A stretch of DNA of 64,000 nucleotides, taken from a virus. Shown in pieces: positions 1 to 64,000 of this stretch. Location of the stretch: positions 6,426 through 70,425 of IMG/VR virus record IMGVR_UViG_3300028534_000025. One strand, 5' to 3'. The notes below the pieces were generated by a model. The model was not told the origin of the DNA. It saw only the letters and a list, made by a program, of their open reading frames with translations, and made no database searches. Each line of letters begins with the position of its first letter. Position 1 is the first letter of the stretch. A program made the position numbers and the translations under genes.

Positions 1-58
1 GTGTTGGTATTATATTGATATATAATACCAATTAACAATTATTATAAAAGGAAACAAT

Positions 59-481
59 ATGTTTAAAGAAGCATCAAGATTAAAATTAAGATTTACAACA
101 ACAAGAGGAATGATTACAACTGAAGACTTATGGACACTTCCATTAAAATCAGAAGTTCAAACAACATTAGATTTAGATACAGTTGCTAGAAATATAGATT
201 CAGCATTAAATGGAGTACAAAAAAGTTTTGTTAAAACAGATTTAAATGCTAAAGAACAAAAAGAATTTGAATTAAATACTCTTAGAATGAATATTGTTAT
301 AAATATTATTGCAACAAAACAAGCTGAAGAAAAAGAAGCTAGAAAAGCTAAAGCAAAGTCATCAGAAAATGCGAGAAAAAGAGAACTTCTTAAAGAAGCA
401 ATTATAATTGAAGAAGCAAAAAAATTAGTTGATGGTAAATCATTGAAAGAACTTAAAAAAGAACTTAAAGAACTTTCGTAA
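59..481 (+). CDS. conserved phage hypothetical protein with coiled-coil C-terminus
   Basis: 140 aa ORF, AAGGA RBS; N-terminus (ASRLKLRF...EDLWTLPL) recalls a common phage family. Confidence 0.7.
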   Translation: MFKEASRLKLRFTTTRGMITTEDLWTLPLKSEVQTTLDLDTVARNIDSALNGVQKSFVKTDLNAKEQKEFELNTLRMNIVINIIATKQAEEKEARKAKAKSSENARKRELLKEAIIIEEAKKLVDGKSLKELKKELKELS

Positions 482-934
482 TGGGTTGCTGGAATGGAAC
501 ATGTGGAATATCTCGAAAGAGTATTTCTGCAGGTGAAAGGTTAAATTAGTTGTTATTAAAAATGAAGTAGAATTTCCAGAAGCATCTAGGTTTTGTTATT
601 TAACATCTCTAGCTTCACAAATTTCATTTATAATTGAAGGAACATATGATGAATATGGTTCTATTGAAAATATTGAAAGAACATCTAGTGTAAAATTATT
701 TTTAAAATATTTTAGAGATAGTTTAAAATCAGGTGTCATTGAGGATAATTGACTGGTAAGGGTTCACAAAGTTTTAATACTGTTGCATATAAAACATTAG
801 CACAATCACTATTAGATGAATGTTTAATAGAAGAATCTAAGTATGAAGAAGATGATTGGTATGAAGATAATTTACTCGTAACAGAAAAACCAGAAGAGTT
901 AATAATACTTGAGGAAGATAAACATGAGTGGTAA
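481..934 (+). pseudogene. frameshifted phage hypothetical gene (MGCWNGTCGIS... family)
   Basis: ATG at 481 overlaps the upstream stop; frame stops at 547-549; a -1 shift near 538 continues ...FCYL...IEGTYDEYGSIENI to TGA at about 752; a further fragment at 749-934. Confidence 0.5.
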
Positions 935-1127
935 AATGATAGTAAAAGATACCCATGTTATAAAATATGGTAAAAATAAAAATCTTTTAGAAAATGAAAA
1001 AGAATTATTAGAAGAATTAAGTTCTAAAGAAGACTTAAAAATCTTTTGTGATACACAAGGACATTGTAAAATTAATGGCGAAAATTATGAATTTCTAAAT
1101 TTAAGAATTTGTGCTAAAGTAAAATAA
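924..1127 (+). CDS. hypothetical protein
   Basis: ORF; GAGGA RBS before ATG 924. Confidence 0.55.
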   Translation: MSGKMIVKDTHVIKYGKNKNLLENEKELLEELSSKEDLKIFCDTQGHCKINGENYEFLNLRICAKVK

Positions 1128-1158
1128 ATTAAGTTAGTTCTCTAGGGATATCGAAAAG

Positions 1159-1170
1159 TATTTCTATACT
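1159..1170 (+). promoter_or_regulatory. putative promoter, TATTTC-TATACT
   Basis: recurrent intergenic motif containing a -10-like hexamer. Confidence 0.45.
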
Positions 1171-1295
1171 AACTTTATAAAATTTATGATAATATAAGCC
1201 ATGAATTAATGATTTAAATATTATAACACTGAGTTATATGTGTTTAATATACATATATAAGATTATATCTTAGAGATATCAAAAAGGAAAAAAGA

Positions 1296-1769
1296 ATGGA
1301 AAATATAGTTTTAATTAATGATAAATTTTTATTAGAAGATATTGATTTAACTTTTAAAGATAAAGTTGAATTTAAATTTAATGATAAAAATCTAATTAGA
1401 AAATTAGTAGACGATGAGTATGATACCATAACAATTCAAAAATTTGAAAATAACATTTGGGAAAATGTTGAAATAGAATATGAAGGATTAGTAATACAAG
1501 TTAAAAGATATAACTATATGTCAAAAGATATATATTTACTATTTTTAACTAAAAATAGTAATCCAATAATATTTCTAAAATGTAATTTAGAAAATAATAT
1601 TGAAACTGAATGGATAAAAAATAATTTAAATGAATATTTTTATTTAGAAAATGAAGATATTGAAAATTTTATATTAGAAAATATAAAATTACAAAATGAG
1701 TTAATGAAAAAGAATAGTTTTGTTTCATATGAAACAAAAGATAGTTTAACAATAAATTTAGAGGAATAA
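1296..1769 (+). CDS. hypothetical protein
   Basis: 157 aa ORF with AAGGA RBS. Confidence 0.65.
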   Translation: MENIVLINDKFLLEDIDLTFKDKVEFKFNDKNLIRKLVDDEYDTITIQKFENNIWENVEIEYEGLVIQVKRYNYMSKDIYLLFLTKNSNPIIFLKCNLENNIETEWIKNNLNEYFYLENEDIENFILENIKLQNELMKKNSFVSYETKDSLTINLEE

Positions 1770-1773
1770 AATA

Positions 1774-1983
1774 ATGTTATTAGATAATGCAGAAATAATA
1801 GATAGTTATTTTGATGGAGAAAGTTATTTAGTTATTCCATTATCGGAAGAAAAGAATCCAGATTTAGGAATAATTAAAATAGAAGTGCTGGATAAATATG
1901 ATCCAGATAATACTAAAAGTAATAAATGGAATATGATATATCAATTATTTATAGATAAAAAATATACAAAAGGAGAATATTAA
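1774..1983 (+). CDS. hypothetical protein
   Basis: 69 aa ORF, GAGGA RBS, tight packing. Confidence 0.6.
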   Translation: MLLDNAEIIDSYFDGESYLVIPLSEEKNPDLGIIKIEVLDKYDPDNTKSNKWNMIYQLFIDKKYTKGEY

Positions 1984-1984
1984 A

Positions 1985-2458
1985 ATGGAAGAAAAAGAAG
2001 TAAAAAAAGGTACATTAGCAAATGCTATTGCATTAGCTAGTAGATTATTTGAAAGAGAAAAATTTAATGATAAATCAGATCAACCTTATATATTGCATTG
2101 TTTAGAAGTTCGTAGAAATGTAATGAAATATGAAGATGTTGATTTAGAAATTGCTGCAGTATTACATGATGTTGTTGAAGATACTCATTATACTTTAGAT
2201 ATGTTAAGAATAGAAGGTTATTCAGAAAGAGTTGTGAATATTGTAGATGGTTTAACTAGAAGATTTGATAAGGGTGAAAGTTATGATGATTTTATATCTC
2301 GGATATTAAATTCACAAGATAATATTAAAGTGAAAATGGGTGATATTGAACATAATAGTTTAATATTAAGATTAAAAGGAATCAGACAAAAAGATTTAGA
2401 TAGAGTTGTAAAATATAGTAAAGCATATTATATTTTAAAAAGTCATTTAAAAAGATAA
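1985..2458 (+). CDS. HD-domain phosphohydrolase, RelA/SpoT-hydrolase (Mesh1/SAH)-like
   Basis: PYILHC, AAVLHDVVEDT, V..LT and VKMGDIEHN motifs. Confidence 0.85.
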   Translation: MEEKEVKKGTLANAIALASRLFEREKFNDKSDQPYILHCLEVRRNVMKYEDVDLEIAAVLHDVVEDTHYTLDMLRIEGYSERVVNIVDGLTRRFDKGESYDDFISRILNSQDNIKVKMGDIEHNSLILRLKGIRQKDLDRVVKYSKAYYILKSHLKR

Positions 2459-2466
2459 GGTTTTTT

Positions 2467-2760
2467 ATGAAAAAAAGTATTAAGAGAAAAGATATTAAAA
2501 AATTTTTAGAAGATCAAAATTTTTTAAAGATAAATAATACATATTCAATATATAATGATAAACGAAAAAAAGGTAGAAGAATTAAAATAACTAAATGTAT
2601 AATTAATTCTTCAGATAATTTGGATAAGATTAATTTTATATTATCTCTTGAAGAATTATTAAATTCTTTTAAAGAAGAATTACTATTTCATGATATAATT
2701 GAAAAAAAAGATGTTGATGAAAAATATGTTATTATACAATTAAAAAAAAAGGATAAATAA
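2467..2760 (+). CDS. hypothetical protein
   Basis: 97 aa ORF in gene run. Confidence 0.6.
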   Translation: MKKSIKRKDIKKFLEDQNFLKINNTYSIYNDKRKKGRRIKITKCIINSSDNLDKINFILSLEELLNSFKEELLFHDIIEKKDVDEKYVIIQLKKKDK

Positions 2761-2939
2761 TGGATGTTATATTAGATATTGTAGTGTTATTTTGTATTTG
2801 TATTGGATTATTAATGATGAGAATTGGTTATAAAATAATAAATAATAATGAAGAATCATACATTGATGATGAATTAAAGATATGTTCAAAATGTGATTCT
2901 ATACTAGGTAAAGGAAGTTGTGAAGAATGTTTGAAGTAA
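2760..2939 (+). CDS. small membrane protein with CxxC-CxxC motif (not in ORF track)
   Basis: 59 aa MDVILDIVVLFCICIGLLMM...CSKC...CEEC; AAGGA RBS; fills the gap. Confidence 0.6.
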   Translation: MDVILDIVVLFCICIGLLMMRIGYKIINNNEESYIDDELKICSKCDSILGKGSCEECLK

Positions 2940-3214
2940 TAAATAAATTAAAATATGATTTTGTAGATGTAATTGAAAGATATGCGAAACAAAATCCTCA
3001 TGAAGGTGAGAAAATTGAATTATTAAAATATGAATATTATATTAATAATAGATTAGATTATAAAACAGTAAATGAAATTATTGGAAATACATCATGGACA
3101 GATCAAATATGTATGAAATGTGATACATCATATAATGAAGTACTTCATATAAATAAAGATAATGGTGCACCAATTACAATTTGTAAAAAGTGTTTATTAA
3201 AAGATATATTATAA
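2927..3214 (+). CDS. hypothetical zinc-ribbon protein
   Basis: CMKC...CKKC. Confidence 0.6.
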   Translation: MFEVINKLKYDFVDVIERYAKQNPHEGEKIELLKYEYYINNRLDYKTVNEIIGNTSWTDQICMKCDTSYNEVLHINKDNGAPITICKKCLLKDIL

Positions 3215-3233
3215 ACGAGGAAGTTAATATAAG

Positions 3234-4532
3234 ATGGGAAAAATAGGTAAAAGTGGATATAAAGGTATTCAAGAAGTAATAAAAGATAATAATATATATG
3301 GTTATAAAATAGCATATAATCCAAAAATAAATAGTGGTCATTCTAATAAACTTTTTAGATGTGATAAATTTTTGAATCCATTAGATGAAGCTTTAAAATA
3401 CTTAAAAAGTTTTTATCCAGATTATATAAACTCTTATATTAATAAAATACCAAATACAAAAATAGAAGATGTTAAACCACTAAAAAATAGTATCAAATTA
3501 AATACTATTAAAATTAATTTTAACCATAGATGGAGTGAAATGGAAAATATTGTGTTTCCATTCTATAATGGAAAAATATTAGTAATTGGTAAAAGTGAGA
3601 AAAAAACAATATGTCAATGTTCTAATTGTGATAAATTATATAAAATGCGATTATTAAAAAACGCAGAATCAAAATATCATGAAAAATGTAACTATTGTCG
3701 TTCACTTTTACATGATAAATTTGAGCCAACATTAGATCCGGATACAAGAATAGAAATATTTAAAAAGAAAAATAATATTATTGGGAAATTTCCAATAATA
3801 TGGAAAAAAAATAAAATATTAGATATTGATTTTTTTGATGGAAATATACAAGTATTAAAAGAATGTTATGGTTGTCAAAAACATATATATTTAGTTGAAC
3901 AAACAATGACTCATAATAAATATTGTAAATCATGTGATAATAAAAATAATCAAAAATTACCAAAATCTGGTTTTAAAGGTATTGCTATATATGATGAAAA
4001 AAAAATAATACTTTCACATATAAGTATTAATAAAAAAAATATATATTATTTTTATTTTCAAAAAGTATATAAAAATGAGCAAGAGAAAAATATAATGTTA
4101 AAATGGGTCGCTATTTATAGAGATTATTTAATTTATAAAAATAATTTATTATTTAGTACAAATTTTACAAGAAAAGAAATTAAAGAATTAATTAAAGATT
4201 TTGATTTTAATAAATATCCTGTAAAAATTATAAATGAAAATTTAAAATTATTTAATTCAGCTAAACAAAAAATACATACAATGACTGCTACTATAAGTGC
4301 GTTTGGAAATCCTACACAAAAAGTAGATTATAAAACGATTGCATTTGAAAATATAGAATATAAAGGTAAATTAACATTTAGGGATCATGCATGGTGTATG
4401 AGACCACATGATTTAAAAGATATTAAAATTGGTACTATGGTTCAATTTGATTGTAATATATACAATTATCATGGAAAACAATCATTAATGAATATACAAA
4501 ATATTAAAATATTAAACAAAAAAGGAAAATAA
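3234..4532 (+). CDS. multi-domain putative DNA-binding protein (two SGY/FKGI AP2-associated-like motifs, Cys clusters); possible homing-endonuclease derivative
   Basis: KSGYKGI and KSGFKGI motifs; CQCSNC..CNYC and CYGC..CKSC. Confidence 0.45.
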   Translation: MGKIGKSGYKGIQEVIKDNNIYGYKIAYNPKINSGHSNKLFRCDKFLNPLDEALKYLKSFYPDYINSYINKIPNTKIEDVKPLKNSIKLNTIKINFNHRWSEMENIVFPFYNGKILVIGKSEKKTICQCSNCDKLYKMRLLKNAESKYHEKCNYCRSLLHDKFEPTLDPDTRIEIFKKKNNIIGKFPIIWKKNKILDIDFFDGNIQVLKECYGCQKHIYLVEQTMTHNKYCKSCDNKNNQKLPKSGFKGIAIYDEKKIILSHISINKKNIYYFYFQKVYKNEQEKNIMLKWVAIYRDYLIYKNNLLFSTNFTRKEIKELIKDFDFNKYPVKIINENLKLFNSAKQKIHTMTATISAFGNPTQKVDYKTIAFENIEYKGKLTFRDHAWCMRPHDLKDIKIGTMVQFDCNIYNYHGKQSLMNIQNIKILNKKGK

Positions 4533-4876
4533 TGAATAATTATAATAACATGAATAAAAATGAAAAATATTTGAATATTCAAAATAATATTCAAATATAT
4601 AAAGATGGAGTATTACAAAATATAAAAGAAGATGCAAATGAAGTATTAATATATACTGTTTCAAGTATGTGTAATAATAAACACACATTTAAATTTTTTA
4701 AAAATGATAATAATCAATTTAGAGTATCTGCTGGTATTAAATCTTTAAAAAATTTTGGTATGAAAAATGATTATGTAAATGATTTAGAATGGTCTGCAGA
4801 TGAAGGAAATTGGGAAAAGGTTATTGATATTATAAACAAAGGCTATCAATTAGTATATGCTGCAAGAAGTAGATAA
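4532..4876 (+). CDS. hypothetical protein
   Basis: 114 aa ORF with RBS. Confidence 0.65.
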   Translation: MNNYNNMNKNEKYLNIQNNIQIYKDGVLQNIKEDANEVLIYTVSSMCNNKHTFKFFKNDNNQFRVSAGIKSLKNFGMKNDYVNDLEWSADEGNWEKVIDIINKGYQLVYAARSR

Positions 4877-4888
4877 AAAGGAATAAAA

Positions 4889-6175
4889 ATGAAAGATTGT
4901 ATAATAGTGCAAAGTGCTAAAGGTGGAGTAGGTAAAAGTACTGTATCTGAAGGACTTGCGAAACAATATGCTAAAAAAGGAAATGTTGCAATACTTGATT
5001 TAGATATCAGTACACCAAATATTAATATATATAATGATAATATTAGAATTATTAATTCACCTATTACACAAAATTTATCTAAAACACGTATTAAAAAATT
5101 TATTAGAGATGCATTAAAAGAGTGTAGAGAACAAGAAATTGATTATCTAATAATAGATACACCTCCTACTATTAATGACTCATATTTCGCAATTAATGAA
5201 GTAATACTATATGCTAAAATATTATTTGTAACTACACCTAGTAAAAATGCTATAAATGATACAGCAATAGGTATTAGATTTTTTGCTAGAAATAAGTTGA
5301 TACCTATAGGTATTGTTCAAAATATGATTGGTGAACATTTTGGAAAAGAATTTGATAGTTTTGAAGAATTTAATTTACCCACTATTGGTATATTAAAATT
5401 AGAAAAAGATCAGAAAAAATTAGAAAATGTATTTGAAAAAATAGTTAAAACAATTGATAATATTGATTGTAAACCATTTAAATATAATGAAGAAGTATTT
5501 AATTTAGTAATGAATAATATAACTTTAAAAGAAGTTAAAGCAAGTTATATTGATTTACCTAAAAAATTTTATAATTTAGAAACATGGGATTATATTAGAG
5601 AAAAAGAATTAGAAAAAATACCTTATAAACTTAATGATCCAGTTTATAATATAACATCAGATGAAATTAAAAATATAATTTCATATGGTGAAAGTTGCTA
5701 TGTTAGATTAATAAAAGAATCATCTTTAAAACAAAGAACATATTTTGGAGAAATTAGAGAAGCTAAAATTATTTATGATAATAGTGTTTCTAAAGGAACT
5801 CCAATGTTCTTAATTGAAGATTTAGGATATTTATGGTATCATGAAATAGCTATAATTGATGATAAAGAGTTAGCAATGAATATAAAAGAAGGTATGTTTC
5901 AAATATCTCAAGGAAGATATATTTTTAATTTATCATATACTGTTCATTTAAAAAGAATGTTTGATAGACAATTTACAATTGAGCGAGAATATAAGATGAT
6001 TCAAGATTTTTTTAAAGATTTTGGAACAATGGATATAGATCATGAATATATGATAGGAATGTATTGTTCTTTAGAAGAAGTTAAAGAAGAACATACTGAA
6101 GAAAATTTATGGAGTAATTTGGAAGATTATCCAGAACATAAAGAAATAGTAAAAAAAATAATAGAATTGATATAA
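4889..6175 (+). CDS. SIMIBI P-loop ATPase (ParA/MinD/Mrp family) with unknown C-terminal domain
   Basis: deviant Walker A KGGVGKST, DLD, IIDTPP, VTTP, GIVQNM. Confidence 0.85.
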   Translation: MKDCIIVQSAKGGVGKSTVSEGLAKQYAKKGNVAILDLDISTPNINIYNDNIRIINSPITQNLSKTRIKKFIRDALKECREQEIDYLIIDTPPTINDSYFAINEVILYAKILFVTTPSKNAINDTAIGIRFFARNKLIPIGIVQNMIGEHFGKEFDSFEEFNLPTIGILKLEKDQKKLENVFEKIVKTIDNIDCKPFKYNEEVFNLVMNNITLKEVKASYIDLPKKFYNLETWDYIREKELEKIPYKLNDPVYNITSDEIKNIISYGESCYVRLIKESSLKQRTYFGEIREAKIIYDNSVSKGTPMFLIEDLGYLWYHEIAIIDDKELAMNIKEGMFQISQGRYIFNLSYTVHLKRMFDRQFTIEREYKMIQDFFKDFGTMDIDHEYMIGMYCSLEEVKEEHTEENLWSNLEDYPEHKEIVKKIIELI

Positions 6176-6191
6176 TAATTGGAGAATAAAT

Positions 6192-6350
6192 ATGAGCAAT
6201 TTTGAAGCATTTGATTATGTAAAAGACGAAGCGTTATTAATTAGTAATAAAGAGTTAGCTAAAAAATTTTTAAAAAAATATCCTGATTTAAAAAAATATA
6301 TTGATAAAAATATTTTAGAAGAAATTGAAATGGAAATAAAATGCAATTAG
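6192..6350 (+). CDS. small hypothetical protein (not in ORF track)
   Basis: 52 aa MSNFEAFDY..., GGAG RBS. Confidence 0.55.
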   Translation: MSNFEAFDYVKDEALLISNKELAKKFLKKYPDLKKYIDKNILEEIEMEIKCN

Positions 6351-6520
6351 ATAGATTACAAAAAGATTTATTACATAATGTATTATCATCAATAATCGAC
6401 GAAGATATTATACAAGATAAAATAGATGAAATGGATTCAATAACTTTTAATGAAGAAGATGGAAAAGAAGCAGTAATTGTAGTAGAAGAATATCTACAAA
6501 ATATTATAAATAAATTATAA
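6341..6520 (+). CDS. small acidic hypothetical protein (not in ORF track)
   Basis: 59 aa MQLDRLQKDLL..., overlaps previous ORF. Confidence 0.55.
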   Translation: MQLDRLQKDLLHNVLSSIIDEDIIQDKIDEMDSITFNEEDGKEAVIVVEEYLQNIINKL

Positions 6521-6531
6521 AAGGAAATAAA

Positions 6532-7074
6532 ATGAAAAATATAACAATAGATGATAAATTTGATCAGGTTATAGTATGGCCTGGTACAATGTTAAAAGAA
6601 GAAGAAGAAATAAATGATTTCAAACAATTTATAAAAAAAGAAGCTGGATTAGATTGTCAATATTTAGAGCAAATAAAAACATTGCCTAATAAAAATGGTC
6701 CAGGAGGAAGAAATGATTTATTTTTTGCAATAAATACAAATGATTTAACTGATTTTGTAATTTTAAAAATGAAACTAGGTCTAAGATATATTGAGGATAT
6801 TTATTCTGATATAAATGATAAAGAAGGATATGAAATATATCCAGATAGAGTAAGAGATTATATGGTTTGGGATGCAAATTATGATAATATTAATTTTATG
6901 GAAGAAGTAACAGAATATTGTGAAGATATGGATAGATTAAATTTATATAAATGGATATATAAATTTAAATTAAATGAATATAGATATAATACAGATGATA
7001 AAGCATCAAGAAGAGCAAATAAATTTTGCGTGAAATATACAAATATAATATATAATAAATTAAATAAAATGTAA
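6532..7074 (+). CDS. hypothetical protein
   Basis: 180 aa ORF, AAGGA RBS, GPGGRNDLFF motif. Confidence 0.7.
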   Translation: MKNITIDDKFDQVIVWPGTMLKEEEEINDFKQFIKKEAGLDCQYLEQIKTLPNKNGPGGRNDLFFAINTNDLTDFVILKMKLGLRYIEDIYSDINDKEGYEIYPDRVRDYMVWDANYDNINFMEEVTEYCEDMDRLNLYKWIYKFKLNEYRYNTDDKASRRANKFCVKYTNIIYNKLNKM

Positions 7075-7078
7075 TATT

Positions 7079-7408
7079 ATGAGTATTTTAAAAAAGCATA
7101 AAACATTACATATACATTTTACAAGTTATAATTATATGAGTATTAATAGAGATTTTGTAAATGCTATTTATATGGATAGGAAAGATACAAATGCTTGGTT
7201 AATTTTAGTAAATGATACATTATATAATGTAAGAAAATTAATATATGCAGTTGATTTTAATGAACATATTGAAGTTGTTAGATTAAGAAAATCAACTTAT
7301 AGATTATGTAAAGCAACTAAAAAAGAGATACAAAAATGTAAACAAGTTATTAGTAATATTATTCCATCTAAAAAGTCAAAAAAAGTATATGTATATATTA
7401 AAGTATAA
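7079..7408 (+). CDS. hypothetical protein
   Basis: 109 aa ORF. Confidence 0.6.
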   Translation: MSILKKHKTLHIHFTSYNYMSINRDFVNAIYMDRKDTNAWLILVNDTLYNVRKLIYAVDFNEHIEVVRLRKSTYRLCKATKKEIQKCKQVISNIIPSKKSKKVYVYIKV

Positions 7409-7418
7409 GGATTAATAT

Positions 7419-7730
7419 ATGATAAGAATGAAATTAGATATAGAAGAATGTAGAAGTCTTAGGGATTATATTAAATTTATACCATTTAGTGTAGATTCTT
7501 TAAAAAATGTAGTATTGGGATTTATGTTAAATCGTAATATTATAGGAGATTCAGAAAATATAATAGAAGAATGTCAATTTATAGTATATGATGTTATTAA
7601 TAAAGGAACTATATCTTTAATTGATTTAAAGATATATATTGAACAATTAGATGTTATTTTTATGTCTATATATACAGAAGAAATAATAATGCAAAAAATT
7701 AATGAAGGAATAAAAGATGAAATTATTTAA
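7419..7730 (+). CDS. hypothetical protein
   Basis: 103 aa ORF with RBS. Confidence 0.6.
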   Translation: MIRMKLDIEECRSLRDYIKFIPFSVDSLKNVVLGFMLNRNIIGDSENIIEECQFIVYDVINKGTISLIDLKIYIEQLDVIFMSIYTEEIIMQKINEGIKDEII

Positions 7731-8232
7731 CCCGTGTGATGGATCAGAATATGATTCGATAATACATGAAAAATTATTAGAAGATTTAAAATTTATAGTA
7801 GAATATAATAATACTGCTGGAAATTTAAATTTATGTAACTTTGATGATCAATTAAAAACTAATAATCCACAAAATAATAAAACTATAGAAATAATGATTG
7901 AAAAAAAGTTTGAATTAATTACTAGAATTGTTCAAGGAGATTATATATATTTCTATGTTACTATAGAAGGAGATGAAGTAATTATTTTATTAAAAGGTAA
8001 TTATGATGGATATTTATTAAGTTGTAATAATGATGTTTTATTAAAATTAAAAAATACAAATATTATAGATATAAAACATACTTGGTGTAATACAAATTTT
8101 CAACAAGAAGATGAATTTCATATCGAATGTGAAAAAATTTCTTATAACAAAGAAAATGATTTTAATAAATGTTGGAAAATATTGGATAATTTTTATATAG
8201 GTAAAGATGATTGTGATCAATATCAAGATTAA
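7717..8232 (+). CDS. hypothetical protein
   Basis: 171 aa ORF with RBS. Confidence 0.65.
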   Translation: MKLFNPCDGSEYDSIIHEKLLEDLKFIVEYNNTAGNLNLCNFDDQLKTNNPQNNKTIEIMIEKKFELITRIVQGDYIYFYVTIEGDEVIILLKGNYDGYLLSCNNDVLLKLKNTNIIDIKHTWCNTNFQQEDEFHIECEKISYNKENDFNKCWKILDNFYIGKDDCDQYQD

Positions 8233-8264
8233 AAAAAATAATAAGAAATATTTTAAGGATAAAA

Positions 8265-9056
8265 ATGAAAACATATAAATTTGAAGAATTAAGTAATGAT
8301 CAACAACAGATACTAATTGATAGAAAAATTAAACATAATAATGATGAATTTGAAGTTGATTGTGTTGATTGGTTTTTAATCAAATGTAAAGAAAGAGGAT
8401 TTGAAGTTGAAGAATCAGATATTAGTTATTCTGGTTTTTCAAATCAAGGTGATGGAGCAAGCTTTATTGGAAATGTTGATATGAAAATATTTATGAAATA
8501 TTTAGAAGATAAAAAAGATATAATTGTTTCAAATGAAGTTAGAAAATTTTATATTGATTCAATATGTACAATATTTAGAAAATCTTCAAATTATTATCAT
8601 TCAAATACATGTGCTGTTGATTTTGAATATAATTCAGAAGAAGATTGTAATGATGATTCAATTGAACAATTAGTAGAAGATTCTAGACAAGAATTATGTA
8701 GTGAATTTTATAATACAATTGAAAATATGTGGAATGATGGGCAAAATGAAGATAAAGTAAAACAATTAATTATTGAAGATAATTATTGGTATGATGATGA
8801 ATTAAATGATTATATAGATAAACCTTATCCAATATATGACTATAATATTTTTTTACATGCTGATAAGATTAAAGAAAATAATTTAAGTTTAAATGATGTT
8901 AAAGAAATTGCTGCTTTACAAGCAGAAATAATTTGGCAATTAAATAAGTTAGAAGATGAAAAAAATGATAACAATCTCGTATTAATTAATAATAGAATTT
9001 CTAGTTGTTGTTTTAAAATATCAGTATTATATGAAAATACAAAAATAAAGGAATAA
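8265..9056 (+). CDS. conserved phage hypothetical protein
   Basis: YKFEELS and YSGFSNQGDGASF motifs recall a common phage family. Confidence 0.7.
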   Translation: MKTYKFEELSNDQQQILIDRKIKHNNDEFEVDCVDWFLIKCKERGFEVEESDISYSGFSNQGDGASFIGNVDMKIFMKYLEDKKDIIVSNEVRKFYIDSICTIFRKSSNYYHSNTCAVDFEYNSEEDCNDDSIEQLVEDSRQELCSEFYNTIENMWNDGQNEDKVKQLIIEDNYWYDDELNDYIDKPYPIYDYNIFLHADKIKENNLSLNDVKEIAALQAEIIWQLNKLEDEKNDNNLVLINNRISSCCFKISVLYENTKIKE

Positions 9057-9059
9057 TAT

Positions 9060-9389
9060 ATGTTTTATAAAAAAAATGATATAATAAAAATATCAGGAAG
9101 TCATGCAAATAAAATTTTAAATATGTTTAATATGTGTCCATCTAAAGTTGATACAATTGTATCATTTTTTAATGAAAACATATATATTGAAAAATTAAAA
9201 AATTTAAAAAAAGAAAATTTAATTTTAAAAACACAAAATAATATTGTTAAAATCAATTCAAACAAAAAGGATATTTTAATTGAAAAACAAAATGATGAGA
9301 TATATATTTTAAAAAATCAAATTTATAGGTTACAACAGAATATTGTTGAAATAGAAAGAATTAATAATTATGTAAAAGGAAAATTATAA
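9060..9389 (+). CDS. hypothetical coiled-coil protein
   Basis: 109 aa ORF. Confidence 0.6.
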   Translation: MFYKKNDIIKISGSHANKILNMFNMCPSKVDTIVSFFNENIYIEKLKNLKKENLILKTQNNIVKINSNKKDILIEKQNDEIYILKNQIYRLQQNIVEIERINNYVKGKL

Positions 9390-10210
9390 TGATAGATATA
9401 AGAATTATTCATGAAAGTGAAATTGATAAAATTAATGGACAAATTGAAACAGATGGTGGATGTATTGATGAGTATTTAACAAAATTCAATTTAGAGAATT
9501 ATGTGAGAGTCGGTATATATGACTATATAAATAAACAAGAAAATAATTTTAGTTTATTATTTTTAAAAAAAGATGATTTTGATAGAGAAATTATTAAATA
9601 TTATTCTAAAAATAAAAATGCAATGAAAAGATTGATTTATTGGAATCAATTTTCGAATCAAGATTTAAATCTTGATTTTAATAAATTTAATAAATCAATA
9701 AAATATGAAATAGAATTATATGAAAGTGAAGGAATATTGGAATATTTTTATGATGATATTATTAAAATATTACCATATTTTAATTTAATAGGACAATGTG
9801 AATTAACTTTATATGTTAATACTATTGATTATATTATAGAATATATTACTAAAAATATAAATTATGATAATTTATTAAAAATATATAATATAAAAAATGA
9901 ATATGTTAATGGAGATTATTTATTTATAAATAAATGGGATATTGATAAAATGTATATTTCTATTAGTCAACAAAATTTTAATGATGTTGCTGAAATATTA
10001 TTTACAAATAATATTTCAATATCTAATTTTAAAAGATTATTACACATTCATTCTCATAAAATTATAAGTGTTGAAATATATGATAAGCTTTTATTATTAG
10101 CAGATGTTTTATCTGATTTAGCATATAATAATAAAAATGTTGAAGCTTTTATAGAAACTTGTATATTAAATACAGATTATTTAAAAACAGGAGACAAATA
10201 CGATGTGTAG
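9389..10210 (+). CDS. hypothetical protein
   Basis: 273 aa ORF. Confidence 0.7.
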   Translation: MIDIRIIHESEIDKINGQIETDGGCIDEYLTKFNLENYVRVGIYDYINKQENNFSLLFLKKDDFDREIIKYYSKNKNAMKRLIYWNQFSNQDLNLDFNKFNKSIKYEIELYESEGILEYFYDDIIKILPYFNLIGQCELTLYVNTIDYIIEYITKNINYDNLLKIYNIKNEYVNGDYLFINKWDIDKMYISISQQNFNDVAEILFTNNISISNFKRLLHIHSHKIISVEIYDKLLLLADVLSDLAYNNKNVEAFIETCILNTDYLKTGDKYDV

Positions 10211-11546
10211 TTATGTTGGATTTACATGTAGTGTAAGTGAGTTGAAAGATTTTATTGATTATAGAGATAATATTCTTAAAAATTTTTTAGATACAAAAGG
10301 ATCTGGTGAATATTGTTTAAAAATAAAATTAATTAATTCAAATATTAGATATGATATACAATCATCTGATTATGACTATTTTATAAATGATATTAAACAC
10401 AATTTAGAATCATTCATAGTATATACAAGAATTGATGTTCTATTTTTTAGAAGAATGGCACCAGAAATGGAAACAGGACATTCTAAAAATCTTCAACCAT
10501 ATTTTACAGATAATAATACGTTAGTTGCAGTTCATGGAACTATTCCTCTGGGTGAAAATAATTCAGAGTTTGATGTTGATACTGATGTTTTTAAATATAA
10601 TACATTTTTAGATTCAATTACATTTACAGAAGAAAAAGGAGGAAAAATATCAGCAATAGAATTAAATAATGGTAAAATAAAAACATATCATAATGGTTTA
10701 GGATTATATTCATATCAAATTGATGATATTGAATTATATTCAAATATTTATATACATTTAGAATTTAAACAAGGTTTAGAAGTTAAAAATGATTATAATA
10801 TTTTTAATACATTATCTAAAAATTATGTCGCTTTATTTAGTGCTGGTTTAGATATAACATGCTCTGTTTATAATATTTTAAGTAATGGTTTTAATCATAA
10901 ATCTGATATATTATATCTTTGGTATTTTGATTGGGGAACAGTTGCTTCACAATTAGAAATTGAAAATGGTAAACAATTTGCGGAAAACTTAATTAAACAA
11001 GGTTATAATGTTAAATATGAAGTATTTGATATACAACCTGCATTTAGAAATATATTAAGTATTTGCGATACTAATGCGCGTTTAATAGATAATGATGCAA
11101 CTGGTGCTGGTACTCATGAAGCAGAAAGTGCAATATCATATGTACCATATAGAAATACTATCCTATTAACTATGGCTGCATCTATTGCTGAACAGAGATT
11201 TCCTAATAATATAGTTAATTTTATTATTGGTGCAAATTTAAGCGAAGGTATGGTTTATTTGGATAATAGTGAAACATTTGTAAGAATAATGAATGATCTA
11301 GTTAAAGTTGGTGGGCAAAAATGTCAATATTTTAATATTATTGCACCATATGTTAATAAAACAAAAACAGAAATGTTAAAAGATTTTGTAAATGTAAATG
11401 ATGATGCTATAACTTGGACTAAAGATTTTAGTACAGTATTTAGTTGTTATTTTCCTAAAGATGGAAAACCATGTGGTAAATGTGGTTCATGTTTATTAAA
11501 AAATAAATCTATGAAAAGAGCATTTCAAGATAATGAAAAGGAATAA
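10203..11546 (+). CDS. gat-queC: Gat-QueC fusion (class II glutamine amidotransferase plus 7-cyano-7-deazaguanine synthase domain)
   Basis: N-terminal Cys2 (MCS), R.APE, QPY, VHGTI, DTD; then FSAGLD, VPYRN, GANLSE..YLDN and SCY...PCGKCGSC zinc site. Confidence 0.85.
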   Translation: MCSYVGFTCSVSELKDFIDYRDNILKNFLDTKGSGEYCLKIKLINSNIRYDIQSSDYDYFINDIKHNLESFIVYTRIDVLFFRRMAPEMETGHSKNLQPYFTDNNTLVAVHGTIPLGENNSEFDVDTDVFKYNTFLDSITFTEEKGGKISAIELNNGKIKTYHNGLGLYSYQIDDIELYSNIYIHLEFKQGLEVKNDYNIFNTLSKNYVALFSAGLDITCSVYNILSNGFNHKSDILYLWYFDWGTVASQLEIENGKQFAENLIKQGYNVKYEVFDIQPAFRNILSICDTNARLIDNDATGAGTHEAESAISYVPYRNTILLTMAASIAEQRFPNNIVNFIIGANLSEGMVYLDNSETFVRIMNDLVKVGGQKCQYFNIIAPYVNKTKTEMLKDFVNVNDDAITWTKDFSTVFSCYFPKDGKPCGKCGSCLLKNKSMKRAFQDNEKE

Positions 11547-11549
11547 AAA

Positions 11550-12119
11550 ATGAATATAATATATAATTTTATAAATTATCTATCAACACTTATATCTATA
11601 AAAAAAGATAAAGAATCGAATAAAAATTATATAATAGAAGATCATCTTCCAAATATAATTTTTAAAAGATATAAAGGTGATTCTGAAAAATCAATAATGA
11701 AAGCATATCAAAAATTAGCTGATATAAAAGATGAACTTCAAAATAAAATTGATGATATTTATTATAAGATACATGATATTGATAATGATTATATAGATTT
11801 TATAAAAAATAATTTTGGTTCATTTAGTAAAAGTGGAAATATTTATATATGCTCTGAAAATGATGCAAATATTGCTATGAATTTTTTATTTGATAATGGT
11901 TATGTTGATCAAACATATAAAGATTTTAAATTTATTCGTGGAGAATTTAAGGATAATTTCTATATTAATTTTATTACACATAATAATAAAAAATGGTTTA
12001 ATATTAATAAAGATATAAATGAATACAATACATATAAAATTAAAGGAAATAAAATTATATGTATAGAAGATGATTATGATGATGACAAATATTTAGGAGA
12101 TATAAATGAAAATAAATAA
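11550..12119 (+). CDS. hypothetical protein
   Basis: 189 aa ORF. Confidence 0.65.
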   Translation: MNIIYNFINYLSTLISIKKDKESNKNYIIEDHLPNIIFKRYKGDSEKSIMKAYQKLADIKDELQNKIDDIYYKIHDIDNDYIDFIKNNFGSFSKSGNIYICSENDANIAMNFLFDNGYVDQTYKDFKFIRGEFKDNFYINFITHNNKKWFNINKDINEYNTYKIKGNKIICIEDDYDDDKYLGDINENK

Positions 12120-12330
12120 AGATACAAAAAAGATAATTATAAAGCATGTTAATAATAAAAATATAAAAGCAATTTCAAAAATTATTATTTTACATAATAT
12201 TGATTTAAATGATATTAGATATATATGTGAGAAAGATATTGAGTTAAAAATAAATACTATTGAAATGTCAAATTTATTAATTGCTATTGGATCATATATG
12301 ATAAAAAAATATATTCATTCAATGTATTAA
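12106..12330 (+). CDS. hypothetical protein
   Basis: 74 aa ORF, AGGAG RBS. Confidence 0.55.
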   Translation: MKINKDTKKIIIKHVNNKNIKAISKIIILHNIDLNDIRYICEKDIELKINTIEMSNLLIAIGSYMIKKYIHSMY

Positions 12331-12743
12331 TGGTTAAGTTAAATAATGTAGAAGATTTAGAAAAAATTATTAATGTAAATTGTAATGATTCTAATAAATT
12401 TTTACATTTTGGTTATATAACTAAATCAAAAGTTCTTGATAGAATGGTTAAGAAGAATTCTAGATTTTATGGAATATATGATAATGGGATATTAGTCTCT
12501 TTTGTTAATTTTAGAATAGATAAATTAGAAAAAGGAACTATTGATATAGATTATATATGTAGTTCTAAAAAAGGATTTGGTTCAAAATTAATAAATGAAT
12601 TAAAGAAAAAATATTCTAAAATTTATTTATTAAGTTTAAAAAAACTAGTAGATTATTATAAATCACATGGATTTAATAAATATGTTTATGATGATAATAT
12701 GAATGATGATAATATATTAGATATGGTATGGGAGAAAAAATGA
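12330..12743 (+). CDS. GNAT-family acetyltransferase
   Basis: IDYICSSKKGFGSKLI acetyl-CoA loop; LVDYYKSHGF motif B. Confidence 0.75.
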   Translation: MVKLNNVEDLEKIINVNCNDSNKFLHFGYITKSKVLDRMVKKNSRFYGIYDNGILVSFVNFRIDKLEKGTIDIDYICSSKKGFGSKLINELKKKYSKIYLLSLKKLVDYYKSHGFNKYVYDDNMNDDNILDMVWEKK

Positions 12744-12967
12744 ATATAGAAAAAGAAGAATATATTAAAAATCTGAAAGATGGTGATTTAGTATATTTTA
12801 AATATAATAATCGTATAGAGATTAATAGATTCAAATCAATATATGAAAATAATAATGATAAGATTAAGGCTTATTTTGATATTGATATGAAAAAAGCACA
12901 TGAAGTAATTTTATATACTAATTATTTAATTACAAAAGAAGAAATGTTAAATTATATAAAGGATTAA
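12740..12967 (+). CDS. hypothetical protein
   Basis: ATGA overlap, GGGAG RBS. Confidence 0.55.
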   Translation: MNIEKEEYIKNLKDGDLVYFKYNNRIEINRFKSIYENNNDKIKAYFDIDMKKAHEVILYTNYLITKEEMLNYIKD

Positions 12968-12970
12968 TAT

Positions 12971-13672
12971 ATGAATACAAATACAAGTATAAATGAAATG
13001 ATGGTGACAAGTACTCAAGATTATTTAAAGAGTGACAAACTTAAAAAATATATTGAAAAACAAACAGAAAATATGATTAATGAATCTATTAAAGATGCTC
13101 TTGGATGGAATGGTAAAATTAAAAAACAAGTTGATGAAGCAATTAAACAAGAACTTCATATTAATATGAAAGAACTAGGCATTGCTGGTCATAATAAATT
13201 TATAACAGAAATTATTGCTAAAAAATTTAAACAATATCTTAGAACAGAAGCTGCTGAAAAAATTAATAAATCAATTGATAAAATACTTGATATAAAAGAA
13301 AAAGATATTAAAATTGAAGAATTTATTAAAGTTTTGAGAAGTTTTAGTTCTGAAAGAAATAGTTGTGATTGTATAGATAGTGAAGATTATGATGAATATA
13401 TTGATATAGATGATGAAGTAACATTTATTGTTGAAAAAGATATTACATATAAGTGGATAAATATATATTGTGATACAAGACCAAATATTAGTGAATATAA
13501 TTGTGAATTCCAATTAATTGTTCATGAGAATTTTACATCTTTTAAAATTAAAGGAATTGATTTTAAAGCAACAGATGTTATGCTTGATTATCAATTTGAT
13601 TTTGAAGATTATTTGTATCAATTGTTTTTAAATAATTGTCATTTAAACTATGATGATTTATTTAAATATTAG
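12971..13672 (+). CDS. hypothetical protein
   Basis: 233 aa ORF with RBS. Confidence 0.7.
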   Translation: MNTNTSINEMMVTSTQDYLKSDKLKKYIEKQTENMINESIKDALGWNGKIKKQVDEAIKQELHINMKELGIAGHNKFITEIIAKKFKQYLRTEAAEKINKSIDKILDIKEKDIKIEEFIKVLRSFSSERNSCDCIDSEDYDEYIDIDDEVTFIVEKDITYKWINIYCDTRPNISEYNCEFQLIVHENFTSFKIKGIDFKATDVMLDYQFDFEDYLYQLFLNNCHLNYDDLFKY

Positions 13673-13693
13673 AAATTCATTTTCTTATAAAAA

Positions 13694-13793
13694 GGATCAA
13701 AAATAATCTTTTATGAAAGGTTGTTATAAATTCATATAAACAGTGTGGATCAAAAATAATCCACTAATATTTAATTAGGATTAAAAATAATCC
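13694..13793. repeat. three copies of the 16-bp palindromic motif GGAT(T/C)AAAAATAATC(C/T)
   Basis: copies start at 13694, 13747 and 13778 (spacings 53 and 31 bp), intergenic. Confidence 0.85.
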
Positions 13794-13807
13794 AAAAAGG
13801 AAAAAAA

Positions 13808-14902
13808 ATGAAAAAAGAATACACATTAGAATTTTTATATACAGAATTTTTAAAAATACATCCATTAGAATGTGATTTTAAAATTAATTCATATATAAAG
13901 TTTATGAATAATTTAAATAAACATTTAACAGACGAATCAATTAGACTCGGTGATAAATATTCTAAAAAAGAAACATTATATAATTATTTTGAAGAAGATG
14001 ATTGTAATATATTATGTGCTAATATTAATTATGAATATTTAGAAAAATTATATGATAATATTATGTCATTAACAACTAATCATAAAAAAATACAAAATTT
14101 AATACAATTAACAAGAGCGTATGATATATATAATATAAATAATAATATATATATCATAAAATATATATTGAATAATATATCATTAGATATGCAGGAAAAA
14201 AATACTGATAATAACTATAATGATGAATCTGATTTTTCAAAATATTATTATCTGGCATGTAAACAAACATTACAAATTTTGGAGATAAATAAAATTGTTG
14301 TTAAATATAATGATAATATTAATATATTAATAAATAAACAAGATTATAAATTTAAAAATTTATATAAAACATATTCAGATATAATTGATAATTCATTTAT
14401 AAATTTAGGATCAGAAGAAATAAATTTAACGTATATTGATGATCATGGAGAGATTAATTATAAATATATACAACCTCAATTATATTTATATTTTGATTTT
14501 GTCAGCTTTAATTTTAAAGATATATTATATAATAATGATGATACTATTGAATATGATGGAGTTTCAATATTTGCATCATTTGATTATAATATTAAGTTAT
14601 TTCCAAATATACAAGATAAAATAAACACAATAGAAAAAAAATATGACCAAATAATTAAAGATTGTTCTACTATAAATTATCATTATTCATTTGGTGATAA
14701 ACCAAAAAAACATGAAGATAAATATATTCAACAATTTATATCATTAACACAATTTGAAGATACATTAAATATTCAATATAAAAGATTAGAAGAAAATATT
14801 AATGTTATCTCAGATATAGTTTTATATATTTATACAACATTATTTAGTGAAATAAATAATATTAATCAATATAATAAATTAAAAAAATTAGGAGAACAAT
14901 AA
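13808..14902 (+). CDS. hypothetical protein
   Basis: 364 aa ORF with AAGGA RBS. Confidence 0.7.
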   Translation: MKKEYTLEFLYTEFLKIHPLECDFKINSYIKFMNNLNKHLTDESIRLGDKYSKKETLYNYFEEDDCNILCANINYEYLEKLYDNIMSLTTNHKKIQNLIQLTRAYDIYNINNNIYIIKYILNNISLDMQEKNTDNNYNDESDFSKYYYLACKQTLQILEINKIVVKYNDNINILINKQDYKFKNLYKTYSDIIDNSFINLGSEEINLTYIDDHGEINYKYIQPQLYLYFDFVSFNFKDILYNNDDTIEYDGVSIFASFDYNIKLFPNIQDKINTIEKKYDQIIKDCSTINYHYSFGDKPKKHEDKYIQQFISLTQFEDTLNIQYKRLEENINVISDIVLYIYTTLFSEINNINQYNKLKKLGEQ

Positions 14903-15294
14903 TGTTACCAATAACAGATTTTCAGAATATACATTCTGACTCAAGTAAAATGGTTGTAAGACATGGTGCAAAAATTCCTCATCATTTAGGAGGAGTTGTT
15001 GTTAATAAAAAAAGTGAAACAGCATATACTATAAATATAGAATCAGATACTCCAGAATTAGAATTAAATTCAAATATTAAAGTATCATGTACTTGTGATG
15101 ATTTTAAATTTAGATGGGCTGCTGTATTATATACAAAGGATGCATTGATTAAACCAACAAGATTTCGATTAGATCCTCCAAAAAAAACAAACCCTAATAT
15201 GGATGTAGGAGCATGTAAACATGTAAATGAATTTATAATACATATTATGAGTTCAAAAATTAGAGGATTTAGCAAAGTTAGAAATGAAATATAA
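14902..15294 (+). CDS. SWIM-type zinc-finger protein
   Basis: VSCTCDDF ... GACKH (CxC...CxH). Confidence 0.7.
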   Translation: MLPITDFQNIHSDSSKMVVRHGAKIPHHLGGVVVNKKSETAYTINIESDTPELELNSNIKVSCTCDDFKFRWAAVLYTKDALIKPTRFRLDPPKKTNPNMDVGACKHVNEFIIHIMSSKIRGFSKVRNEI

Positions 15295-15306
15295 TAAAGG
15301 ATTATT

Positions 15307-18300
15307 ATGGCAATAAAATTAAATTTTAAATTAGTTAATAACATTTATAATTTAGATACAGTGATAAATCCAAATCCTTTAAAAGCAGGTAAGTTTGCTT
15401 TTACTGAAGATGGATTATATTCTGAAGAAATATTTGGACCATTACAAAATAATAAATGTAAATGTGGTAAAGTATTTAGTAGATCAAATAAAGGGATTCG
15501 TTGTGATGAATGTAATGTTCTATGTGATAATAAATCATTACGTTCAAAAACATTTGCAAGAATAGATTTACCCCCAAATATATATGTTGTAATGCCTGTG
15601 TTTAAACAGATATTAATTAAAATATTTGGACAAAGTGCAATTAAAAGTATTTTATCTTCATATAAGTATGAAGATAATAAACAAAAACCATATTTTTTTA
15701 GCTTAGAAGAAAGTAAATTAGTTAAAAAAAGTAAATCAAAAAAAAGCGCCCAAGTTATAAATTTTCCGGTATATGATATAACAACACTTCATTCATTATA
15801 TAAAAGTATGCTAAAAGATGATAAATATAAAGATTTAATATATAATCAAATTATTCATCCAGATATAGCTAAATATATATTTGTCAATTTTGTTATTGTC
15901 ACTCCACCAGATAGTAGACCACTTGCAAAATTAAATGATCAGTATCAAGCACACCCAGTTTCAGCTGCATATACAGAAATATTAAAAAATTTAAAAAATT
16001 CGTTTTTAGATAAAGTTTTTGTATCAAATAGTTCTGGTTTTGGTCAAACTATTTATAAATATCAATCTTCAATCGATAAATTATATGCAGAAATATTAGA
16101 TAAAAACTTTCAGAAAAAAGAAAGTATTATTAGAGAATCATTATCTGGAAAAACTGTTGAAACATCATTAAGAGCAGTTATTATACCTGAGCCTATACTT
16201 AGTCCAGGTGCTGTCGCATTACATGAAGAAACTATTAAAAAAGTATTTATTCCTGAATTATTACATTTTTTAAATCAAGATTATTTAAAAAGTATTGAAC
16301 ATGAAGAGAGTTATACTATTGTTAATTTTGTTGAAAAAGTTACAACTCAGATTAAAGCATCAGGTGATATAGATATACCTATTGAATTATTTAAAAAATT
16401 TATTATAGAATTTGGACCAAAATTAAGAATGCTTTTAGAAAGACCTCCAGTATTATGGAGATATAATATTAGTGGTGTTTTATTAGAATTAGTTTATTTT
16501 AATAATCCAGATTATATAGGAATTGGTGAAAATAGAGTAACTGGTGTTAATACACTTATTGCTGCAATGTTTAATATGGATTTTGATGGTGATTCATTAG
16601 CAGTATATGGATTAACATCAGTTCAAGCAAAACGAGATTGGAATTATGCTTTTGCAGAAAATAGTATTGAATTTGAACATCATAGAGGATTAATAGTTTC
16701 TCCTGAACATGAAAGCATATATTGTTCATATATGTTATCAAAACAAGGTGAATTTAAAGGTGCTATTGATCCAGACGATATCCAATTATATGAAGGTGAT
16801 TTAAATGATCTAAAAATTGATATTGAAAGTTTAAAAGAATTTCCTGACGCACCAATTGAATTTGAAGGCAATATTTATAGCTATGCAACATTAGCAATTA
16901 ATGTTGCAATAAATTGTAATAAAATAATTTATGATGGAACTTATAGATTAGATAAAGGAAATTTAAATAATCTAATTAAAAAAATTAGATCAGAAGTAGG
17001 TGATAAGGACTTTTATAAGTATATTCATAATTTTAATAAATTTTTATTAGAAACAGGAACTTTAGTTCAATATTGTAATCCAACTTTTGATCTAGATGAT
17101 TTTGCAATATCTTCACAAGAAATTGTTGATTATAAAAAAACACTTATCGATGAACCATATATTGCATTTCATCAAAATGATATATTATTTAAAGAAAAAG
17201 TTACTCCAGAAGTAATGAAAAATGATGAAAATATTCTTGGTAGAGTATTTTCATCTGGTGCTAGAATTAAATCAGTACAATTATTAAAAGCTGTTAGTAA
17301 TAATGGTATCCCAACAACAATTTATGGAAAAGCTTTTAAAATGAATATTAAAAATTCATTATTAGATGGTTTAACAAAAGAAGAGTTTTTTATTGGTGGA
17401 GATAGTGCTAGATTAGCTTTATCACAAAGACAAGAAGCAATTCCTAAAGGTGGAGAATTACAAAGAAAATTTTATTATTGTACAGGATTTTTATATTTAT
17501 CTGATGAAGATGATTGTGGTTCAACTAGAGGTTTGGAAATAACAATTGAAAATGAAACACATTTAGAATCATTATATGGTAGATATTATATAAATGGTGT
17601 TGAAATTGATGTTGAAGATAAAACATTAATTGGTCAAACAATTATGTTAAGATCAACAATATTTTGTAAATCTAAAGATTATAAAATGTGTACAAAATGT
17701 TTTGGTAAAAAGAAACCTCAAAGTAAAGCTCTTGGAGCTAGTATTGGAGCATTTTTAAGTGAATCTATTATTCAATCAGTTTTAAGAACTCATCATTTTA
17801 GTGGAGCATTTATTACAAAAATTGATAAAGAATTGATTGAAATTATAAAATCGTTAGAATTTCAATCACCTAATTTTGTAAAAGGACCGAAAGAAAATAT
17901 CGAAAAATTGGAAAATTTTATGATGAATAATTATTATAAAGATGGAGAATTAGAATTTAAAAAGAAAGGTAATAAAACAGAAATAATAATTCATGAATTA
18001 CCTTTTAATGATGATTCAGTTAAACAATTAAAAAATATTGTTGGTATGATTGATAAAGCTAGACCATCATTATCAGAAGAATTGATATCAATTAATGATA
18101 TGTATAAATTCTTATTAGAAAATATTGTTTTACCAAATGGTATTTTAAGTGTTTATATTGAATTAGTAATTAGTATATTATTCTTTGATGAAGATGATGT
18201 TATGATAAGATATTCTAATAAAGAACCAGAATATCAAATAGCATTAAAAACAATCATAGATAAATTAGATCCTAAATTATCTATTTTTCATAATTTTAGT

Positions 18301-18387
18301 AATAAAGCAATTAATAAAATATATACATCAAATACAGATACAAATATAAATCATATGTATAATAATCTAATAGAATGTTATCAATAA
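15307..18387 (+). CDS. rpoC: multisubunit DNA-directed RNA polymerase beta'-like subunit (unsplit)
   Basis: DGLYSEEIFGP..CKCG..CDEC Zn finger, RAVI, ERPPVL, catalytic FNMDFDGD, SGAR, bridge helix GLTKEEFF..AR, DCGS, RS..C..C..CFG, trigger loop QSVLRTHHFSG. Confidence 0.93.
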   Translation: MAIKLNFKLVNNIYNLDTVINPNPLKAGKFAFTEDGLYSEEIFGPLQNNKCKCGKVFSRSNKGIRCDECNVLCDNKSLRSKTFARIDLPPNIYVVMPVFKQILIKIFGQSAIKSILSSYKYEDNKQKPYFFSLEESKLVKKSKSKKSAQVINFPVYDITTLHSLYKSMLKDDKYKDLIYNQIIHPDIAKYIFVNFVIVTPPDSRPLAKLNDQYQAHPVSAAYTEILKNLKNSFLDKVFVSNSSGFGQTIYKYQSSIDKLYAEILDKNFQKKESIIRESLSGKTVETSLRAVIIPEPILSPGAVALHEETIKKVFIPELLHFLNQDYLKSIEHEESYTIVNFVEKVTTQIKASGDIDIPIELFKKFIIEFGPKLRMLLERPPVLWRYNISGVLLELVYFNNPDYIGIGENRVTGVNTLIAAMFNMDFDGDSLAVYGLTSVQAKRDWNYAFAENSIEFEHHRGLIVSPEHESIYCSYMLSKQGEFKGAIDPDDIQLYEGDLNDLKIDIESLKEFPDAPIEFEGNIYSYATLAINVAINCNKIIYDGTYRLDKGNLNNLIKKIRSEVGDKDFYKYIHNFNKFLLETGTLVQYCNPTFDLDDFAISSQEIVDYKKTLIDEPYIAFHQNDILFKEKVTPEVMKNDENILGRVFSSGARIKSVQLLKAVSNNGIPTTIYGKAFKMNIKNSLLDGLTKEEFFIGGDSARLALSQRQEAIPKGGELQRKFYYCTGFLYLSDEDDCGSTRGLEITIENETHLESLYGRYYINGVEIDVEDKTLIGQTIMLRSTIFCKSKDYKMCTKCFGKKKPQSKALGASIGAFLSESIIQSVLRTHHFSGAFITKIDKELIEIIKSLEFQSPNFVKGPKENIEKLENFMMNNYYKDGELEFKKKGNKTEIIIHELPFNDDSVKQLKNIVGMIDKARPSLSEELISINDMYKFLLENIVLPNGILSVYIELVISILFFDEDDVMIRYSNKEPEYQIALKTIIDKLDPKLSIFHNFSNKAINKIYTSNTDTNINHMYNNLIECYQ

Positions 18388-18397
18388 GTTATTATAT

Positions 18398-19054
18398 ATG
18401 TATACAAAATTATGGAATAAAAAATTATTAATGATTCATAAATTTAAAGAGGAATATTTAAATATTCCTCTTGATGATTATATTTTAACATTTGATGATG
18501 GAATATATAATCATTATTTATGGTATAAAACTATTATTAAAAAATTTCCAAATATTAAAATGATTTTTTTTATATCAGGAAATATTATTAATAATACAAA
18601 TATATATTTAGATATTGATTCTCCTGAAGCACATAATATGTATTTCAAACAAAATAGATTAGATGGTTTTATGAGTATGTCTCAAATTATAGAAATATCA
18701 AAAAATGATAATTGTTATATTGGAATACATGGTTATAATCATTTAAATATAGTTAATATGCGAAAACATTATAAACTCAAGGAATTATATGATTTATATA
18801 AAATTGATTGTTATAATATGTTTAATTGGAGTTCAGATTTATATTCGAAAAATATTTTATCAAAAAATATTAATGAATTAATTTATTGTACACCTTATAA
18901 TCAATATGATGAATTAGCAATATCTATATTAAAAAAAGAACATTCAATTTCAAAAATTAACTATTTAAGATTAACGATTATAGGTCCAAAGAGAATTGAT
19001 ATTAATAAATATTTTAGGATTAAAAATAATCCTAAATCAAACAAACAGGATTAA
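18398..19054 (+). CDS. polysaccharide deacetylase (NodB/CE4-like)
   Basis: LTFDDG, IFFIS, IGIHGYNH, TPYN motifs. Confidence 0.75.
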   Translation: MYTKLWNKKLLMIHKFKEEYLNIPLDDYILTFDDGIYNHYLWYKTIIKKFPNIKMIFFISGNIINNTNIYLDIDSPEAHNMYFKQNRLDGFMSMSQIIEISKNDNCYIGIHGYNHLNIVNMRKHYKLKELYDLYKIDCYNMFNWSSDLYSKNILSKNINELIYCTPYNQYDELAISILKKEHSISKINYLRLTIIGPKRIDINKYFRIKNNPKSNKQD

Positions 19055-19125
19055 AAATAATCCCAAATAAAATACGCAGGATTAAAAATAATCCCAAATA
19101 AAATACGCAGGATTAAAAATAATCC
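19017..19125. repeat. tandem array of four GGATTA-AAAA-TAATCC palindromes with a 31-bp period
   Basis: copies at 19017, 19048, 19079 and 19110; 15-bp linkers, two of them identical. Confidence 0.95.
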
Positions 19126-19147
19126 CAAATAGGTGTTAGAAATCTTA

Positions 19148-19159
19148 TATTTCTATAAT
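19148..19159 (+). promoter_or_regulatory. putative promoter, TATTTC-TATAAT
   Basis: same 12-mer pattern recurs at intergenic 1159, 21679 and 38557. Confidence 0.5.
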
Positions 19160-19235
19160 AACTCAAAAGTATTAATTATGATACAAAATAGCATAATTCA
19201 ATATTTTTATAAAAATAAACATTAGGAAACACAAA

Positions 19236-19673
19236 ATGAAAAAATTAAATGAAAAATTAAGAAACATATCAGTAGACAGAGTAGATTTTGCACAAATCTT
19301 TGGAATTAAACATAACAATATTGCTTATAATTTTAGAAAAGGTAAAGATTTAAATATTAATCATTTAACAAACATTGTATCAAAAGATAAAAAAAGAACA
19401 ATATATACTGTTGTTGTTGAAGATGATAATGTTGATCTAATAAATCAAATCAATGAAAGCAATGATAAATTTATAGAAGATGTTAAAAATATATATATAA
19501 AAGTGGATAATAAAAAAGTTCAAAAAAAAACAAAAACAAAAACAAAAGTAAATGAAGACAAAGAAAAATTAGATGATAATAATATAAAAGTTGATGTACC
19601 TAAAATAGATTTATCAAATTTGGAAATTCCATCAGATAAAATAACAATGGATGAAATCAATATACAGGAATAA
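19236..19673 (+). CDS. putative Xre/Cro-like HTH protein with acidic tail
   Basis: RVDFAQIFGIKHNNIAYNFRKGKDLNINHLTNIV fits the HTH pattern. Confidence 0.45.
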   Translation: MKKLNEKLRNISVDRVDFAQIFGIKHNNIAYNFRKGKDLNINHLTNIVSKDKKRTIYTVVVEDDNVDLINQINESNDKFIEDVKNIYIKVDNKKVQKKTKTKTKVNEDKEKLDDNNIKVDVPKIDLSNLEIPSDKITMDEINIQE

Positions 19674-19675
19674 TT

Positions 19676-20116
19676 ATGAAAATTATAGTAACTGAAAAAT
19701 GGTATAGTATTCAAGAATGTTTGAATAATCCTAAAAATTTATATATTTTTGGTGATAATACTAAACATTATGGTAATGGTGGTCAAGCACAAATTAGAGG
19801 TTGTTTAAATACTTTTGGTATTCCAACAAAAAGATTACCAACAATGATGGATGAAGCTTTTTTTGATGATAATAATACTATGGATATTTATGAAATGATT
19901 AGATCATTATCAATATTAGAAAATTATTTAAAAAGCGATAATTATAAAGATTATACTTTTGTATTTCCTAAAGATGGATTGGGAACTGGTTTAGCCCAAT
20001 TAAAATTAAAAGCCCCAGCAATAAGTAAAATGTTATCAGATATATTAGAAGAAAAATTTAGAATAATAACATTAGAAGATGGATCATTAAAAATGAAGGA
20101 TAATAATTATGAATGA
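19676..20116 (+). CDS. conserved phage protein (YIFGDN...GGQA.IRG family)
   Basis: YIFGDN, GNGGQAQIRG, GIPTK, GLGTGLA motifs. Confidence 0.7.
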   Translation: MKIIVTEKWYSIQECLNNPKNLYIFGDNTKHYGNGGQAQIRGCLNTFGIPTKRLPTMMDEAFFDDNNTMDIYEMIRSLSILENYLKSDNYKDYTFVFPKDGLGTGLAQLKLKAPAISKMLSDILEEKFRIITLEDGSLKMKDNNYE

Positions 20117-20873
20117 AAAAATTTTAGAAGAAAACACTTTATGTGTTATAAATTCAAGCGGTGGATTAGACTCAACAACATTAATGGCTAAAGCTTTAGC
20201 TGAAGGAAAAACAGTATTACCTGTAAATTATAATTATGGTCAAAAAAATATTATTGAAATGGAAGCACAAAAAAATGTTTGGCAATTTTTAAAAAATAAA
20301 TATCCAGATCAATTAAAAGAAACAATTATTATTGATTTTACAGAAACATTAGGGAATGCTATAAAAACTTTCCAATTGAATAGAGATTCTGGAGAAACAG
20401 AAAAAAAGACAGATATGAAATACTATATGCCTAGTAGAAATTTATTATTTATGACAACAAGTTTAGTTATTGCAGAAATTATAGCACTTGATCAAAATAT
20501 AACAAAAATAGAATTAGGTTTAGGTATTCATAAACATTCTGATATTTATACTAGAGACTATTGGGATATTAGTCCTGATTTTGCAACAAGATTACAATCG
20601 ATTTTAGAATTAAATGATAATGTTAAAGTTGAAGTATATGCTCCTTATGCTGATAAATTAAAATCTGATATAATTCAAGACTCATTTTCATATGCAGTTC
20701 CATATGAATTAACTTGGACTTGTTATGAGCCAAATATGATTGAACATGGTTTATATAAACCATGTGATAAATGTGAAGCTTGTTTAGAAAGAAAAACTCA
20801 AGCCGAGGATATTGGTATGGGAGATACTATAAATGATTATAGTATAATAATTGAAGATGAAAAAAAACTTTAG
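20109..20873 (+). CDS. queC: 7-cyano-7-deazaguanine synthase QueC
   Basis: SSGGLDS PP-loop, YNYGQK, MPSRN, TWTCY...PCDKCEAC. Confidence 0.9.
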   Translation: MNEKILEENTLCVINSSGGLDSTTLMAKALAEGKTVLPVNYNYGQKNIIEMEAQKNVWQFLKNKYPDQLKETIIIDFTETLGNAIKTFQLNRDSGETEKKTDMKYYMPSRNLLFMTTSLVIAEIIALDQNITKIELGLGIHKHSDIYTRDYWDISPDFATRLQSILELNDNVKVEVYAPYADKLKSDIIQDSFSYAVPYELTWTCYEPNMIEHGLYKPCDKCEACLERKTQAEDIGMGDTINDYSIIIEDEKKL

Positions 20874-21051
20874 TACTATAATGATATATATAATTGTTAG
20901 TATATTTTATATACTAACAATTACAATTACATTTATATTAGCTATATTATCAATAATTGTAGGATTATTTGAAATAATCATTACATTATTAGATAATTTA
21001 TCAGTAATAACTTTATTAAAAAATAAAATATTAAAAGAGAAATTAAAATGA
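20857..21051 (+). CDS. small membrane protein
   Basis: long hydrophobic stretch. Confidence 0.5.
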   Translation: MKKNFSTIMIYIIVSIFYILTITITFILAILSIIVGLFEIIITLLDNLSVITLLKNKILKEKLK

Positions 21052-21467
21052 AAAAAATAGGATATGATTATAGTCAAACAATAGAAGATCAAGATTCACA
21101 TATAATTGTTGATAAAATTGGCGGATATTGTTTAGTAGAAGATGTTGAAAAAGGTATTTATATACATGGATCCAAAGATATTTTATTGTCAAGAATGTAT
21201 AAACCACAAGCTACAATTGGAGTTTGTATTGGTAATCAATTAAAATTTATGCATGATGATTTTGATATTGATAAAGAAAAAAAATATATAACAGTTACTA
21301 TGCCTATAATAAAAGATAGTATAATTGATGATAAAAATATAGATGAATCAAAAGATGTGTTTTTAACATATTGGGTATTTGAAGAGATGCAGTACGCAAC
21401 AAAATTTTTATCATATTTAATTAAAATATTAGATAATATACATATAAATGAAAAGGAAAATAAATAA
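21048..21467 (+). CDS. hypothetical protein
   Basis: 139 aa ORF. Confidence 0.65.
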   Translation: MKKIGYDYSQTIEDQDSHIIVDKIGGYCLVEDVEKGIYIHGSKDILLSRMYKPQATIGVCIGNQLKFMHDDFDIDKEKKYITVTMPIIKDSIIDDKNIDESKDVFLTYWVFEEMQYATKFLSYLIKILDNIHINEKENK

Positions 21468-21655
21468 TGAGTAAAAAATTAAAAATCTTAGAAATTAAAG
21501 ATGGAATTAAATCTGGTAATTTTAAAATTATAGATGAAGCAAAATTAACTTCAAATGGTTTAGAATTAAATAAAATGTTTAAACAACATGCTAGTAAATA
21601 TATTTTACTAGCTGTTGATGAAAAAACATTTAAAAAATTAATAGATGAGAAATAA
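21467..21655 (+). CDS. hypothetical protein
   Basis: 62 aa ORF with RBS. Confidence 0.55.
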   Translation: MSKKLKILEIKDGIKSGNFKIIDEAKLTSNGLELNKMFKQHASKYILLAVDEKTFKKLIDEK

Positions 21656-21678
21656 TGTAATTTTAGGGAAATATTAGA

Positions 21679-21690
21679 TATTTCTATAGT
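21679..21690 (+). promoter_or_regulatory. putative promoter, TATTTC-TATAGT
   Basis: recurrent intergenic motif 18 nt before ATG 21709. Confidence 0.45.
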
Positions 21691-21708
21691 AAATAAAAAG
21701 GAAAATAA

Positions 21709-22323
21709 ATGAATAAAGAAATAAGAAATTTTGAACAAAAAAAAATCATAAGAAATAAAAGTCTTATGAATGTAAAATCTTTACAACTTGATTTTATAAA
21801 TGCACAACATAATCATGACCATATATTAGATGAAATATTAAAAAATATTGATGGATATTTTCATAAAATAAATATATTTGATACTTTTATTTCTATAGAA
21901 ATAGAAGATATTAAAACATTAAAAAACATTTTGAAATATATATCACCAAATGTAACAACTATTGATATAGATTATGATTCAGAAAAATATAAAGCAAGAA
22001 ATTTAACATTATCAAAAAATGTCTTTAATAAACATGAATTAAAATATGAATCAGATATGTTTAATAAAGATATTCATATATCTTTTAATAATGATAATAT
22101 ATTAAATTTAGAAGAATTTGAATATGGTATTGATTATAAAGCTTATAAAGATTGTAAAGGTCATGAATATATTTTTCAAAATAAATATATAAAAAATTTA
22201 GGAAAACGATTAGTTTATAGTTCATCGGAAGACGGTAAATTATCATATAAATATATAATATTAAATGATGATCATATTAAACAATTTAGTAAATTATTAT
22301 ATATAGAAGAGGATGAGAAATGA
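21709..22323 (+). CDS. hypothetical protein
   Basis: 204 aa ORF with RBS. Confidence 0.65.
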   Translation: MNKEIRNFEQKKIIRNKSLMNVKSLQLDFINAQHNHDHILDEILKNIDGYFHKINIFDTFISIEIEDIKTLKNILKYISPNVTTIDIDYDSEKYKARNLTLSKNVFNKHELKYESDMFNKDIHISFNNDNILNLEEFEYGIDYKAYKDCKGHEYIFQNKYIKNLGKRLVYSSSEDGKLSYKYIILNDDHIKQFSKLLYIEEDEK

Positions 22324-23402
22324 ATAAAAATTTAGATAAAAATATTATACAAATATTACAAAACCCAACATTGAAAGTTATTAATAATCATACAATTAAA
22401 AAAATTCTAAAAAATAATATTAATTATATAAAATTAATGCGCGAAATTTATGATTTAAAATATGATCATATAATAATTCCAATATATGTTTTACAAAGAA
22501 ATATGAAAATAAAGAAAGAAATATTAAATAAAGTATTATCAGAAGCACAAAAATGGCAATATTTATATTATTTATTAGATGAAGAATATTTTAAAGGTAC
22601 AGATAAAATTAAAAGACATTCTAAATATTTTAGATACGCTTTATCTTTTGATTTAAATCCAAAAGATTATCAAAAATTATTAACGTATAATGAAAATATT
22701 AGAAACATACATACTACAGAATATAATATTTTTGATATTATACCAGATGATGATATTATAGCATTAGAAGATTTTATAAATGAAGCTATAAGAATAAGTG
22801 TTTCAGAAAATAATGATATTATAAAAGAAACAATATTTAGAGTACCAAAAATATTAGATAATTCAAAAATATTTAATATATGGTTAAATAAAATATTTCC
22901 AAGAGTAGAACATAATGTTTGTAATGATAAAATAATAAACATTATTAAAAATAATGCAATATATAAACAATGTTTTATATATGAATTTTTAAAATATGAT
23001 AATATGTTTCATTGGTTATTTTATAAATATTATCAAACTATAAATATTATAGGAGATGTTGAAGTATATAATTTATTAAAAGATAAAGATTTAAGTAAAT
23101 ATCATTTTCATTATTCAAATTTTTGTAATAATCAACAAAAGTTAATAATTACAAAACTTACAATTTTTAATTCAGATATTGAATTAAAAGAAGCAATTTT
23201 TAAAAATAAATTACCTCTTAGTATTTATAAAAAATATAATCCAAAACTATTTAAATCAATTGAAAAAGATTTAAAAAATGATGATTATTTTTTAAAGAGA
23301 GATTATCCAAAAGAATTTGAAAAAAAATATAGAAAAGAAGATGATTTAATTAAATTTAATTCACAAGATGAGTTATTAAAATATTTAAAGGAAAATAAAT
23401 GA
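22320..23402 (+). CDS. hypothetical protein
   Basis: 360 aa ORF, ATGA overlap. Confidence 0.7.
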   Translation: MNKNLDKNIIQILQNPTLKVINNHTIKKILKNNINYIKLMREIYDLKYDHIIIPIYVLQRNMKIKKEILNKVLSEAQKWQYLYYLLDEEYFKGTDKIKRHSKYFRYALSFDLNPKDYQKLLTYNENIRNIHTTEYNIFDIIPDDDIIALEDFINEAIRISVSENNDIIKETIFRVPKILDNSKIFNIWLNKIFPRVEHNVCNDKIINIIKNNAIYKQCFIYEFLKYDNMFHWLFYKYYQTINIIGDVEVYNLLKDKDLSKYHFHYSNFCNNQQKLIITKLTIFNSDIELKEAIFKNKLPLSIYKKYNPKLFKSIEKDLKNDDYFLKRDYPKEFEKKYRKEDDLIKFNSQDELLKYLKENK

Positions 23403-24523
23403 AAAATTTACAATTAATACAATTAGGTAATGGAGGTGGATTAGCTCCAGAAAAAACAAATAGTTCATTTTTAATACATTTTAAATATAATGATACTTAT
23501 ATGTTATTTGATTGTGGAATGAATATAATGTCAAAATTATTAGAATTTGAAAAATATAATAATAATTTTAAAATGTCAAAATTAAAATATGTATTCATAT
23601 CACATATACATGATGATCATATTGGATCATTAGAAACATTAGTTAATTATCAAAAATATACAATAGAAATGGATGATTTTAATATATTCTTTGCAAATAA
23701 TGAAGTGTCAGAATTTATAACATTAAAAAAATTAAGAAAAAAATATGAATGTTATCATATAAATGATAATATAATAACATCATTACTTAATATTCATATT
23801 TTCTCAATTGATGGTAGTCATAATGAAACATTATCAAATGGACTTTGTTTTATTGATTCTATTAATAATGATATGATTTATATTTCAGGTGATACTAAAG
23901 CAACAGAATTTATTGAACAAACATTAAGAGAAAATATAAAAAAATTTAAAATTAAAAAATATATATTGATGCATGATTATTCACACTGGAATGAACCAGA
24001 TATAAACCCACATATGTGTTTAGATAACATGAATAAAATTTATTCATCTGAATTTATTAAATTATTAACAATGTATCATACAGGTGAAACAAAATATAAT
24101 TGTTTTCATGAAGCAAAACGATTAGAAATATCAGTCGAAATATCAGTTGAAAATACAAATTTTAGTGATAACATTTTTACATGGGATAGTCATTATCAAA
24201 ATGGTGATTGTTATATTATTGGTATTGATAATGGTAATAATTATGAAATACAAATTAATATCGATGATGTATCTCTTAAAGTTGATAATATTACTGAATC
24301 ATTATTTTTATTTGATATTAATGTTATTATCGAAAAGAATAATAATATAATATTTGATAGTTGTTTTGAAGAATTAAATATTGATCAAATTAGAATATTA
24401 TTAAAAAATCATTTAAATATAAATGAGGATTATATAAATCTACCAACAGCTGTTGACATTGACGATGTTTATCAAAAATCTATGGATTGGAAATCTAAAA
24501 ATGGTCAATATGATAAAAAATAA
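23399..24523 (+). CDS. metallo-beta-lactamase-fold hydrolase (RNase Z-like) with C-terminal extension
   Basis: LGNGGG, LFDCG, SHIHDDH, YISGDT motifs. Confidence 0.85.
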   Translation: MKNLQLIQLGNGGGLAPEKTNSSFLIHFKYNDTYMLFDCGMNIMSKLLEFEKYNNNFKMSKLKYVFISHIHDDHIGSLETLVNYQKYTIEMDDFNIFFANNEVSEFITLKKLRKKYECYHINDNIITSLLNIHIFSIDGSHNETLSNGLCFIDSINNDMIYISGDTKATEFIEQTLRENIKKFKIKKYILMHDYSHWNEPDINPHMCLDNMNKIYSSEFIKLLTMYHTGETKYNCFHEAKRLEISVEISVENTNFSDNIFTWDSHYQNGDCYIIGIDNGNNYEIQINIDDVSLKVDNITESLFLFDINVIIEKNNNIIFDSCFEELNIDQIRILLKNHLNINEDYINLPTAVDIDDVYQKSMDWKSKNGQYDKK

Positions 24524-24779
24524 TTTTCATCATATACTTGGTGTAATATTTGTGATAGTTGTATTATCATTTCTTTGGTCACAAATACAAGAACAAGATA
24601 ATAGAAAAAAAAAGTTAATAAAAAATATTATGTTTATTCAAATAGAAAAAGCATATTGGGAAGGTCAAAAAGACTATATTACAAAAGGAAAAGGAATAGA
24701 TATTCATAATAATTGTTGGAAATATTCTCCTTGGAATAATATAAATGCGAAAATATATACTAAAAAATTATGCAACTAA
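24510..24779 (+). CDS. small membrane-anchored protein
   Basis: N-terminal TM; AYWEGQKD..W..SPW. Confidence 0.55.
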   Translation: MIKNNFHHILGVIFVIVVLSFLWSQIQEQDNRKKKLIKNIMFIQIEKAYWEGQKDYITKGKGIDIHNNCWKYSPWNNINAKIYTKKLCN

Positions 24780-24788
24780 AGGAATTAC

Positions 24789-25034
24789 ATGAATATAAAA
24801 CATAAATTATTTAAATCAATATTACCAGAAGAAATTGTTTATTATAGAGCAATAAAATGTTTTGATAAAGCTGAAGTATTCTGTCAAAATAAACCTCAAG
24901 AAAATAATAAATTTATTTATGGTCATTTAGTTTCATTTGATGAAGATAAAATGGTATGTGTAATTAGAGAAGTTGATGATATTAGTGTTAGTGGAATATT
25001 ATGCAAATTAAACACCTTAGAAAAAAGTAATTAA
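24789..25034 (+). CDS. hypothetical protein
   Basis: 81 aa ORF with RBS. Confidence 0.55.
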   Translation: MNIKHKLFKSILPEEIVYYRAIKCFDKAEVFCQNKPQENNKFIYGHLVSFDEDKMVCVIREVDDISVSGILCKLNTLEKSN

Positions 25035-25042
25035 GGAATTAT

Positions 25043-26680
25043 ATGGAATCATTAGATGTAAACACAATTGTTCAATCATTATTTGATAGAGTAGATAATT
25101 CGATCACAAGTTGGGATCAATTACCTCATTATTCTACATTTAAAGATATGAGCGAATCAATACAATTATTTAAAGAACATATAGAAAAAGGATCAAAAAT
25201 CCTTTGTGTTCATGATAGTGATGTTGATGGAATGAGTACTTATATTGAAGGATATATTTTTTTTGGTAAGACAAATTATAATATTGAATTATGTATAACT
25301 GATAGATCTAGAGGATATGGTTTTCAACCTTATCATATAGATGAACGATTAGAAGATTTACCTAAATTAATTATCACAGCAGATAATGGTATAACTTCAC
25401 ATAAAGCTTGTATACGAGCAAAAGAACTTGGAATTGATGTGATCATTACAGATCATCATTTAGTTGATGTACATGAGGGTAAACCACCTGCGACTAGAAT
25501 AATTGATCCACATCAAAGTGATTGTAATTTTAAATATCCTGACATTAATGGTGCATTTGTATATTGGTATTTTTTATGTGGATTAAACGAAGCATTAAAT
25601 TTAAATATTAATATGAAAGAAGAATTTTTACCAGAATTATGTTTAAGCACTATTGCTGATGTTATGCCTCTTATTCATATTAATAGATTCATTGTTAAAG
25701 AAGGATTAAAAATAATACCATATCATCCAAGACAATGGTTAAGAACTTGGTATTTACAATTTAATAAAAATAATGTTACAGCAGAAGATATGGCATTTAA
25801 CATTATTCCAGCATTAAATGCTACAAACAGATTAACAGATACAGCTGAATCTGTTGCATTTCTTGTGGAGCAAAATGAAGAATTATCTAAAAAATGGTTA
25901 TTTTATATACAAGAATTAAATACTGTTAGAAAAGAAATGTCATATGAATCACAACAACAAGTTGAAAAATTATATGGAGATTGGCTTAAAGCAGACTTTA
26001 TTTTAGTACCATCAAATGATATTAAAAAAGGTTTATTAGGACCAATGGCAGGTAAGTTTGCAGAAAAATATAAAAAGCCAGCAATTGTTTTAACTAAAAG
26101 TAAAGATGGTTCAACATACTCTGGTTCAGGTAGAAGTACTGGAACAATTGATTTATTAGGGTTAGTAAAAGATAGCCCATATGTTGATCAATTAAAAACA
26201 GGAGGACATAAAGCTGCTTGTGGAGTATCATTTAAAGTAGAAGATTTAAATGATCTTTGGACGGAATTACAATTAAAAACAAGAGAATTAGATAGAAAAT
26301 TATATTTTGATCAAGATGATGAATTTTTAGGTTACTTAGATTTAGGAAAAATAGATTATAATCTATTTTTAGAAATTGAAAAATTTCAACCATTTGGTCA
26401 TAAATTTAAAAAACCTATGTTTGCATGTACAGGTAAGTTTACAAGTTTGAGAAAAATTGGAAAAAATAAAGATCATTATTCAGGTGAATTTAAATCATTA
26501 ACTGGTACAAAGATGAGAATTATTAAATTTTTTATAGATGAAGAATATAACAAAAAAGATTTGTATAACATAGTTTTCACTATTGCAAAAGATGACTTTA
26601 ATAAAGAAGATCCAAAAGGATTATGCTTACATTTAAAAAAAATCATTACAAGTGAGGAATTATTAATAAAAGGAAAATAA
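25043..26680 (+). CDS. recJ: ssDNA-specific exonuclease RecJ (DHH/DHHA1)
   Basis: DSDVDG, RSRGYG, TADNG, TDHH, TIADVMPL, PALNA, GSGRS, GGHKAACG, QPFG. Confidence 0.93.
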   Translation: MESLDVNTIVQSLFDRVDNSITSWDQLPHYSTFKDMSESIQLFKEHIEKGSKILCVHDSDVDGMSTYIEGYIFFGKTNYNIELCITDRSRGYGFQPYHIDERLEDLPKLIITADNGITSHKACIRAKELGIDVIITDHHLVDVHEGKPPATRIIDPHQSDCNFKYPDINGAFVYWYFLCGLNEALNLNINMKEEFLPELCLSTIADVMPLIHINRFIVKEGLKIIPYHPRQWLRTWYLQFNKNNVTAEDMAFNIIPALNATNRLTDTAESVAFLVEQNEELSKKWLFYIQELNTVRKEMSYESQQQVEKLYGDWLKADFILVPSNDIKKGLLGPMAGKFAEKYKKPAIVLTKSKDGSTYSGSGRSTGTIDLLGLVKDSPYVDQLKTGGHKAACGVSFKVEDLNDLWTELQLKTRELDRKLYFDQDDEFLGYLDLGKIDYNLFLEIEKFQPFGHKFKKPMFACTGKFTSLRKIGKNKDHYSGEFKSLTGTKMRIIKFFIDEEYNKKDLYNIVFTIAKDDFNKEDPKGLCLHLKKIITSEELLIKGK

Positions 26681-26681
26681 A

Positions 26682-27245
26682 ATGTGTAAAATATCACCAG
26701 AACAGATGCAACGAGAATGGTTAGAAAAGAATAAAGTAACTAAATGTAATGATTGTTATTTAAAATCAAATTTAAAAACAACTAAAGCTAATAATAAACT
26801 TATAATATCTAAAAATATTCCAGGATTTAATTCAAGAATATTTGATAAAAAGTATACTTGCTGTGTTGGTTGTGGTGAGAAATACCAACCAACTATAGCT
26901 TATCCTAGACGAACTGTATATCATATATATTGTAAAGAATGTAGAGATAAAAATAGTCCAGTAAAAAAATTGTCTATAGAAAAATCACTTAGAAAACAAT
27001 TTAGAGAATTAAATCTTACTGTACACACAATAAGTATTTCATCTACTAATTTATTAGAATATGCATTAAATTTAATAGATAATATATTTCTTATAGAAAG
27101 AAAATGTAGTAATAAAAGATTAAATCTTGTTAAAGAGATTAAACTGGAACTAGCAAGTAGAATTGATAATCATACAAAAGAAGAGATAGAAATAGAACCA
27201 ATGAATACAAATTTAAATTCATTTGAACAAGAATTTGACTTCTAA
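26682..27245 (+). CDS. hypothetical protein with zinc ribbon
   Basis: CVGCG...YCKEC. Confidence 0.6.
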   Translation: MCKISPEQMQREWLEKNKVTKCNDCYLKSNLKTTKANNKLIISKNIPGFNSRIFDKKYTCCVGCGEKYQPTIAYPRRTVYHIYCKECRDKNSPVKKLSIEKSLRKQFRELNLTVHTISISSTNLLEYALNLIDNIFLIERKCSNKRLNLVKEIKLELASRIDNHTKEEIEIEPMNTNLNSFEQEFDF

Positions 27246-27279
27246 GAAAATTATTAATAAAAGAAAAAAGGAAAAAATA

Positions 27280-28176
27280 ATGAAATGCAATAAAATAGAT
27301 CCAAATTGTTTATTAACAGATGATTCAAAATTTGAAAAATTTGTAAAAAAACATAATAAAGATGTTGATTGGAGTAAAGTTATAGGTAGAAATTTACTAA
27401 CATTTAAATATTTTAAAAAATATTTTGATAGATTAAATGATAGAAATATTTCAGATTTTTTAACAACATCAAATCAAGAAACAATTGAAAAAACTCTAAC
27501 ATATCTTTGGCATAAAAAAAATATAAATTTTGGACTTATGATTAATGCATATACAATGAGAACAATAATTAGTCGAATATCAGAAGAGTTTTATATAAAT
27601 AATATTAATAAGTTTAAACTTAAAAGTAATTATTTTGATAAAAAAGAAAAATTTAGTTTCAGTTATATGAAACATTATTTATTATATTTTAAATATGCTG
27701 ATGATGTTGCAATGGTAGATAAACAATCTGAAAATAATATAAGATCATTTATAAATTTAGATATATTAATTATTGATAAATATAGTGTAATTGAATATAT
27801 GTTTTGTAAAAAAAATGATTTATATCATGAAGTATTAAATTTATCACAATCATTTTTAAATTATTATATTAATGATTATTATAATTTTACAAATTATATT
27901 ACAAATGAGAATAATGATTTAAATTTAGATTTAGTACAGGAAGTATTATTACATCATGATCATTATAGAAAAATAATTAAAGACTACTTTAATTATTATA
28001 ATCGTTTTTCTAATAGATCAGACGATAGAATATTGTTATTATTATTAGCATTAGATAATGTTAAATATTTTGATATGAGAATTGAATATTTAATAGATAT
28101 TTTTAAAAATTGGTCTAAACTGAGACAGTTTAAAAAGTATAAAAAAATAGTATTAAAAAATATAGGAGAAAAATAA
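27280..28176 (+). CDS. hypothetical protein
   Basis: long ORF; AAGGA RBS favours ATG 27280. Confidence 0.65.
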   Translation: MKCNKIDPNCLLTDDSKFEKFVKKHNKDVDWSKVIGRNLLTFKYFKKYFDRLNDRNISDFLTTSNQETIEKTLTYLWHKKNINFGLMINAYTMRTIISRISEEFYINNINKFKLKSNYFDKKEKFSFSYMKHYLLYFKYADDVAMVDKQSENNIRSFINLDILIIDKYSVIEYMFCKKNDLYHEVLNLSQSFLNYYINDYYNFTNYITNENNDLNLDLVQEVLLHHDHYRKIIKDYFNYYNRFSNRSDDRILLLLLALDNVKYFDMRIEYLIDIFKNWSKLRQFKKYKKIVLKNIGEK

Positions 28177-28646
28177 TGATCAGATTTGATAAACAACAAA
28201 CACAAAAAAAAGAAATTAAACAATTAACAGCTGAGGATATATTTGAAGGTAGAACACTTGAAGATATAAATAAACAAGATATTATTGAAAAAACTATAAA
28301 TAGAAAACATGTAAGAATAGATACAGTATATCAATCAAAAATTGTAGAATTATTTATTGAGGACTTAAAAAATTCTACAATCAATAATAAAACATTAATT
28401 GTTGATATTATTGATGATACAATATTTATTAATAAAGATATAACTATAAAGGAGGTTATTGATGTATTAAAAGAGTCTAAAGATTTAACATTTTTAGAAT
28501 TTATTAAAAGATTTTATATATATAATTTAGATGATTATATTGATAAAGCTTATGGTATGCCTGTAACAGCAATTCAGGAACTACCATATTCATTTGAAAT
28601 AGTAAATAATGATCCATATAAAATAGAATATGAATTTTTAAAATAA
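28176..28646 (+). CDS. hypothetical protein
   Basis: 156 aa ORF, AGGAG RBS. Confidence 0.65.
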   Translation: MIRFDKQQTQKKEIKQLTAEDIFEGRTLEDINKQDIIEKTINRKHVRIDTVYQSKIVELFIEDLKNSTINNKTLIVDIIDDTIFINKDITIKEVIDVLKESKDLTFLEFIKRFYIYNLDDYIDKAYGMPVTAIQELPYSFEIVNNDPYKIEYEFLK

Positions 28647-28713
28647 TATTTATTAATTTAAAATAAGTTTAGTCGCGAGAGCAATATTTAATTATCATTT
28701 AAAAGGAAATAAA

Positions 28714-29790
28714 ATGAACCCAACAATCCCAACAATCCCAACAGAAATTCATGTAGATATTAATACACCAGTTGTAGAAACACCAACACCAGTTGTAGAA
28801 ACACCAACACCAGTTGTAGAAACACCAACACCAGTTGTAGAAACACCAACACCAGTTGTAGAAACACCAACACCAGTTGTAGAAACACCAACACCAGTTG
28901 CAATACAAATTCCAACAGAAAATATTACTATGCCAACAGAAAATTCAACATTAAATGCTGAAACTCAAACTATTAATAATGAACCAGTTGTAGAAGAACC
29001 TATAAAAACTCCAACAACACTACAAGTTAATGATGAGCCAATTGAAGGTGAAATAACAAGAATGTCTTCTTCAAATTTTAATGCTGTAATTAAGATTTTA
29101 GAAATTATGAATGATGGAACAGATATTGTTGCAAATATTATTAATAATGGTAAAATTAAAATTGCAAAAAGTGCAGGTCAATTAAGTACAGATATATCAC
29201 ACATTTTTGGTAAAAAAAGTTGGATTTTAAGCAATCCAGGAAATCAATTAAAAAAATTAAAATTGGTTGCAGCAGGTGGTGATTTAATTAAAATTATTGC
29301 AGATGAATATGTTGATAATATATTAACAATATCTACTAAAAGTGGAAGTGAAGAAATTGTTAAATATGCTAGTATAACAAGACCAGATACAGATAATTTA
29401 AGAGATACTCCTCTTACAGATATTGGTGATCGAATAACATCAATTCAATTAAATAAAGAAATTGTTAAAGAATTAGTTTCAGCAAAAGATATTTATGATA
29501 AAACACATTATAATGTTATTCTAGATGATGACACACTAGATATTTTAGCAATAAATATTGGAGGAAAAGATTTTGAACAAAAAATTGGTTATATAGAAGG
29601 GAAAAAAACATCTACATATAAATGTAGAGAAATTTTTCCAATTATTGATACATCAATATTTAGTGTTTATAAAAATAAACATGGTGAAATATTCTTTAAA
29701 AATGTAGTTGATGTTCATGGAACTAGTATACATTTTGCTGCTCCAACATCAAAAATAAATACAGACACAGTAGCACAAATAGTAATATAA
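28714..29790 (+). CDS. protein with N-terminal (TPVVETP)n disordered region and a globular C-terminal domain (possibly sliding-clamp-like)
   Basis: 358 aa; Pro/Thr-rich first ~110 aa, then about 245 aa alpha/beta domain. Confidence 0.6.
28765..28900 (+). repeat. perfect 21-bp coding tandem repeat (ACACCAGTTGTAGAAACACCA) x6 plus a partial copy
   Basis: read directly from sequence. Confidence 0.95.
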
Positions 29791-29822
29791 ATAGTATATA
29801 ATTAAATTTATAAATAGTAAGA

Positions 29823-29846
29823 TCAAGGATACAAAAGTATCCTTGA
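29823..29846. promoter_or_regulatory. perfect inverted repeat TCAAGGATAC-AAAA-GTATCCTTGA upstream of the RNAP beta-N gene
   Basis: 10-bp stem with AAAA loop; core has the GGATnn-AAAA-nnATCC geometry. Confidence 0.6.
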
Positions 29847-29863
29847 CGATTAAGGAGAACACA

Positions 29864-31039
29864 TTGAATACAATATCATTTAATAATAAGGTTGTTTCAG
29901 ACAACACATGGAAAGTTTTAGCAGATTTTAGAGAAGAGGATCATGCTAAAATTGATAATATATTAAAAAATATGTTTGGAAATATTAAAAAATTATTACC
30001 AAATAATTTTAAATATGAAATAATAAAAGAAGAAAGTAATAGCAATTACCTAGCAGATGCTGGAACATATTATGATGAATATAAAATAAAGATGAAAGCA
30101 GATGATCATGAACAAGAGTTATCTTTTTTATATCCAAAATTAGTTCAAAAAAATTATTTCATATTAAACGGATCATTTTATGTACCATTAATATTTTTAG
30201 AACGTTCTCCAATTGATATTTTGCGAAATGAAAAAAGAGGAGAAAATATATTTGTAAATTTATTACCAACATTTAATCTTACTTTTAATTTCGCAAAAAA
30301 CACTTTAGTTTTTCGAAAAAAAGAAGCAATGTTAAATGCGTTTATGAAAGCGCTTTATGGAGAAGAATCAGATAGATATAAAAAATTAGTAAATGATAAT
30401 ATCATTGAAGAAACAGATTTAAATGAACATGATTCAAAAATTCATGTTCTAAAAATGATGGGTATTCATAATACTGAGTTTTTTGAAAACTCAGATATGA
30501 CTTTATCTAAGTTTTTTGATGATTATTTATTTTTAGATTATTTCAAAGATATGTTTACTGATTTTTTTGATGTTAATGATATTAAAGGTGTTGTTGATCA
30601 AGTTATAAAATATCATACAGAACAAACAGAAATAGATATGGCATCATTAAAAAATAGAAGAATAGTATGTAATGAATATTTAATTACAGCTATTTATGAA
30701 ATGTATTTAAGATTACTTTTTAGCTCAGTTGAAAAAAAAGAAAATCAATCATTTTTACCTACAATGAATAAAAGAGTTATTTTAACCACAGGATTTAGAG
30801 GATTAATGCATGGAGGAAATTTTTTTAATATTGGATTACCTTATACAAGTCCTATTTTAAATAAAATATCACAAGATATTTATATTATTAGTGATAGTAG
30901 AATACCTAAGAGTTGGACTAGTAATCATCCTAGTGCTCTTGGAAGAATTTGCCCAATAAGTGTATCGGCACAGAACATGGGTTCAAATATAGTTGGAACA
31001 AACAATATGTTAGTTAATCATTATGGTAGAGTTAAATAA
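29864..31039 (+). CDS. rpoB: RNA polymerase beta-like subunit, N-terminal part
   Basis: YPKL..NYFILNG, SLKNRRI, NHPSALGRICPIS (cf. H.SHYGRICPIE); TTG start at 29864 after AAGGAG. Confidence 0.82.
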   Translation: MNTISFNNKVVSDNTWKVLADFREEDHAKIDNILKNMFGNIKKLLPNNFKYEIIKEESNSNYLADAGTYYDEYKIKMKADDHEQELSFLYPKLVQKNYFILNGSFYVPLIFLERSPIDILRNEKRGENIFVNLLPTFNLTFNFAKNTLVFRKKEAMLNAFMKALYGEESDRYKKLVNDNIIEETDLNEHDSKIHVLKMMGIHNTEFFENSDMTLSKFFDDYLFLDYFKDMFTDFFDVNDIKGVVDQVIKYHTEQTEIDMASLKNRRIVCNEYLITAIYEMYLRLLFSSVEKKENQSFLPTMNKRVILTTGFRGLMHGGNFFNIGLPYTSPILNKISQDIYIISDSRIPKSWTSNHPSALGRICPISVSAQNMGSNIVGTNNMLVNHYGRVK

Positions 31040-31050
31040 AGCAATATACT

Positions 31051-31950
31051 ATGATAGATGATCTAAAAAAAGAAAAAATTTTATCAAAATTAAATATTAT
31101 ACATAATAATAAATATATATATGATCTATCAAATTATAAAAATATAAATTCAATTATTAATATAACTTGTAAAATTCATGGAAAATTTAAACAAAAATTT
31201 TACAATCATATGTATAGAAAAAATGGTTGTAAAAAATGTAATATTAAAGGACATTCACATTTAACATTATTTGATTTTATTATAAAAGCAAATAATGTTC
31301 ATAATAATAAATATATATATGATAAAGTTAAATATACAAATTATAAAACTAATATCAACATTGTATGTAAAAAACACGGATTATTTAAACAATCACCACT
31401 TAATCATATATCAAATAAAGCTGGTTGTCCAAAATGTGCAAATAATAAATTATTAACATTAGATGAATTTATTATGAAATCAAATATTGTTCATAATAAT
31501 TTATATGATTATTCACAGAGCAAATATATTTCAGGAAATAAAAAAATAAATATTATATGTAAAAAGCATGGAATATTTAAACAAACACCTGAATCACATT
31601 TACAATATCATGGTTGTCCAAAATGCAATAATTCAAGAGGAGAATTATTAATATATGATATTTTGAAAAAAAATAATATCAAATTTAAATGTGAACATAA
31701 ATTTGATGATTGTATAAATATACAAACTGGTTATAAATTAAGATTTGATTTTTATTTATATGAATTAAATATTTGTATAGAATATGATGGGAAACAACAT
31801 TTTGAAAATAATAGTTTTTTTAATAATAAAGATATTTTTAAACAATTATTAATTCGAGATATGATAAAAGATCAATATTGTGATATGAATAATATCAAAT
31901 TAATACGAATAAATTATAATAATGAAATTTATTCAATAATAGGAGAATAA
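31051..31950 (+). CDS. free-standing homing endonuclease-like protein (repeated C.KHG.F.Q..H..GC..C modules plus C-terminal PD-(D/E)xK/Vsr-like domain)
   Basis: three Cys/His repeats; SRGE, RFDFYL..LNICIEYDGKQH, KD.YC..NNIKLIRI. Confidence 0.8.
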   Translation: MIDDLKKEKILSKLNIIHNNKYIYDLSNYKNINSIINITCKIHGKFKQKFYNHMYRKNGCKKCNIKGHSHLTLFDFIIKANNVHNNKYIYDKVKYTNYKTNINIVCKKHGLFKQSPLNHISNKAGCPKCANNKLLTLDEFIMKSNIVHNNLYDYSQSKYISGNKKINIICKKHGIFKQTPESHLQYHGCPKCNNSRGELLIYDILKKNNIKFKCEHKFDDCINIQTGYKLRFDFYLYELNICIEYDGKQHFENNSFFNNKDIFKQLLIRDMIKDQYCDMNNIKLIRINYNNEIYSIIGE

Positions 31951-31951
31951 T

Positions 31952-32521
31952 ATGAAAACATTATTTAATATATACAAAAAAACGTATTATATATTATCAC
32001 AAACAATAGGTATAATTATATTTATGGTATGGATATTTGATTATATTCAATTTGGTGAAATAGTATTAATTTTTATTTTTTACATTAGTTTATATGTTAA
32101 ATTGAATTTAAGTTCAGATAATATTATTGATAATGATAGAGAAGTTATTACAGCAAATAAATTAAATATTGATAAGTTTTGTGATAAATATTATAAATAT
32201 AATCTATTTGCAAGAAATATTTTAAAAGAAAAAGTTATAAAAAAAAGATTAGAATTCTTGAAAAAACAAGAAGAAATTGATAAAAATCAATATACAAATA
32301 AGTCATATAAAAATAATAAAATATTAAAGTGTTTTAATAATCTTGAAATAACATCAGATATGATTAATGATAAATCAAAAATAAAAGATGTAATAAAAAA
32401 ACAATATAAAAAGGTTGCAAAAAAATATCATCCAGATTTAAATCCAAATGATATACATGCTGCTCATAAATTTCAAATCATAAGTGATTCAAAAGATTAC
32501 TTATTAACAATATATATTTAA
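31952..32521 (+). CDS. membrane-anchored J-domain (DnaJ-like) protein
   Basis: two N-terminal hydrophobic helices; IKKQYKKVAKKYHPDLN...KFQII. Confidence 0.85.
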   Translation: MKTLFNIYKKTYYILSQTIGIIIFMVWIFDYIQFGEIVLIFIFYISLYVKLNLSSDNIIDNDREVITANKLNIDKFCDKYYKYNLFARNILKEKVIKKRLEFLKKQEEIDKNQYTNKSYKNNKILKCFNNLEITSDMINDKSKIKDVIKKQYKKVAKKYHPDLNPNDIHAAHKFQIISDSKDYLLTIYI

Positions 32522-32530
32522 AGGTTAAAT

Positions 32531-32932
32531 ATGGTAAAATTAAAGATAGAATCAATAAATTTTATTGATATAAATGTAAATGATATAAATTATCATATAA
32601 ATCATAATACAATTGCAAATTTTGAACATAAAGATATTGATAATATAATGTTTGAAATATTATCTAAAAATATAAATGGTTATATTTTTAAAATAGAAAA
32701 TGTTGGTATAGTTATATTAAATGAAACATGTGAAATAAAAGATAATATTTTACAATTAAAATGTAGAGAATCATTAAGATATAAATTAACAAAAGAATGT
32801 TTAGATAAATTAATATTAGATATAAATGAATTATTTTATAATATTCCTGATTTTGATGGAATAAATATAAAATATACAGATTATGTTGGATTTATTAAAG
32901 AAGATTTAAGAAAATTAAAGGAACAAAAATGA
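32531..32932 (+). CDS. hypothetical protein
   Basis: 133 aa ORF. Confidence 0.6.
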   Translation: MVKLKIESINFIDINVNDINYHINHNTIANFEHKDIDNIMFEILSKNINGYIFKIENVGIVILNETCEIKDNILQLKCRESLRYKLTKECLDKLILDINELFYNIPDFDGINIKYTDYVGFIKEDLRKLKEQK

Positions 32933-33156
32933 TATGTTTAATAACAATGAATAATAAAAACGCTTACAGTTATGATAATGTTATAAAAGTAGAGCATCAA
33001 GGATCATATATAAAAATAGTACAAAATAAAAATGTAAATGAAATTTCTTTATATAATAATAAAAATATTGATATTAATTTAGATTTATATACAAGTACAG
33101 GAGTATTATTATCTAAATCAAGATATATAAATGGTAAATTGGAAGGAGAAATATAA
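32929..33156 (+). CDS. hypothetical protein
   Basis: 75 aa ORF, ATGA overlap. Confidence 0.55.
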   Translation: MICLITMNNKNAYSYDNVIKVEHQGSYIKIVQNKNVNEISLYNNKNIDINLDLYTSTGVLLSKSRYINGKLEGEI

Positions 33157-33157
33157 T

Positions 33158-35503
33158 ATGCAAAAAATAAATACAAGTATTACAAATGCTTTAGAAGATG
33201 TTGCAGGTAAAAAAAAATATCAAGATGATCATTTAATTAATGAGCTTAATGAAGCTGATATAGAAAATGCAAACAAAATAGATAAGATTAATATTAGAAA
33301 AGAATATCAATTAGAATCGGAAGATACAAATATATTTAGTCCTCAAATTGAGGTTTTTGCTCCATTTGCAGCTCATGTTGATGCAAGTAGATCAAATATG
33401 TCAGCAAAACAATTATTACAAGTTGTTACATCTAAAAATAATGATATACCTTTTGCTTTAAATAAAAATTTTAAAAGCTTGACAAATATCAATTCACCAT
33501 TTATTGAATTTGCGGAAGATGATGGTTTTGTATTATCAGATGTTGGAGAATTTTTAATAATATATTATACAACATTAAAAAAAATAGAAACAAAATATGT
33601 ACCAAAATCAAAAGCTTTAGTTAATAATGCTATTACTTTAAGATATAAAAGAACAAAAAATATTGATGAATCAAATTTCAAAAAAGGTGATGTATTATTT
33701 GATTACACTGGACAAGTATTACATAGTTCAATACCAAAAATAGGTTATAGAACTAATATCATGTATGGTCAATTTTTTGGTTATACGGCAGAAGATGCTT
33801 TTGTAGCATCTGAAGATTGGGCAAAAAGAACAACAATAAGTTATAAAAAAAAAGTATTTGTACCAATTACTAAATTATTCAAATATTTTAAAAATAAAAA
33901 AGGAAATTACTTTTATGATGAAGGTGAAATATTACAAGAAAATTATTTAGACTATTTAAAGACAGATATGTCTTCATCATTTTTAAGTGAATTTACGAAT
34001 ATTTCTGAAAAAAAATCTAAAATATATGGAAGAAGTGTTGATGCTATTCCTGGAGCAACTATTGATAAAGTTAAAGTTCATATAATAAATAAAGATAAAA
34101 CATTTCAAGAATTAGAAGATGAATATATTTATACTAAAGGATTAATTGAAGAAACTTTAAAAATATATAATAGACAAATGGATATTAAAAGACAAGTATA
34201 TAGAGATTTTAAAGCATCTTTAAATGAAGAATATGCAATTGCATATACAAATAGTGTTATAAATAAATGGGAAACAACAGAACATTTTTCAAAATTAACA
34301 TTAGAACAGATTGCACAAGATTATAATATTGATACAGAACATATAGATTTAGTTTTAGAAATTGAAATGTCTAAAGATGAAAATACTTGTCTTGGAGATA
34401 AATTTGCAAATGTATATGCTGGAAAAGGGGTTTGTTCATTAATAATTCCAACACATTTAATGCCTAAAGATGAACATGGTATTCCTGCAGATATTATTTT
34501 TAATCCACTTGGATCATTTGGTCGAAATAACTGGGGAACAATGTTTGAAATAGCAATAGCTAGAGTTGTTGAAGATGTTCAAAGTGTTACTTATGGTAAT
34601 TTATCAAAAGAAACGGTAGATAGATTACAATTTATAAATAAACATTTTATTAAAAAGTTTGATAAAGAATATTATGAAGAAGTTAATACATTAATTGCTA
34701 AATTAAAAATTAATAAAGATGACTGGATTAATTTTAAAAAAGATGTTTTAAAAAATAAATTTTTTTTATATATTGATACATTTCCAGGAATAACTTATGA
34801 TGATTTTATTAGAAATTTTATCATACCATATGAAGAAAAATTTAATATTAATATCACTAAAAAACATAAAACAAAATATTCTACAGAATTAATGAAATAT
34901 ATGAGAGATAGAGGATATGTATCATCTGTTTATACAAAAGATGATATAGAGGAAGTTGAACAAAATGTATTTTTTGGTAAAAATTATTGGGTAAAATTAT
35001 TTCATACGAGTCATAGTAAATATAATGCATTAGGGTTTGCATCAAGTTATAGTAAAACTACTGGTGAGCCTCCAAAAGGATCTAAAAAAAATGGTGGAGC
35101 ACATACATCATGGCAAACAACTTGGGCAACAGTAGGACATAAAGATCAAAATGCTATGTTAAAAGAATTATCTACTATTAAATCAAGTGCAATATATGAT
35201 AAAAATAATTTTATGCAAAAAATAATAAAAGATGGTGAATATCATCTAAAAGATACTTACAGATCTCCAACAATCACAACATTAAATAATGCTTTAAATA
35301 TGATTATGTTAGAATTTGATAATGTTGAACAATTATCATATGAATTTAATAATGTTGTTGATGATATGGAAAATGATTTAGATATAAAAATTGAAGACTT
35401 ATTTGAATCAACTTCTGAAGACTCGGAAGATCGAAATGATATAGGTGTTGAAGATGATTTAGATGATATTGATTATGATATTATTACTGGAGAAGTAAAA
35501 TGA
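33158..35503 (+). CDS. rpoB: RNA polymerase beta-like subunit, C-terminal part
   Basis: PFAAHVDASRSNMSAKQLLQ, GYTAEDAFVAS, LGDKFANVYAGKGVCS, DIIFNPLGSFGRNNWG, YWVKLFH, TGEPPKG..KNGG; AAGGAG RBS before ATG 33158. Confidence 0.92.
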   Translation: MQKINTSITNALEDVAGKKKYQDDHLINELNEADIENANKIDKINIRKEYQLESEDTNIFSPQIEVFAPFAAHVDASRSNMSAKQLLQVVTSKNNDIPFALNKNFKSLTNINSPFIEFAEDDGFVLSDVGEFLIIYYTTLKKIETKYVPKSKALVNNAITLRYKRTKNIDESNFKKGDVLFDYTGQVLHSSIPKIGYRTNIMYGQFFGYTAEDAFVASEDWAKRTTISYKKKVFVPITKLFKYFKNKKGNYFYDEGEILQENYLDYLKTDMSSSFLSEFTNISEKKSKIYGRSVDAIPGATIDKVKVHIINKDKTFQELEDEYIYTKGLIEETLKIYNRQMDIKRQVYRDFKASLNEEYAIAYTNSVINKWETTEHFSKLTLEQIAQDYNIDTEHIDLVLEIEMSKDENTCLGDKFANVYAGKGVCSLIIPTHLMPKDEHGIPADIIFNPLGSFGRNNWGTMFEIAIARVVEDVQSVTYGNLSKETVDRLQFINKHFIKKFDKEYYEEVNTLIAKLKINKDDWINFKKDVLKNKFFLYIDTFPGITYDDFIRNFIIPYEEKFNINITKKHKTKYSTELMKYMRDRGYVSSVYTKDDIEEVEQNVFFGKNYWVKLFHTSHSKYNALGFASSYSKTTGEPPKGSKKNGGAHTSWQTTWATVGHKDQNAMLKELSTIKSSAIYDKNNFMQKIIKDGEYHLKDTYRSPTITTLNNALNMIMLEFDNVEQLSYEFNNVVDDMENDLDIKIEDLFESTSEDSEDRNDIGVEDDLDDIDYDIITGEVK

Positions 35504-35751
35504 GTAAAATATTAATTGAAGATGAACTTGATACAATTAGAATAAATTATAAATCTTTACCATCATTTATTAGAAGTGATATTGAAGAATTTCAAGAAGA
35601 AAATAACCTATATTTAGATATAGATAAAAATGGTTATTGTAATATTAAAAAAGCGTTAGATTATTGGTTACAATGGAATGGTATTGTTGGATATACTAAC
35701 AATATCATTACATTTATAAATTGTATTATTATTGATAAAAAAGAAATTTAA
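35500..35751 (+). CDS. hypothetical protein
   Basis: 83 aa ORF, WLQWNGIVGY motif. Confidence 0.6.
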   Translation: MSKILIEDELDTIRINYKSLPSFIRSDIEEFQEENNLYLDIDKNGYCNIKKALDYWLQWNGIVGYTNNIITFINCIIIDKKEI

Positions 35752-36635
35752 TGGCAAAAAAGTTAACTATTGATGAATTCATTCTTCGAGCAAATAAAAT
35801 TCATAAAAAATATAATTATAAAAATTATAATGGATTAAAATATAATGTTGATATATTTTGTTCTGAAAAAGATCATGGATGGTTTTCTGTATCTGCTAAT
35901 ACTCATTTATACGATAAAGTTGGTTGTCCATTTTGTTCAAGAAAAAAATTTAATATTAATTTATTATATTCTATATTAGATAATTATAAATATAATATTA
36001 ATTTTATTTATTGTTTAGATGATATTGTATATTCTTTAAATGATAATATATCAATGAAATGTTTAAAATGTAATAATATTAATAATAAAAAAATAAAAAA
36101 TATTATACATAAAAATACAGGATGTAAGTGTAATAAAGGATTAGATATGAAAGAAACTTTTATCAATAGAGCATCTAAAATTAATCCAAAATACAATTAT
36201 GATTTTGTAAATTTTATAAATTCAAGAACTAAGGTTAAAATAATATGTGATAATAATCATATATTTTATCAAACACCTGATAATCACATTTATAAGAAAC
36301 AAGGTTGTCCAAAATGTAATATATCATATGGTGAAAAAGAAATTATAAAAATATTAAATGATAAAAATATTAATTTTATTCACCAATATAAATTTGATAA
36401 ATGTTATTTTAAACGAAAATTATCTTTCGATTTTTATTTACCAGATTTAAATATATGTATAGAATATGATGGGATACAACATTTTAAAGAAGTAAAATTC
36501 TTTGGAGGAAAGCAAAAATTAATATATATACAAAATAATGATTTTATAAAAAATAATTATTGTAAACGAAATAATATAAAACTCATACGTATAAGTTATG
36601 ATGAAAATATAAAAAATAAATTAAAGGATATTTAA
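35751..36635 (+). CDS. free-standing homing endonuclease-like protein, paralogue of 31051..31950
   Basis: same Cys/His repeats and SYGE...FDFYLPDLNICIEYDGIQH domain. Confidence 0.8.
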   Translation: MAKKLTIDEFILRANKIHKKYNYKNYNGLKYNVDIFCSEKDHGWFSVSANTHLYDKVGCPFCSRKKFNINLLYSILDNYKYNINFIYCLDDIVYSLNDNISMKCLKCNNINNKKIKNIIHKNTGCKCNKGLDMKETFINRASKINPKYNYDFVNFINSRTKVKIICDNNHIFYQTPDNHIYKKQGCPKCNISYGEKEIIKILNDKNINFIHQYKFDKCYFKRKLSFDFYLPDLNICIEYDGIQHFKEVKFFGGKQKLIYIQNNDFIKNNYCKRNNIKLIRISYDENIKNKLKDI

Positions 36636-38527
36636 TGGCAAAAAAGAAACATAGACATTCAATGAAAACTGATCAAGATTGGGTTCTTAGTAGACCTGCA
36701 TCATTTATTGGTGCTATTACTGAAGGAATTCATGAAGAATATATATTAGATGAAAATATAAAAAAGTTTGTTAAAACAGAAATATCATATGTACCTGCAC
36801 TTGTTAAAATTATAAATGAAATAATAGATAACTCTGTTGATGCACCTAGAGGAAATAAAAAATTAAAAATTGATATAACTATTAATGGTAAAACTATAAC
36901 ATGTAAAGATAATGGTGTAGGAATACCAATTGATTTTATTAAAGATTTAGATGGTCAAGACATTATTATCCCCAAAGCTTGTTGGGGTAAAATGAAAAGT
37001 GGATCAAACTATAATGATGATGAAGAAGATGCCACCACTATAGGTACAAATGGAGTAGGTTCTTTTGCATGTAATGTTTGGTCAACTAGTTTTATTGGTA
37101 AAACATGTGATGGAAAACAACAATATATTGGTACTTGGAAAAATAATGCTATGGATTATACTGAAGTTATTACAAAGAAAAATTGTAATTCTGGAACTAT
37201 AGTTGAATTTATACCTGATCTTGAAAGATTTGGTATTCAAGGAGATATACCAAATTCTATATATCAAGTTATAAAACAACGATTAATAAATTTATCAGCA
37301 ACTTTTAAAGATATAACTTTTTCATTTAATAAAGAAGTATTACAATATACAAATGAACAGTTTTTAAGTTTCTTAGGAGATAATGGAAATATGTATACTA
37401 CAGATAAATATAGTATAGCTATTTTTCCATCAACTTCAGGAGATTTTGAATGTTTCTCTATTATTAATGGATTAAATTTAAAAGGTGGTACACATATTGA
37501 TTATATTTTAAAATATATGGTATCAGGAATAAAAGATAAGTTACCAAAAAAATTTGATTCAATTAAGCCAGGAGATATTAAAACAAAATTAAAAATAGTT
37601 ATTATTGGTAATTCATTTCCAACAATTGTTTGGGATGGTCAAACTAAAGAAAAGATAAAAAATAGTGATAAAGATATCAGAATATATTTAGGAGATGATT
37701 GGAAAGAAATGATTCCAAAAGTTGCATCTAATAAAGATATTATAGAACCTATTACTTTTTTACATCAAGCAAAGATAGATGCTGAAGAAAAGAGAGCTGC
37801 AGCAGATGCAGATAAAGAAGTTAAAAAATCTAAAGTTTTAAAGTTTAGACCTGCTACAAAATCAAAAACATATTTATCTGTAGTAGAAGGTGATTCTGCT
37901 CTTAAGGGAATAATAAAAGCTCTCACACGAGAACATATAGGTTATTTACCTTTGAGAGGAGTAGTTATTAATGTTAATACATCTAATATGAGTAAGATTG
38001 TATCAAATAAAGAATTTAAAGATTTAATGAATGTTTTAGGATTAAAATTTAATGCTAAAAATAATTGTCTTGAGATGGTTTATGATTATATTGTTATTAT
38101 GACAGATGCAGATGTAGATGGTCAACATATTCAAGGATTACTACAAGGATTCTTTGCAAAGTTTATACCAAACATATTTGCTGAAAAAAGATTACTTGTA
38201 TTAAAAACACCTATTAAAGTTGCAAAAGATAAAAAAGAAAATATGGTTGCAGCATTTTTAAATGAAGATGAGTATAAAGAATTTATATCTAAAAAGACAA
38301 ATACTAAATATGATATAGAATATAAAAAAGGATTGGGTTCAATGAATCCAAAAGAATATGAACAATTTTTTAAATTAAGACCTTTTGAAACTTGTCTACA
38401 AGTTATAACATATGAAGATGAAATTGAACTAGATACTATGAGTTTATGGTTAGATGATGATGCAGATGTGCGTAAAGAGAAAATGCAAAATCGTTTAAAG
38501 AATGGTTTTGATATAGACGCAATTTAA
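36635..38527 (+). CDS. type II DNA topoisomerase, ATPase/TOPRIM (B) subunit (T4 gp39+60-like)
   Basis: EIIDNSVD, DNGVGIP, GTNGVGS, VEGDSA, PLRG, MTDADVDGQHI, YKKGLGS. Confidence 0.95.
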   Translation: MAKKKHRHSMKTDQDWVLSRPASFIGAITEGIHEEYILDENIKKFVKTEISYVPALVKIINEIIDNSVDAPRGNKKLKIDITINGKTITCKDNGVGIPIDFIKDLDGQDIIIPKACWGKMKSGSNYNDDEEDATTIGTNGVGSFACNVWSTSFIGKTCDGKQQYIGTWKNNAMDYTEVITKKNCNSGTIVEFIPDLERFGIQGDIPNSIYQVIKQRLINLSATFKDITFSFNKEVLQYTNEQFLSFLGDNGNMYTTDKYSIAIFPSTSGDFECFSIINGLNLKGGTHIDYILKYMVSGIKDKLPKKFDSIKPGDIKTKLKIVIIGNSFPTIVWDGQTKEKIKNSDKDIRIYLGDDWKEMIPKVASNKDIIEPITFLHQAKIDAEEKRAAADADKEVKKSKVLKFRPATKSKTYLSVVEGDSALKGIIKALTREHIGYLPLRGVVINVNTSNMSKIVSNKEFKDLMNVLGLKFNAKNNCLEMVYDYIVIMTDADVDGQHIQGLLQGFFAKFIPNIFAEKRLLVLKTPIKVAKDKKENMVAAFLNEDEYKEFISKKTNTKYDIEYKKGLGSMNPKEYEQFFKLRPFETCLQVITYEDEIELDTMSLWLDDDADVRKEKMQNRLKNGFDIDAI

Positions 38528-38556
38528 TATAATATTTTATTTATGGATTTGTAATA

Positions 38557-38568
38557 TATTTCTATGAT
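38557..38568 (+). promoter_or_regulatory. putative promoter, TATTTC-TATGAT
   Basis: recurrent intergenic motif upstream of ORF 38612. Confidence 0.45.
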
Positions 38569-38611
38569 AAAATATAAAGAATAAATATGAGATATAAATT
38601 AAGGATAAATA

Positions 38612-38914
38612 ATGGCAACATTTTTAGAAGAAAAATTAAAATATATTGAAGCATTAGATGCTGAAATTATTAAACAAAAAACAGATATTAAAGAATTATT
38701 AAATAAATCATATTTAATACTTAAAGCCGCTAACGAACTAAATATTCAATATCCTAAAGATGAATCATTAAGTGATTGGGCTAAGAGTTGTATTGAATTT
38801 GATTATGATGAAGATAATGATGAAATATCAAAAGAAGAAACTGTAGTTAGAGATTTATATGAATATGCAAATCAAATAGAATTTATTTTTAAAAATAGGG
38901 AAAAATATGAATAA
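38612..38914 (+). CDS. hypothetical protein
   Basis: 100 aa ORF with RBS. Confidence 0.6.
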   Translation: MATFLEEKLKYIEALDAEIIKQKTDIKELLNKSYLILKAANELNIQYPKDESLSDWAKSCIEFDYDEDNDEISKEETVVRDLYEYANQIEFIFKNREKYE

Positions 38915-39233
38915 TATATTAACAACGATTAGTGCACTTGATATGATATTAGTAATGATATTAGTTTTAATAATAATGTTAATTCCATCAATAAAAGCAT
39001 CAAATGAATATAAATTAGATGGTATTCTTAGAGTTGATAAATTATTCCAAATGCTTGTTGGAATAATGATAATAATATTAATAATTTTAATGATATCATT
39101 AACTACACTTTACACTGAAAGAATAAATATATTATTAAATATAACATATGATAATAATATATCATTACCTGATATGTATAAAAAAGATATTGAAGAAATA
39201 AAAATAGAAAGATTTAAAAGGAATTTAAAATGA
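38907..39233 (+). CDS. two-TM membrane protein
   Basis: two hydrophobic segments. Confidence 0.6.
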   Translation: MNNILTTISALDMILVMILVLIIMLIPSIKASNEYKLDGILRVDKLFQMLVGIMIIILIILMISLTTLYTERINILLNITYDNNISLPDMYKKDIEEIKIERFKRNLK

Positions 39234-39733
39234 AAAATATAATATACGGATTTGCAATAGATTGTGGAGAAAAAAAAAGAATCATAACAATTAACGATAA
39301 TATTTTTACAATTGGTTGTTTTAAAGGAACATTTGAAGAATCAAAAGAAGCAATATCTAAAAAATATACAAGAATTGAATATAGGAATAGTTATATTCAA
39401 AAATTAGAAGATTGTATGAATATGAGTTGGTTGACTGATGAGATTCATGAGCAATTAAAAGATGATGTATATTCAGGTGTTCGAGTAGCAGTTGCAAAAT
39501 ATTCAGATAAATATCATGATCAATTAAAAGATGATGAAGATTCGGATGTTCGAGTAGCAGTAGCAGAATATTCAGATAAATATCATGATCACTTAAAAGA
39601 TGATAAAGATTGGTTTGTTCGATTAGCAGTTGCAGAATATTCAGATAAATATCATGAGTATTTTAAAGATGATGGAGATTGGTTTGTTCGAGTAGCAGTT
39701 GCAAAATATTCAGATAAAAATAAAAAGATTTAA
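39230..39733 (+). CDS. HEAT/LRV-like repeat protein
   Basis: four 23-aa repeats DD.D..VR.AVA.YSDKYH..LK. Confidence 0.75.
   Translation: MKNIIYGFAIDCGEKKRIITINDNIFTIGCFKGTFEESKEAISKKYTRIEYRNSYIQKLEDCMNMSWLTDEIHEQLKDDVYSGVRVAVAKYSDKYHDQLKDDEDSDVRVAVAEYSDKYHDHLKDDKDWFVRLAVAEYSDKYHEYFKDDGDWFVRVAVAKYSDKNKKI
39461..39719 (+). repeat. imperfect 69-bp coding tandem repeat, about 4 copies
   Basis: GTTCGAGTAGCAGT...TATTCAGATAAATATCATGA recurs every 69 bp. Confidence 0.85.
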
Positions 39734-39744
39734 AGGAATTTAAA

Positions 39745-40755
39745 ATGAAAAATATAGTAATATATCATAAAAATTGTATGGATGGTTTATCAAGTGCTTT
39801 TATAGCTAAAACTATACTTAATATAATAGATAAAGAAATTGAAACAATAACGGTGCCAATGCAATATGGTATGGATATCGATAAAGAAATTAGTAAAGCG
39901 TTTAATGATGAAAATTATAGTGAAATAAATTTTCCAATTAAAAATCTTTATTTTGTAGATTTTTCATTAAAGAAAAAAGATATGATGAATATATCATTAA
40001 ATGTATTTGATAAAGTAATTGTTTTAGATCATCATGAAAGTGCTCAAAAAGAATTAGAATTATTAAAATCATTTAATGAATTTGAAATTATATTTGATAT
40101 GAAACAAAGTGGAGCAAAAATAACATATAATTATTTTAAAGATAAATATGAAGAATTTATTGGTAATGATGATGCTTTAGAATATAAAGAAATATTTAAT
40201 AAATTAGTATTTGATTATATTGAAGATAGAGATTTATGGAATTGGGAATTAAATAATTCTAGAGCTATTTCATCAGCTGCAAAATTATTAATTAGATCTG
40301 ATGATTTAGATTCATTTAGAGAATATCATTCTAAATTTAATATATTAGATAATGTAAAAATTGGTGAAACAATATTAGATTATGAAGATAAAATAGTATC
40401 AGCTAAAACAAAAAAAAATAAATTAACAAAAGTTAAAATTAATGATATTGAAATGCATATGGTGAATGCAACAGAACTATTATCAGAAATTGGAAATGAA
40501 ATTTGTAAAAAAATGAGTACTCCTTCTGTAATGTATTTTGTATTACCAGATGGTAATGTTGTACTAAGTATGAGATCTTTAACAGGATTATGTAATGTTT
40601 CAGAAGTTGCTAAATCATTTGGAGGTGGAGGTCATTCACAAGCATCAGGTTGTACTATAACAATAAAACAATTATCAAAATTAATTAAAACTAAAAAATT
40701 AAATGCACCTCTATTTGGATTAAGAAAATTTATTAAAAATATATTTAGAAATTAA
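39745..40755 (+). CDS. DHH/DHHA1 phosphoesterase
   Basis: YHKNCMDG, FVDFS, LDHH, SGA, IEDRDLW, SMRS, GGGGH..ASG. Confidence 0.88.
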   Translation: MKNIVIYHKNCMDGLSSAFIAKTILNIIDKEIETITVPMQYGMDIDKEISKAFNDENYSEINFPIKNLYFVDFSLKKKDMMNISLNVFDKVIVLDHHESAQKELELLKSFNEFEIIFDMKQSGAKITYNYFKDKYEEFIGNDDALEYKEIFNKLVFDYIEDRDLWNWELNNSRAISSAAKLLIRSDDLDSFREYHSKFNILDNVKIGETILDYEDKIVSAKTKKNKLTKVKINDIEMHMVNATELLSEIGNEICKKMSTPSVMYFVLPDGNVVLSMRSLTGLCNVSEVAKSFGGGGHSQASGCTITIKQLSKLIKTKKLNAPLFGLRKFIKNIFRN

Positions 40756-40772
40756 AATATAAGGATAATTAT

Positions 40773-41573
40773 ATGAAAATAATTGAAAAAAAAGAGAAAA
40801 GAGAAAATAGATTAATAATTGAAAAAAATATATCACTAAGAAAAGATATTAATACTCAATTAACTTATTTTGATAATCATATTAAAACATCATTTTTTAA
40901 AGATATTGTTAGTAATAAATTTGAAGATATACTTTCACCAGAAGAGGTGAAAGATAATTTAACACTTACAAAAAGACATTTTGAAAAAGAATTATCTATT
41001 TTTGAAAATATATTTGAACAAGTTTTAGATGATGAAATAGATAGTAATAAAATATTAGAGATTTATGAATTTTTAAAGACTAAAGATTATTCAAAAATTA
41101 AGAATAAAAGATATTCAAAAATTAGTCGTAAATATAATACTGAAAACAAAATTAGATTATTCCATATAAAAAAAGATAAAAATAAAGAACAATTAATACA
41201 TCTTATTATAAAATTATATGAAATGATTCGATCAATATATTTAAAAGATATATTGATCGATAGTGTCAATAATATAAATGATGAATATTCAAATGTGATT
41301 GATTCAAATAGTAAATATATAACTATGAGTTTATATGAAATATTATTTAAAGATGAATATTATTATAAATATAAATCTATAAAAGATGATGATAGAATAA
41401 AACAAGTTTTATTTATAAGTAAATTAAGAAATATTGTTGTTCACTCATATGATACCAATTTTTTTTCAGTACATAGAATTGAGTTTTTAAGAAATATTAA
41501 AGAAACTTTTATAAATATAATTCAAAATTTATATATTTATAATTATAATTTATATAAAGGAATAGAAAAATGA
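40773..41573 (+). CDS. hypothetical protein (possible HEPN-like RxxxxH motif)
   Basis: 266 aa helical ORF with LRNIVVH near the C-terminus. Confidence 0.55.
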   Translation: MKIIEKKEKRENRLIIEKNISLRKDINTQLTYFDNHIKTSFFKDIVSNKFEDILSPEEVKDNLTLTKRHFEKELSIFENIFEQVLDDEIDSNKILEIYEFLKTKDYSKIKNKRYSKISRKYNTENKIRLFHIKKDKNKEQLIHLIIKLYEMIRSIYLKDILIDSVNNINDEYSNVIDSNSKYITMSLYEILFKDEYYYKYKSIKDDDRIKQVLFISKLRNIVVHSYDTNFFSVHRIEFLRNIKETFINIIQNLYIYNYNLYKGIEK

Positions 41574-42205
41574 AAAAAATATTATTTGTGTTAGCACATA
41601 TGGATGATGAAATATATCATGCTGGAACAATTTCAAAATTAAGAGAACAAGGACATAAAGTTTATTTATTTACAGTATGTGGTCAAGGTAGACTAGATGA
41701 CGAACAATATAAAAAAAGATTTAATGCATATGATAAAGTTGTTAAATTATTATTTGATGAATATAAATCTTTAAATTTATATGATTTAACCTTAACACAA
41801 AAAGATGAAAAACTTATTAAACATAATTTAGGAAATTTTATTTACTCATATGATATAGATACAGTTTATACTCATTTTAAACATGATTTACATGATGATC
41901 ATAAGTTGGTTAGTAAATGTGTGAGAACTGAGTGTAGACCAGCTACAAGCAAAGTATGTGAACTTTATGAATGTTATACTCCTGGATCAACAGAATATGG
42001 AGGGAACTTTAATATTAATGAATGGACAGAATTTATAGATATAAATAAATATTTAACTTTAAAAGTTGATATTATGAACTTATATAATATTGAATTAAAG
42101 GGAGCAAATACAGTTGATAGTACATTAGATTGTAATTCTTATTTTGCAAGATTATATAATCAAACATATACAGAAATATTTAAATGCATATATAGAAAAG
42201 GATAA
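41570..42205 (+). CDS. PIG-L/LmbE-family deacetylase
   Basis: LAHMDDE and VYTH..DLHDDH motifs. Confidence 0.85.
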   Translation: MKKILFVLAHMDDEIYHAGTISKLREQGHKVYLFTVCGQGRLDDEQYKKRFNAYDKVVKLLFDEYKSLNLYDLTLTQKDEKLIKHNLGNFIYSYDIDTVYTHFKHDLHDDHKLVSKCVRTECRPATSKVCELYECYTPGSTEYGGNFNINEWTEFIDINKYLTLKVDIMNLYNIELKGANTVDSTLDCNSYFARLYNQTYTEIFKCIYRKG

Positions 42206-42207
42206 AA

Positions 42208-43569
42208 ATGAATAAATTAAAAAATATTAAAGAAATTAGTCTAGCTAATTTCTATGATACAGAATATGCTGATTATGCAATTTATAGAGCCCTTCAAAGA
42301 ATACCAAGTATTTTAGATGGATTTGCACAAACACAAAGAAAAATTATATACACATGTATAGATAAAAATATTGATAAAAAAATGAAAGTATCTGATCTTG
42401 CAGCTGTTGTAAGTTTACATACAAAATATCATCATGGTTCAACTTCTATTGAAACAGCGATTTCAAATCTAGTACCAAAATATAATAATCAAATTCCTCT
42501 ATTACGAGAAGATGGTACATATGGTTCAAGATCTGATAGAGATGCTTCAGCTCCTAGATATATAGAAACAAGATTATATAAATATTCTAAAATTATTTTT
42601 AATGATATTGATAATGATATGTTTGTTGAAAAACAAGAAACTGAAAAACAACAAATTGAACCTAAATTTATGATACCTATTATACCATTATTGATTATAA
42701 ATGGTCAAAAGCAAATCGGTGTAGGTTATGCTACAAATATATTACCAAGATCACAAAAAACAATTATAAAAATATTAAAAGATATATTAACAGGTAAAGA
42801 AAAAACAATACCGACATCAATTTCTCCACATATGCCTTTATTTAATGGAAATATTTATACAAATAAAAAAGGTGGTTGGACATTTGAAGGTATTATTAAA
42901 CCAGGACCAAGAGGTTCATATATAATATCGGAAGTACCACCAAATTATACTAGAGACTCATATATGATTATTTTAGAAAAATTGAAAGATGATGGAAAGA
43001 TTAAATCATATACTGAAAATATTTTGGGAGATGATTTTGATATAACAGTTAGATTTACTAATAAACCTAAAGATATTCCTTCAGCTATTAAGCTTTTAAA
43101 ATTAACATCATCTGTTACAGAAACAATAACAGTTATAAATACAAATAATGAAATAAAACAATATAACACTATTGGTGAAATATTTTTTGAATATATTATG
43201 TTTGTATTGGATATTTTTAGGAAAAGAAAAGATTATATTATTTCAAAAATTGAAGAAGAAAATTCTATAAATTTAAATAAAATTAGATTTATTAAAGATG
43301 TAAATAAAGATGTAATTATATTGAAAAAAAATAAAAGAATTAATGTTATTAATAAATTACAAGAATTAAATTATGATTTATTTGATGATAGTTTTGAATA
43401 TTTATTACGAATGAGAATTGATTCATTAACAGATGAAAAAATTATTGAATTTGAGGAAATTATTAAAAAAGAAACTGAAGAATTAAATACAATTAAAAAT
43501 AAAACTGCTGCACAAATGTGGTTATTGGATTTAGAAAATTTTGAAAAACAATTAAAGAAAGGCGAATAA
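42208..43569 (+). CDS. type II DNA topoisomerase, breakage-reunion (A) subunit (T4 gp52-like)
   Basis: RIPSILDGF..TQRK, YHHGSTS, GTYGSR..ASAPRY (catalytic Tyr), IGVGYAT. Confidence 0.95.
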   Translation: MNKLKNIKEISLANFYDTEYADYAIYRALQRIPSILDGFAQTQRKIIYTCIDKNIDKKMKVSDLAAVVSLHTKYHHGSTSIETAISNLVPKYNNQIPLLREDGTYGSRSDRDASAPRYIETRLYKYSKIIFNDIDNDMFVEKQETEKQQIEPKFMIPIIPLLIINGQKQIGVGYATNILPRSQKTIIKILKDILTGKEKTIPTSISPHMPLFNGNIYTNKKGGWTFEGIIKPGPRGSYIISEVPPNYTRDSYMIILEKLKDDGKIKSYTENILGDDFDITVRFTNKPKDIPSAIKLLKLTSSVTETITVINTNNEIKQYNTIGEIFFEYIMFVLDIFRKRKDYIISKIEEENSINLNKIRFIKDVNKDVIILKKNKRINVINKLQELNYDLFDDSFEYLLRMRIDSLTDEKIIEFEEIIKKETEELNTIKNKTAAQMWLLDLENFEKQLKKGE

Positions 43570-44225
43570 TGTTAAAATATATAAAATATATAAAATATGC
43601 ATATAATTATATTAAAAAAAATATAAAATATATTAAAGAAAATTCAATATATGAAGGATTTTATTATCCTGTTATTGGAAATAATTCAATGTGGTCAAAT
43701 AGAAATACAGGAATTATTATGTCAACATTAGTTGGAGGTTATGGTGAAAATTATGATAAGTGGTGGACATTTTATTGGGGAATTAAATGTAAATTTAAAA
43801 ATCCAGATAAACCATTTAAACAATCAGTTATTGATGCAATAGAGAGACATCCAGAAATGGTAATTGAAAAATATTTAATTACGGATGAACAAGATCCTAA
43901 TCCTATATATATGGATTATGTTAATACAAAAAGTGGATTAGGAATTGGAGATATTGCTATGGCTGCAAGTTTATTAAATTTAAATGAATTTAAAACATAT
44001 AGAGATGATGTTGGAAAACAAGTATGTTGTGGTTATGATAGAAAAACTAAAATATATTATGGTTGGTCACATAGAGCTAAAGTTGGTTTTGAGATAGGAG
44101 ATAAAATTTTTGAAGAAGAATTTGGAGATGATTCAACACCATATAAACAACATGGTTCAAAAACAATTGAAACTAAAGATGATCAATTAAAAGCTGCAAG
44201 AGCATTTGCTGAATCAGTATCATAA
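43569..44225 (+). CDS. conserved phage hypothetical protein
   Basis: YYGWSHRA..GFEIGD ... AARAFAESVS. Confidence 0.65.
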   Translation: MLKYIKYIKYAYNYIKKNIKYIKENSIYEGFYYPVIGNNSMWSNRNTGIIMSTLVGGYGENYDKWWTFYWGIKCKFKNPDKPFKQSVIDAIERHPEMVIEKYLITDEQDPNPIYMDYVNTKSGLGIGDIAMAASLLNLNEFKTYRDDVGKQVCCGYDRKTKIYYGWSHRAKVGFEIGDKIFEEEFGDDSTPYKQHGSKTIETKDDQLKAARAFAESVS

Positions 44226-44234
44226 GGATTAATT

Positions 44235-44612
44235 ATGGAAAATAAAAAATTTAGTATAACTAAGTTTGAAGAAAAATTTAGAGCTGTTATAGATTCATCA
44301 TCGATGAATTCTATTGCTGCTAAAAATAATAACTTAAAATATAAAAGTAAAAAACTTCCAGGTCAAACTTCATATTCAATGCTAACAATGAGTAAAACTA
44401 TATTGGTTCCACGTGAAATTAATATACATAGATATTGGGGAGATTATTTTGAAGATGAACAATTAATTAGATTTAAAATGGAAGTGGATATGATTGAAAA
44501 TAATTCAAAAGTAATGAAACAACTAATTAAAGTTTGGAGACAATCTTTAAATATAAAAGAAGCACTTTATCTTGAAAAAGATAATTTTGGTGTAATTATA
44601 GTTTGGATGTAA
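44235..44612 (+). CDS. hypothetical protein
   Basis: 125 aa ORF with RBS. Confidence 0.6.
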   Translation: MENKKFSITKFEEKFRAVIDSSSMNSIAAKNNNLKYKSKKLPGQTSYSMLTMSKTILVPREINIHRYWGDYFEDEQLIRFKMEVDMIENNSKVMKQLIKVWRQSLNIKEALYLEKDNFGVIIVWM

Positions 44613-44621
44613 GGAAATAAT

Positions 44622-44864
44622 ATGATGACAAAAGAAGAAATTGCTGAAGATGTAATAAGATTAATACAATTAGAATTAACAGATAAAGAAGTAACAGTTG
44701 ATTCATTTTTAGATAGGGATTTATATTTAACAGATGATGATTTATTATATTTAGAAGATATTATATATCATGAAATTGATTTGGATATATGTGGATTATT
44801 AAATTTAGATGAACAAGATAAAGTTCAAGATATTGTTGATACAATATTTGAATCACAGTATTAA
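44622..44864 (+). CDS. acyl-carrier-protein-like protein lacking the phosphopantetheine Ser
   Basis: 80 aa acidic; V..LI..EL..EVT.DS....DL..xxxD...L.......I.......VQDIVD.I pattern of ACP; DSL motif replaced by TDD. Confidence 0.55.
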   Translation: MMTKEEIAEDVIRLIQLELTDKEVTVDSFLDRDLYLTDDDLLYLEDIIYHEIDLDICGLLNLDEQDKVQDIVDTIFESQY

Positions 44865-44879
44865 ATTAAGGAATTAAAA

Positions 44880-46457
44880 ATGAGTAGAAATTATAAAGCA
44901 TTACATGAAGTAATTATGAAAATAAAAGAAACATCTGGTTCAAATGATAAAAAAATAATATTAGAAGCACATACTGGTAATGATGAATTCAAAGAATATT
45001 TTTTATATGTTTATGATTTAGTTAATAAAGTATATGGTAAAACAAAATTACCAACAATTGCTGAAGTTGATTATATTGTTGAAAATGATGATTGGTTAGA
45101 AGAAATGTATTCAATATTAGATGAAATGGCTGCAAAAGATTTAAAAGGTAAAGATGCAGATTCTAGAATGCAAGACTTTTTAACAGGAGCACCTCAAGAA
45201 ATAAAAGATTTAATGTTTTGGGTTTTACAAAGAGATGTTAAAGCAAAAATTGGTGTAACATTAATTAATGAAGCAATGGGTAAATTTATACAAATTAGCC
45301 CATATATGAGATGTGAATCTGAAAAAATGTTCGATAAAAGAATTAAATTTGTAAATGAACATGGTCAACCAACACAAGTATTAGTGCAAACTAAGGCTGA
45401 TGGAGCATTTTTAAATACATGTATTTCAAAAGATTTTGATACAGTTGATACAAGTACTAGATACGGTAGAAAAGGTCCAACAGATAATAAATTCATTAAT
45501 TCATTATCAAAAATTACAGATTTTACAGAAAATGATAATTCTACAATTCATGGAGAGTTTTTATTAAAAGATAAAGATGGTAAAGTTATGATTAGAGAAA
45601 CTGGAAATGGTAGAATCAATTCATATTTTAAAAAAGAAGAATGGTTAAAAGAATATGATAAAAAGATACAAAAAGCTAAAACACCTAAGGCTAGTGCTAA
45701 ATTAGAAAAAGAATTACAAGAACATTTGGATGATTGGAATTATACTTCTCGAAATTTAGTATATAAAGTTTGGGATATTCTTCCAACAGAAGATTGGTTA
45801 AATTTATATTATGATAAAGAATTAACATTTAAAAGATTTTTAAACATTAAAGAATATGTATCTAGATATAATAAATATATAGAATCAGTTAATATAGATA
45901 TTGATAACTGTGAGTTACAGATTATTAATCATAAATTTGTAAATTCTGTAGATGAAGCAATGACTTTTTATCAAGAACAATTAGATCTTGGTGAAGAAGG
46001 AATGGTTGCTAAAATGGACACTCCTTGGGAGAATGGTACTAATACAAAAGGTTGTATTAAACTAAAAGATTTTAAAGAATGTGATTTAGTAATTATTGGT
46101 TATAATGAAGCTGATGAGCATTCAGATTTTGCTGGAGGAATTGGTTCATATATTTGTGAAAGTTCAGATGGTATTTTAAAAGTAAATATTTCTGGAATGA
46201 AAAGACATCAAAGAGGATTAATTCCTGTAGATGAAAATGATTCTAGTAAAGGTTTAAAATTAATTGAAGATTTTGATTTTGAAGAACATATTGGTAAAGT
46301 AATTGCCGTTAAATACAATGAACTTACTAAAAATAAAGATACTGGAGTGCCATCATTATTTTTGCCTAGTATTTTAGAAATTCGAGAAAGTTCAGATAAA
46401 GTTATTGCTGATGATTTTGATAAAATCGTAAGTGATTCTAAAAAAAGAAAGAAGTAA
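44880..46457 (+). CDS. ATP-dependent DNA ligase (T4 gp30-like)
   Basis: QTKADG motif I, HGEF, WDI, EEGMVAK, KLKD..ECDL, SLFLP. Confidence 0.92.
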   Translation: MSRNYKALHEVIMKIKETSGSNDKKIILEAHTGNDEFKEYFLYVYDLVNKVYGKTKLPTIAEVDYIVENDDWLEEMYSILDEMAAKDLKGKDADSRMQDFLTGAPQEIKDLMFWVLQRDVKAKIGVTLINEAMGKFIQISPYMRCESEKMFDKRIKFVNEHGQPTQVLVQTKADGAFLNTCISKDFDTVDTSTRYGRKGPTDNKFINSLSKITDFTENDNSTIHGEFLLKDKDGKVMIRETGNGRINSYFKKEEWLKEYDKKIQKAKTPKASAKLEKELQEHLDDWNYTSRNLVYKVWDILPTEDWLNLYYDKELTFKRFLNIKEYVSRYNKYIESVNIDIDNCELQIINHKFVNSVDEAMTFYQEQLDLGEEGMVAKMDTPWENGTNTKGCIKLKDFKECDLVIIGYNEADEHSDFAGGIGSYICESSDGILKVNISGMKRHQRGLIPVDENDSSKGLKLIEDFDFEEHIGKVIAVKYNELTKNKDTGVPSLFLPSILEIRESSDKVIADDFDKIVSDSKKRKK

Positions 46458-46870
46458 TGTATTCATATAAAACATTTAAATATTGTCATAAAATATTAGT
46501 AAATATTAGTAAAAGAGATGGGATTGCTTTTAAATTCAATAATCAATATTATGAATTATATGATATTGAATTAATGATAAATTTAACAATTGAGGATATA
46601 ATAAATATATATGTTAAATTTCATGAAGATATAAAAAGTTTATCTGATTGGGGTTCAATGAAAATAGAGGAGGTTGCAAAGATGTCGTATATGATGTTAA
46701 ATGAAAAAGGGAATAATACGAAAGAAATATATGCAAATGGCGAATACCAAGATGTATTTTGGATTGGTGAAAACGAAGTTCGATTCGTTAATGGTGCAGG
46801 GAATTTAGAGACTATTTCTATAGAAACTTTAAGAATAAATAATCCTGGATATGAAATAGTTTTAGTATAA
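46457..46870 (+). CDS. hypothetical protein
   Basis: 137 aa ORF. Confidence 0.55.
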   Translation: MYSYKTFKYCHKILVNISKRDGIAFKFNNQYYELYDIELMINLTIEDIINIYVKFHEDIKSLSDWGSMKIEEVAKMSYMMLNEKGNNTKEIYANGEYQDVFWIGENEVRFVNGAGNLETISIETLRINNPGYEIVLV

Positions 46871-46907
46871 CTTAAAAATACAATTAAGAAAATTAAGGAA
46901 TAAAAAA

Positions 46908-47987
46908 ATGAAAATAAAAGATAAAGTAATTCAAGGATTAATAAAAAGTGGTAGAGAATTTGATGTTAGTTTTGATGATATTGATTTATCAGAAGAAGAT
47001 TTTGAAGAAGCTTCAACACACTTATCATTCTTAAAAGAATATGATGTATCGGATTTAAATGAATTATTTGAATATATTGATGATGATCAAATAAAAAAAC
47101 TATTAGATATTGATATGATTGATAAAGAAGAAATGATTAAATCAAAGATTGAATATGATAGTGCTGAGATAGAAGAAGTTTATAAATTAATCGAAAATAA
47201 ATCTTATATATATGAAAGTGATTTTGAAAAATTATCAAAAGAAGAATTAAAATTATATAAAGATTTATTGAATGAATATAAAAATGATGATTCATCAGAT
47301 GAATTTAAACAACTTATAATTAAATATTCATATGATAATATTACTGATTATTATGTAGATATTTTAAAAGGTGATATTGAAGGAATTGATGATTTATCAT
47401 CTAGTGATTGGAAAAATTTATATAAATCAAGTTTTGATTTCTTTGAAAAATTAGATGTTGAAACATTTTATACTAGAAATATGTCTTGGTCATTATCAAA
47501 TTTTCCTAGCAATTCATGTAATTTTCAAGAAACAAGGGAAGAATTTTGTTTAAGTGCTAATAAATATTATCAAGATGAAAAATTAACTAAATGGTTAGTT
47601 GATGAAGGATATATTGATATAGGAGATGTTGAATCGGAAGATGAAAAAGAAGTTAGAATAAAAGAAAAAAATTCTTCAAAGTGGCAAAATATAATTAATA
47701 ATGATAGAATTAATATAGAAGATATTAAAGTTTTATTTGAAAGATTTAATGTTCAAAATTATAGTTTGATTGAAGGATATGTTGGATTAGAAAATATGAC
47801 ATTTGACCATTTAATATTTGAAGATAAATTAATTGGAGATTCATTTGGAAATAAACCATGGATTAATGGAAGAACATTTGGAGATAATAGAATGACTTTA
47901 CTATTTATAAAAGATTTTTTAATTAATAATGGATTTATCGAATCAAATGAATTAGATATATTTATTAAAAATAAAATTGAAGAATAA
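46908..47987 (+). CDS. acidic hypothetical protein
   Basis: 359 aa ORF with RBS. Confidence 0.7.
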   Translation: MKIKDKVIQGLIKSGREFDVSFDDIDLSEEDFEEASTHLSFLKEYDVSDLNELFEYIDDDQIKKLLDIDMIDKEEMIKSKIEYDSAEIEEVYKLIENKSYIYESDFEKLSKEELKLYKDLLNEYKNDDSSDEFKQLIIKYSYDNITDYYVDILKGDIEGIDDLSSSDWKNLYKSSFDFFEKLDVETFYTRNMSWSLSNFPSNSCNFQETREEFCLSANKYYQDEKLTKWLVDEGYIDIGDVESEDEKEVRIKEKNSSKWQNIINNDRINIEDIKVLFERFNVQNYSLIEGYVGLENMTFDHLIFEDKLIGDSFGNKPWINGRTFGDNRMTLLFIKDFLINNGFIESNELDIFIKNKIEE

Positions 47988-47991
47988 TAAA

Positions 47992-48273
47992 ATGATTAAA
48001 GTATTTGAAAAAGAATGGATATCAGAATCAAGTGATGGCGCAAATATATATTATTATCATAAAGATTATATATTTAATATTGGTTTTGATTTTAATACAA
48101 AAATGTTTTGTTATCAAATATTAAATGAAGATATTGAACCAAATATTAATATAGAAAATACATTTAAAACAGTAGATGAATGTTTAATATTTTTAAATAA
48201 GTATTGTATTGAACATAATATTTCTTTACAATTTGAAATATTTAGTGATAAAAAATTTGGAGAATTAATATGA
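47992..48273 (+). CDS. hypothetical protein
   Basis: ORF in gene run. Confidence 0.55.
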   Translation: MIKVFEKEWISESSDGANIYYYHKDYIFNIGFDFNTKMFCYQILNEDIEPNINIENTFKTVDECLIFLNKYCIEHNISLQFEIFSDKKFGELI

Positions 48274-48569
48274 AAATAATTAAAATTGATGATTGGACAC
48301 ATTTAAATAATTGGGGAGCATTCATAAATACATCTCATAATGATTTTGAATTTATTATTAGATATAATTTTAAAAATACTGAATGGACATTTGATATAAG
48401 AAATGAAAACTTAGAAATATATGAAGATGATATGACTTTAGATGTTAAAAATATAAATGATGGCTTTGATTTTTTTAACACTAGTTTAAAAGAATTGAAA
48501 ATTGATAATGTTTTAATATTACCAATTGATGAAGATGATTTTGGTAATTTATTAACTAATGATTTTTAA
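48270..48569 (+). CDS. hypothetical protein
   Basis: 99 aa ORF, GGAG RBS. Confidence 0.6.
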   Translation: MKIIKIDDWTHLNNWGAFINTSHNDFEFIIRYNFKNTEWTFDIRNENLEIYEDDMTLDVKNINDGFDFFNTSLKELKIDNVLILPIDEDDFGNLLTNDF

Positions 48570-48582
48570 ATAAGGAAATAAA

Positions 48583-49251
48583 ATGAAAAATGGAATAATT
48601 AATGGTTTAAAATCTAGGTATATTAATAGTGCTGAAGTTATTGATCCGGGATTAGTAGAGGATATATGTAAAGTAGAAACATTTAATGCATACGAAACTT
48701 TAGAAACAACAGGTTATCATATGGATAGTGTAATTAATAATATTATTGAAGAAATTGAAAAAGAAAATGATGAGAAAATTAAATTAGATAAATATGAAAC
48801 AGCAATTATTTTAACAATTAAAAATTGGAAGTTAAAAGAAGATAAAGATGAATATGATAAATTTGAATTTATAAAAACAACTGAAGAAAGTGTTTTAAAT
48901 GATAATTATGAGTTAGTAAAAGTAATTTGTAAACAATTATTATTGGAACCTCAATATTTAGAATTAAAATATATTAATCAAATATTATTAGATTTAATTG
49001 AAAAAATAGATCCTCTAAAAATTAGAAAAATATTAACAGACTCTATGTCTTATAGATGGGTTGATATTACTGGTTATGGTACAAATAAATTATTAACTTT
49101 AAAATATTCTCCAACACAAACAATATTTTTTAATTGTTTAATTACTTTATCTGGAATTAAAATGAAAAAAGATTATAATTCAGAACTTATTGATATATAT
49201 GATTTAGATGAAAGTTTAATTAATAAAAATAAAAAGGAATATAATGAGTAA
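48583..49251 (+). CDS. hypothetical protein
   Basis: 222 aa ORF with RBS. Confidence 0.65.
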   Translation: MKNGIINGLKSRYINSAEVIDPGLVEDICKVETFNAYETLETTGYHMDSVINNIIEEIEKENDEKIKLDKYETAIILTIKNWKLKEDKDEYDKFEFIKTTEESVLNDNYELVKVICKQLLLEPQYLELKYINQILLDLIEKIDPLKIRKILTDSMSYRWVDITGYGTNKLLTLKYSPTQTIFFNCLITLSGIKMKKDYNSELIDIYDLDESLINKNKKEYNE

Positions 49252-49687
49252 TATTACAGAATTAGAACTTTGTAAAATTGATTTAGGAATTAATTTTAAT
49301 GGATATCCTCTTGAAGATTTTGATAATGAATTATTAATAGATAAAATAAGCAAACATACAATGACAAGAATGTATAAAAATAAACATTATGAATTAGTTG
49401 TAAATGTTATTGAAAAACAAGAAATTAAAGAATCTGTTGAATATGATGAAAGATTATTTGTATTTATTAGACCTTGGATTTTAAATAGAGAAATAACAAT
49501 ATCTATAATTAATACATATAATAAGGTAATTGTTGGATTATTAAATAGAGTAAATGATCAAGGTGTATCATATAAAACATTAATTAAATGGGATATTGTT
49601 GATGGTAGTTGTCTATTCTGCGAGGATATTAAATTATATAATAATCATAATTTAGATTTAAGAGAATTAACGATAGAATATAAATAA
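49244..49687 (+). CDS. hypothetical protein
   Basis: 147 aa ORF with RBS. Confidence 0.6.
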   Translation: MSNITELELCKIDLGINFNGYPLEDFDNELLIDKISKHTMTRMYKNKHYELVVNVIEKQEIKESVEYDERLFVFIRPWILNREITISIINTYNKVIVGLLNRVNDQGVSYKTLIKWDIVDGSCLFCEDIKLYNNHNLDLRELTIEYK

Positions 49688-49696
49688 AGGAAAATT

Positions 49697-50224
49697 ATGA
49701 AAAAAATAGAATTAAGAAGTTTAATAGGTGAACATAATACTCATTATTTAAAATGGAATATATCTGATGATTTAAGTATTAGATATTTTTATATGTTTAA
49801 TGATAAAAGAGCTATGGAAGGAAAATTCTTTATTAAGTCTCACAAAAATAAAGAATATTCTGAAATTAGTAAAGAAATTGCTTATATTATGATTAAGGAT
49901 TTAAAATTACAAAAACAAGAAATTATTGGAAAACAATTTAGAAATAAATTTATAAAATTAAATATTGATGATTTATTAAAAAATGAATATAATAAAATGT
50001 TAAATAAAATTAATAAAAAAGAATGTACTATAAATGAATTTAGTGAATGGTGTAGTAGAAATTTAAAAGTAAGAGATTTAATGGATCCTAATAGAGATAT
50101 TGCTTATATAATAGATGATAATGCCTTAAAATTGTTAAATAATATTGGTTTTAAGTATCCTGATAATTTATTTTCAATATGTGCTCAATACACTGTAAAA
50201 TTTTTATGGAATAATTCATTATGA
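49697..50224 (+). CDS. hypothetical protein
   Basis: 175 aa ORF with RBS. Confidence 0.6.
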   Translation: MKKIELRSLIGEHNTHYLKWNISDDLSIRYFYMFNDKRAMEGKFFIKSHKNKEYSEISKEIAYIMIKDLKLQKQEIIGKQFRNKFIKLNIDDLLKNEYNKMLNKINKKECTINEFSEWCSRNLKVRDLMDPNRDIAYIIDDNALKLLNNIGFKYPDNLFSICAQYTVKFLWNNSL

Positions 50225-50568
50225 AAAAAGATATATTAATATTAACAATATATATACTATTAATGATTGTTTTAAAATATGCATATGATAATTATGTATC
50301 ATATGCAACATTAGGAAGTTTATTTTTAATATTTGCTTCACTATATTTATATATTGGTAAAATATTAATTAGTACTTTTTTATATACTATAGCTGATTTA
50401 TGTTGGGCAATGTTAGCATATGAGAGTGGAGATATACTTGGAACTGGATCAATATTATTTGCAATATTTGTGGGTATTGGTGTAATGTATAAAATGAAAA
50501 AAGGAATATTTGTGAAAAATTTAAATAAGGAGAAACAATGTTACAAAAATTTAAAGAGTGTTGTTTAA
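50221..50568 (+). CDS. multi-pass membrane protein
   Basis: about 4 hydrophobic helices. Confidence 0.65.
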   Translation: MKKDILILTIYILLMIVLKYAYDNYVSYATLGSLFLIFASLYLYIGKILISTFLYTIADLCWAMLAYESGDILGTGSILFAIFVGIGVMYKMKKGIFVKNLNKEKQCYKNLKSVV

Positions 50569-50906
50569 ATAATTTAATATTATTTATTATGGCAAGCACA
50601 ATGTTTTATTTTAATCATAAATACACAATAGAATCTGATCCAATATTGATAGTTGGAATGTTTATTGTATATTTAGAATTATCTAAATTATTATATATTA
50701 CAGCTACAGGAGCATCAGCTCCTATTATGATTAGATATTTGATGGCTTCATTAGTTGTAGGTATGTCTGTAAAATTTTATGAGAGTGCTATTATTTATGA
50801 TATTTGGAAAATGATTACATATAGTATATTTATTTTGATATTTTTATCATTTAGATATTTAGCAATTATTAGTACAAAACAAGACAAAACAAGGAATGAA
50901 ATATGA
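50538..50906 (+). CDS. multi-pass membrane protein (PsiE-like topology)
   Basis: four hydrophobic helices; AAGGAG RBS. Confidence 0.55.
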   Translation: MLQKFKECCLNNLILFIMASTMFYFNHKYTIESDPILIVGMFIVYLELSKLLYITATGASAPIMIRYLMASLVVGMSVKFYESAIIYDIWKMITYSIFILIFLSFRYLAIISTKQDKTRNEI

Positions 50907-51427
50907 AAACATTGATTGAAAAATTAAGAAAAGTATTAATAAACGACAAAACACGATTAAGTAGATTTGATAAATATGTTTTAAAATATAAAGAATATGA
51001 TGATTTTAAAAAAAAATTTTTAGGATTAAGAAATTCTAAACATGTACGTTCAATTTTTGAAAAATATGAAACAGAAAATAATATTAATGAATCTTTAAAT
51101 ATAGAATCGAATTCTAAATATATGACAGAAAAAGAACTGATTGAAAAAAATAATTTAAAATTACAAAATGTTTGGGATAAGTTAAATATAGTTAAACCAT
51201 TTTTAGATAATAATGGTTATATATTATCTAATATTTCATCAATTTCAATTTCTGAAGCTGCAAAATATTTCAAAGTATCTGAGGATACAATAATCAAATG
51301 GGATAAAGATGCAAAAACAAATGCTATTGAAAATGATGTAATCAATACTTCAAAATTTAAATATATATTAAAAAGGGAATTTGAAAATAAAATTAAAGAA
51401 GTTGTTTATTATTATAAACATAAATAA
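50903..51427 (+). CDS. hypothetical protein with excisionase/MerR-like HTH segment
   Basis: ISISEAAKYFKVSEDTIIKW. Confidence 0.55.
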   Translation: MKTLIEKLRKVLINDKTRLSRFDKYVLKYKEYDDFKKKFLGLRNSKHVRSIFEKYETENNINESLNIESNSKYMTEKELIEKNNLKLQNVWDKLNIVKPFLDNNGYILSNISSISISEAAKYFKVSEDTIIKWDKDAKTNAIENDVINTSKFKYILKREFENKIKEVVYYYKHK

Positions 51428-51444
51428 ATATTAAAGGATCAATA

Positions 51445-52095
51445 ATGAATAAAAATCTAGATTTTAAAATCTTGGTTAGTAGATTAAAAATGGATGAAGA
51501 GATTTATATAGCTGAACCAACTGATGGAAATATTGTTAAATTAAAGTTAGTTACTCTAACTGATGATAATTTAACAATTACATATGGAATTGGATGGGAA
51601 GGATATGATTTTATTGAATTAGTAAGAAATCAAAAAGATTTTGAAGAGTTTGAATATGACACAGATATATATTGTGATAAAGATGGTAATAAAATTAAGA
51701 AGAAATTCACTAAAGACGATTTAATAGATTATCTAAATACAATAGAAGGAAATCCTGAAATTAAAGTTTGGAATGGATTGGTAGAAGATTATACTAGTAT
51801 AGAAGGAATTGATAAATTAGTATTAATGCGAAAATCAAAAGAAGTATTAACACATGATTATGAATTTGAACTTTATCAATCTACAAAATCTTTTAATATT
51901 TCAGAAGAGCAAGCAAAGAATATTAAGATAAAAGTAGATAAACATTATCCAAATCAAGAATGGGAAATTCCTAATAGATTTTGTGAACCAGAAAATTTAA
52001 ATAAAATGTATGGTGAATCAAAAGAATTTTTAGCAATATATCCAGCAATTGAAGGAAAGCGTTATCAAGATAGATTAGGAACAATTAATTATTAA
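51445..52095 (+). CDS. hypothetical protein
   Basis: 216 aa ORF with RBS. Confidence 0.65.
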   Translation: MNKNLDFKILVSRLKMDEEIYIAEPTDGNIVKLKLVTLTDDNLTITYGIGWEGYDFIELVRNQKDFEEFEYDTDIYCDKDGNKIKKKFTKDDLIDYLNTIEGNPEIKVWNGLVEDYTSIEGIDKLVLMRKSKEVLTHDYEFELYQSTKSFNISEEQAKNIKIKVDKHYPNQEWEIPNRFCEPENLNKMYGESKEFLAIYPAIEGKRYQDRLGTINY

Positions 52096-52116
52096 ATGAA
52101 TAAAAAAGGTTTAAAA

Positions 52117-52353
52117 ATGGATATAAAATATGATAAAAAAATACAAGTAGGTAAATATGAGATTCAAATTTCAGAAGATAATACATATGGTTATTTTGAA
52201 CATGATGATTATGGTGATGAAGCGGGTGGTAGTTTAACATTTGAAAATAAAGTACTTGAAGATTTTGATGGAATGATGGTGCTTCCTTTAGAAGTAGCTG
52301 ATGGAATTAGTAAATTAGGTTTTAAAGTAGATATTGAACATTATTGTGAATAG
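52117..52353 (+). CDS. hypothetical protein
   Basis: YGYFEH..YGDE.GG.L.F motif; AAAGG RBS before 52117. Confidence 0.6.
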   Translation: MDIKYDKKIQVGKYEIQISEDNTYGYFEHDDYGDEAGGSLTFENKVLEDFDGMMVLPLEVADGISKLGFKVDIEHYCE

Positions 52354-52434
52354 AATTTAATATGATAAATCATCAAAATTTATCTGAGATTGATATTGAT
52401 GAAGATGAGATATCATTTTAAAAAGGAATATATA

Positions 52435-52659
52435 ATGGAAGATAGAATGGAAGATAAGATAAATTACGATTTAAATGATTTAGGACAATTTGAAGATTGT
52501 GAAGAAGATATAATGGAAATATTAGATAATATAAATACATTATTAACATATAGTCATTATACACAGGCTCCAGAAGATTTAAAATTAATTAAAGATAAAT
52601 TTAAACAAGTGAGAGTATTAACAGATGAAATTGATAATGCTTTCAGTGATAGTTATTAA
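52435..52659 (+). CDS. hypothetical acidic protein
   Basis: AAGGA RBS before ATG 52435. Confidence 0.55.
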   Translation: MEDRMEDKINYDLNDLGQFEDCEEDIMEILDNINTLLTYSHYTQAPEDLKLIKDKFKQVRVLTDEIDNAFSDSY

Positions 52660-52778
52660 AAGAAGATAATATTAAGTATAATTATAGTTAGTTCATTATG
52701 GGCAACAAAAGAAAATTGTAAAACAAGAAATAAAATGGAAGAAATGATTAAACTTATTAAAACAATAAAGGAATAAAA

Positions 52779-53717
52779 ATGAAAGATAAAAGAAAAAGAA
52801 TCGAATTAACAGGTTTAGTAAGTACACCAGTAAATAGAAAAGAGTTAAATAATGATAGTATTGGTTATATTGAACAATATGATTTTAGTAGAGCAAATAG
52901 TTCATTAGATGCTCGTATAGAAGCGATTACTACTGTAGCTAGTGTTTGTTACCAAAATCCAAAAGCATTAGGTTCTATCAGTTTATATGATAGATTAGTA
53001 GCAGAGTCTCATGGATTACCAAGTTCAAGTTTTGAATTTATTCCAGTTCTATTAGATATTGATTTAGTTCACGAATTATTAGCTTATAAAGACATTTACG
53101 ATATTGAGGATATTTTTGCGGATAATAATAATATGAATATCTATAAATTTGGAGAAATAGTAAATTTTATAAATAATACTAATGGTACTCATTTACTTAC
53201 TAACCTTAGAGCAGTTATTGAAGATTTTGGTCCTGAAATAGCACAAGAAGATATGTTCATAAATAGTTCAGAAGAAGATATTAGAATCATTAAAGAAAAT
53301 TTTAAAGTATTTAAAATGAATATTGATTTAAGCACTAGAGCACAATATATTAGACATAGAACTGCTGAATGGCAAGAACTATCGAGAAGATATGTATCTG
53401 GTAAGAAGAAAGAATTTAGTTTCTTTATTAGTAAAAAAATGAAAGATGTTAAAAGTATAGTTCAATTTGATGGAGAAGATGCTTTTGATGTAGATACAGA
53501 AGATGTTATTAACATATGTTTAAATCATTATAATGCTGCTATTGAAGAAGGTGTTAAACCAGAAGAGGCTAGAAGAATATTACCTCAAGCGATGTATACA
53601 ACTGTTTGGTCAGCTTGGAAACCAAAAGCATTATCAAACTTCTTTAAGTTAAGATTAGATGAACATGCTCAAGTTGATATTAGAAACATGGCTGAGGCTA
53701 AAAAAGCTTTAATTTAA
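52779..53717 (+). CDS. thyX: FAD-dependent thymidylate synthase
   Basis: RAQYIRHR...QELSRRY signature, EEARRILPQ, NFFKLRLDEHAQ.DIR. Confidence 0.93.
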   Translation: MKDKRKRIELTGLVSTPVNRKELNNDSIGYIEQYDFSRANSSLDARIEAITTVASVCYQNPKALGSISLYDRLVAESHGLPSSSFEFIPVLLDIDLVHELLAYKDIYDIEDIFADNNNMNIYKFGEIVNFINNTNGTHLLTNLRAVIEDFGPEIAQEDMFINSSEEDIRIIKENFKVFKMNIDLSTRAQYIRHRTAEWQELSRRYVSGKKKEFSFFISKKMKDVKSIVQFDGEDAFDVDTEDVINICLNHYNAAIEEGVKPEEARRILPQAMYTTVWSAWKPKALSNFFKLRLDEHAQVDIRNMAEAKKALI

Positions 53718-53739
53718 GAAGCATAATAAAAGGATAAAT

Positions 53740-54909
53740 ATGAGTTTATATTTTGAAGATTATGGATTTATATATGATAAACAGATCTTTACAAAAGGAA
53801 AAGCTGTTCAGTTAGTTTCAGGTTATGAATTATTTCAAGAGTTTGGAGATTTTTCAATAGAGCAGGATGTTTTTTTAAAATTAAAAAAATTACCAACTTT
53901 AATGTATATTTCATCAACAGATGAAATAAAAGAAAATAAAAAGAAAAATATTAAAAATAAAGAAGCAACATATATAAAAATAAAACCAAGTAAAACTGCA
54001 AAAGAATTGGATTTATTTTTACCTGTTGAAATGTTTAGAGTAGTAAAAATTCCAAAAATGAATGATGTATTGGATTGGATATATAATAATGATTCATTAT
54101 TATTTCCTTCTGGTTGGAGTTTTTTTAAAAATGAACTAGATACAGTATCTAGATATTTAATTAGAATATTTCAAACTAAGCCTCGTTTACTTAAACAAGT
54201 TAGTGATATTACTAATCATCTATATAATACACATAAAGCTCAAGATATATTTATATATTACAAAACTATTATAAAAGAAAACAATGTGTTTAGAAGCGAA
54301 TTATATAATGAATTTAATGGTAAAACTGCTAAGAAAGAATTTATTGATATATGTCAACAATTAAATCCTTATTGGAGTATTGGTGATGCTACATCATGTT
54401 ATATATTAAATGCTAAAAAAATATTTAAAAAGATAGATAATATATCAAATAATGAAAGAGTATTTAGATATAAAAATCCTAATTCAACTATTATGACTAA
54501 AAAAAATAATGAAGAATTTGAAGAAGGAGTTAAAGTATTAAACGAGAAGTTAATTAAAATTGAAAAAGATAAAATGTTAAAAGATAATAGATTTCTAAAA
54601 GAGTTGAATCAAGAAATTATTGATGAACTAGAATTAACTATTTTTAATACTAGTTCCTTAAAAAATCTTAACAGTGTATTAATAACATTTATTGATAAAT
54701 TTAATAATAAACGATTCTATTTGGAGGATTTTAGATATTATTTCTATGTTAGTAGTTATCAAAGTGTTATTCATAATGATTTTGTTGTATCTAGAGATGA
54801 AGCTATACATACGAAATATTTAGTTAAAGATTTTAAAGTACTACAAAATATAAAATATAATTTAAATTCATCATATCAAACATTTATGTTAAAAGGAGGA
54901 ATTTTATGA
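53740..54909 (+). CDS. hypothetical protein
   Basis: 389 aa ORF with RBS. Confidence 0.7.
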   Translation: MSLYFEDYGFIYDKQIFTKGKAVQLVSGYELFQEFGDFSIEQDVFLKLKKLPTLMYISSTDEIKENKKKNIKNKEATYIKIKPSKTAKELDLFLPVEMFRVVKIPKMNDVLDWIYNNDSLLFPSGWSFFKNELDTVSRYLIRIFQTKPRLLKQVSDITNHLYNTHKAQDIFIYYKTIIKENNVFRSELYNEFNGKTAKKEFIDICQQLNPYWSIGDATSCYILNAKKIFKKIDNISNNERVFRYKNPNSTIMTKKNNEEFEEGVKVLNEKLIKIEKDKMLKDNRFLKELNQEIIDELELTIFNTSSLKNLNSVLITFIDKFNNKRFYLEDFRYYFYVSSYQSVIHNDFVVSRDEAIHTKYLVKDFKVLQNIKYNLNSSYQTFMLKGGIL

Positions 54910-55550
54910 TAATTTTTAATGAAGATACTTTATGGTATGGTTATAATATAGCTGATGCTAATAATATTTCAAAATTAGTTAAACATTTAGAAAGAATTTG
55001 TAGAGCAAGTTTGGAATATGATTTATGGGCAAAGGATACAAAAGAAAATGATCCGAATGCAATAAAATGTCCTATATGTGATGACAATTATTATGAAAAA
55101 TGTTCAAAATGTGAAACACATCATCATCCAAAAACATTATATAATATTGTTGATGAGATAATATATAAATATATAGATAATAATTCTTTAGATACAAAAA
55201 GAGGATTAGATATTGTTCGCGAAGTTATGGATTTACATACACATCGACGAGTATCATTTATTAATTTATGTGTGCATTGTCATAAAAAATATCATCAAGG
55301 ACATTCTGATGTTATAAACAAAATGTATGAAATATTTAAAGATAGATCACAAGCTGGAAAAGAAGAGATGGCAAAAAATGTTCAGGAAGTTGAAATTGAA
55401 TTAACAGAAGTTAATAAAAATTATGATATACCTAAAGAAGAAATAATGACACCAGACTTACCAAAACAACATTTGAAAAAAAATTTATCAAATAATCAGT
55501 TTGTTGAAGATGGAGATTTAACATTTATTTCTATAAATATTGAGGATTAA
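54906..55550 (+). CDS. HNH-like zinc-binding protein
   Basis: CPIC...ETHHHP...LCVHCHKKYH. Confidence 0.6.
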   Translation: MIIFNEDTLWYGYNIADANNISKLVKHLERICRASLEYDLWAKDTKENDPNAIKCPICDDNYYEKCSKCETHHHPKTLYNIVDEIIYKYIDNNSLDTKRGLDIVREVMDLHTHRRVSFINLCVHCHKKYHQGHSDVINKMYEIFKDRSQAGKEEMAKNVQEVEIELTEVNKNYDIPKEEIMTPDLPKQHLKKNLSNNQFVEDGDLTFISINIED

Positions 55551-55613
55551 AAATAAAAAATAATCCATAATTAAATATAGAAATAATAAAACAATTAAAA
55601 TAAGGAATTATGA

Positions 55614-56459
55614 ATGAAAGAAATTAACATTAATGGAGATATTATCTCAAAAGAAGATGTAAAAATATTGGCTAAAAAATTTAATAATAAGTTTAATAAA
55701 AAAAATAATAAAGATTTTGATATAGCTGTATCAAAATATTTAAAATTAAAAAATTTTAAAATAAATGAGAATGTATATAATACAACATATAATAAAAATA
55801 AATATGACAAGTATGTTCAATATATTGTACAAATTATTGGAACTTATTTTATGAATAAAGTTTTTAATGTATTAAAAATAGATATGACAGATAATAATAC
55901 TAAAGAAGATTTAAATGTTGGTAATATTGGTACACCAGGAAGAATCATAAAGATGTTTACTGGAAGTTCATTGGATGATGATACAGAACTGATGTCAGGT
56001 AGATGGATTAAATCTCCTAGATTAGCATCATTTAAGGATGAATTAACTGAAGAAGAATTTGGGTTTCCATTAGAAAAAAATATTCCAATTACTAAAAGAG
56101 TAGATATTGTTGCATTATGTTCTCATCATGCAGTACCATTTAGTTCTATGTTTAGGCCAGATAGTTATGCAGTAATAAGTTATATACCAAAAGATTTTGT
56201 TTTAGGTATTAGCAAGCTACAAAGAATTACTAATTTTGTTTCAAGAAGAGGCTGGTTACAAGAAGATTTAACTAGAGAATTATATAAAGAAGTGGCATTA
56301 GCCGCAAAGACTAATTCTGTATATGTAAGATTGTATAATTTAGTACATAATTGTGAATTTTTAAGAGGAGCTCAGAGTTCTGATGGTTGTTTTACATCTG
56401 AATTTTATGGTGGAAAATTTAAAAAAGAAAAATTTAGAGCAATGGTTTTGGATAAATAA
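55614..56459 (+). CDS. folE: GTP cyclohydrolase I
   Basis: TPGRI, LCSHHAVPF, ISYIP..VLGISKLQR, LQEDLT, HNC..RG. Confidence 0.92.
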   Translation: MKEININGDIISKEDVKILAKKFNNKFNKKNNKDFDIAVSKYLKLKNFKINENVYNTTYNKNKYDKYVQYIVQIIGTYFMNKVFNVLKIDMTDNNTKEDLNVGNIGTPGRIIKMFTGSSLDDDTELMSGRWIKSPRLASFKDELTEEEFGFPLEKNIPITKRVDIVALCSHHAVPFSSMFRPDSYAVISYIPKDFVLGISKLQRITNFVSRRGWLQEDLTRELYKEVALAAKTNSVYVRLYNLVHNCEFLRGAQSSDGCFTSEFYGGKFKKEKFRAMVLDK

Positions 56460-56460
56460 T

Positions 56461-56976
56461 ATGTATTATTTTATGTTAGGTGAATATAACTTTAATGAAA
56501 TATTAATTGATCAAGTTTTTAAATTTAAAACAGATGATGATATAATACTTGATTCTAACATTTTAATAGTATCATCAAAATTAGAATTATTTATATCAAA
56601 ATTTTCACTAGTGTTGAATGACTCTAGTGAAAAGGTAGCATTAAATAAATTATTAGATATACATGATTTGGATACATTTGAATATGATAATTTATCAAAA
56701 ATACCTTTTGGTTCAAAAACTATACCATTAGATTTTAGTAATATCCAATGTCTAATTACAGATTCTAAATATAAATTAAATAAATATATGTATGTTTATA
56801 TTAATATAGATGAACATAAAAACTATTCTATTGAATTTTATATTAAAGATACAACATCAATCAATTATAATTTATTATATCAAGAATTAAATATTTTATC
56901 ATTAGATAAAGCATATGATAAAATTTCTGAAATTTTAAATGGTATTGATTTAAGAAAAGATATAAAAAGGATATAA
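56461..56976 (+). CDS. hypothetical protein
   Basis: ORF; ATG 56461 directly follows the folE stop. Confidence 0.6.
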   Translation: MYYFMLGEYNFNEILIDQVFKFKTDDDIILDSNILIVSSKLELFISKFSLVLNDSSEKVALNKLLDIHDLDTFEYDNLSKIPFGSKTIPLDFSNIQCLITDSKYKLNKYMYVYINIDEHKNYSIEFYIKDTTSINYNLLYQELNILSLDKAYDKISEILNGIDLRKDIKRI

Positions 56977-56977
56977 T

Positions 56978-57475
56978 ATGTCGCAGAATATTATTAAAGA
57001 ATTTAATGAATTATGGCATTTAGAAAATAATTTCATTGAAACGATAGAACATCATCCTCAGTTACAATATGCGGATACAGATAGTTTATGCAGACACAGC
57101 ATAATAAACATTAAAGAAACCTTACAATATAATAATAGATTTAAAGAATATAGTATAGAAAACTTATTTGATAAAGTTGAAGGAAACATTGAAACAATAG
57201 GAAAAGATAATTTTGTTAAACATTTAACAAAAGAATATTTAACACCAAGTGTTTCAAAAAATTTAAAACTAGAAAATAAACCTATAACCTATATTATGAA
57301 ACATAAAGTAAAGAAAAGAATGTTTAAAATTAAAGTTAATGGAGACGAAGTTGATATTACTGAAGATCATTCTTTAATGGTACTTCGTAATAAGAAATTA
57401 GTTGAAATTAAGCCTGGAGAAGTAAAAAAAGATGATAGATTATATAAAATTCAAAGAAAAACCAAAGTGTGTTGA
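56978..57475 (+). CDS. family B DNA polymerase fragment (35-aa N-extein ending YADTD) fused to the N-half of a split intein
   Basis: YADTD then intein block A (SLCRHSII) and block B (ITEDHSLMV). Confidence 0.88.
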   Translation: MSQNIIKEFNELWHLENNFIETIEHHPQLQYADTDSLCRHSIINIKETLQYNNRFKEYSIENLFDKVEGNIETIGKDNFVKHLTKEYLTPSVSKNLKLENKPITYIMKHKVKKRMFKIKVNGDEVDITEDHSLMVLRNKKLVEIKPGEVKKDDRLYKIQRKTKVC

Positions 57476-57703
57476 ATGTGGAGAAACAGAAATAGATGAT
57501 ATTATATGGGATAATTATACACAAAATCAAATAAATATTATATATGAAGAAATAAAGGAGTATATTATATGGAAGAACAATATGAATTAAAAGAATATAC
57601 TGATTTTGAAATAATAGATTTAGGTATAAAAGAAGAATGGGTATATGATATAGAAGTTGAAGATAATCATAATTTTTTTGGAAATAATATATTAGTACAC
57701 AAT
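57083..57703 (+). mobile_element. naturally split intein (IntN 57083-57472, 130 aa; IntC 57569-57703, 45 aa)
   Basis: Ser1 start, TxxH block B, VYDIEV..NHNFF.N.ILVHN C-terminus, Ser+1. Confidence 0.88.
57432..57590 (+). CDS. 52-aa out-of-frame ORF with CxxC bridging the intein split (possible endonuclease remnant)
   Basis: MIDYIKFKEKPKCVECGETEIDD...; overlaps both intein halves. Confidence 0.35.
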   Translation: MIDYIKFKEKPKCVECGETEIDDIIWDNYTQNQINIIYEEIKEYIIWKNNMN

Positions 57704-58582
57704 TCAGCGTATTTAATATATAATTTACCATTTAATAAATTTGAAGATATTCATCAACTTGTTGATTATGTTCAAAAAATTGCTAGAGAATTAGGGAAAT
57801 TATATAATGGTGCTTTGGAATATTATGGAAATTTTGCAAATCTAAACCCAACATATAATACTATGGATTTTAAATCTGAAGTAATTGCATATAGAGGTTT
57901 TTTTGGTGGAAAAAAATTCTATTCATTAGCAACATGTTGGGATGAAGGAACATTTTTTGAAGAAGAACCATATTTAAAGAAAACTGGTGGGGCTATAGTT
58001 AAATCTGATACAACACCACTTTCTAGAAGAATGTTAGATGAAGTTTATAATGTTCTTGTGAAAGATTATTCAGATACATCCTTAGTTTCTATTTATAGAA
58101 AAATATTTGTAAAAATAAAAAATAAATATAAATTAAAAATTAAGGATTCTATAAAAGATTTAGATTTTGCAGAATTTTCTACTCCAAAAAAATGGGGAAA
58201 TACGGAAAAAACGATACCTCCATTTGTAATAGGAGCTATGTTGTATAATACTTTAATAGGAGATACTTTTCGTCCATCTGATAGTATGATAGCATTAAAA
58301 GTAAAAATAGATGTAGAATTATTAATTCAAGTCTTTAAAGAAAAATATCATAAAGATATAGAATTTTGTTTAACATTATCTCAAGTTGAAAAATTAAAAA
58401 ATAAAATAAATATGATTAGTATACCTACAGATATAAGTGATGAAGAAAAAAAGAAATTATTAAAAATAATGAATGACTTAAATATACAATTATTATTAGA
58501 TGAAATTATAATGTTTAATATTGATATGAAATTAGATCCATTTGAAAGATTATTTAATGATGATATAAGGTTAAGAGCATGA
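57569..58582 (+). CDS. split intein C-half plus family B DNA polymerase C-terminal (palm/thumb) part
   Basis: own AAGGAG RBS; ILVHN|SAY, MDFKSE, GKKFY, KTGGAIVKSDT. Confidence 0.88.
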   Translation: MEEQYELKEYTDFEIIDLGIKEEWVYDIEVEDNHNFFGNNILVHNSAYLIYNLPFNKFEDIHQLVDYVQKIARELGKLYNGALEYYGNFANLNPTYNTMDFKSEVIAYRGFFGGKKFYSLATCWDEGTFFEEEPYLKKTGGAIVKSDTTPLSRRMLDEVYNVLVKDYSDTSLVSIYRKIFVKIKNKYKLKIKDSIKDLDFAEFSTPKKWGNTEKTIPPFVIGAMLYNTLIGDTFRPSDSMIALKVKIDVELLIQVFKEKYHKDIEFCLTLSQVEKLKNKINMISIPTDISDEEKKKLLKIMNDLNIQLLLDEIIMFNIDMKLDPFERLFNDDIRLRA

Positions 58583-59667
58583 GTATAATAAATGATCTAA
58601 GACCAGGAATATTATTAAATGATGAAACAGTTCATCAATTTAATAAACTTTTAAAAAATAATGTTATAAAATTTCATCAAGTTTACAATTTAGATATTGA
58701 GCCAAGTGAATATCATTTTATAGATTTTTCATTAAGATTTAATGAGTCAAAAAAAAATAAACAATTAAATAAAACATATTATGATATTGAAACCTTTGTA
58801 TCAGAGAGTGGTGATTTTACAGATCCTATAAAAGCTGATCATCCAATAAATGCTGTTGCATTATATAATAATATAGCAAATACAGTTTATTGTTTAACTT
58901 ATTTAGATGAACTTGTTGATACACATGGTTTATCTAATGATGAAATTATTGCAGAAGTAAAAACACAATACGAACAGTTATGTGAAAAAGATAATGTTTA
59001 TTATGTAGATGATATTACTATTGATGTAATTATTTTTCAAAATGAAATGGATTTACTTGAAAAAATGTTTTTATTATTTCGGGAATTTAACACTTTATCG
59101 TTAGTAGGATTCAATAGTTCACAATTCGATGATCCATATATATTTAATAGAACTTCAAAATTATTTGGTGAAGATCGAATGAAAGAAATCGTATCTGAAT
59201 TCAAAACAGTTGATAAATTTGGTCAATCATCATATGAATTACCAGATTATGTATTGGTTGATATTTTAAAATTATATAAACCAGTAGGACAAGGTGGTGG
59301 AGGATTAGGTAAAGCATTACCTAATTATAAACTTAATACTGTTGCAAAGAAAGTTTTAGGTATTACTAAATTAGATTTAAATACAGGCTTTCGTGAAACA
59401 TATTTGAATAATATTGTTGGTTATTTATCATACAATATTATAGATACAATTCTAACATATAAGTTAGATAAAAAATTACAATTTTTAGAAGAACAATTTA
59501 GTTTATCGAAATATAATAATAGTTCTATGGGAGCTACAATGAGTGGTAGATCATTTTTATATTCATATAGAAATGATCATATGTATTCATCTAGAGATAA
59601 ATTAATTAGAGCTAAAAGGTTTAATAGAGAAGTATTGTATGAACCAAAAATAAAAACAATATATTAA
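58579..59667 (+). CDS. family B DNA polymerase 3'-5' exonuclease domain as a stand-alone gene
   Basis: ExoI YDIET, ExoII GFNSSQFDDPYI, YKLNTVA..LG..K, ExoIII YNIIDT. Confidence 0.88.
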   Translation: MSIINDLRPGILLNDETVHQFNKLLKNNVIKFHQVYNLDIEPSEYHFIDFSLRFNESKKNKQLNKTYYDIETFVSESGDFTDPIKADHPINAVALYNNIANTVYCLTYLDELVDTHGLSNDEIIAEVKTQYEQLCEKDNVYYVDDITIDVIIFQNEMDLLEKMFLLFREFNTLSLVGFNSSQFDDPYIFNRTSKLFGEDRMKEIVSEFKTVDKFGQSSYELPDYVLVDILKLYKPVGQGGGGLGKALPNYKLNTVAKKVLGITKLDLNTGFRETYLNNIVGYLSYNIIDTILTYKLDKKLQFLEEQFSLSKYNNSSMGATMSGRSFLYSYRNDHMYSSRDKLIRAKRFNREVLYEPKIKTIY

Positions 59668-59677
59668 AGGAAATAAA

Positions 59678-60103
59678 ATGACAAATACTGAAATTTTACA
59701 AACAGTAAAACATTCAAAAACAGAAGTTGATGATCAGATAAATATTATTACAAATCTTGTGAAAACATCAAATGATGTAAATAATATAATTGTATTAAAA
59801 AACGATACAGTGAAAAAAATTGATAAATTATTAAAATATGAATTTGATATAATAGAATTAAATTATAATACTAAAGCTGTTTTTAAAAATAAAGAATATA
59901 GTTTAATACAATTATTAAAATTAAGAAAATGTTATGATTTAAAGATAAAATTATTATATAATCTTACATCTAATACAAATGTTAATTCAGATAATGTTGA
60001 ATTAGCTAAATTAGTTTTATCAGAATTTAAAGAAATTATGATTTTAAAAGATGAATTAAAAGAATTAAATATATTAATTTCATCAATTAATCAAAAAAAA
60101 TAA
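59678..60103 (+). CDS. hypothetical coiled-coil protein
   Basis: 141 aa ORF with RBS. Confidence 0.6.
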   Translation: MTNTEILQTVKHSKTEVDDQINIITNLVKTSNDVNNIIVLKNDTVKKIDKLLKYEFDIIELNYNTKAVFKNKEYSLIQLLKLRKCYDLKIKLLYNLTSNTNVNSDNVELAKLVLSEFKEIMILKDELKELNILISSINQKK

Positions 60104-60150
60104 AATAAAATAAAATAAAATATAAAAAATAAAATAAAATATAAACAAAA
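60101..60150. repeat. (TAAAA)n low-complexity tract upstream of queE
   Basis: taaaataaaataaaataaaatataaaaaataaaataaaat. Confidence 0.7.
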
Positions 60151-60161
60151 TAGGAAATAAT

Positions 60162-61010
60162 ATGAAACTTAATACAGAATTACAAGCATTACTTTTAAAC
60201 AGAAAACCACAATTAATTGAACATTTCTTCTCACTTGAGGGTGAAGGAGCTACAGTAGGTAGAAGTGCATTATTTATTAGAACAAACCAATGTAACTTAA
60301 AATGTTCATTTTGTGATACATCGTATAGCATTAAAGGTGATGCAGATCAATTACATCCTGATATGACATCAGAGAGCTATACAAATTATTTAATTGAAAA
60401 TTATTCAGAAGATATTAGAGAACACACACATAGTTTAAGTATTACTGGAGGTGAACCTCTTCTGAATTTAGATTATTTAAAAGAAATAATTGAAAGAACA
60501 ATGAAAGCTTTTCCAGCAATAAAAAATATTATAATTGAGACAAATGGTATATTATTACAACATAGAGAAATATGTTTAAAACTAGTAGAACAAGTTGGAA
60601 AATTTGTACCAAATGTTAAATTTATATTATCTATTTCTCCTAAACTTTCAGGTAAAGTTTCACATTCTGATAAATTAACTGATGATATGGTGTTAGAACA
60701 ATATAAAAAAGTAATTATTAATTATAAATGGTTATTAGATGCTCATTTTGATATACAATTAAAAGTTGTACATTCAGATGAATTAAAAATTCAAAATGAA
60801 CCTTTAATTAGATTTGCTCTTGGTAAAACTAAAGAAATTAATGACACATTAAGACATGATCAAATTTTAGTAATGCCTTTTACACCACCACATCCAATAG
60901 ATAGAGATAAAGAATTATGGGAAGAATCAAAAGATAATGCAGCAAAATATGCTATGAAATATCATTTTAGATATAGTCCAAGAATTCATATTGATAGAAG
61001 ATTGGATTAA
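60162..61010 (+). CDS. queE: 7-carboxy-7-deazaguanine synthase (radical SAM)
   Basis: FFSLEGEG..GR..LFIR..CNLKCSFCDT, ITGGEP, IETNG, ISPK, SPRIH. Confidence 0.92.
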   Translation: MKLNTELQALLLNRKPQLIEHFFSLEGEGATVGRSALFIRTNQCNLKCSFCDTSYSIKGDADQLHPDMTSESYTNYLIENYSEDIREHTHSLSITGGEPLLNLDYLKEIIERTMKAFPAIKNIIIETNGILLQHREICLKLVEQVGKFVPNVKFILSISPKLSGKVSHSDKLTDDMVLEQYKKVIINYKWLLDAHFDIQLKVVHSDELKIQNEPLIRFALGKTKEINDTLRHDQILVMPFTPPHPIDRDKELWEESKDNAAKYAMKYHFRYSPRIHIDRRLD

Positions 61011-61027
61011 ACTTTTAAGGAGTTACA

Positions 61028-62689
61028 ATGATTAGACAAAATTCAAGAATTCAAAAAGAATATTCTTTAATTATAAATGTTATTAAAGATGGTTATTCAT
61101 TTGAAGTTAATTTAACCCAAATCAACTTCTTTAATATTAATAAATTTTCAGAATTTTTAAATTATAATTTATATGATTTAAATTTATTAAATATTCCGAA
61201 AGACTTTAGATATTTATTAGAAGACAATACAATATCTATTAATATAACAATATCTGAAAATAATAAAATAATAATGAGTAATTCATTTGAAGTTTTAAAT
61301 TTAGATGAATTAAATTTTAAAAATGGTTTATATAATATTCATATTATATTAATTGATAAAAATATTAGAATATTAAAAGATTCTATATTATTTGCTGGAT
61401 ATAAATTAAATACTGATACAAATATGAGTCAATATAGAAAATCATATGATGTTTTTGCAGAACTGATTGAAGAAATGAAAGACAAAGTTCCTTTTAAAAT
61501 GAAAACACATATACAAAATTCAGGATTAAATCCATATTTATATAGTTCAATTAGATTACCATTACATTTAACTGATTTGAGTCTTTTTGATTATTTTATA
61601 GAACATTATAATCCATATGCAACTAAACCATATATAATATTAGATGATATGTATAGAGATGATGGAACGAGTGATGGAATAATTACTGCTTCTACTACAG
61701 GTAAAAAAATATCTAACAGTAGTGAGTATACAGATTATAAAACAAAAGAACAGATAATGAAAGAGATTAAAGATGGAAGAGATCCGTCTTTAAAATATGA
61801 TTCAGAATGGGGAGTTGTTATATATGCTTCTGATTTAATTAAAACACCTGATGATCCATATGGCTTAAAAAGAATTAAAGCAGAACAAGATAGACAAGCT
61901 AGAATAAAATATGGTGAAAAATATATTGATGATTATGCTGAATTTTTAAGTGAAAAAGCTAAAGAAAAAAATCTTAATGAATTTGATGCATTAGTTATGA
62001 ATGATTTAGTTCAAGAATATCCTTTAAAAGAATTTAGAGAGAATGTTCCATTAGAAGGTGTTAATATAAATAATGTTAACGCAGAGGTAAATGATAATGG
62101 ATTATTAGTATTTGATAATTCATATACTTCTTCAGATAATACTAACCGAGTTTTACAAAATAATGATAATATTACAAATTATCATTTAATTGTTTCAAAT
62201 TTACATGATTTTAAATCAATGCATCATGTAAATATTAATAATGATGATTCATTTATTAGAAATAGTATTGAATTTATTGATTCAAAATTATTAATAGATA
62301 AACAAGAAATATATACATTGACAAATAGTATATTAATCTTAACAAACCCTGAGACAAATAAACAATATCAATCATCTCCAAAAATTATTAAAGAAGATAT
62401 GGCAAAACATATGAATATAACTACAGATGTTGATAGTTATTTAAAAACATTACAATCGAAAAAATTTTTAAGTGATAATAATACTCGTAAAATTAAATTA
62501 TTATTTAAAGATCTAAATTTTGAAAGTATACAATTGGGTAAAATTTATAATATTTTAAATAAAAATATATATCAAGATTTACCCATAAATATAAAATATA
62601 CTTTTCAAAATACGTTTAATGAATTTAACTTATTTGATATAACTACAGAGATTGAAGTGATTAATGGTCCAGAAACAATATTAATTTAA
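61028..62689 (+). CDS. large hypothetical protein
   Basis: 553 aa ORF, AAGGAG RBS. Confidence 0.7.
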   Translation: MIRQNSRIQKEYSLIINVIKDGYSFEVNLTQINFFNINKFSEFLNYNLYDLNLLNIPKDFRYLLEDNTISINITISENNKIIMSNSFEVLNLDELNFKNGLYNIHIILIDKNIRILKDSILFAGYKLNTDTNMSQYRKSYDVFAELIEEMKDKVPFKMKTHIQNSGLNPYLYSSIRLPLHLTDLSLFDYFIEHYNPYATKPYIILDDMYRDDGTSDGIITASTTGKKISNSSEYTDYKTKEQIMKEIKDGRDPSLKYDSEWGVVIYASDLIKTPDDPYGLKRIKAEQDRQARIKYGEKYIDDYAEFLSEKAKEKNLNEFDALVMNDLVQEYPLKEFRENVPLEGVNINNVNAEVNDNGLLVFDNSYTSSDNTNRVLQNNDNITNYHLIVSNLHDFKSMHHVNINNDDSFIRNSIEFIDSKLLIDKQEIYTLTNSILILTNPETNKQYQSSPKIIKEDMAKHMNITTDVDSYLKTLQSKKFLSDNNTRKIKLLFKDLNFESIQLGKIYNILNKNIYQDLPINIKYTFQNTFNEFNLFDITTEIEVINGPETILI

Positions 62690-62698
62690 AGGAATAAT

Positions 62699-63241
62699 AT
62701 GATTAAAAAAGAACATTTAAAAATATTAAAGTATGGTTTATCATCTCATGGTAAAACAAACAATAATAAATTGAGAGAAAGTTTAAATATAAAAAAAGGA
62801 AATGCTTCTTTTCGTAATTTTATGAATGAAAAGAATGATGATTCATTAGAATATCCTGGTCAAGCTGTTATGAAAAATATAGCTGATACTATTGATTATG
62901 AATTTGTAGGAATTATGATACCTAAAGATAGTTCAAAAATTAAAGAAGACTTAGAAAATTTAATAAACACATTTTATCTAGAAGCTTCTAAAAAATTGGC
63001 TAATATTGCTTCTAATAATTTATATTCTAAAAAAGAGGAAATTGTTAGAGTTAAAAGAATTCCTATTGAACAAAAAATAAGTTCTAATTTTATAAAAAAT
63101 GCTATTATTAGTGATGATGAATATGATGTTTCTGAATTTATGGATGATGAACCACTACAAACAATGAAAGCTAGTGATATTACATATCACTCACAAGAAA
63201 TATCACCAGAATTAAATACTGATGATATTATTGTATTTTGA
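62699..63241 (+). CDS. hypothetical protein, possible N-terminal HTH and acidic tail
   Basis: 180 aa ORF with RBS. Confidence 0.6.
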   Translation: MIKKEHLKILKYGLSSHGKTNNNKLRESLNIKKGNASFRNFMNEKNDDSLEYPGQAVMKNIADTIDYEFVGIMIPKDSSKIKEDLENLINTFYLEASKKLANIASNNLYSKKEEIVRVKRIPIEQKISSNFIKNAIISDDEYDVSEFMDDEPLQTMKASDITYHSQEISPELNTDDIIVF

Positions 63242-63305
63242 TTATTTTTAATAATTATTTTATTATAGAAATAATAGCTATATATACAAATTTAAAAGGA
63301 CAAAT

Positions 63306-64000
63306 ATGAATTATGTAAGCGTAACTTCTCCTGGAAGTGATATGAGTCAACCTATATTTAATTATTTTGATGATTATTTAATTTCATTAGGTGAACCAAC
63401 AACATCTCCTGGTTGGAGTTTAAGAATACTTCAAAATCATATGAATAAAATTATAAGAGAAAAACCAATAGAAAGTAATCTTTATATAGATTCTGGTGGG
63501 TTTCAAATTATTGTTGATGATATTCCTGAAGGTAGAATACAAGAATATATTGATTGTTATCATAAAATTTGTGAAGCAAATTTAAATGATATTGACAAAA
63601 TATTCTCTTTAGATATTTATAATAGAAATTTATCTGGTGATGAAATATATAAATATAATATTAATTCAATAAAACAATCTATTAATTTGATTAAAAATAA
63701 ACCTAGTTTTGCAGATAAACAATTATTTGTATTACAAACTTCAAATAAATATTCTTTTGCTAATTGGGAAAAGATGATGAAAGAAGTTCAAGTTGAAAAT
63801 TATTATAAAAATTGGTCAATTGGAGGTTTAGTTGGTTTAAAGAAAACTACTAATGCTAAATTTAGTCATGCTGTTCCTGCAACATTATGGTTATTAACTT
63901 ATCAAAAAAAATATAATGCAACAATAAATCAAATACATTGGTTAGGACAATCATCAAGATTAAGTTTTTTATCTATGAGATTATTTGAAAAATTATATAA
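63306..64000 (+). CDS. dpdA: DpdA/TGT-family deazaguanine transglycosylase, truncated by window end (not in ORF track)
   Basis: my translation: MNYVSVTSPG...LYIDSGGFQI...FSLDI...FVLQ...WSIGGLVG...IHWLG; open to 64000; AAGGA RBS. Confidence 0.75.
   Translation, partial: MNYVSVTSPGSDMSQPIFNYFDDYLISLGEPTTSPGWSLRILQNHMNKIIREKPIESNLYIDSGGFQIIVDDIPEGRIQEYIDCYHKICEANLNDIDKIFSLDIYNRNLSGDEIYKYNINSIKQSINLIKNKPSFADKQLFVLQTSNKYSFANWEKMMKEVQVENYYKNWSIGGLVGLKKTTNAKFSHAVPATLWLLTYQKKYNATINQIHWLGQSSRLSFLSMRLFEKLY

Follow-up and report, generated by a model that had tools for sequence, protein, structure and literature searches.

Within the window, the whole stretch of 64,000 nucleotides analysed here (IMG/VR record IMGVR_UViG_3300028534_000025), two adjacent open reading frames (ORFs) divide a family B DNA polymerase (PolB) sequence in the middle of motif C, which raises the question of how an active site can be obtained from them. 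A preliminary description had proposed that a naturally split intein rebuilds the active site of the polymerase by splicing in trans. With high confidence we conclude that the adjacent genes encode the halves of a Ser-dependent split intein in motif C, that their products are likely to trans-splice to a subunit of 327 residues, and that the 52-residue reading frame between them is the remnant of a likely Vsr-like homing endonuclease gene, which is whole in a close relative. Dependence of the phage on protein trans-splicing is the best inference.

ORF 56978-57475 consists of an extein of 35 residues ending in YADTD and an IntN of 130 residues, with the Ser1 codon at 57083, the block B motif TEDH and a stop codon at 57473-57475. 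ORF 57569-58582 is preceded by its own AAGGAG ribosome binding site (RBS) and consists of an IntC of 45 residues and an extein of 292 residues starting with Ser+1 (Table 1). Coordinates, lengths and motifs of both ORFs are as given in the preliminary description, and the joined exteins indeed amount to 327 residues containing PolB motif C. The description had overlooked a third ORF (57432-57590, 52 residues), which overlaps both halves. SD-like 4-mers precede 57 of the 72 long ORFs, compared with 95 of 1771 other ATG codons. IntN and IntC lie in the same frame, separated by a gap of 93 nt, and four in-frame stops (that of IntN and three more) are found between them.

Table 1. Features of the split polymerase locus, in positions of the window.
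Feature	Position	Strand	Description
N-extein	56978..57082	+	35 aa; opens the motif C/thumb subunit of PolB; last residue equivalent to RB69 D623
IntN	57083..57475	+	130 aa and stop; Ser1, NX Lys73-His74, block B Thr93/His96, charge +11, Cys3/Cys130
Remnant of putative Vsr-like homing endonuclease gene	57432..57590	+	52 aa of 333 aa; overlaps IntN stop by 44 nt and IntC start by 22 nt
Deletion junction	57504..57519	+	16 nt matching either flank of the extra 843 bases in X2; an imperfect microhomology at Ile-Trp codons
AAGGAG RBS of IntC gene	57555..57560	+	within 3' end of endonuclease remnant; 8 nt before ATG
IntC	57569..57703	+	45 aa; block F Asp at 57647, terminal His-Asn, charge -11, without Cys
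C-extein	57704..58582	+	292 aa from Ser+1 (equivalent to RB69 S624); remaining palm and thumb of PolB
Stand-alone PolB 3'-5' exonuclease gene	58579..59667	+	362 aa; PF03104, E 8e-10

A search with the NCBIfam intein models, as the preliminary description had suggested, gave matches above cut-off in both halves, namely TIGR01445 in IntN (24.6 bits, cut-off 24.5) and TIGR01443 in IntC (33.2 bits, cut-off 15.6). The best PDB match of both is entry 9HTH (E 4e-17 for IntN, 1e-10 for IntC), the sequence of which agrees with the intein of phage Aes123. The residues of a class 1 intein of the Hint type are complete (Ser1, Thr93/His96, Asp157, His174-Asn175 and Ser+1), and in an alignment all splicing residues are conserved across 19 related inteins. 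The NX motif is formed by Lys73-His74, its histidine is found in 18 of the 19 aligned inteins, and it fits the cysteine-independent Ser1/Ser+1 type, in which Lys or Arg precedes the histidine. With separate ORFs, start signals of their own, a split at the endonuclease site and opposite charges, the halves have the properties of a naturally split intein. The insertion point is located in motif C between the equivalents of RB69 D623, which we take to be the metal-binding catalytic aspartate, and S624 (DTD/S, the slash marking the site), exactly as in the Aes123 PolB1 allele. By its sequence the intein is thus a Ser1/Ser+1 allele of the Aes123 PolB1 type. The parallel to Aes123 drawn in the preliminary description therefore holds, whereas the one to Nanoarchaeum does not, since that intein belongs to the pol-c allele (Neq Pol, Mimivirus; YGD/TDS), two residues upstream of the site used here.

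Both nucleophiles are serines, and cysteines occur only at positions 3 and 130 of IntN and nowhere in IntC, as had been stated; taken over both halves, the intein is accordingly not Cys-less in the strict sense. Since position 3 is Val, Leu, Ile or His in 17 of the 19 aligned rows and residue 130 is Tyr in the relative P0107, both cysteines are likely to be dispensable. The mean hydropathy of the N2 region, a crude measure, is -0.79 versus -0.53 in Aes123.

The close relative was found in X2, a run of a hydrothermal vent metagenome from a different study than X1, the likely source run of the window. Its contig aligns with the window at 94-97% DNA identity and without gaps in two pieces, differing at 17 places in 56988-57519 and at 33 in 57504-58065, and retains the stop of IntN without any indel. 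The IntN ORF and the protein P0107 (165 aa, 94% identical) have the same end point, the last Cys being replaced by Tyr in P0107, and P0107 and P0133, the endonuclease treated below, share substitutions with the X2 contig. In X2 the distance between the two pieces exceeds that in the window by 843 bases (record 1390 versus 562, with an overlap of 16 nt), which gives a gap of 936 nt; these extra bases are represented by their length and by the protein P0133. An exact-pattern scan of viral contigs gave zero matches to the DNA of the X2 relative, its contig is absent from the 43 metagenome loci, and no relatives were found in the prokaryote genome collection.

If 281 codons are restored to the 52 of ORF 57432-57590, a parent protein of 333 residues is predicted, and the search returned a single protein, P0133, of exactly this size. 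The first 26 residues of the remnant differ from P0133 at two places and the last 28 are identical. Hence 281 of 333 codons are deleted in the window, including all predicted catalytic residues, and the ends that were kept are those that overlap the IntN stop and hold the RBS of IntC. P0133 is one of a family of 1252 representatives. It is homologous to the 'putative VSR endonuclease' of Aes123 (30%, E 5e-17) and to the intervening ORFs in CP21, VPALA and Lak phages, and it resembles DUF559 proteins, while a Pfam search gave no match. It carries E247, D262, E274, H280 and D289 in an EDxHD-type arrangement, where H280 was placed by eye, the alignment column being gapped in P0133. Its predicted fold reached a pLDDT of 40 from the single sequence and of 92 from an alignment of 113 sequences; the top-probability PDB match of the model is the catalytic domain of I-Bth0305I (probability 0.97, weak E of 0.054). 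Vsr itself was matched with E 0.4. P0133 is therefore regarded as a putative Vsr-like (EDxHD-type) homing endonuclease; the scatter of occupied alleles over the extein tree is an indirect sign of homing.

Owing to the 843-nt deletion of the endonuclease between the halves, the locus can be described as a fractured-gene locus after endonuclease loss, like Aes123 in its arrangement. It corresponds to step III of Dassa et al., with adjacent halves, a gap of 93 nt and the endonuclease gone; the whole free-standing endonuclease of step II is found in the X2 relative and in loci L031, L036 and L046. A 5' hairpin before the endonuclease start is not evident (fold of -3.6 kcal/mol), a promoter scan remained at chance level (36 found, 36.5 expected) and a terminator was not found. 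A second, independent remnant (58-61 aa), the ends of which match those of the endonuclease, bridges IntN and IntC at 9715-9900 of L049, a locus on a contig of 226 kb, and its left break lies near codon 30, as in the window. Selection of an in-frame bridging remnant for translational coupling finds no general support: such a remnant is clear in the window and L049 and absent in most of the other nine distinct short-gap loci. In L007 (3765-5879; P0136, 704 aa) one frame runs from the endonuclease through IntC to the C-extein, and a start codon is absent near IntC. Five cluster members (P0022, P0140 and P0142-P0144) show in-frame deletions of 209 or 224 residues, by which the repeat region is gone and the nuclease domain is kept.

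How much of this arrangement could be produced by the assembly has to be considered for the split and for the deletion separately. That an assembly error divided one cis-intein into two ORFs has next to no probability. Of 106 homologues, 7 do have a cis mini-intein at this site, but here the halves are separated by four in-frame stops, the gap is homologous to the endonuclease and not to an intein linker, the X2 contig retains the stop in a gap-free alignment and P0107 ends at the same residue; on these sequences the split of the intein into two ORFs is real, and the misassembly that the preliminary description had named as a danger does not account for it. For the deletion, the corresponding reading is that the split intein is genuine whereas the missing 843 nt are a library or assembly chimaera and the living phage keeps a whole endonuclease. 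The junction does fall within an imperfect microhomology of 16 nt, the remnant follows P0133 as closely as described above, and no contig of run X1 spans the locus, so that the junction rests on one assembly. Yet all 329 of 329 sampled words of 56400-59600 are present in run X1 (which is not independent), a parallel remnant exists in L049, and internal deletions of the same gene are found in the five cluster members. Moreover, words used in assembly are usually longer than an imperfect repeat of 16 nt. We consider a chimaera unlikely.

Two further explanations accept the DNA as it stands and concern its products. The intein or subunit might be dead, or might work unspliced, either with the N-extein held by the folded intein or with another gene providing motif C. 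Split phage enzymes can function without covalent joining, as reported in PMC2988022 and PMC13648687, and since the genome is incomplete, a second, intein-free copy is possible. On the other hand, all splicing residues are retained, two strains have both ORFs intact, the only DTDS-type motif of the whole contig is the one interrupted here, and the insertion breaks a tight hairpin immediately behind the catalytic Asp; in RB69, T622-D623 are described as critical and as part of a hairpin aligning primer and dNTP (PMC3799440). This explanation is very unlikely in our view. Recoding, by ribosome bypass or read-through across the 93-nt gap, could exploit the common frame of IntN and IntC and yield one cis-splicing precursor. 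It would, however, have to overcome the four in-frame stops in a gap without an in-frame TGT landing codon matching the last IntN codon, IntC has an RBS of its own, the gap of the X2 relative measures 936 nt, and of the ten distinct loci with a short gap within the best 80 of 287, five are out of frame. We regard recoding as highly improbable, and a split intein acting in trans remains the preferred reading.

The subunit in which the intein resides was characterised by means of 106 homologues of the C-extein. The site is empty in 89 of them (302-380 aa, median 323, with a median N-extein of 30 aa), which identifies a stand-alone subunit starting about 30 residues before motif C as the family norm. 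Seven carry the cis mini-intein mentioned above, three are split with an IntC (one of them the window's own), two have the endonuclease fused to IntC and five are unclassified. The product of 327 residues is by its sequence the motif C/thumb subunit only; motifs A and B and the exonuclease reside in separate genes. In 45 of 58 family loci, counting duplicates between collections, the exonuclease gene is found close to that of the subunit, and it is likely to encode a second subunit of the same polymerase. Motifs A and B were not found on the 72-kb contig, and the exonuclease ORF lacks motif A, unlike the two-subunit polymerase of the PhiKZ (chimallivirus) type, which has motif A on its exonuclease subunit and fingers, motif C and thumb on the second. 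The window thus contributes motif C and the exonuclease, whereas A and B are found in relatives: in L020 (259-2496) and L021 (3669-5906) the A/B subunit is naturally fused with the motif C/thumb subunit (745 aa), and in L048 motifs A/B are encoded by a separate gene of 416 residues, 2.4 kb after the start of the homologue of the last ORF of the window contig, which is cut. With a separate exonuclease gene and an A/B part that is fused or separate in relatives, the polymerase likely consists of three chains, which in the window phage would originate from four genes.

Class 1 self-excision and extein ligation are inferred for this intein from the Aes123 and CP21 alleles. Basic IntN (+11) would capture acidic IntC (-11) and folding would follow, a capture driven by opposite charges having been described for such inteins (PMC12707363). 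Ser1, aided by His74 and His96, would then perform the N-O shift, the NX histidine being required in Ser1 inteins according to the study that defined the motif (PMC10189870). After transfer of the N-extein to Ser+1, cyclisation at His-Asn would free the intein, and the hairpin of motif C would be restored, with the catalytic Asp contributed as the final residue of the N-extein. The spliced chain would assemble with the exonuclease subunit from the next gene and with the A/B subunit, the gene of which by synteny should lie just beyond the contig end. As to the history of the locus, a mobile unit of split intein and endonuclease would have homed into an empty site, and a recent in-frame deletion of 843 nt would have removed the nuclease and spared the ends containing the IntN tail and stop and the RBS of IntC.

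The distribution of alleles was analysed on an extein tree of 105 rows (100 of the 106 proteins and five loci). Occupied alleles are scattered on it (15 changes versus a shuffled mean of 15.2), and near-identical empty/occupied pairs are found, as expected for homing. A free endonuclease is present in the family loci L031, L036 (identical to L057) and L046. Distances of intein, endonuclease and extein, compared over 21 of 27 loci, are only weakly correlated (rho 0.15-0.30) and give no clear sign of co-transfer as a unit. Of 287 viral loci with a related IntN, the best 80 were sorted by arrangement: the halves are separated by a Vsr-like ORF in 38 and by a long gap without such a match in five, 19 were called split with a short gap, nine are cis and nine unclassified. 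Inspection confirmed 14 of the 19 short-gap calls, which represent ten distinct loci, L049 and two at the pol-c site included; endonuclease loss is therefore ordinary. The gap of a related split intein in L066 contains a GIY-YIG-like ORF (identified by eye), that in L076 a truncated Vsr-like ORF. Sister relationships between split and cis alleles appear twice in the intein tree of 19 rows, CP21 with CC_R7 (97/99) and L007 with P0016 and P0021 (96/92). The first pair belongs to Campylobacter phages, with L060 (CP21) split by an intervening ORF and L061 (CC_R7) a cis mini-intein. Such pairs would fit re-fusion, the tree allowing either direction.

From this a broader picture can be drawn, for and against which we see about equal weight: jumbo phages of marine and vent habitats would form an undescribed family and possess a three-chain replicative polymerase, here from four genes, with the catalytic Asp on a peptide of 35 residues that is joined by trans-splicing. 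A single site would display the whole life cycle of a fractured gene, i.e. the empty site, the split with free endonuclease, the endonuclease-IntC fusion, the endonuclease cut to its two indispensable ends (twice independently) and the re-fused cis mini-intein, so that the split may be reversible.

The contig (72 kb, 22% G+C) contains RNA polymerase subunit genes, and as relatives lie on contigs of 227-295 kb, the virus is likely a jumbo phage. Genes for subunits of a phage-type multisubunit RNA polymerase are located at 15307-18387 and 33131-35503 of the window, the latter without tblastn match among 50,697 phage records. FolE (55614-56459), a QueE-like radical SAM protein (60162-61010) and two QueC genes (10203-11546 and 20109-20873) likely constitute a pathway of 7-deazaguanine DNA modification; in many relatives the polymerase genes are flanked by folE and queE. 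Counter-defence is the likely role of two further genes, one for a Tad6-like Thoeris inhibitor (43569-44225, E 2e-17), the other for a protein of metallo-beta-lactamase fold that matches Apyc1 weakly (23399-24523). Two ORFs of the DUF4379/DUF723 type (31051-31950 and 35751-36635), one of them between RNA polymerase and topoisomerase genes, are likely further free-standing endonuclease genes.

Compared with known systems, the arrangement is of a known kind, and the state after endonuclease loss is already described and common. In the literature covered, which included few subscription journals, neither this family of phages nor a phage PolB of three chains that contains a split intein was found described; published intein lists may include alleles from the family. 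Among the closest is Aes123 PolB1 (gp43B1, putative VSR endonuclease, gp43B2; JN377899; PDB 9HTH), which shares the DTD/S site, Ser1/Ser+1 and the NX histidine, is 46% identical (26 of 37 residues in IntC), has charges of +8/-11 and harbors a homologous endonuclease between its halves in a polymerase that is already split (gp43A/gp43B). In the window, by contrast, the endonuclease is cut to 52 residues, the N-extein comprises 35 instead of 172 residues, motifs A/B reside in a further gene, IntN has two cysteines, and the host is not T4-like and has its own RNA polymerase genes. Aes123 PolB1 trans-splices fast but incompletely in vitro, to about 30% (PMC11923092), and CP21 PolB1 likewise to about 40% (PMC12707363). 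The latter is 49% identical to the window intein and has a homologous intervening ORF; together with LCGC14 and GOM-OPS-1 PolB2 it belongs to the Cys-less split inteins of PMC12707363, which are Ser/Ser PolB inteins with an NX histidine and, like the window intein, a non-conserved Cys. These three come from T4-like phages and were tested biochemically, whereas the present intein is known from its sequence.

As a Cys-free ligation tool, the use put forward in the preliminary description, the intein adds one more strongly charged Ser/Ser candidate to the short list of thiol-independent tools, with cysteines that are present but likely dispensable; its value is modest because the same site has already yielded several characterised Ser/Ser split inteins. 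From the identity in IntC, cross-splicing with the Aes123 intein is plausible, and the window intein is probably not orthogonal to the tools derived from Aes123.

Fractured genes of the step III type, e.g. gp41-7 (Dassa et al. 2009, PMC2677866), likewise have their halves in adjacent genes; as described there, the 3' end of the endonuclease overlaps and supplies the IntC start, and the split persists after endonuclease loss. The window differs in its PolB host, in lacking an evident 5' hairpin and in the near-identical before/after pair with defined deletion end points. With this pair (94-97% DNA identity) the states before and after an endonuclease loss that leaves dependence on trans-splicing can be compared; the 2009 model of this step was built on few examples. 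The Neq Pol intein of the split Nanoarchaeum equitans PolB is a split Ser1 intein in motif C as well, yet it is the pol-c allele (PMC549080) with halves in separate loci. PhiKZ, finally, is also a jumbo phage with its own multisubunit RNA polymerase and PolB in separate genes (gp82/gp50; PMC13648687). Its PolB is split once, after motif A, whereas that of the window family is split before motif A and again before motif C. The findings suggest that this family of uncultured phages has a PolB of three chains, with one split more than PhiKZ or Aeromonas gp43.
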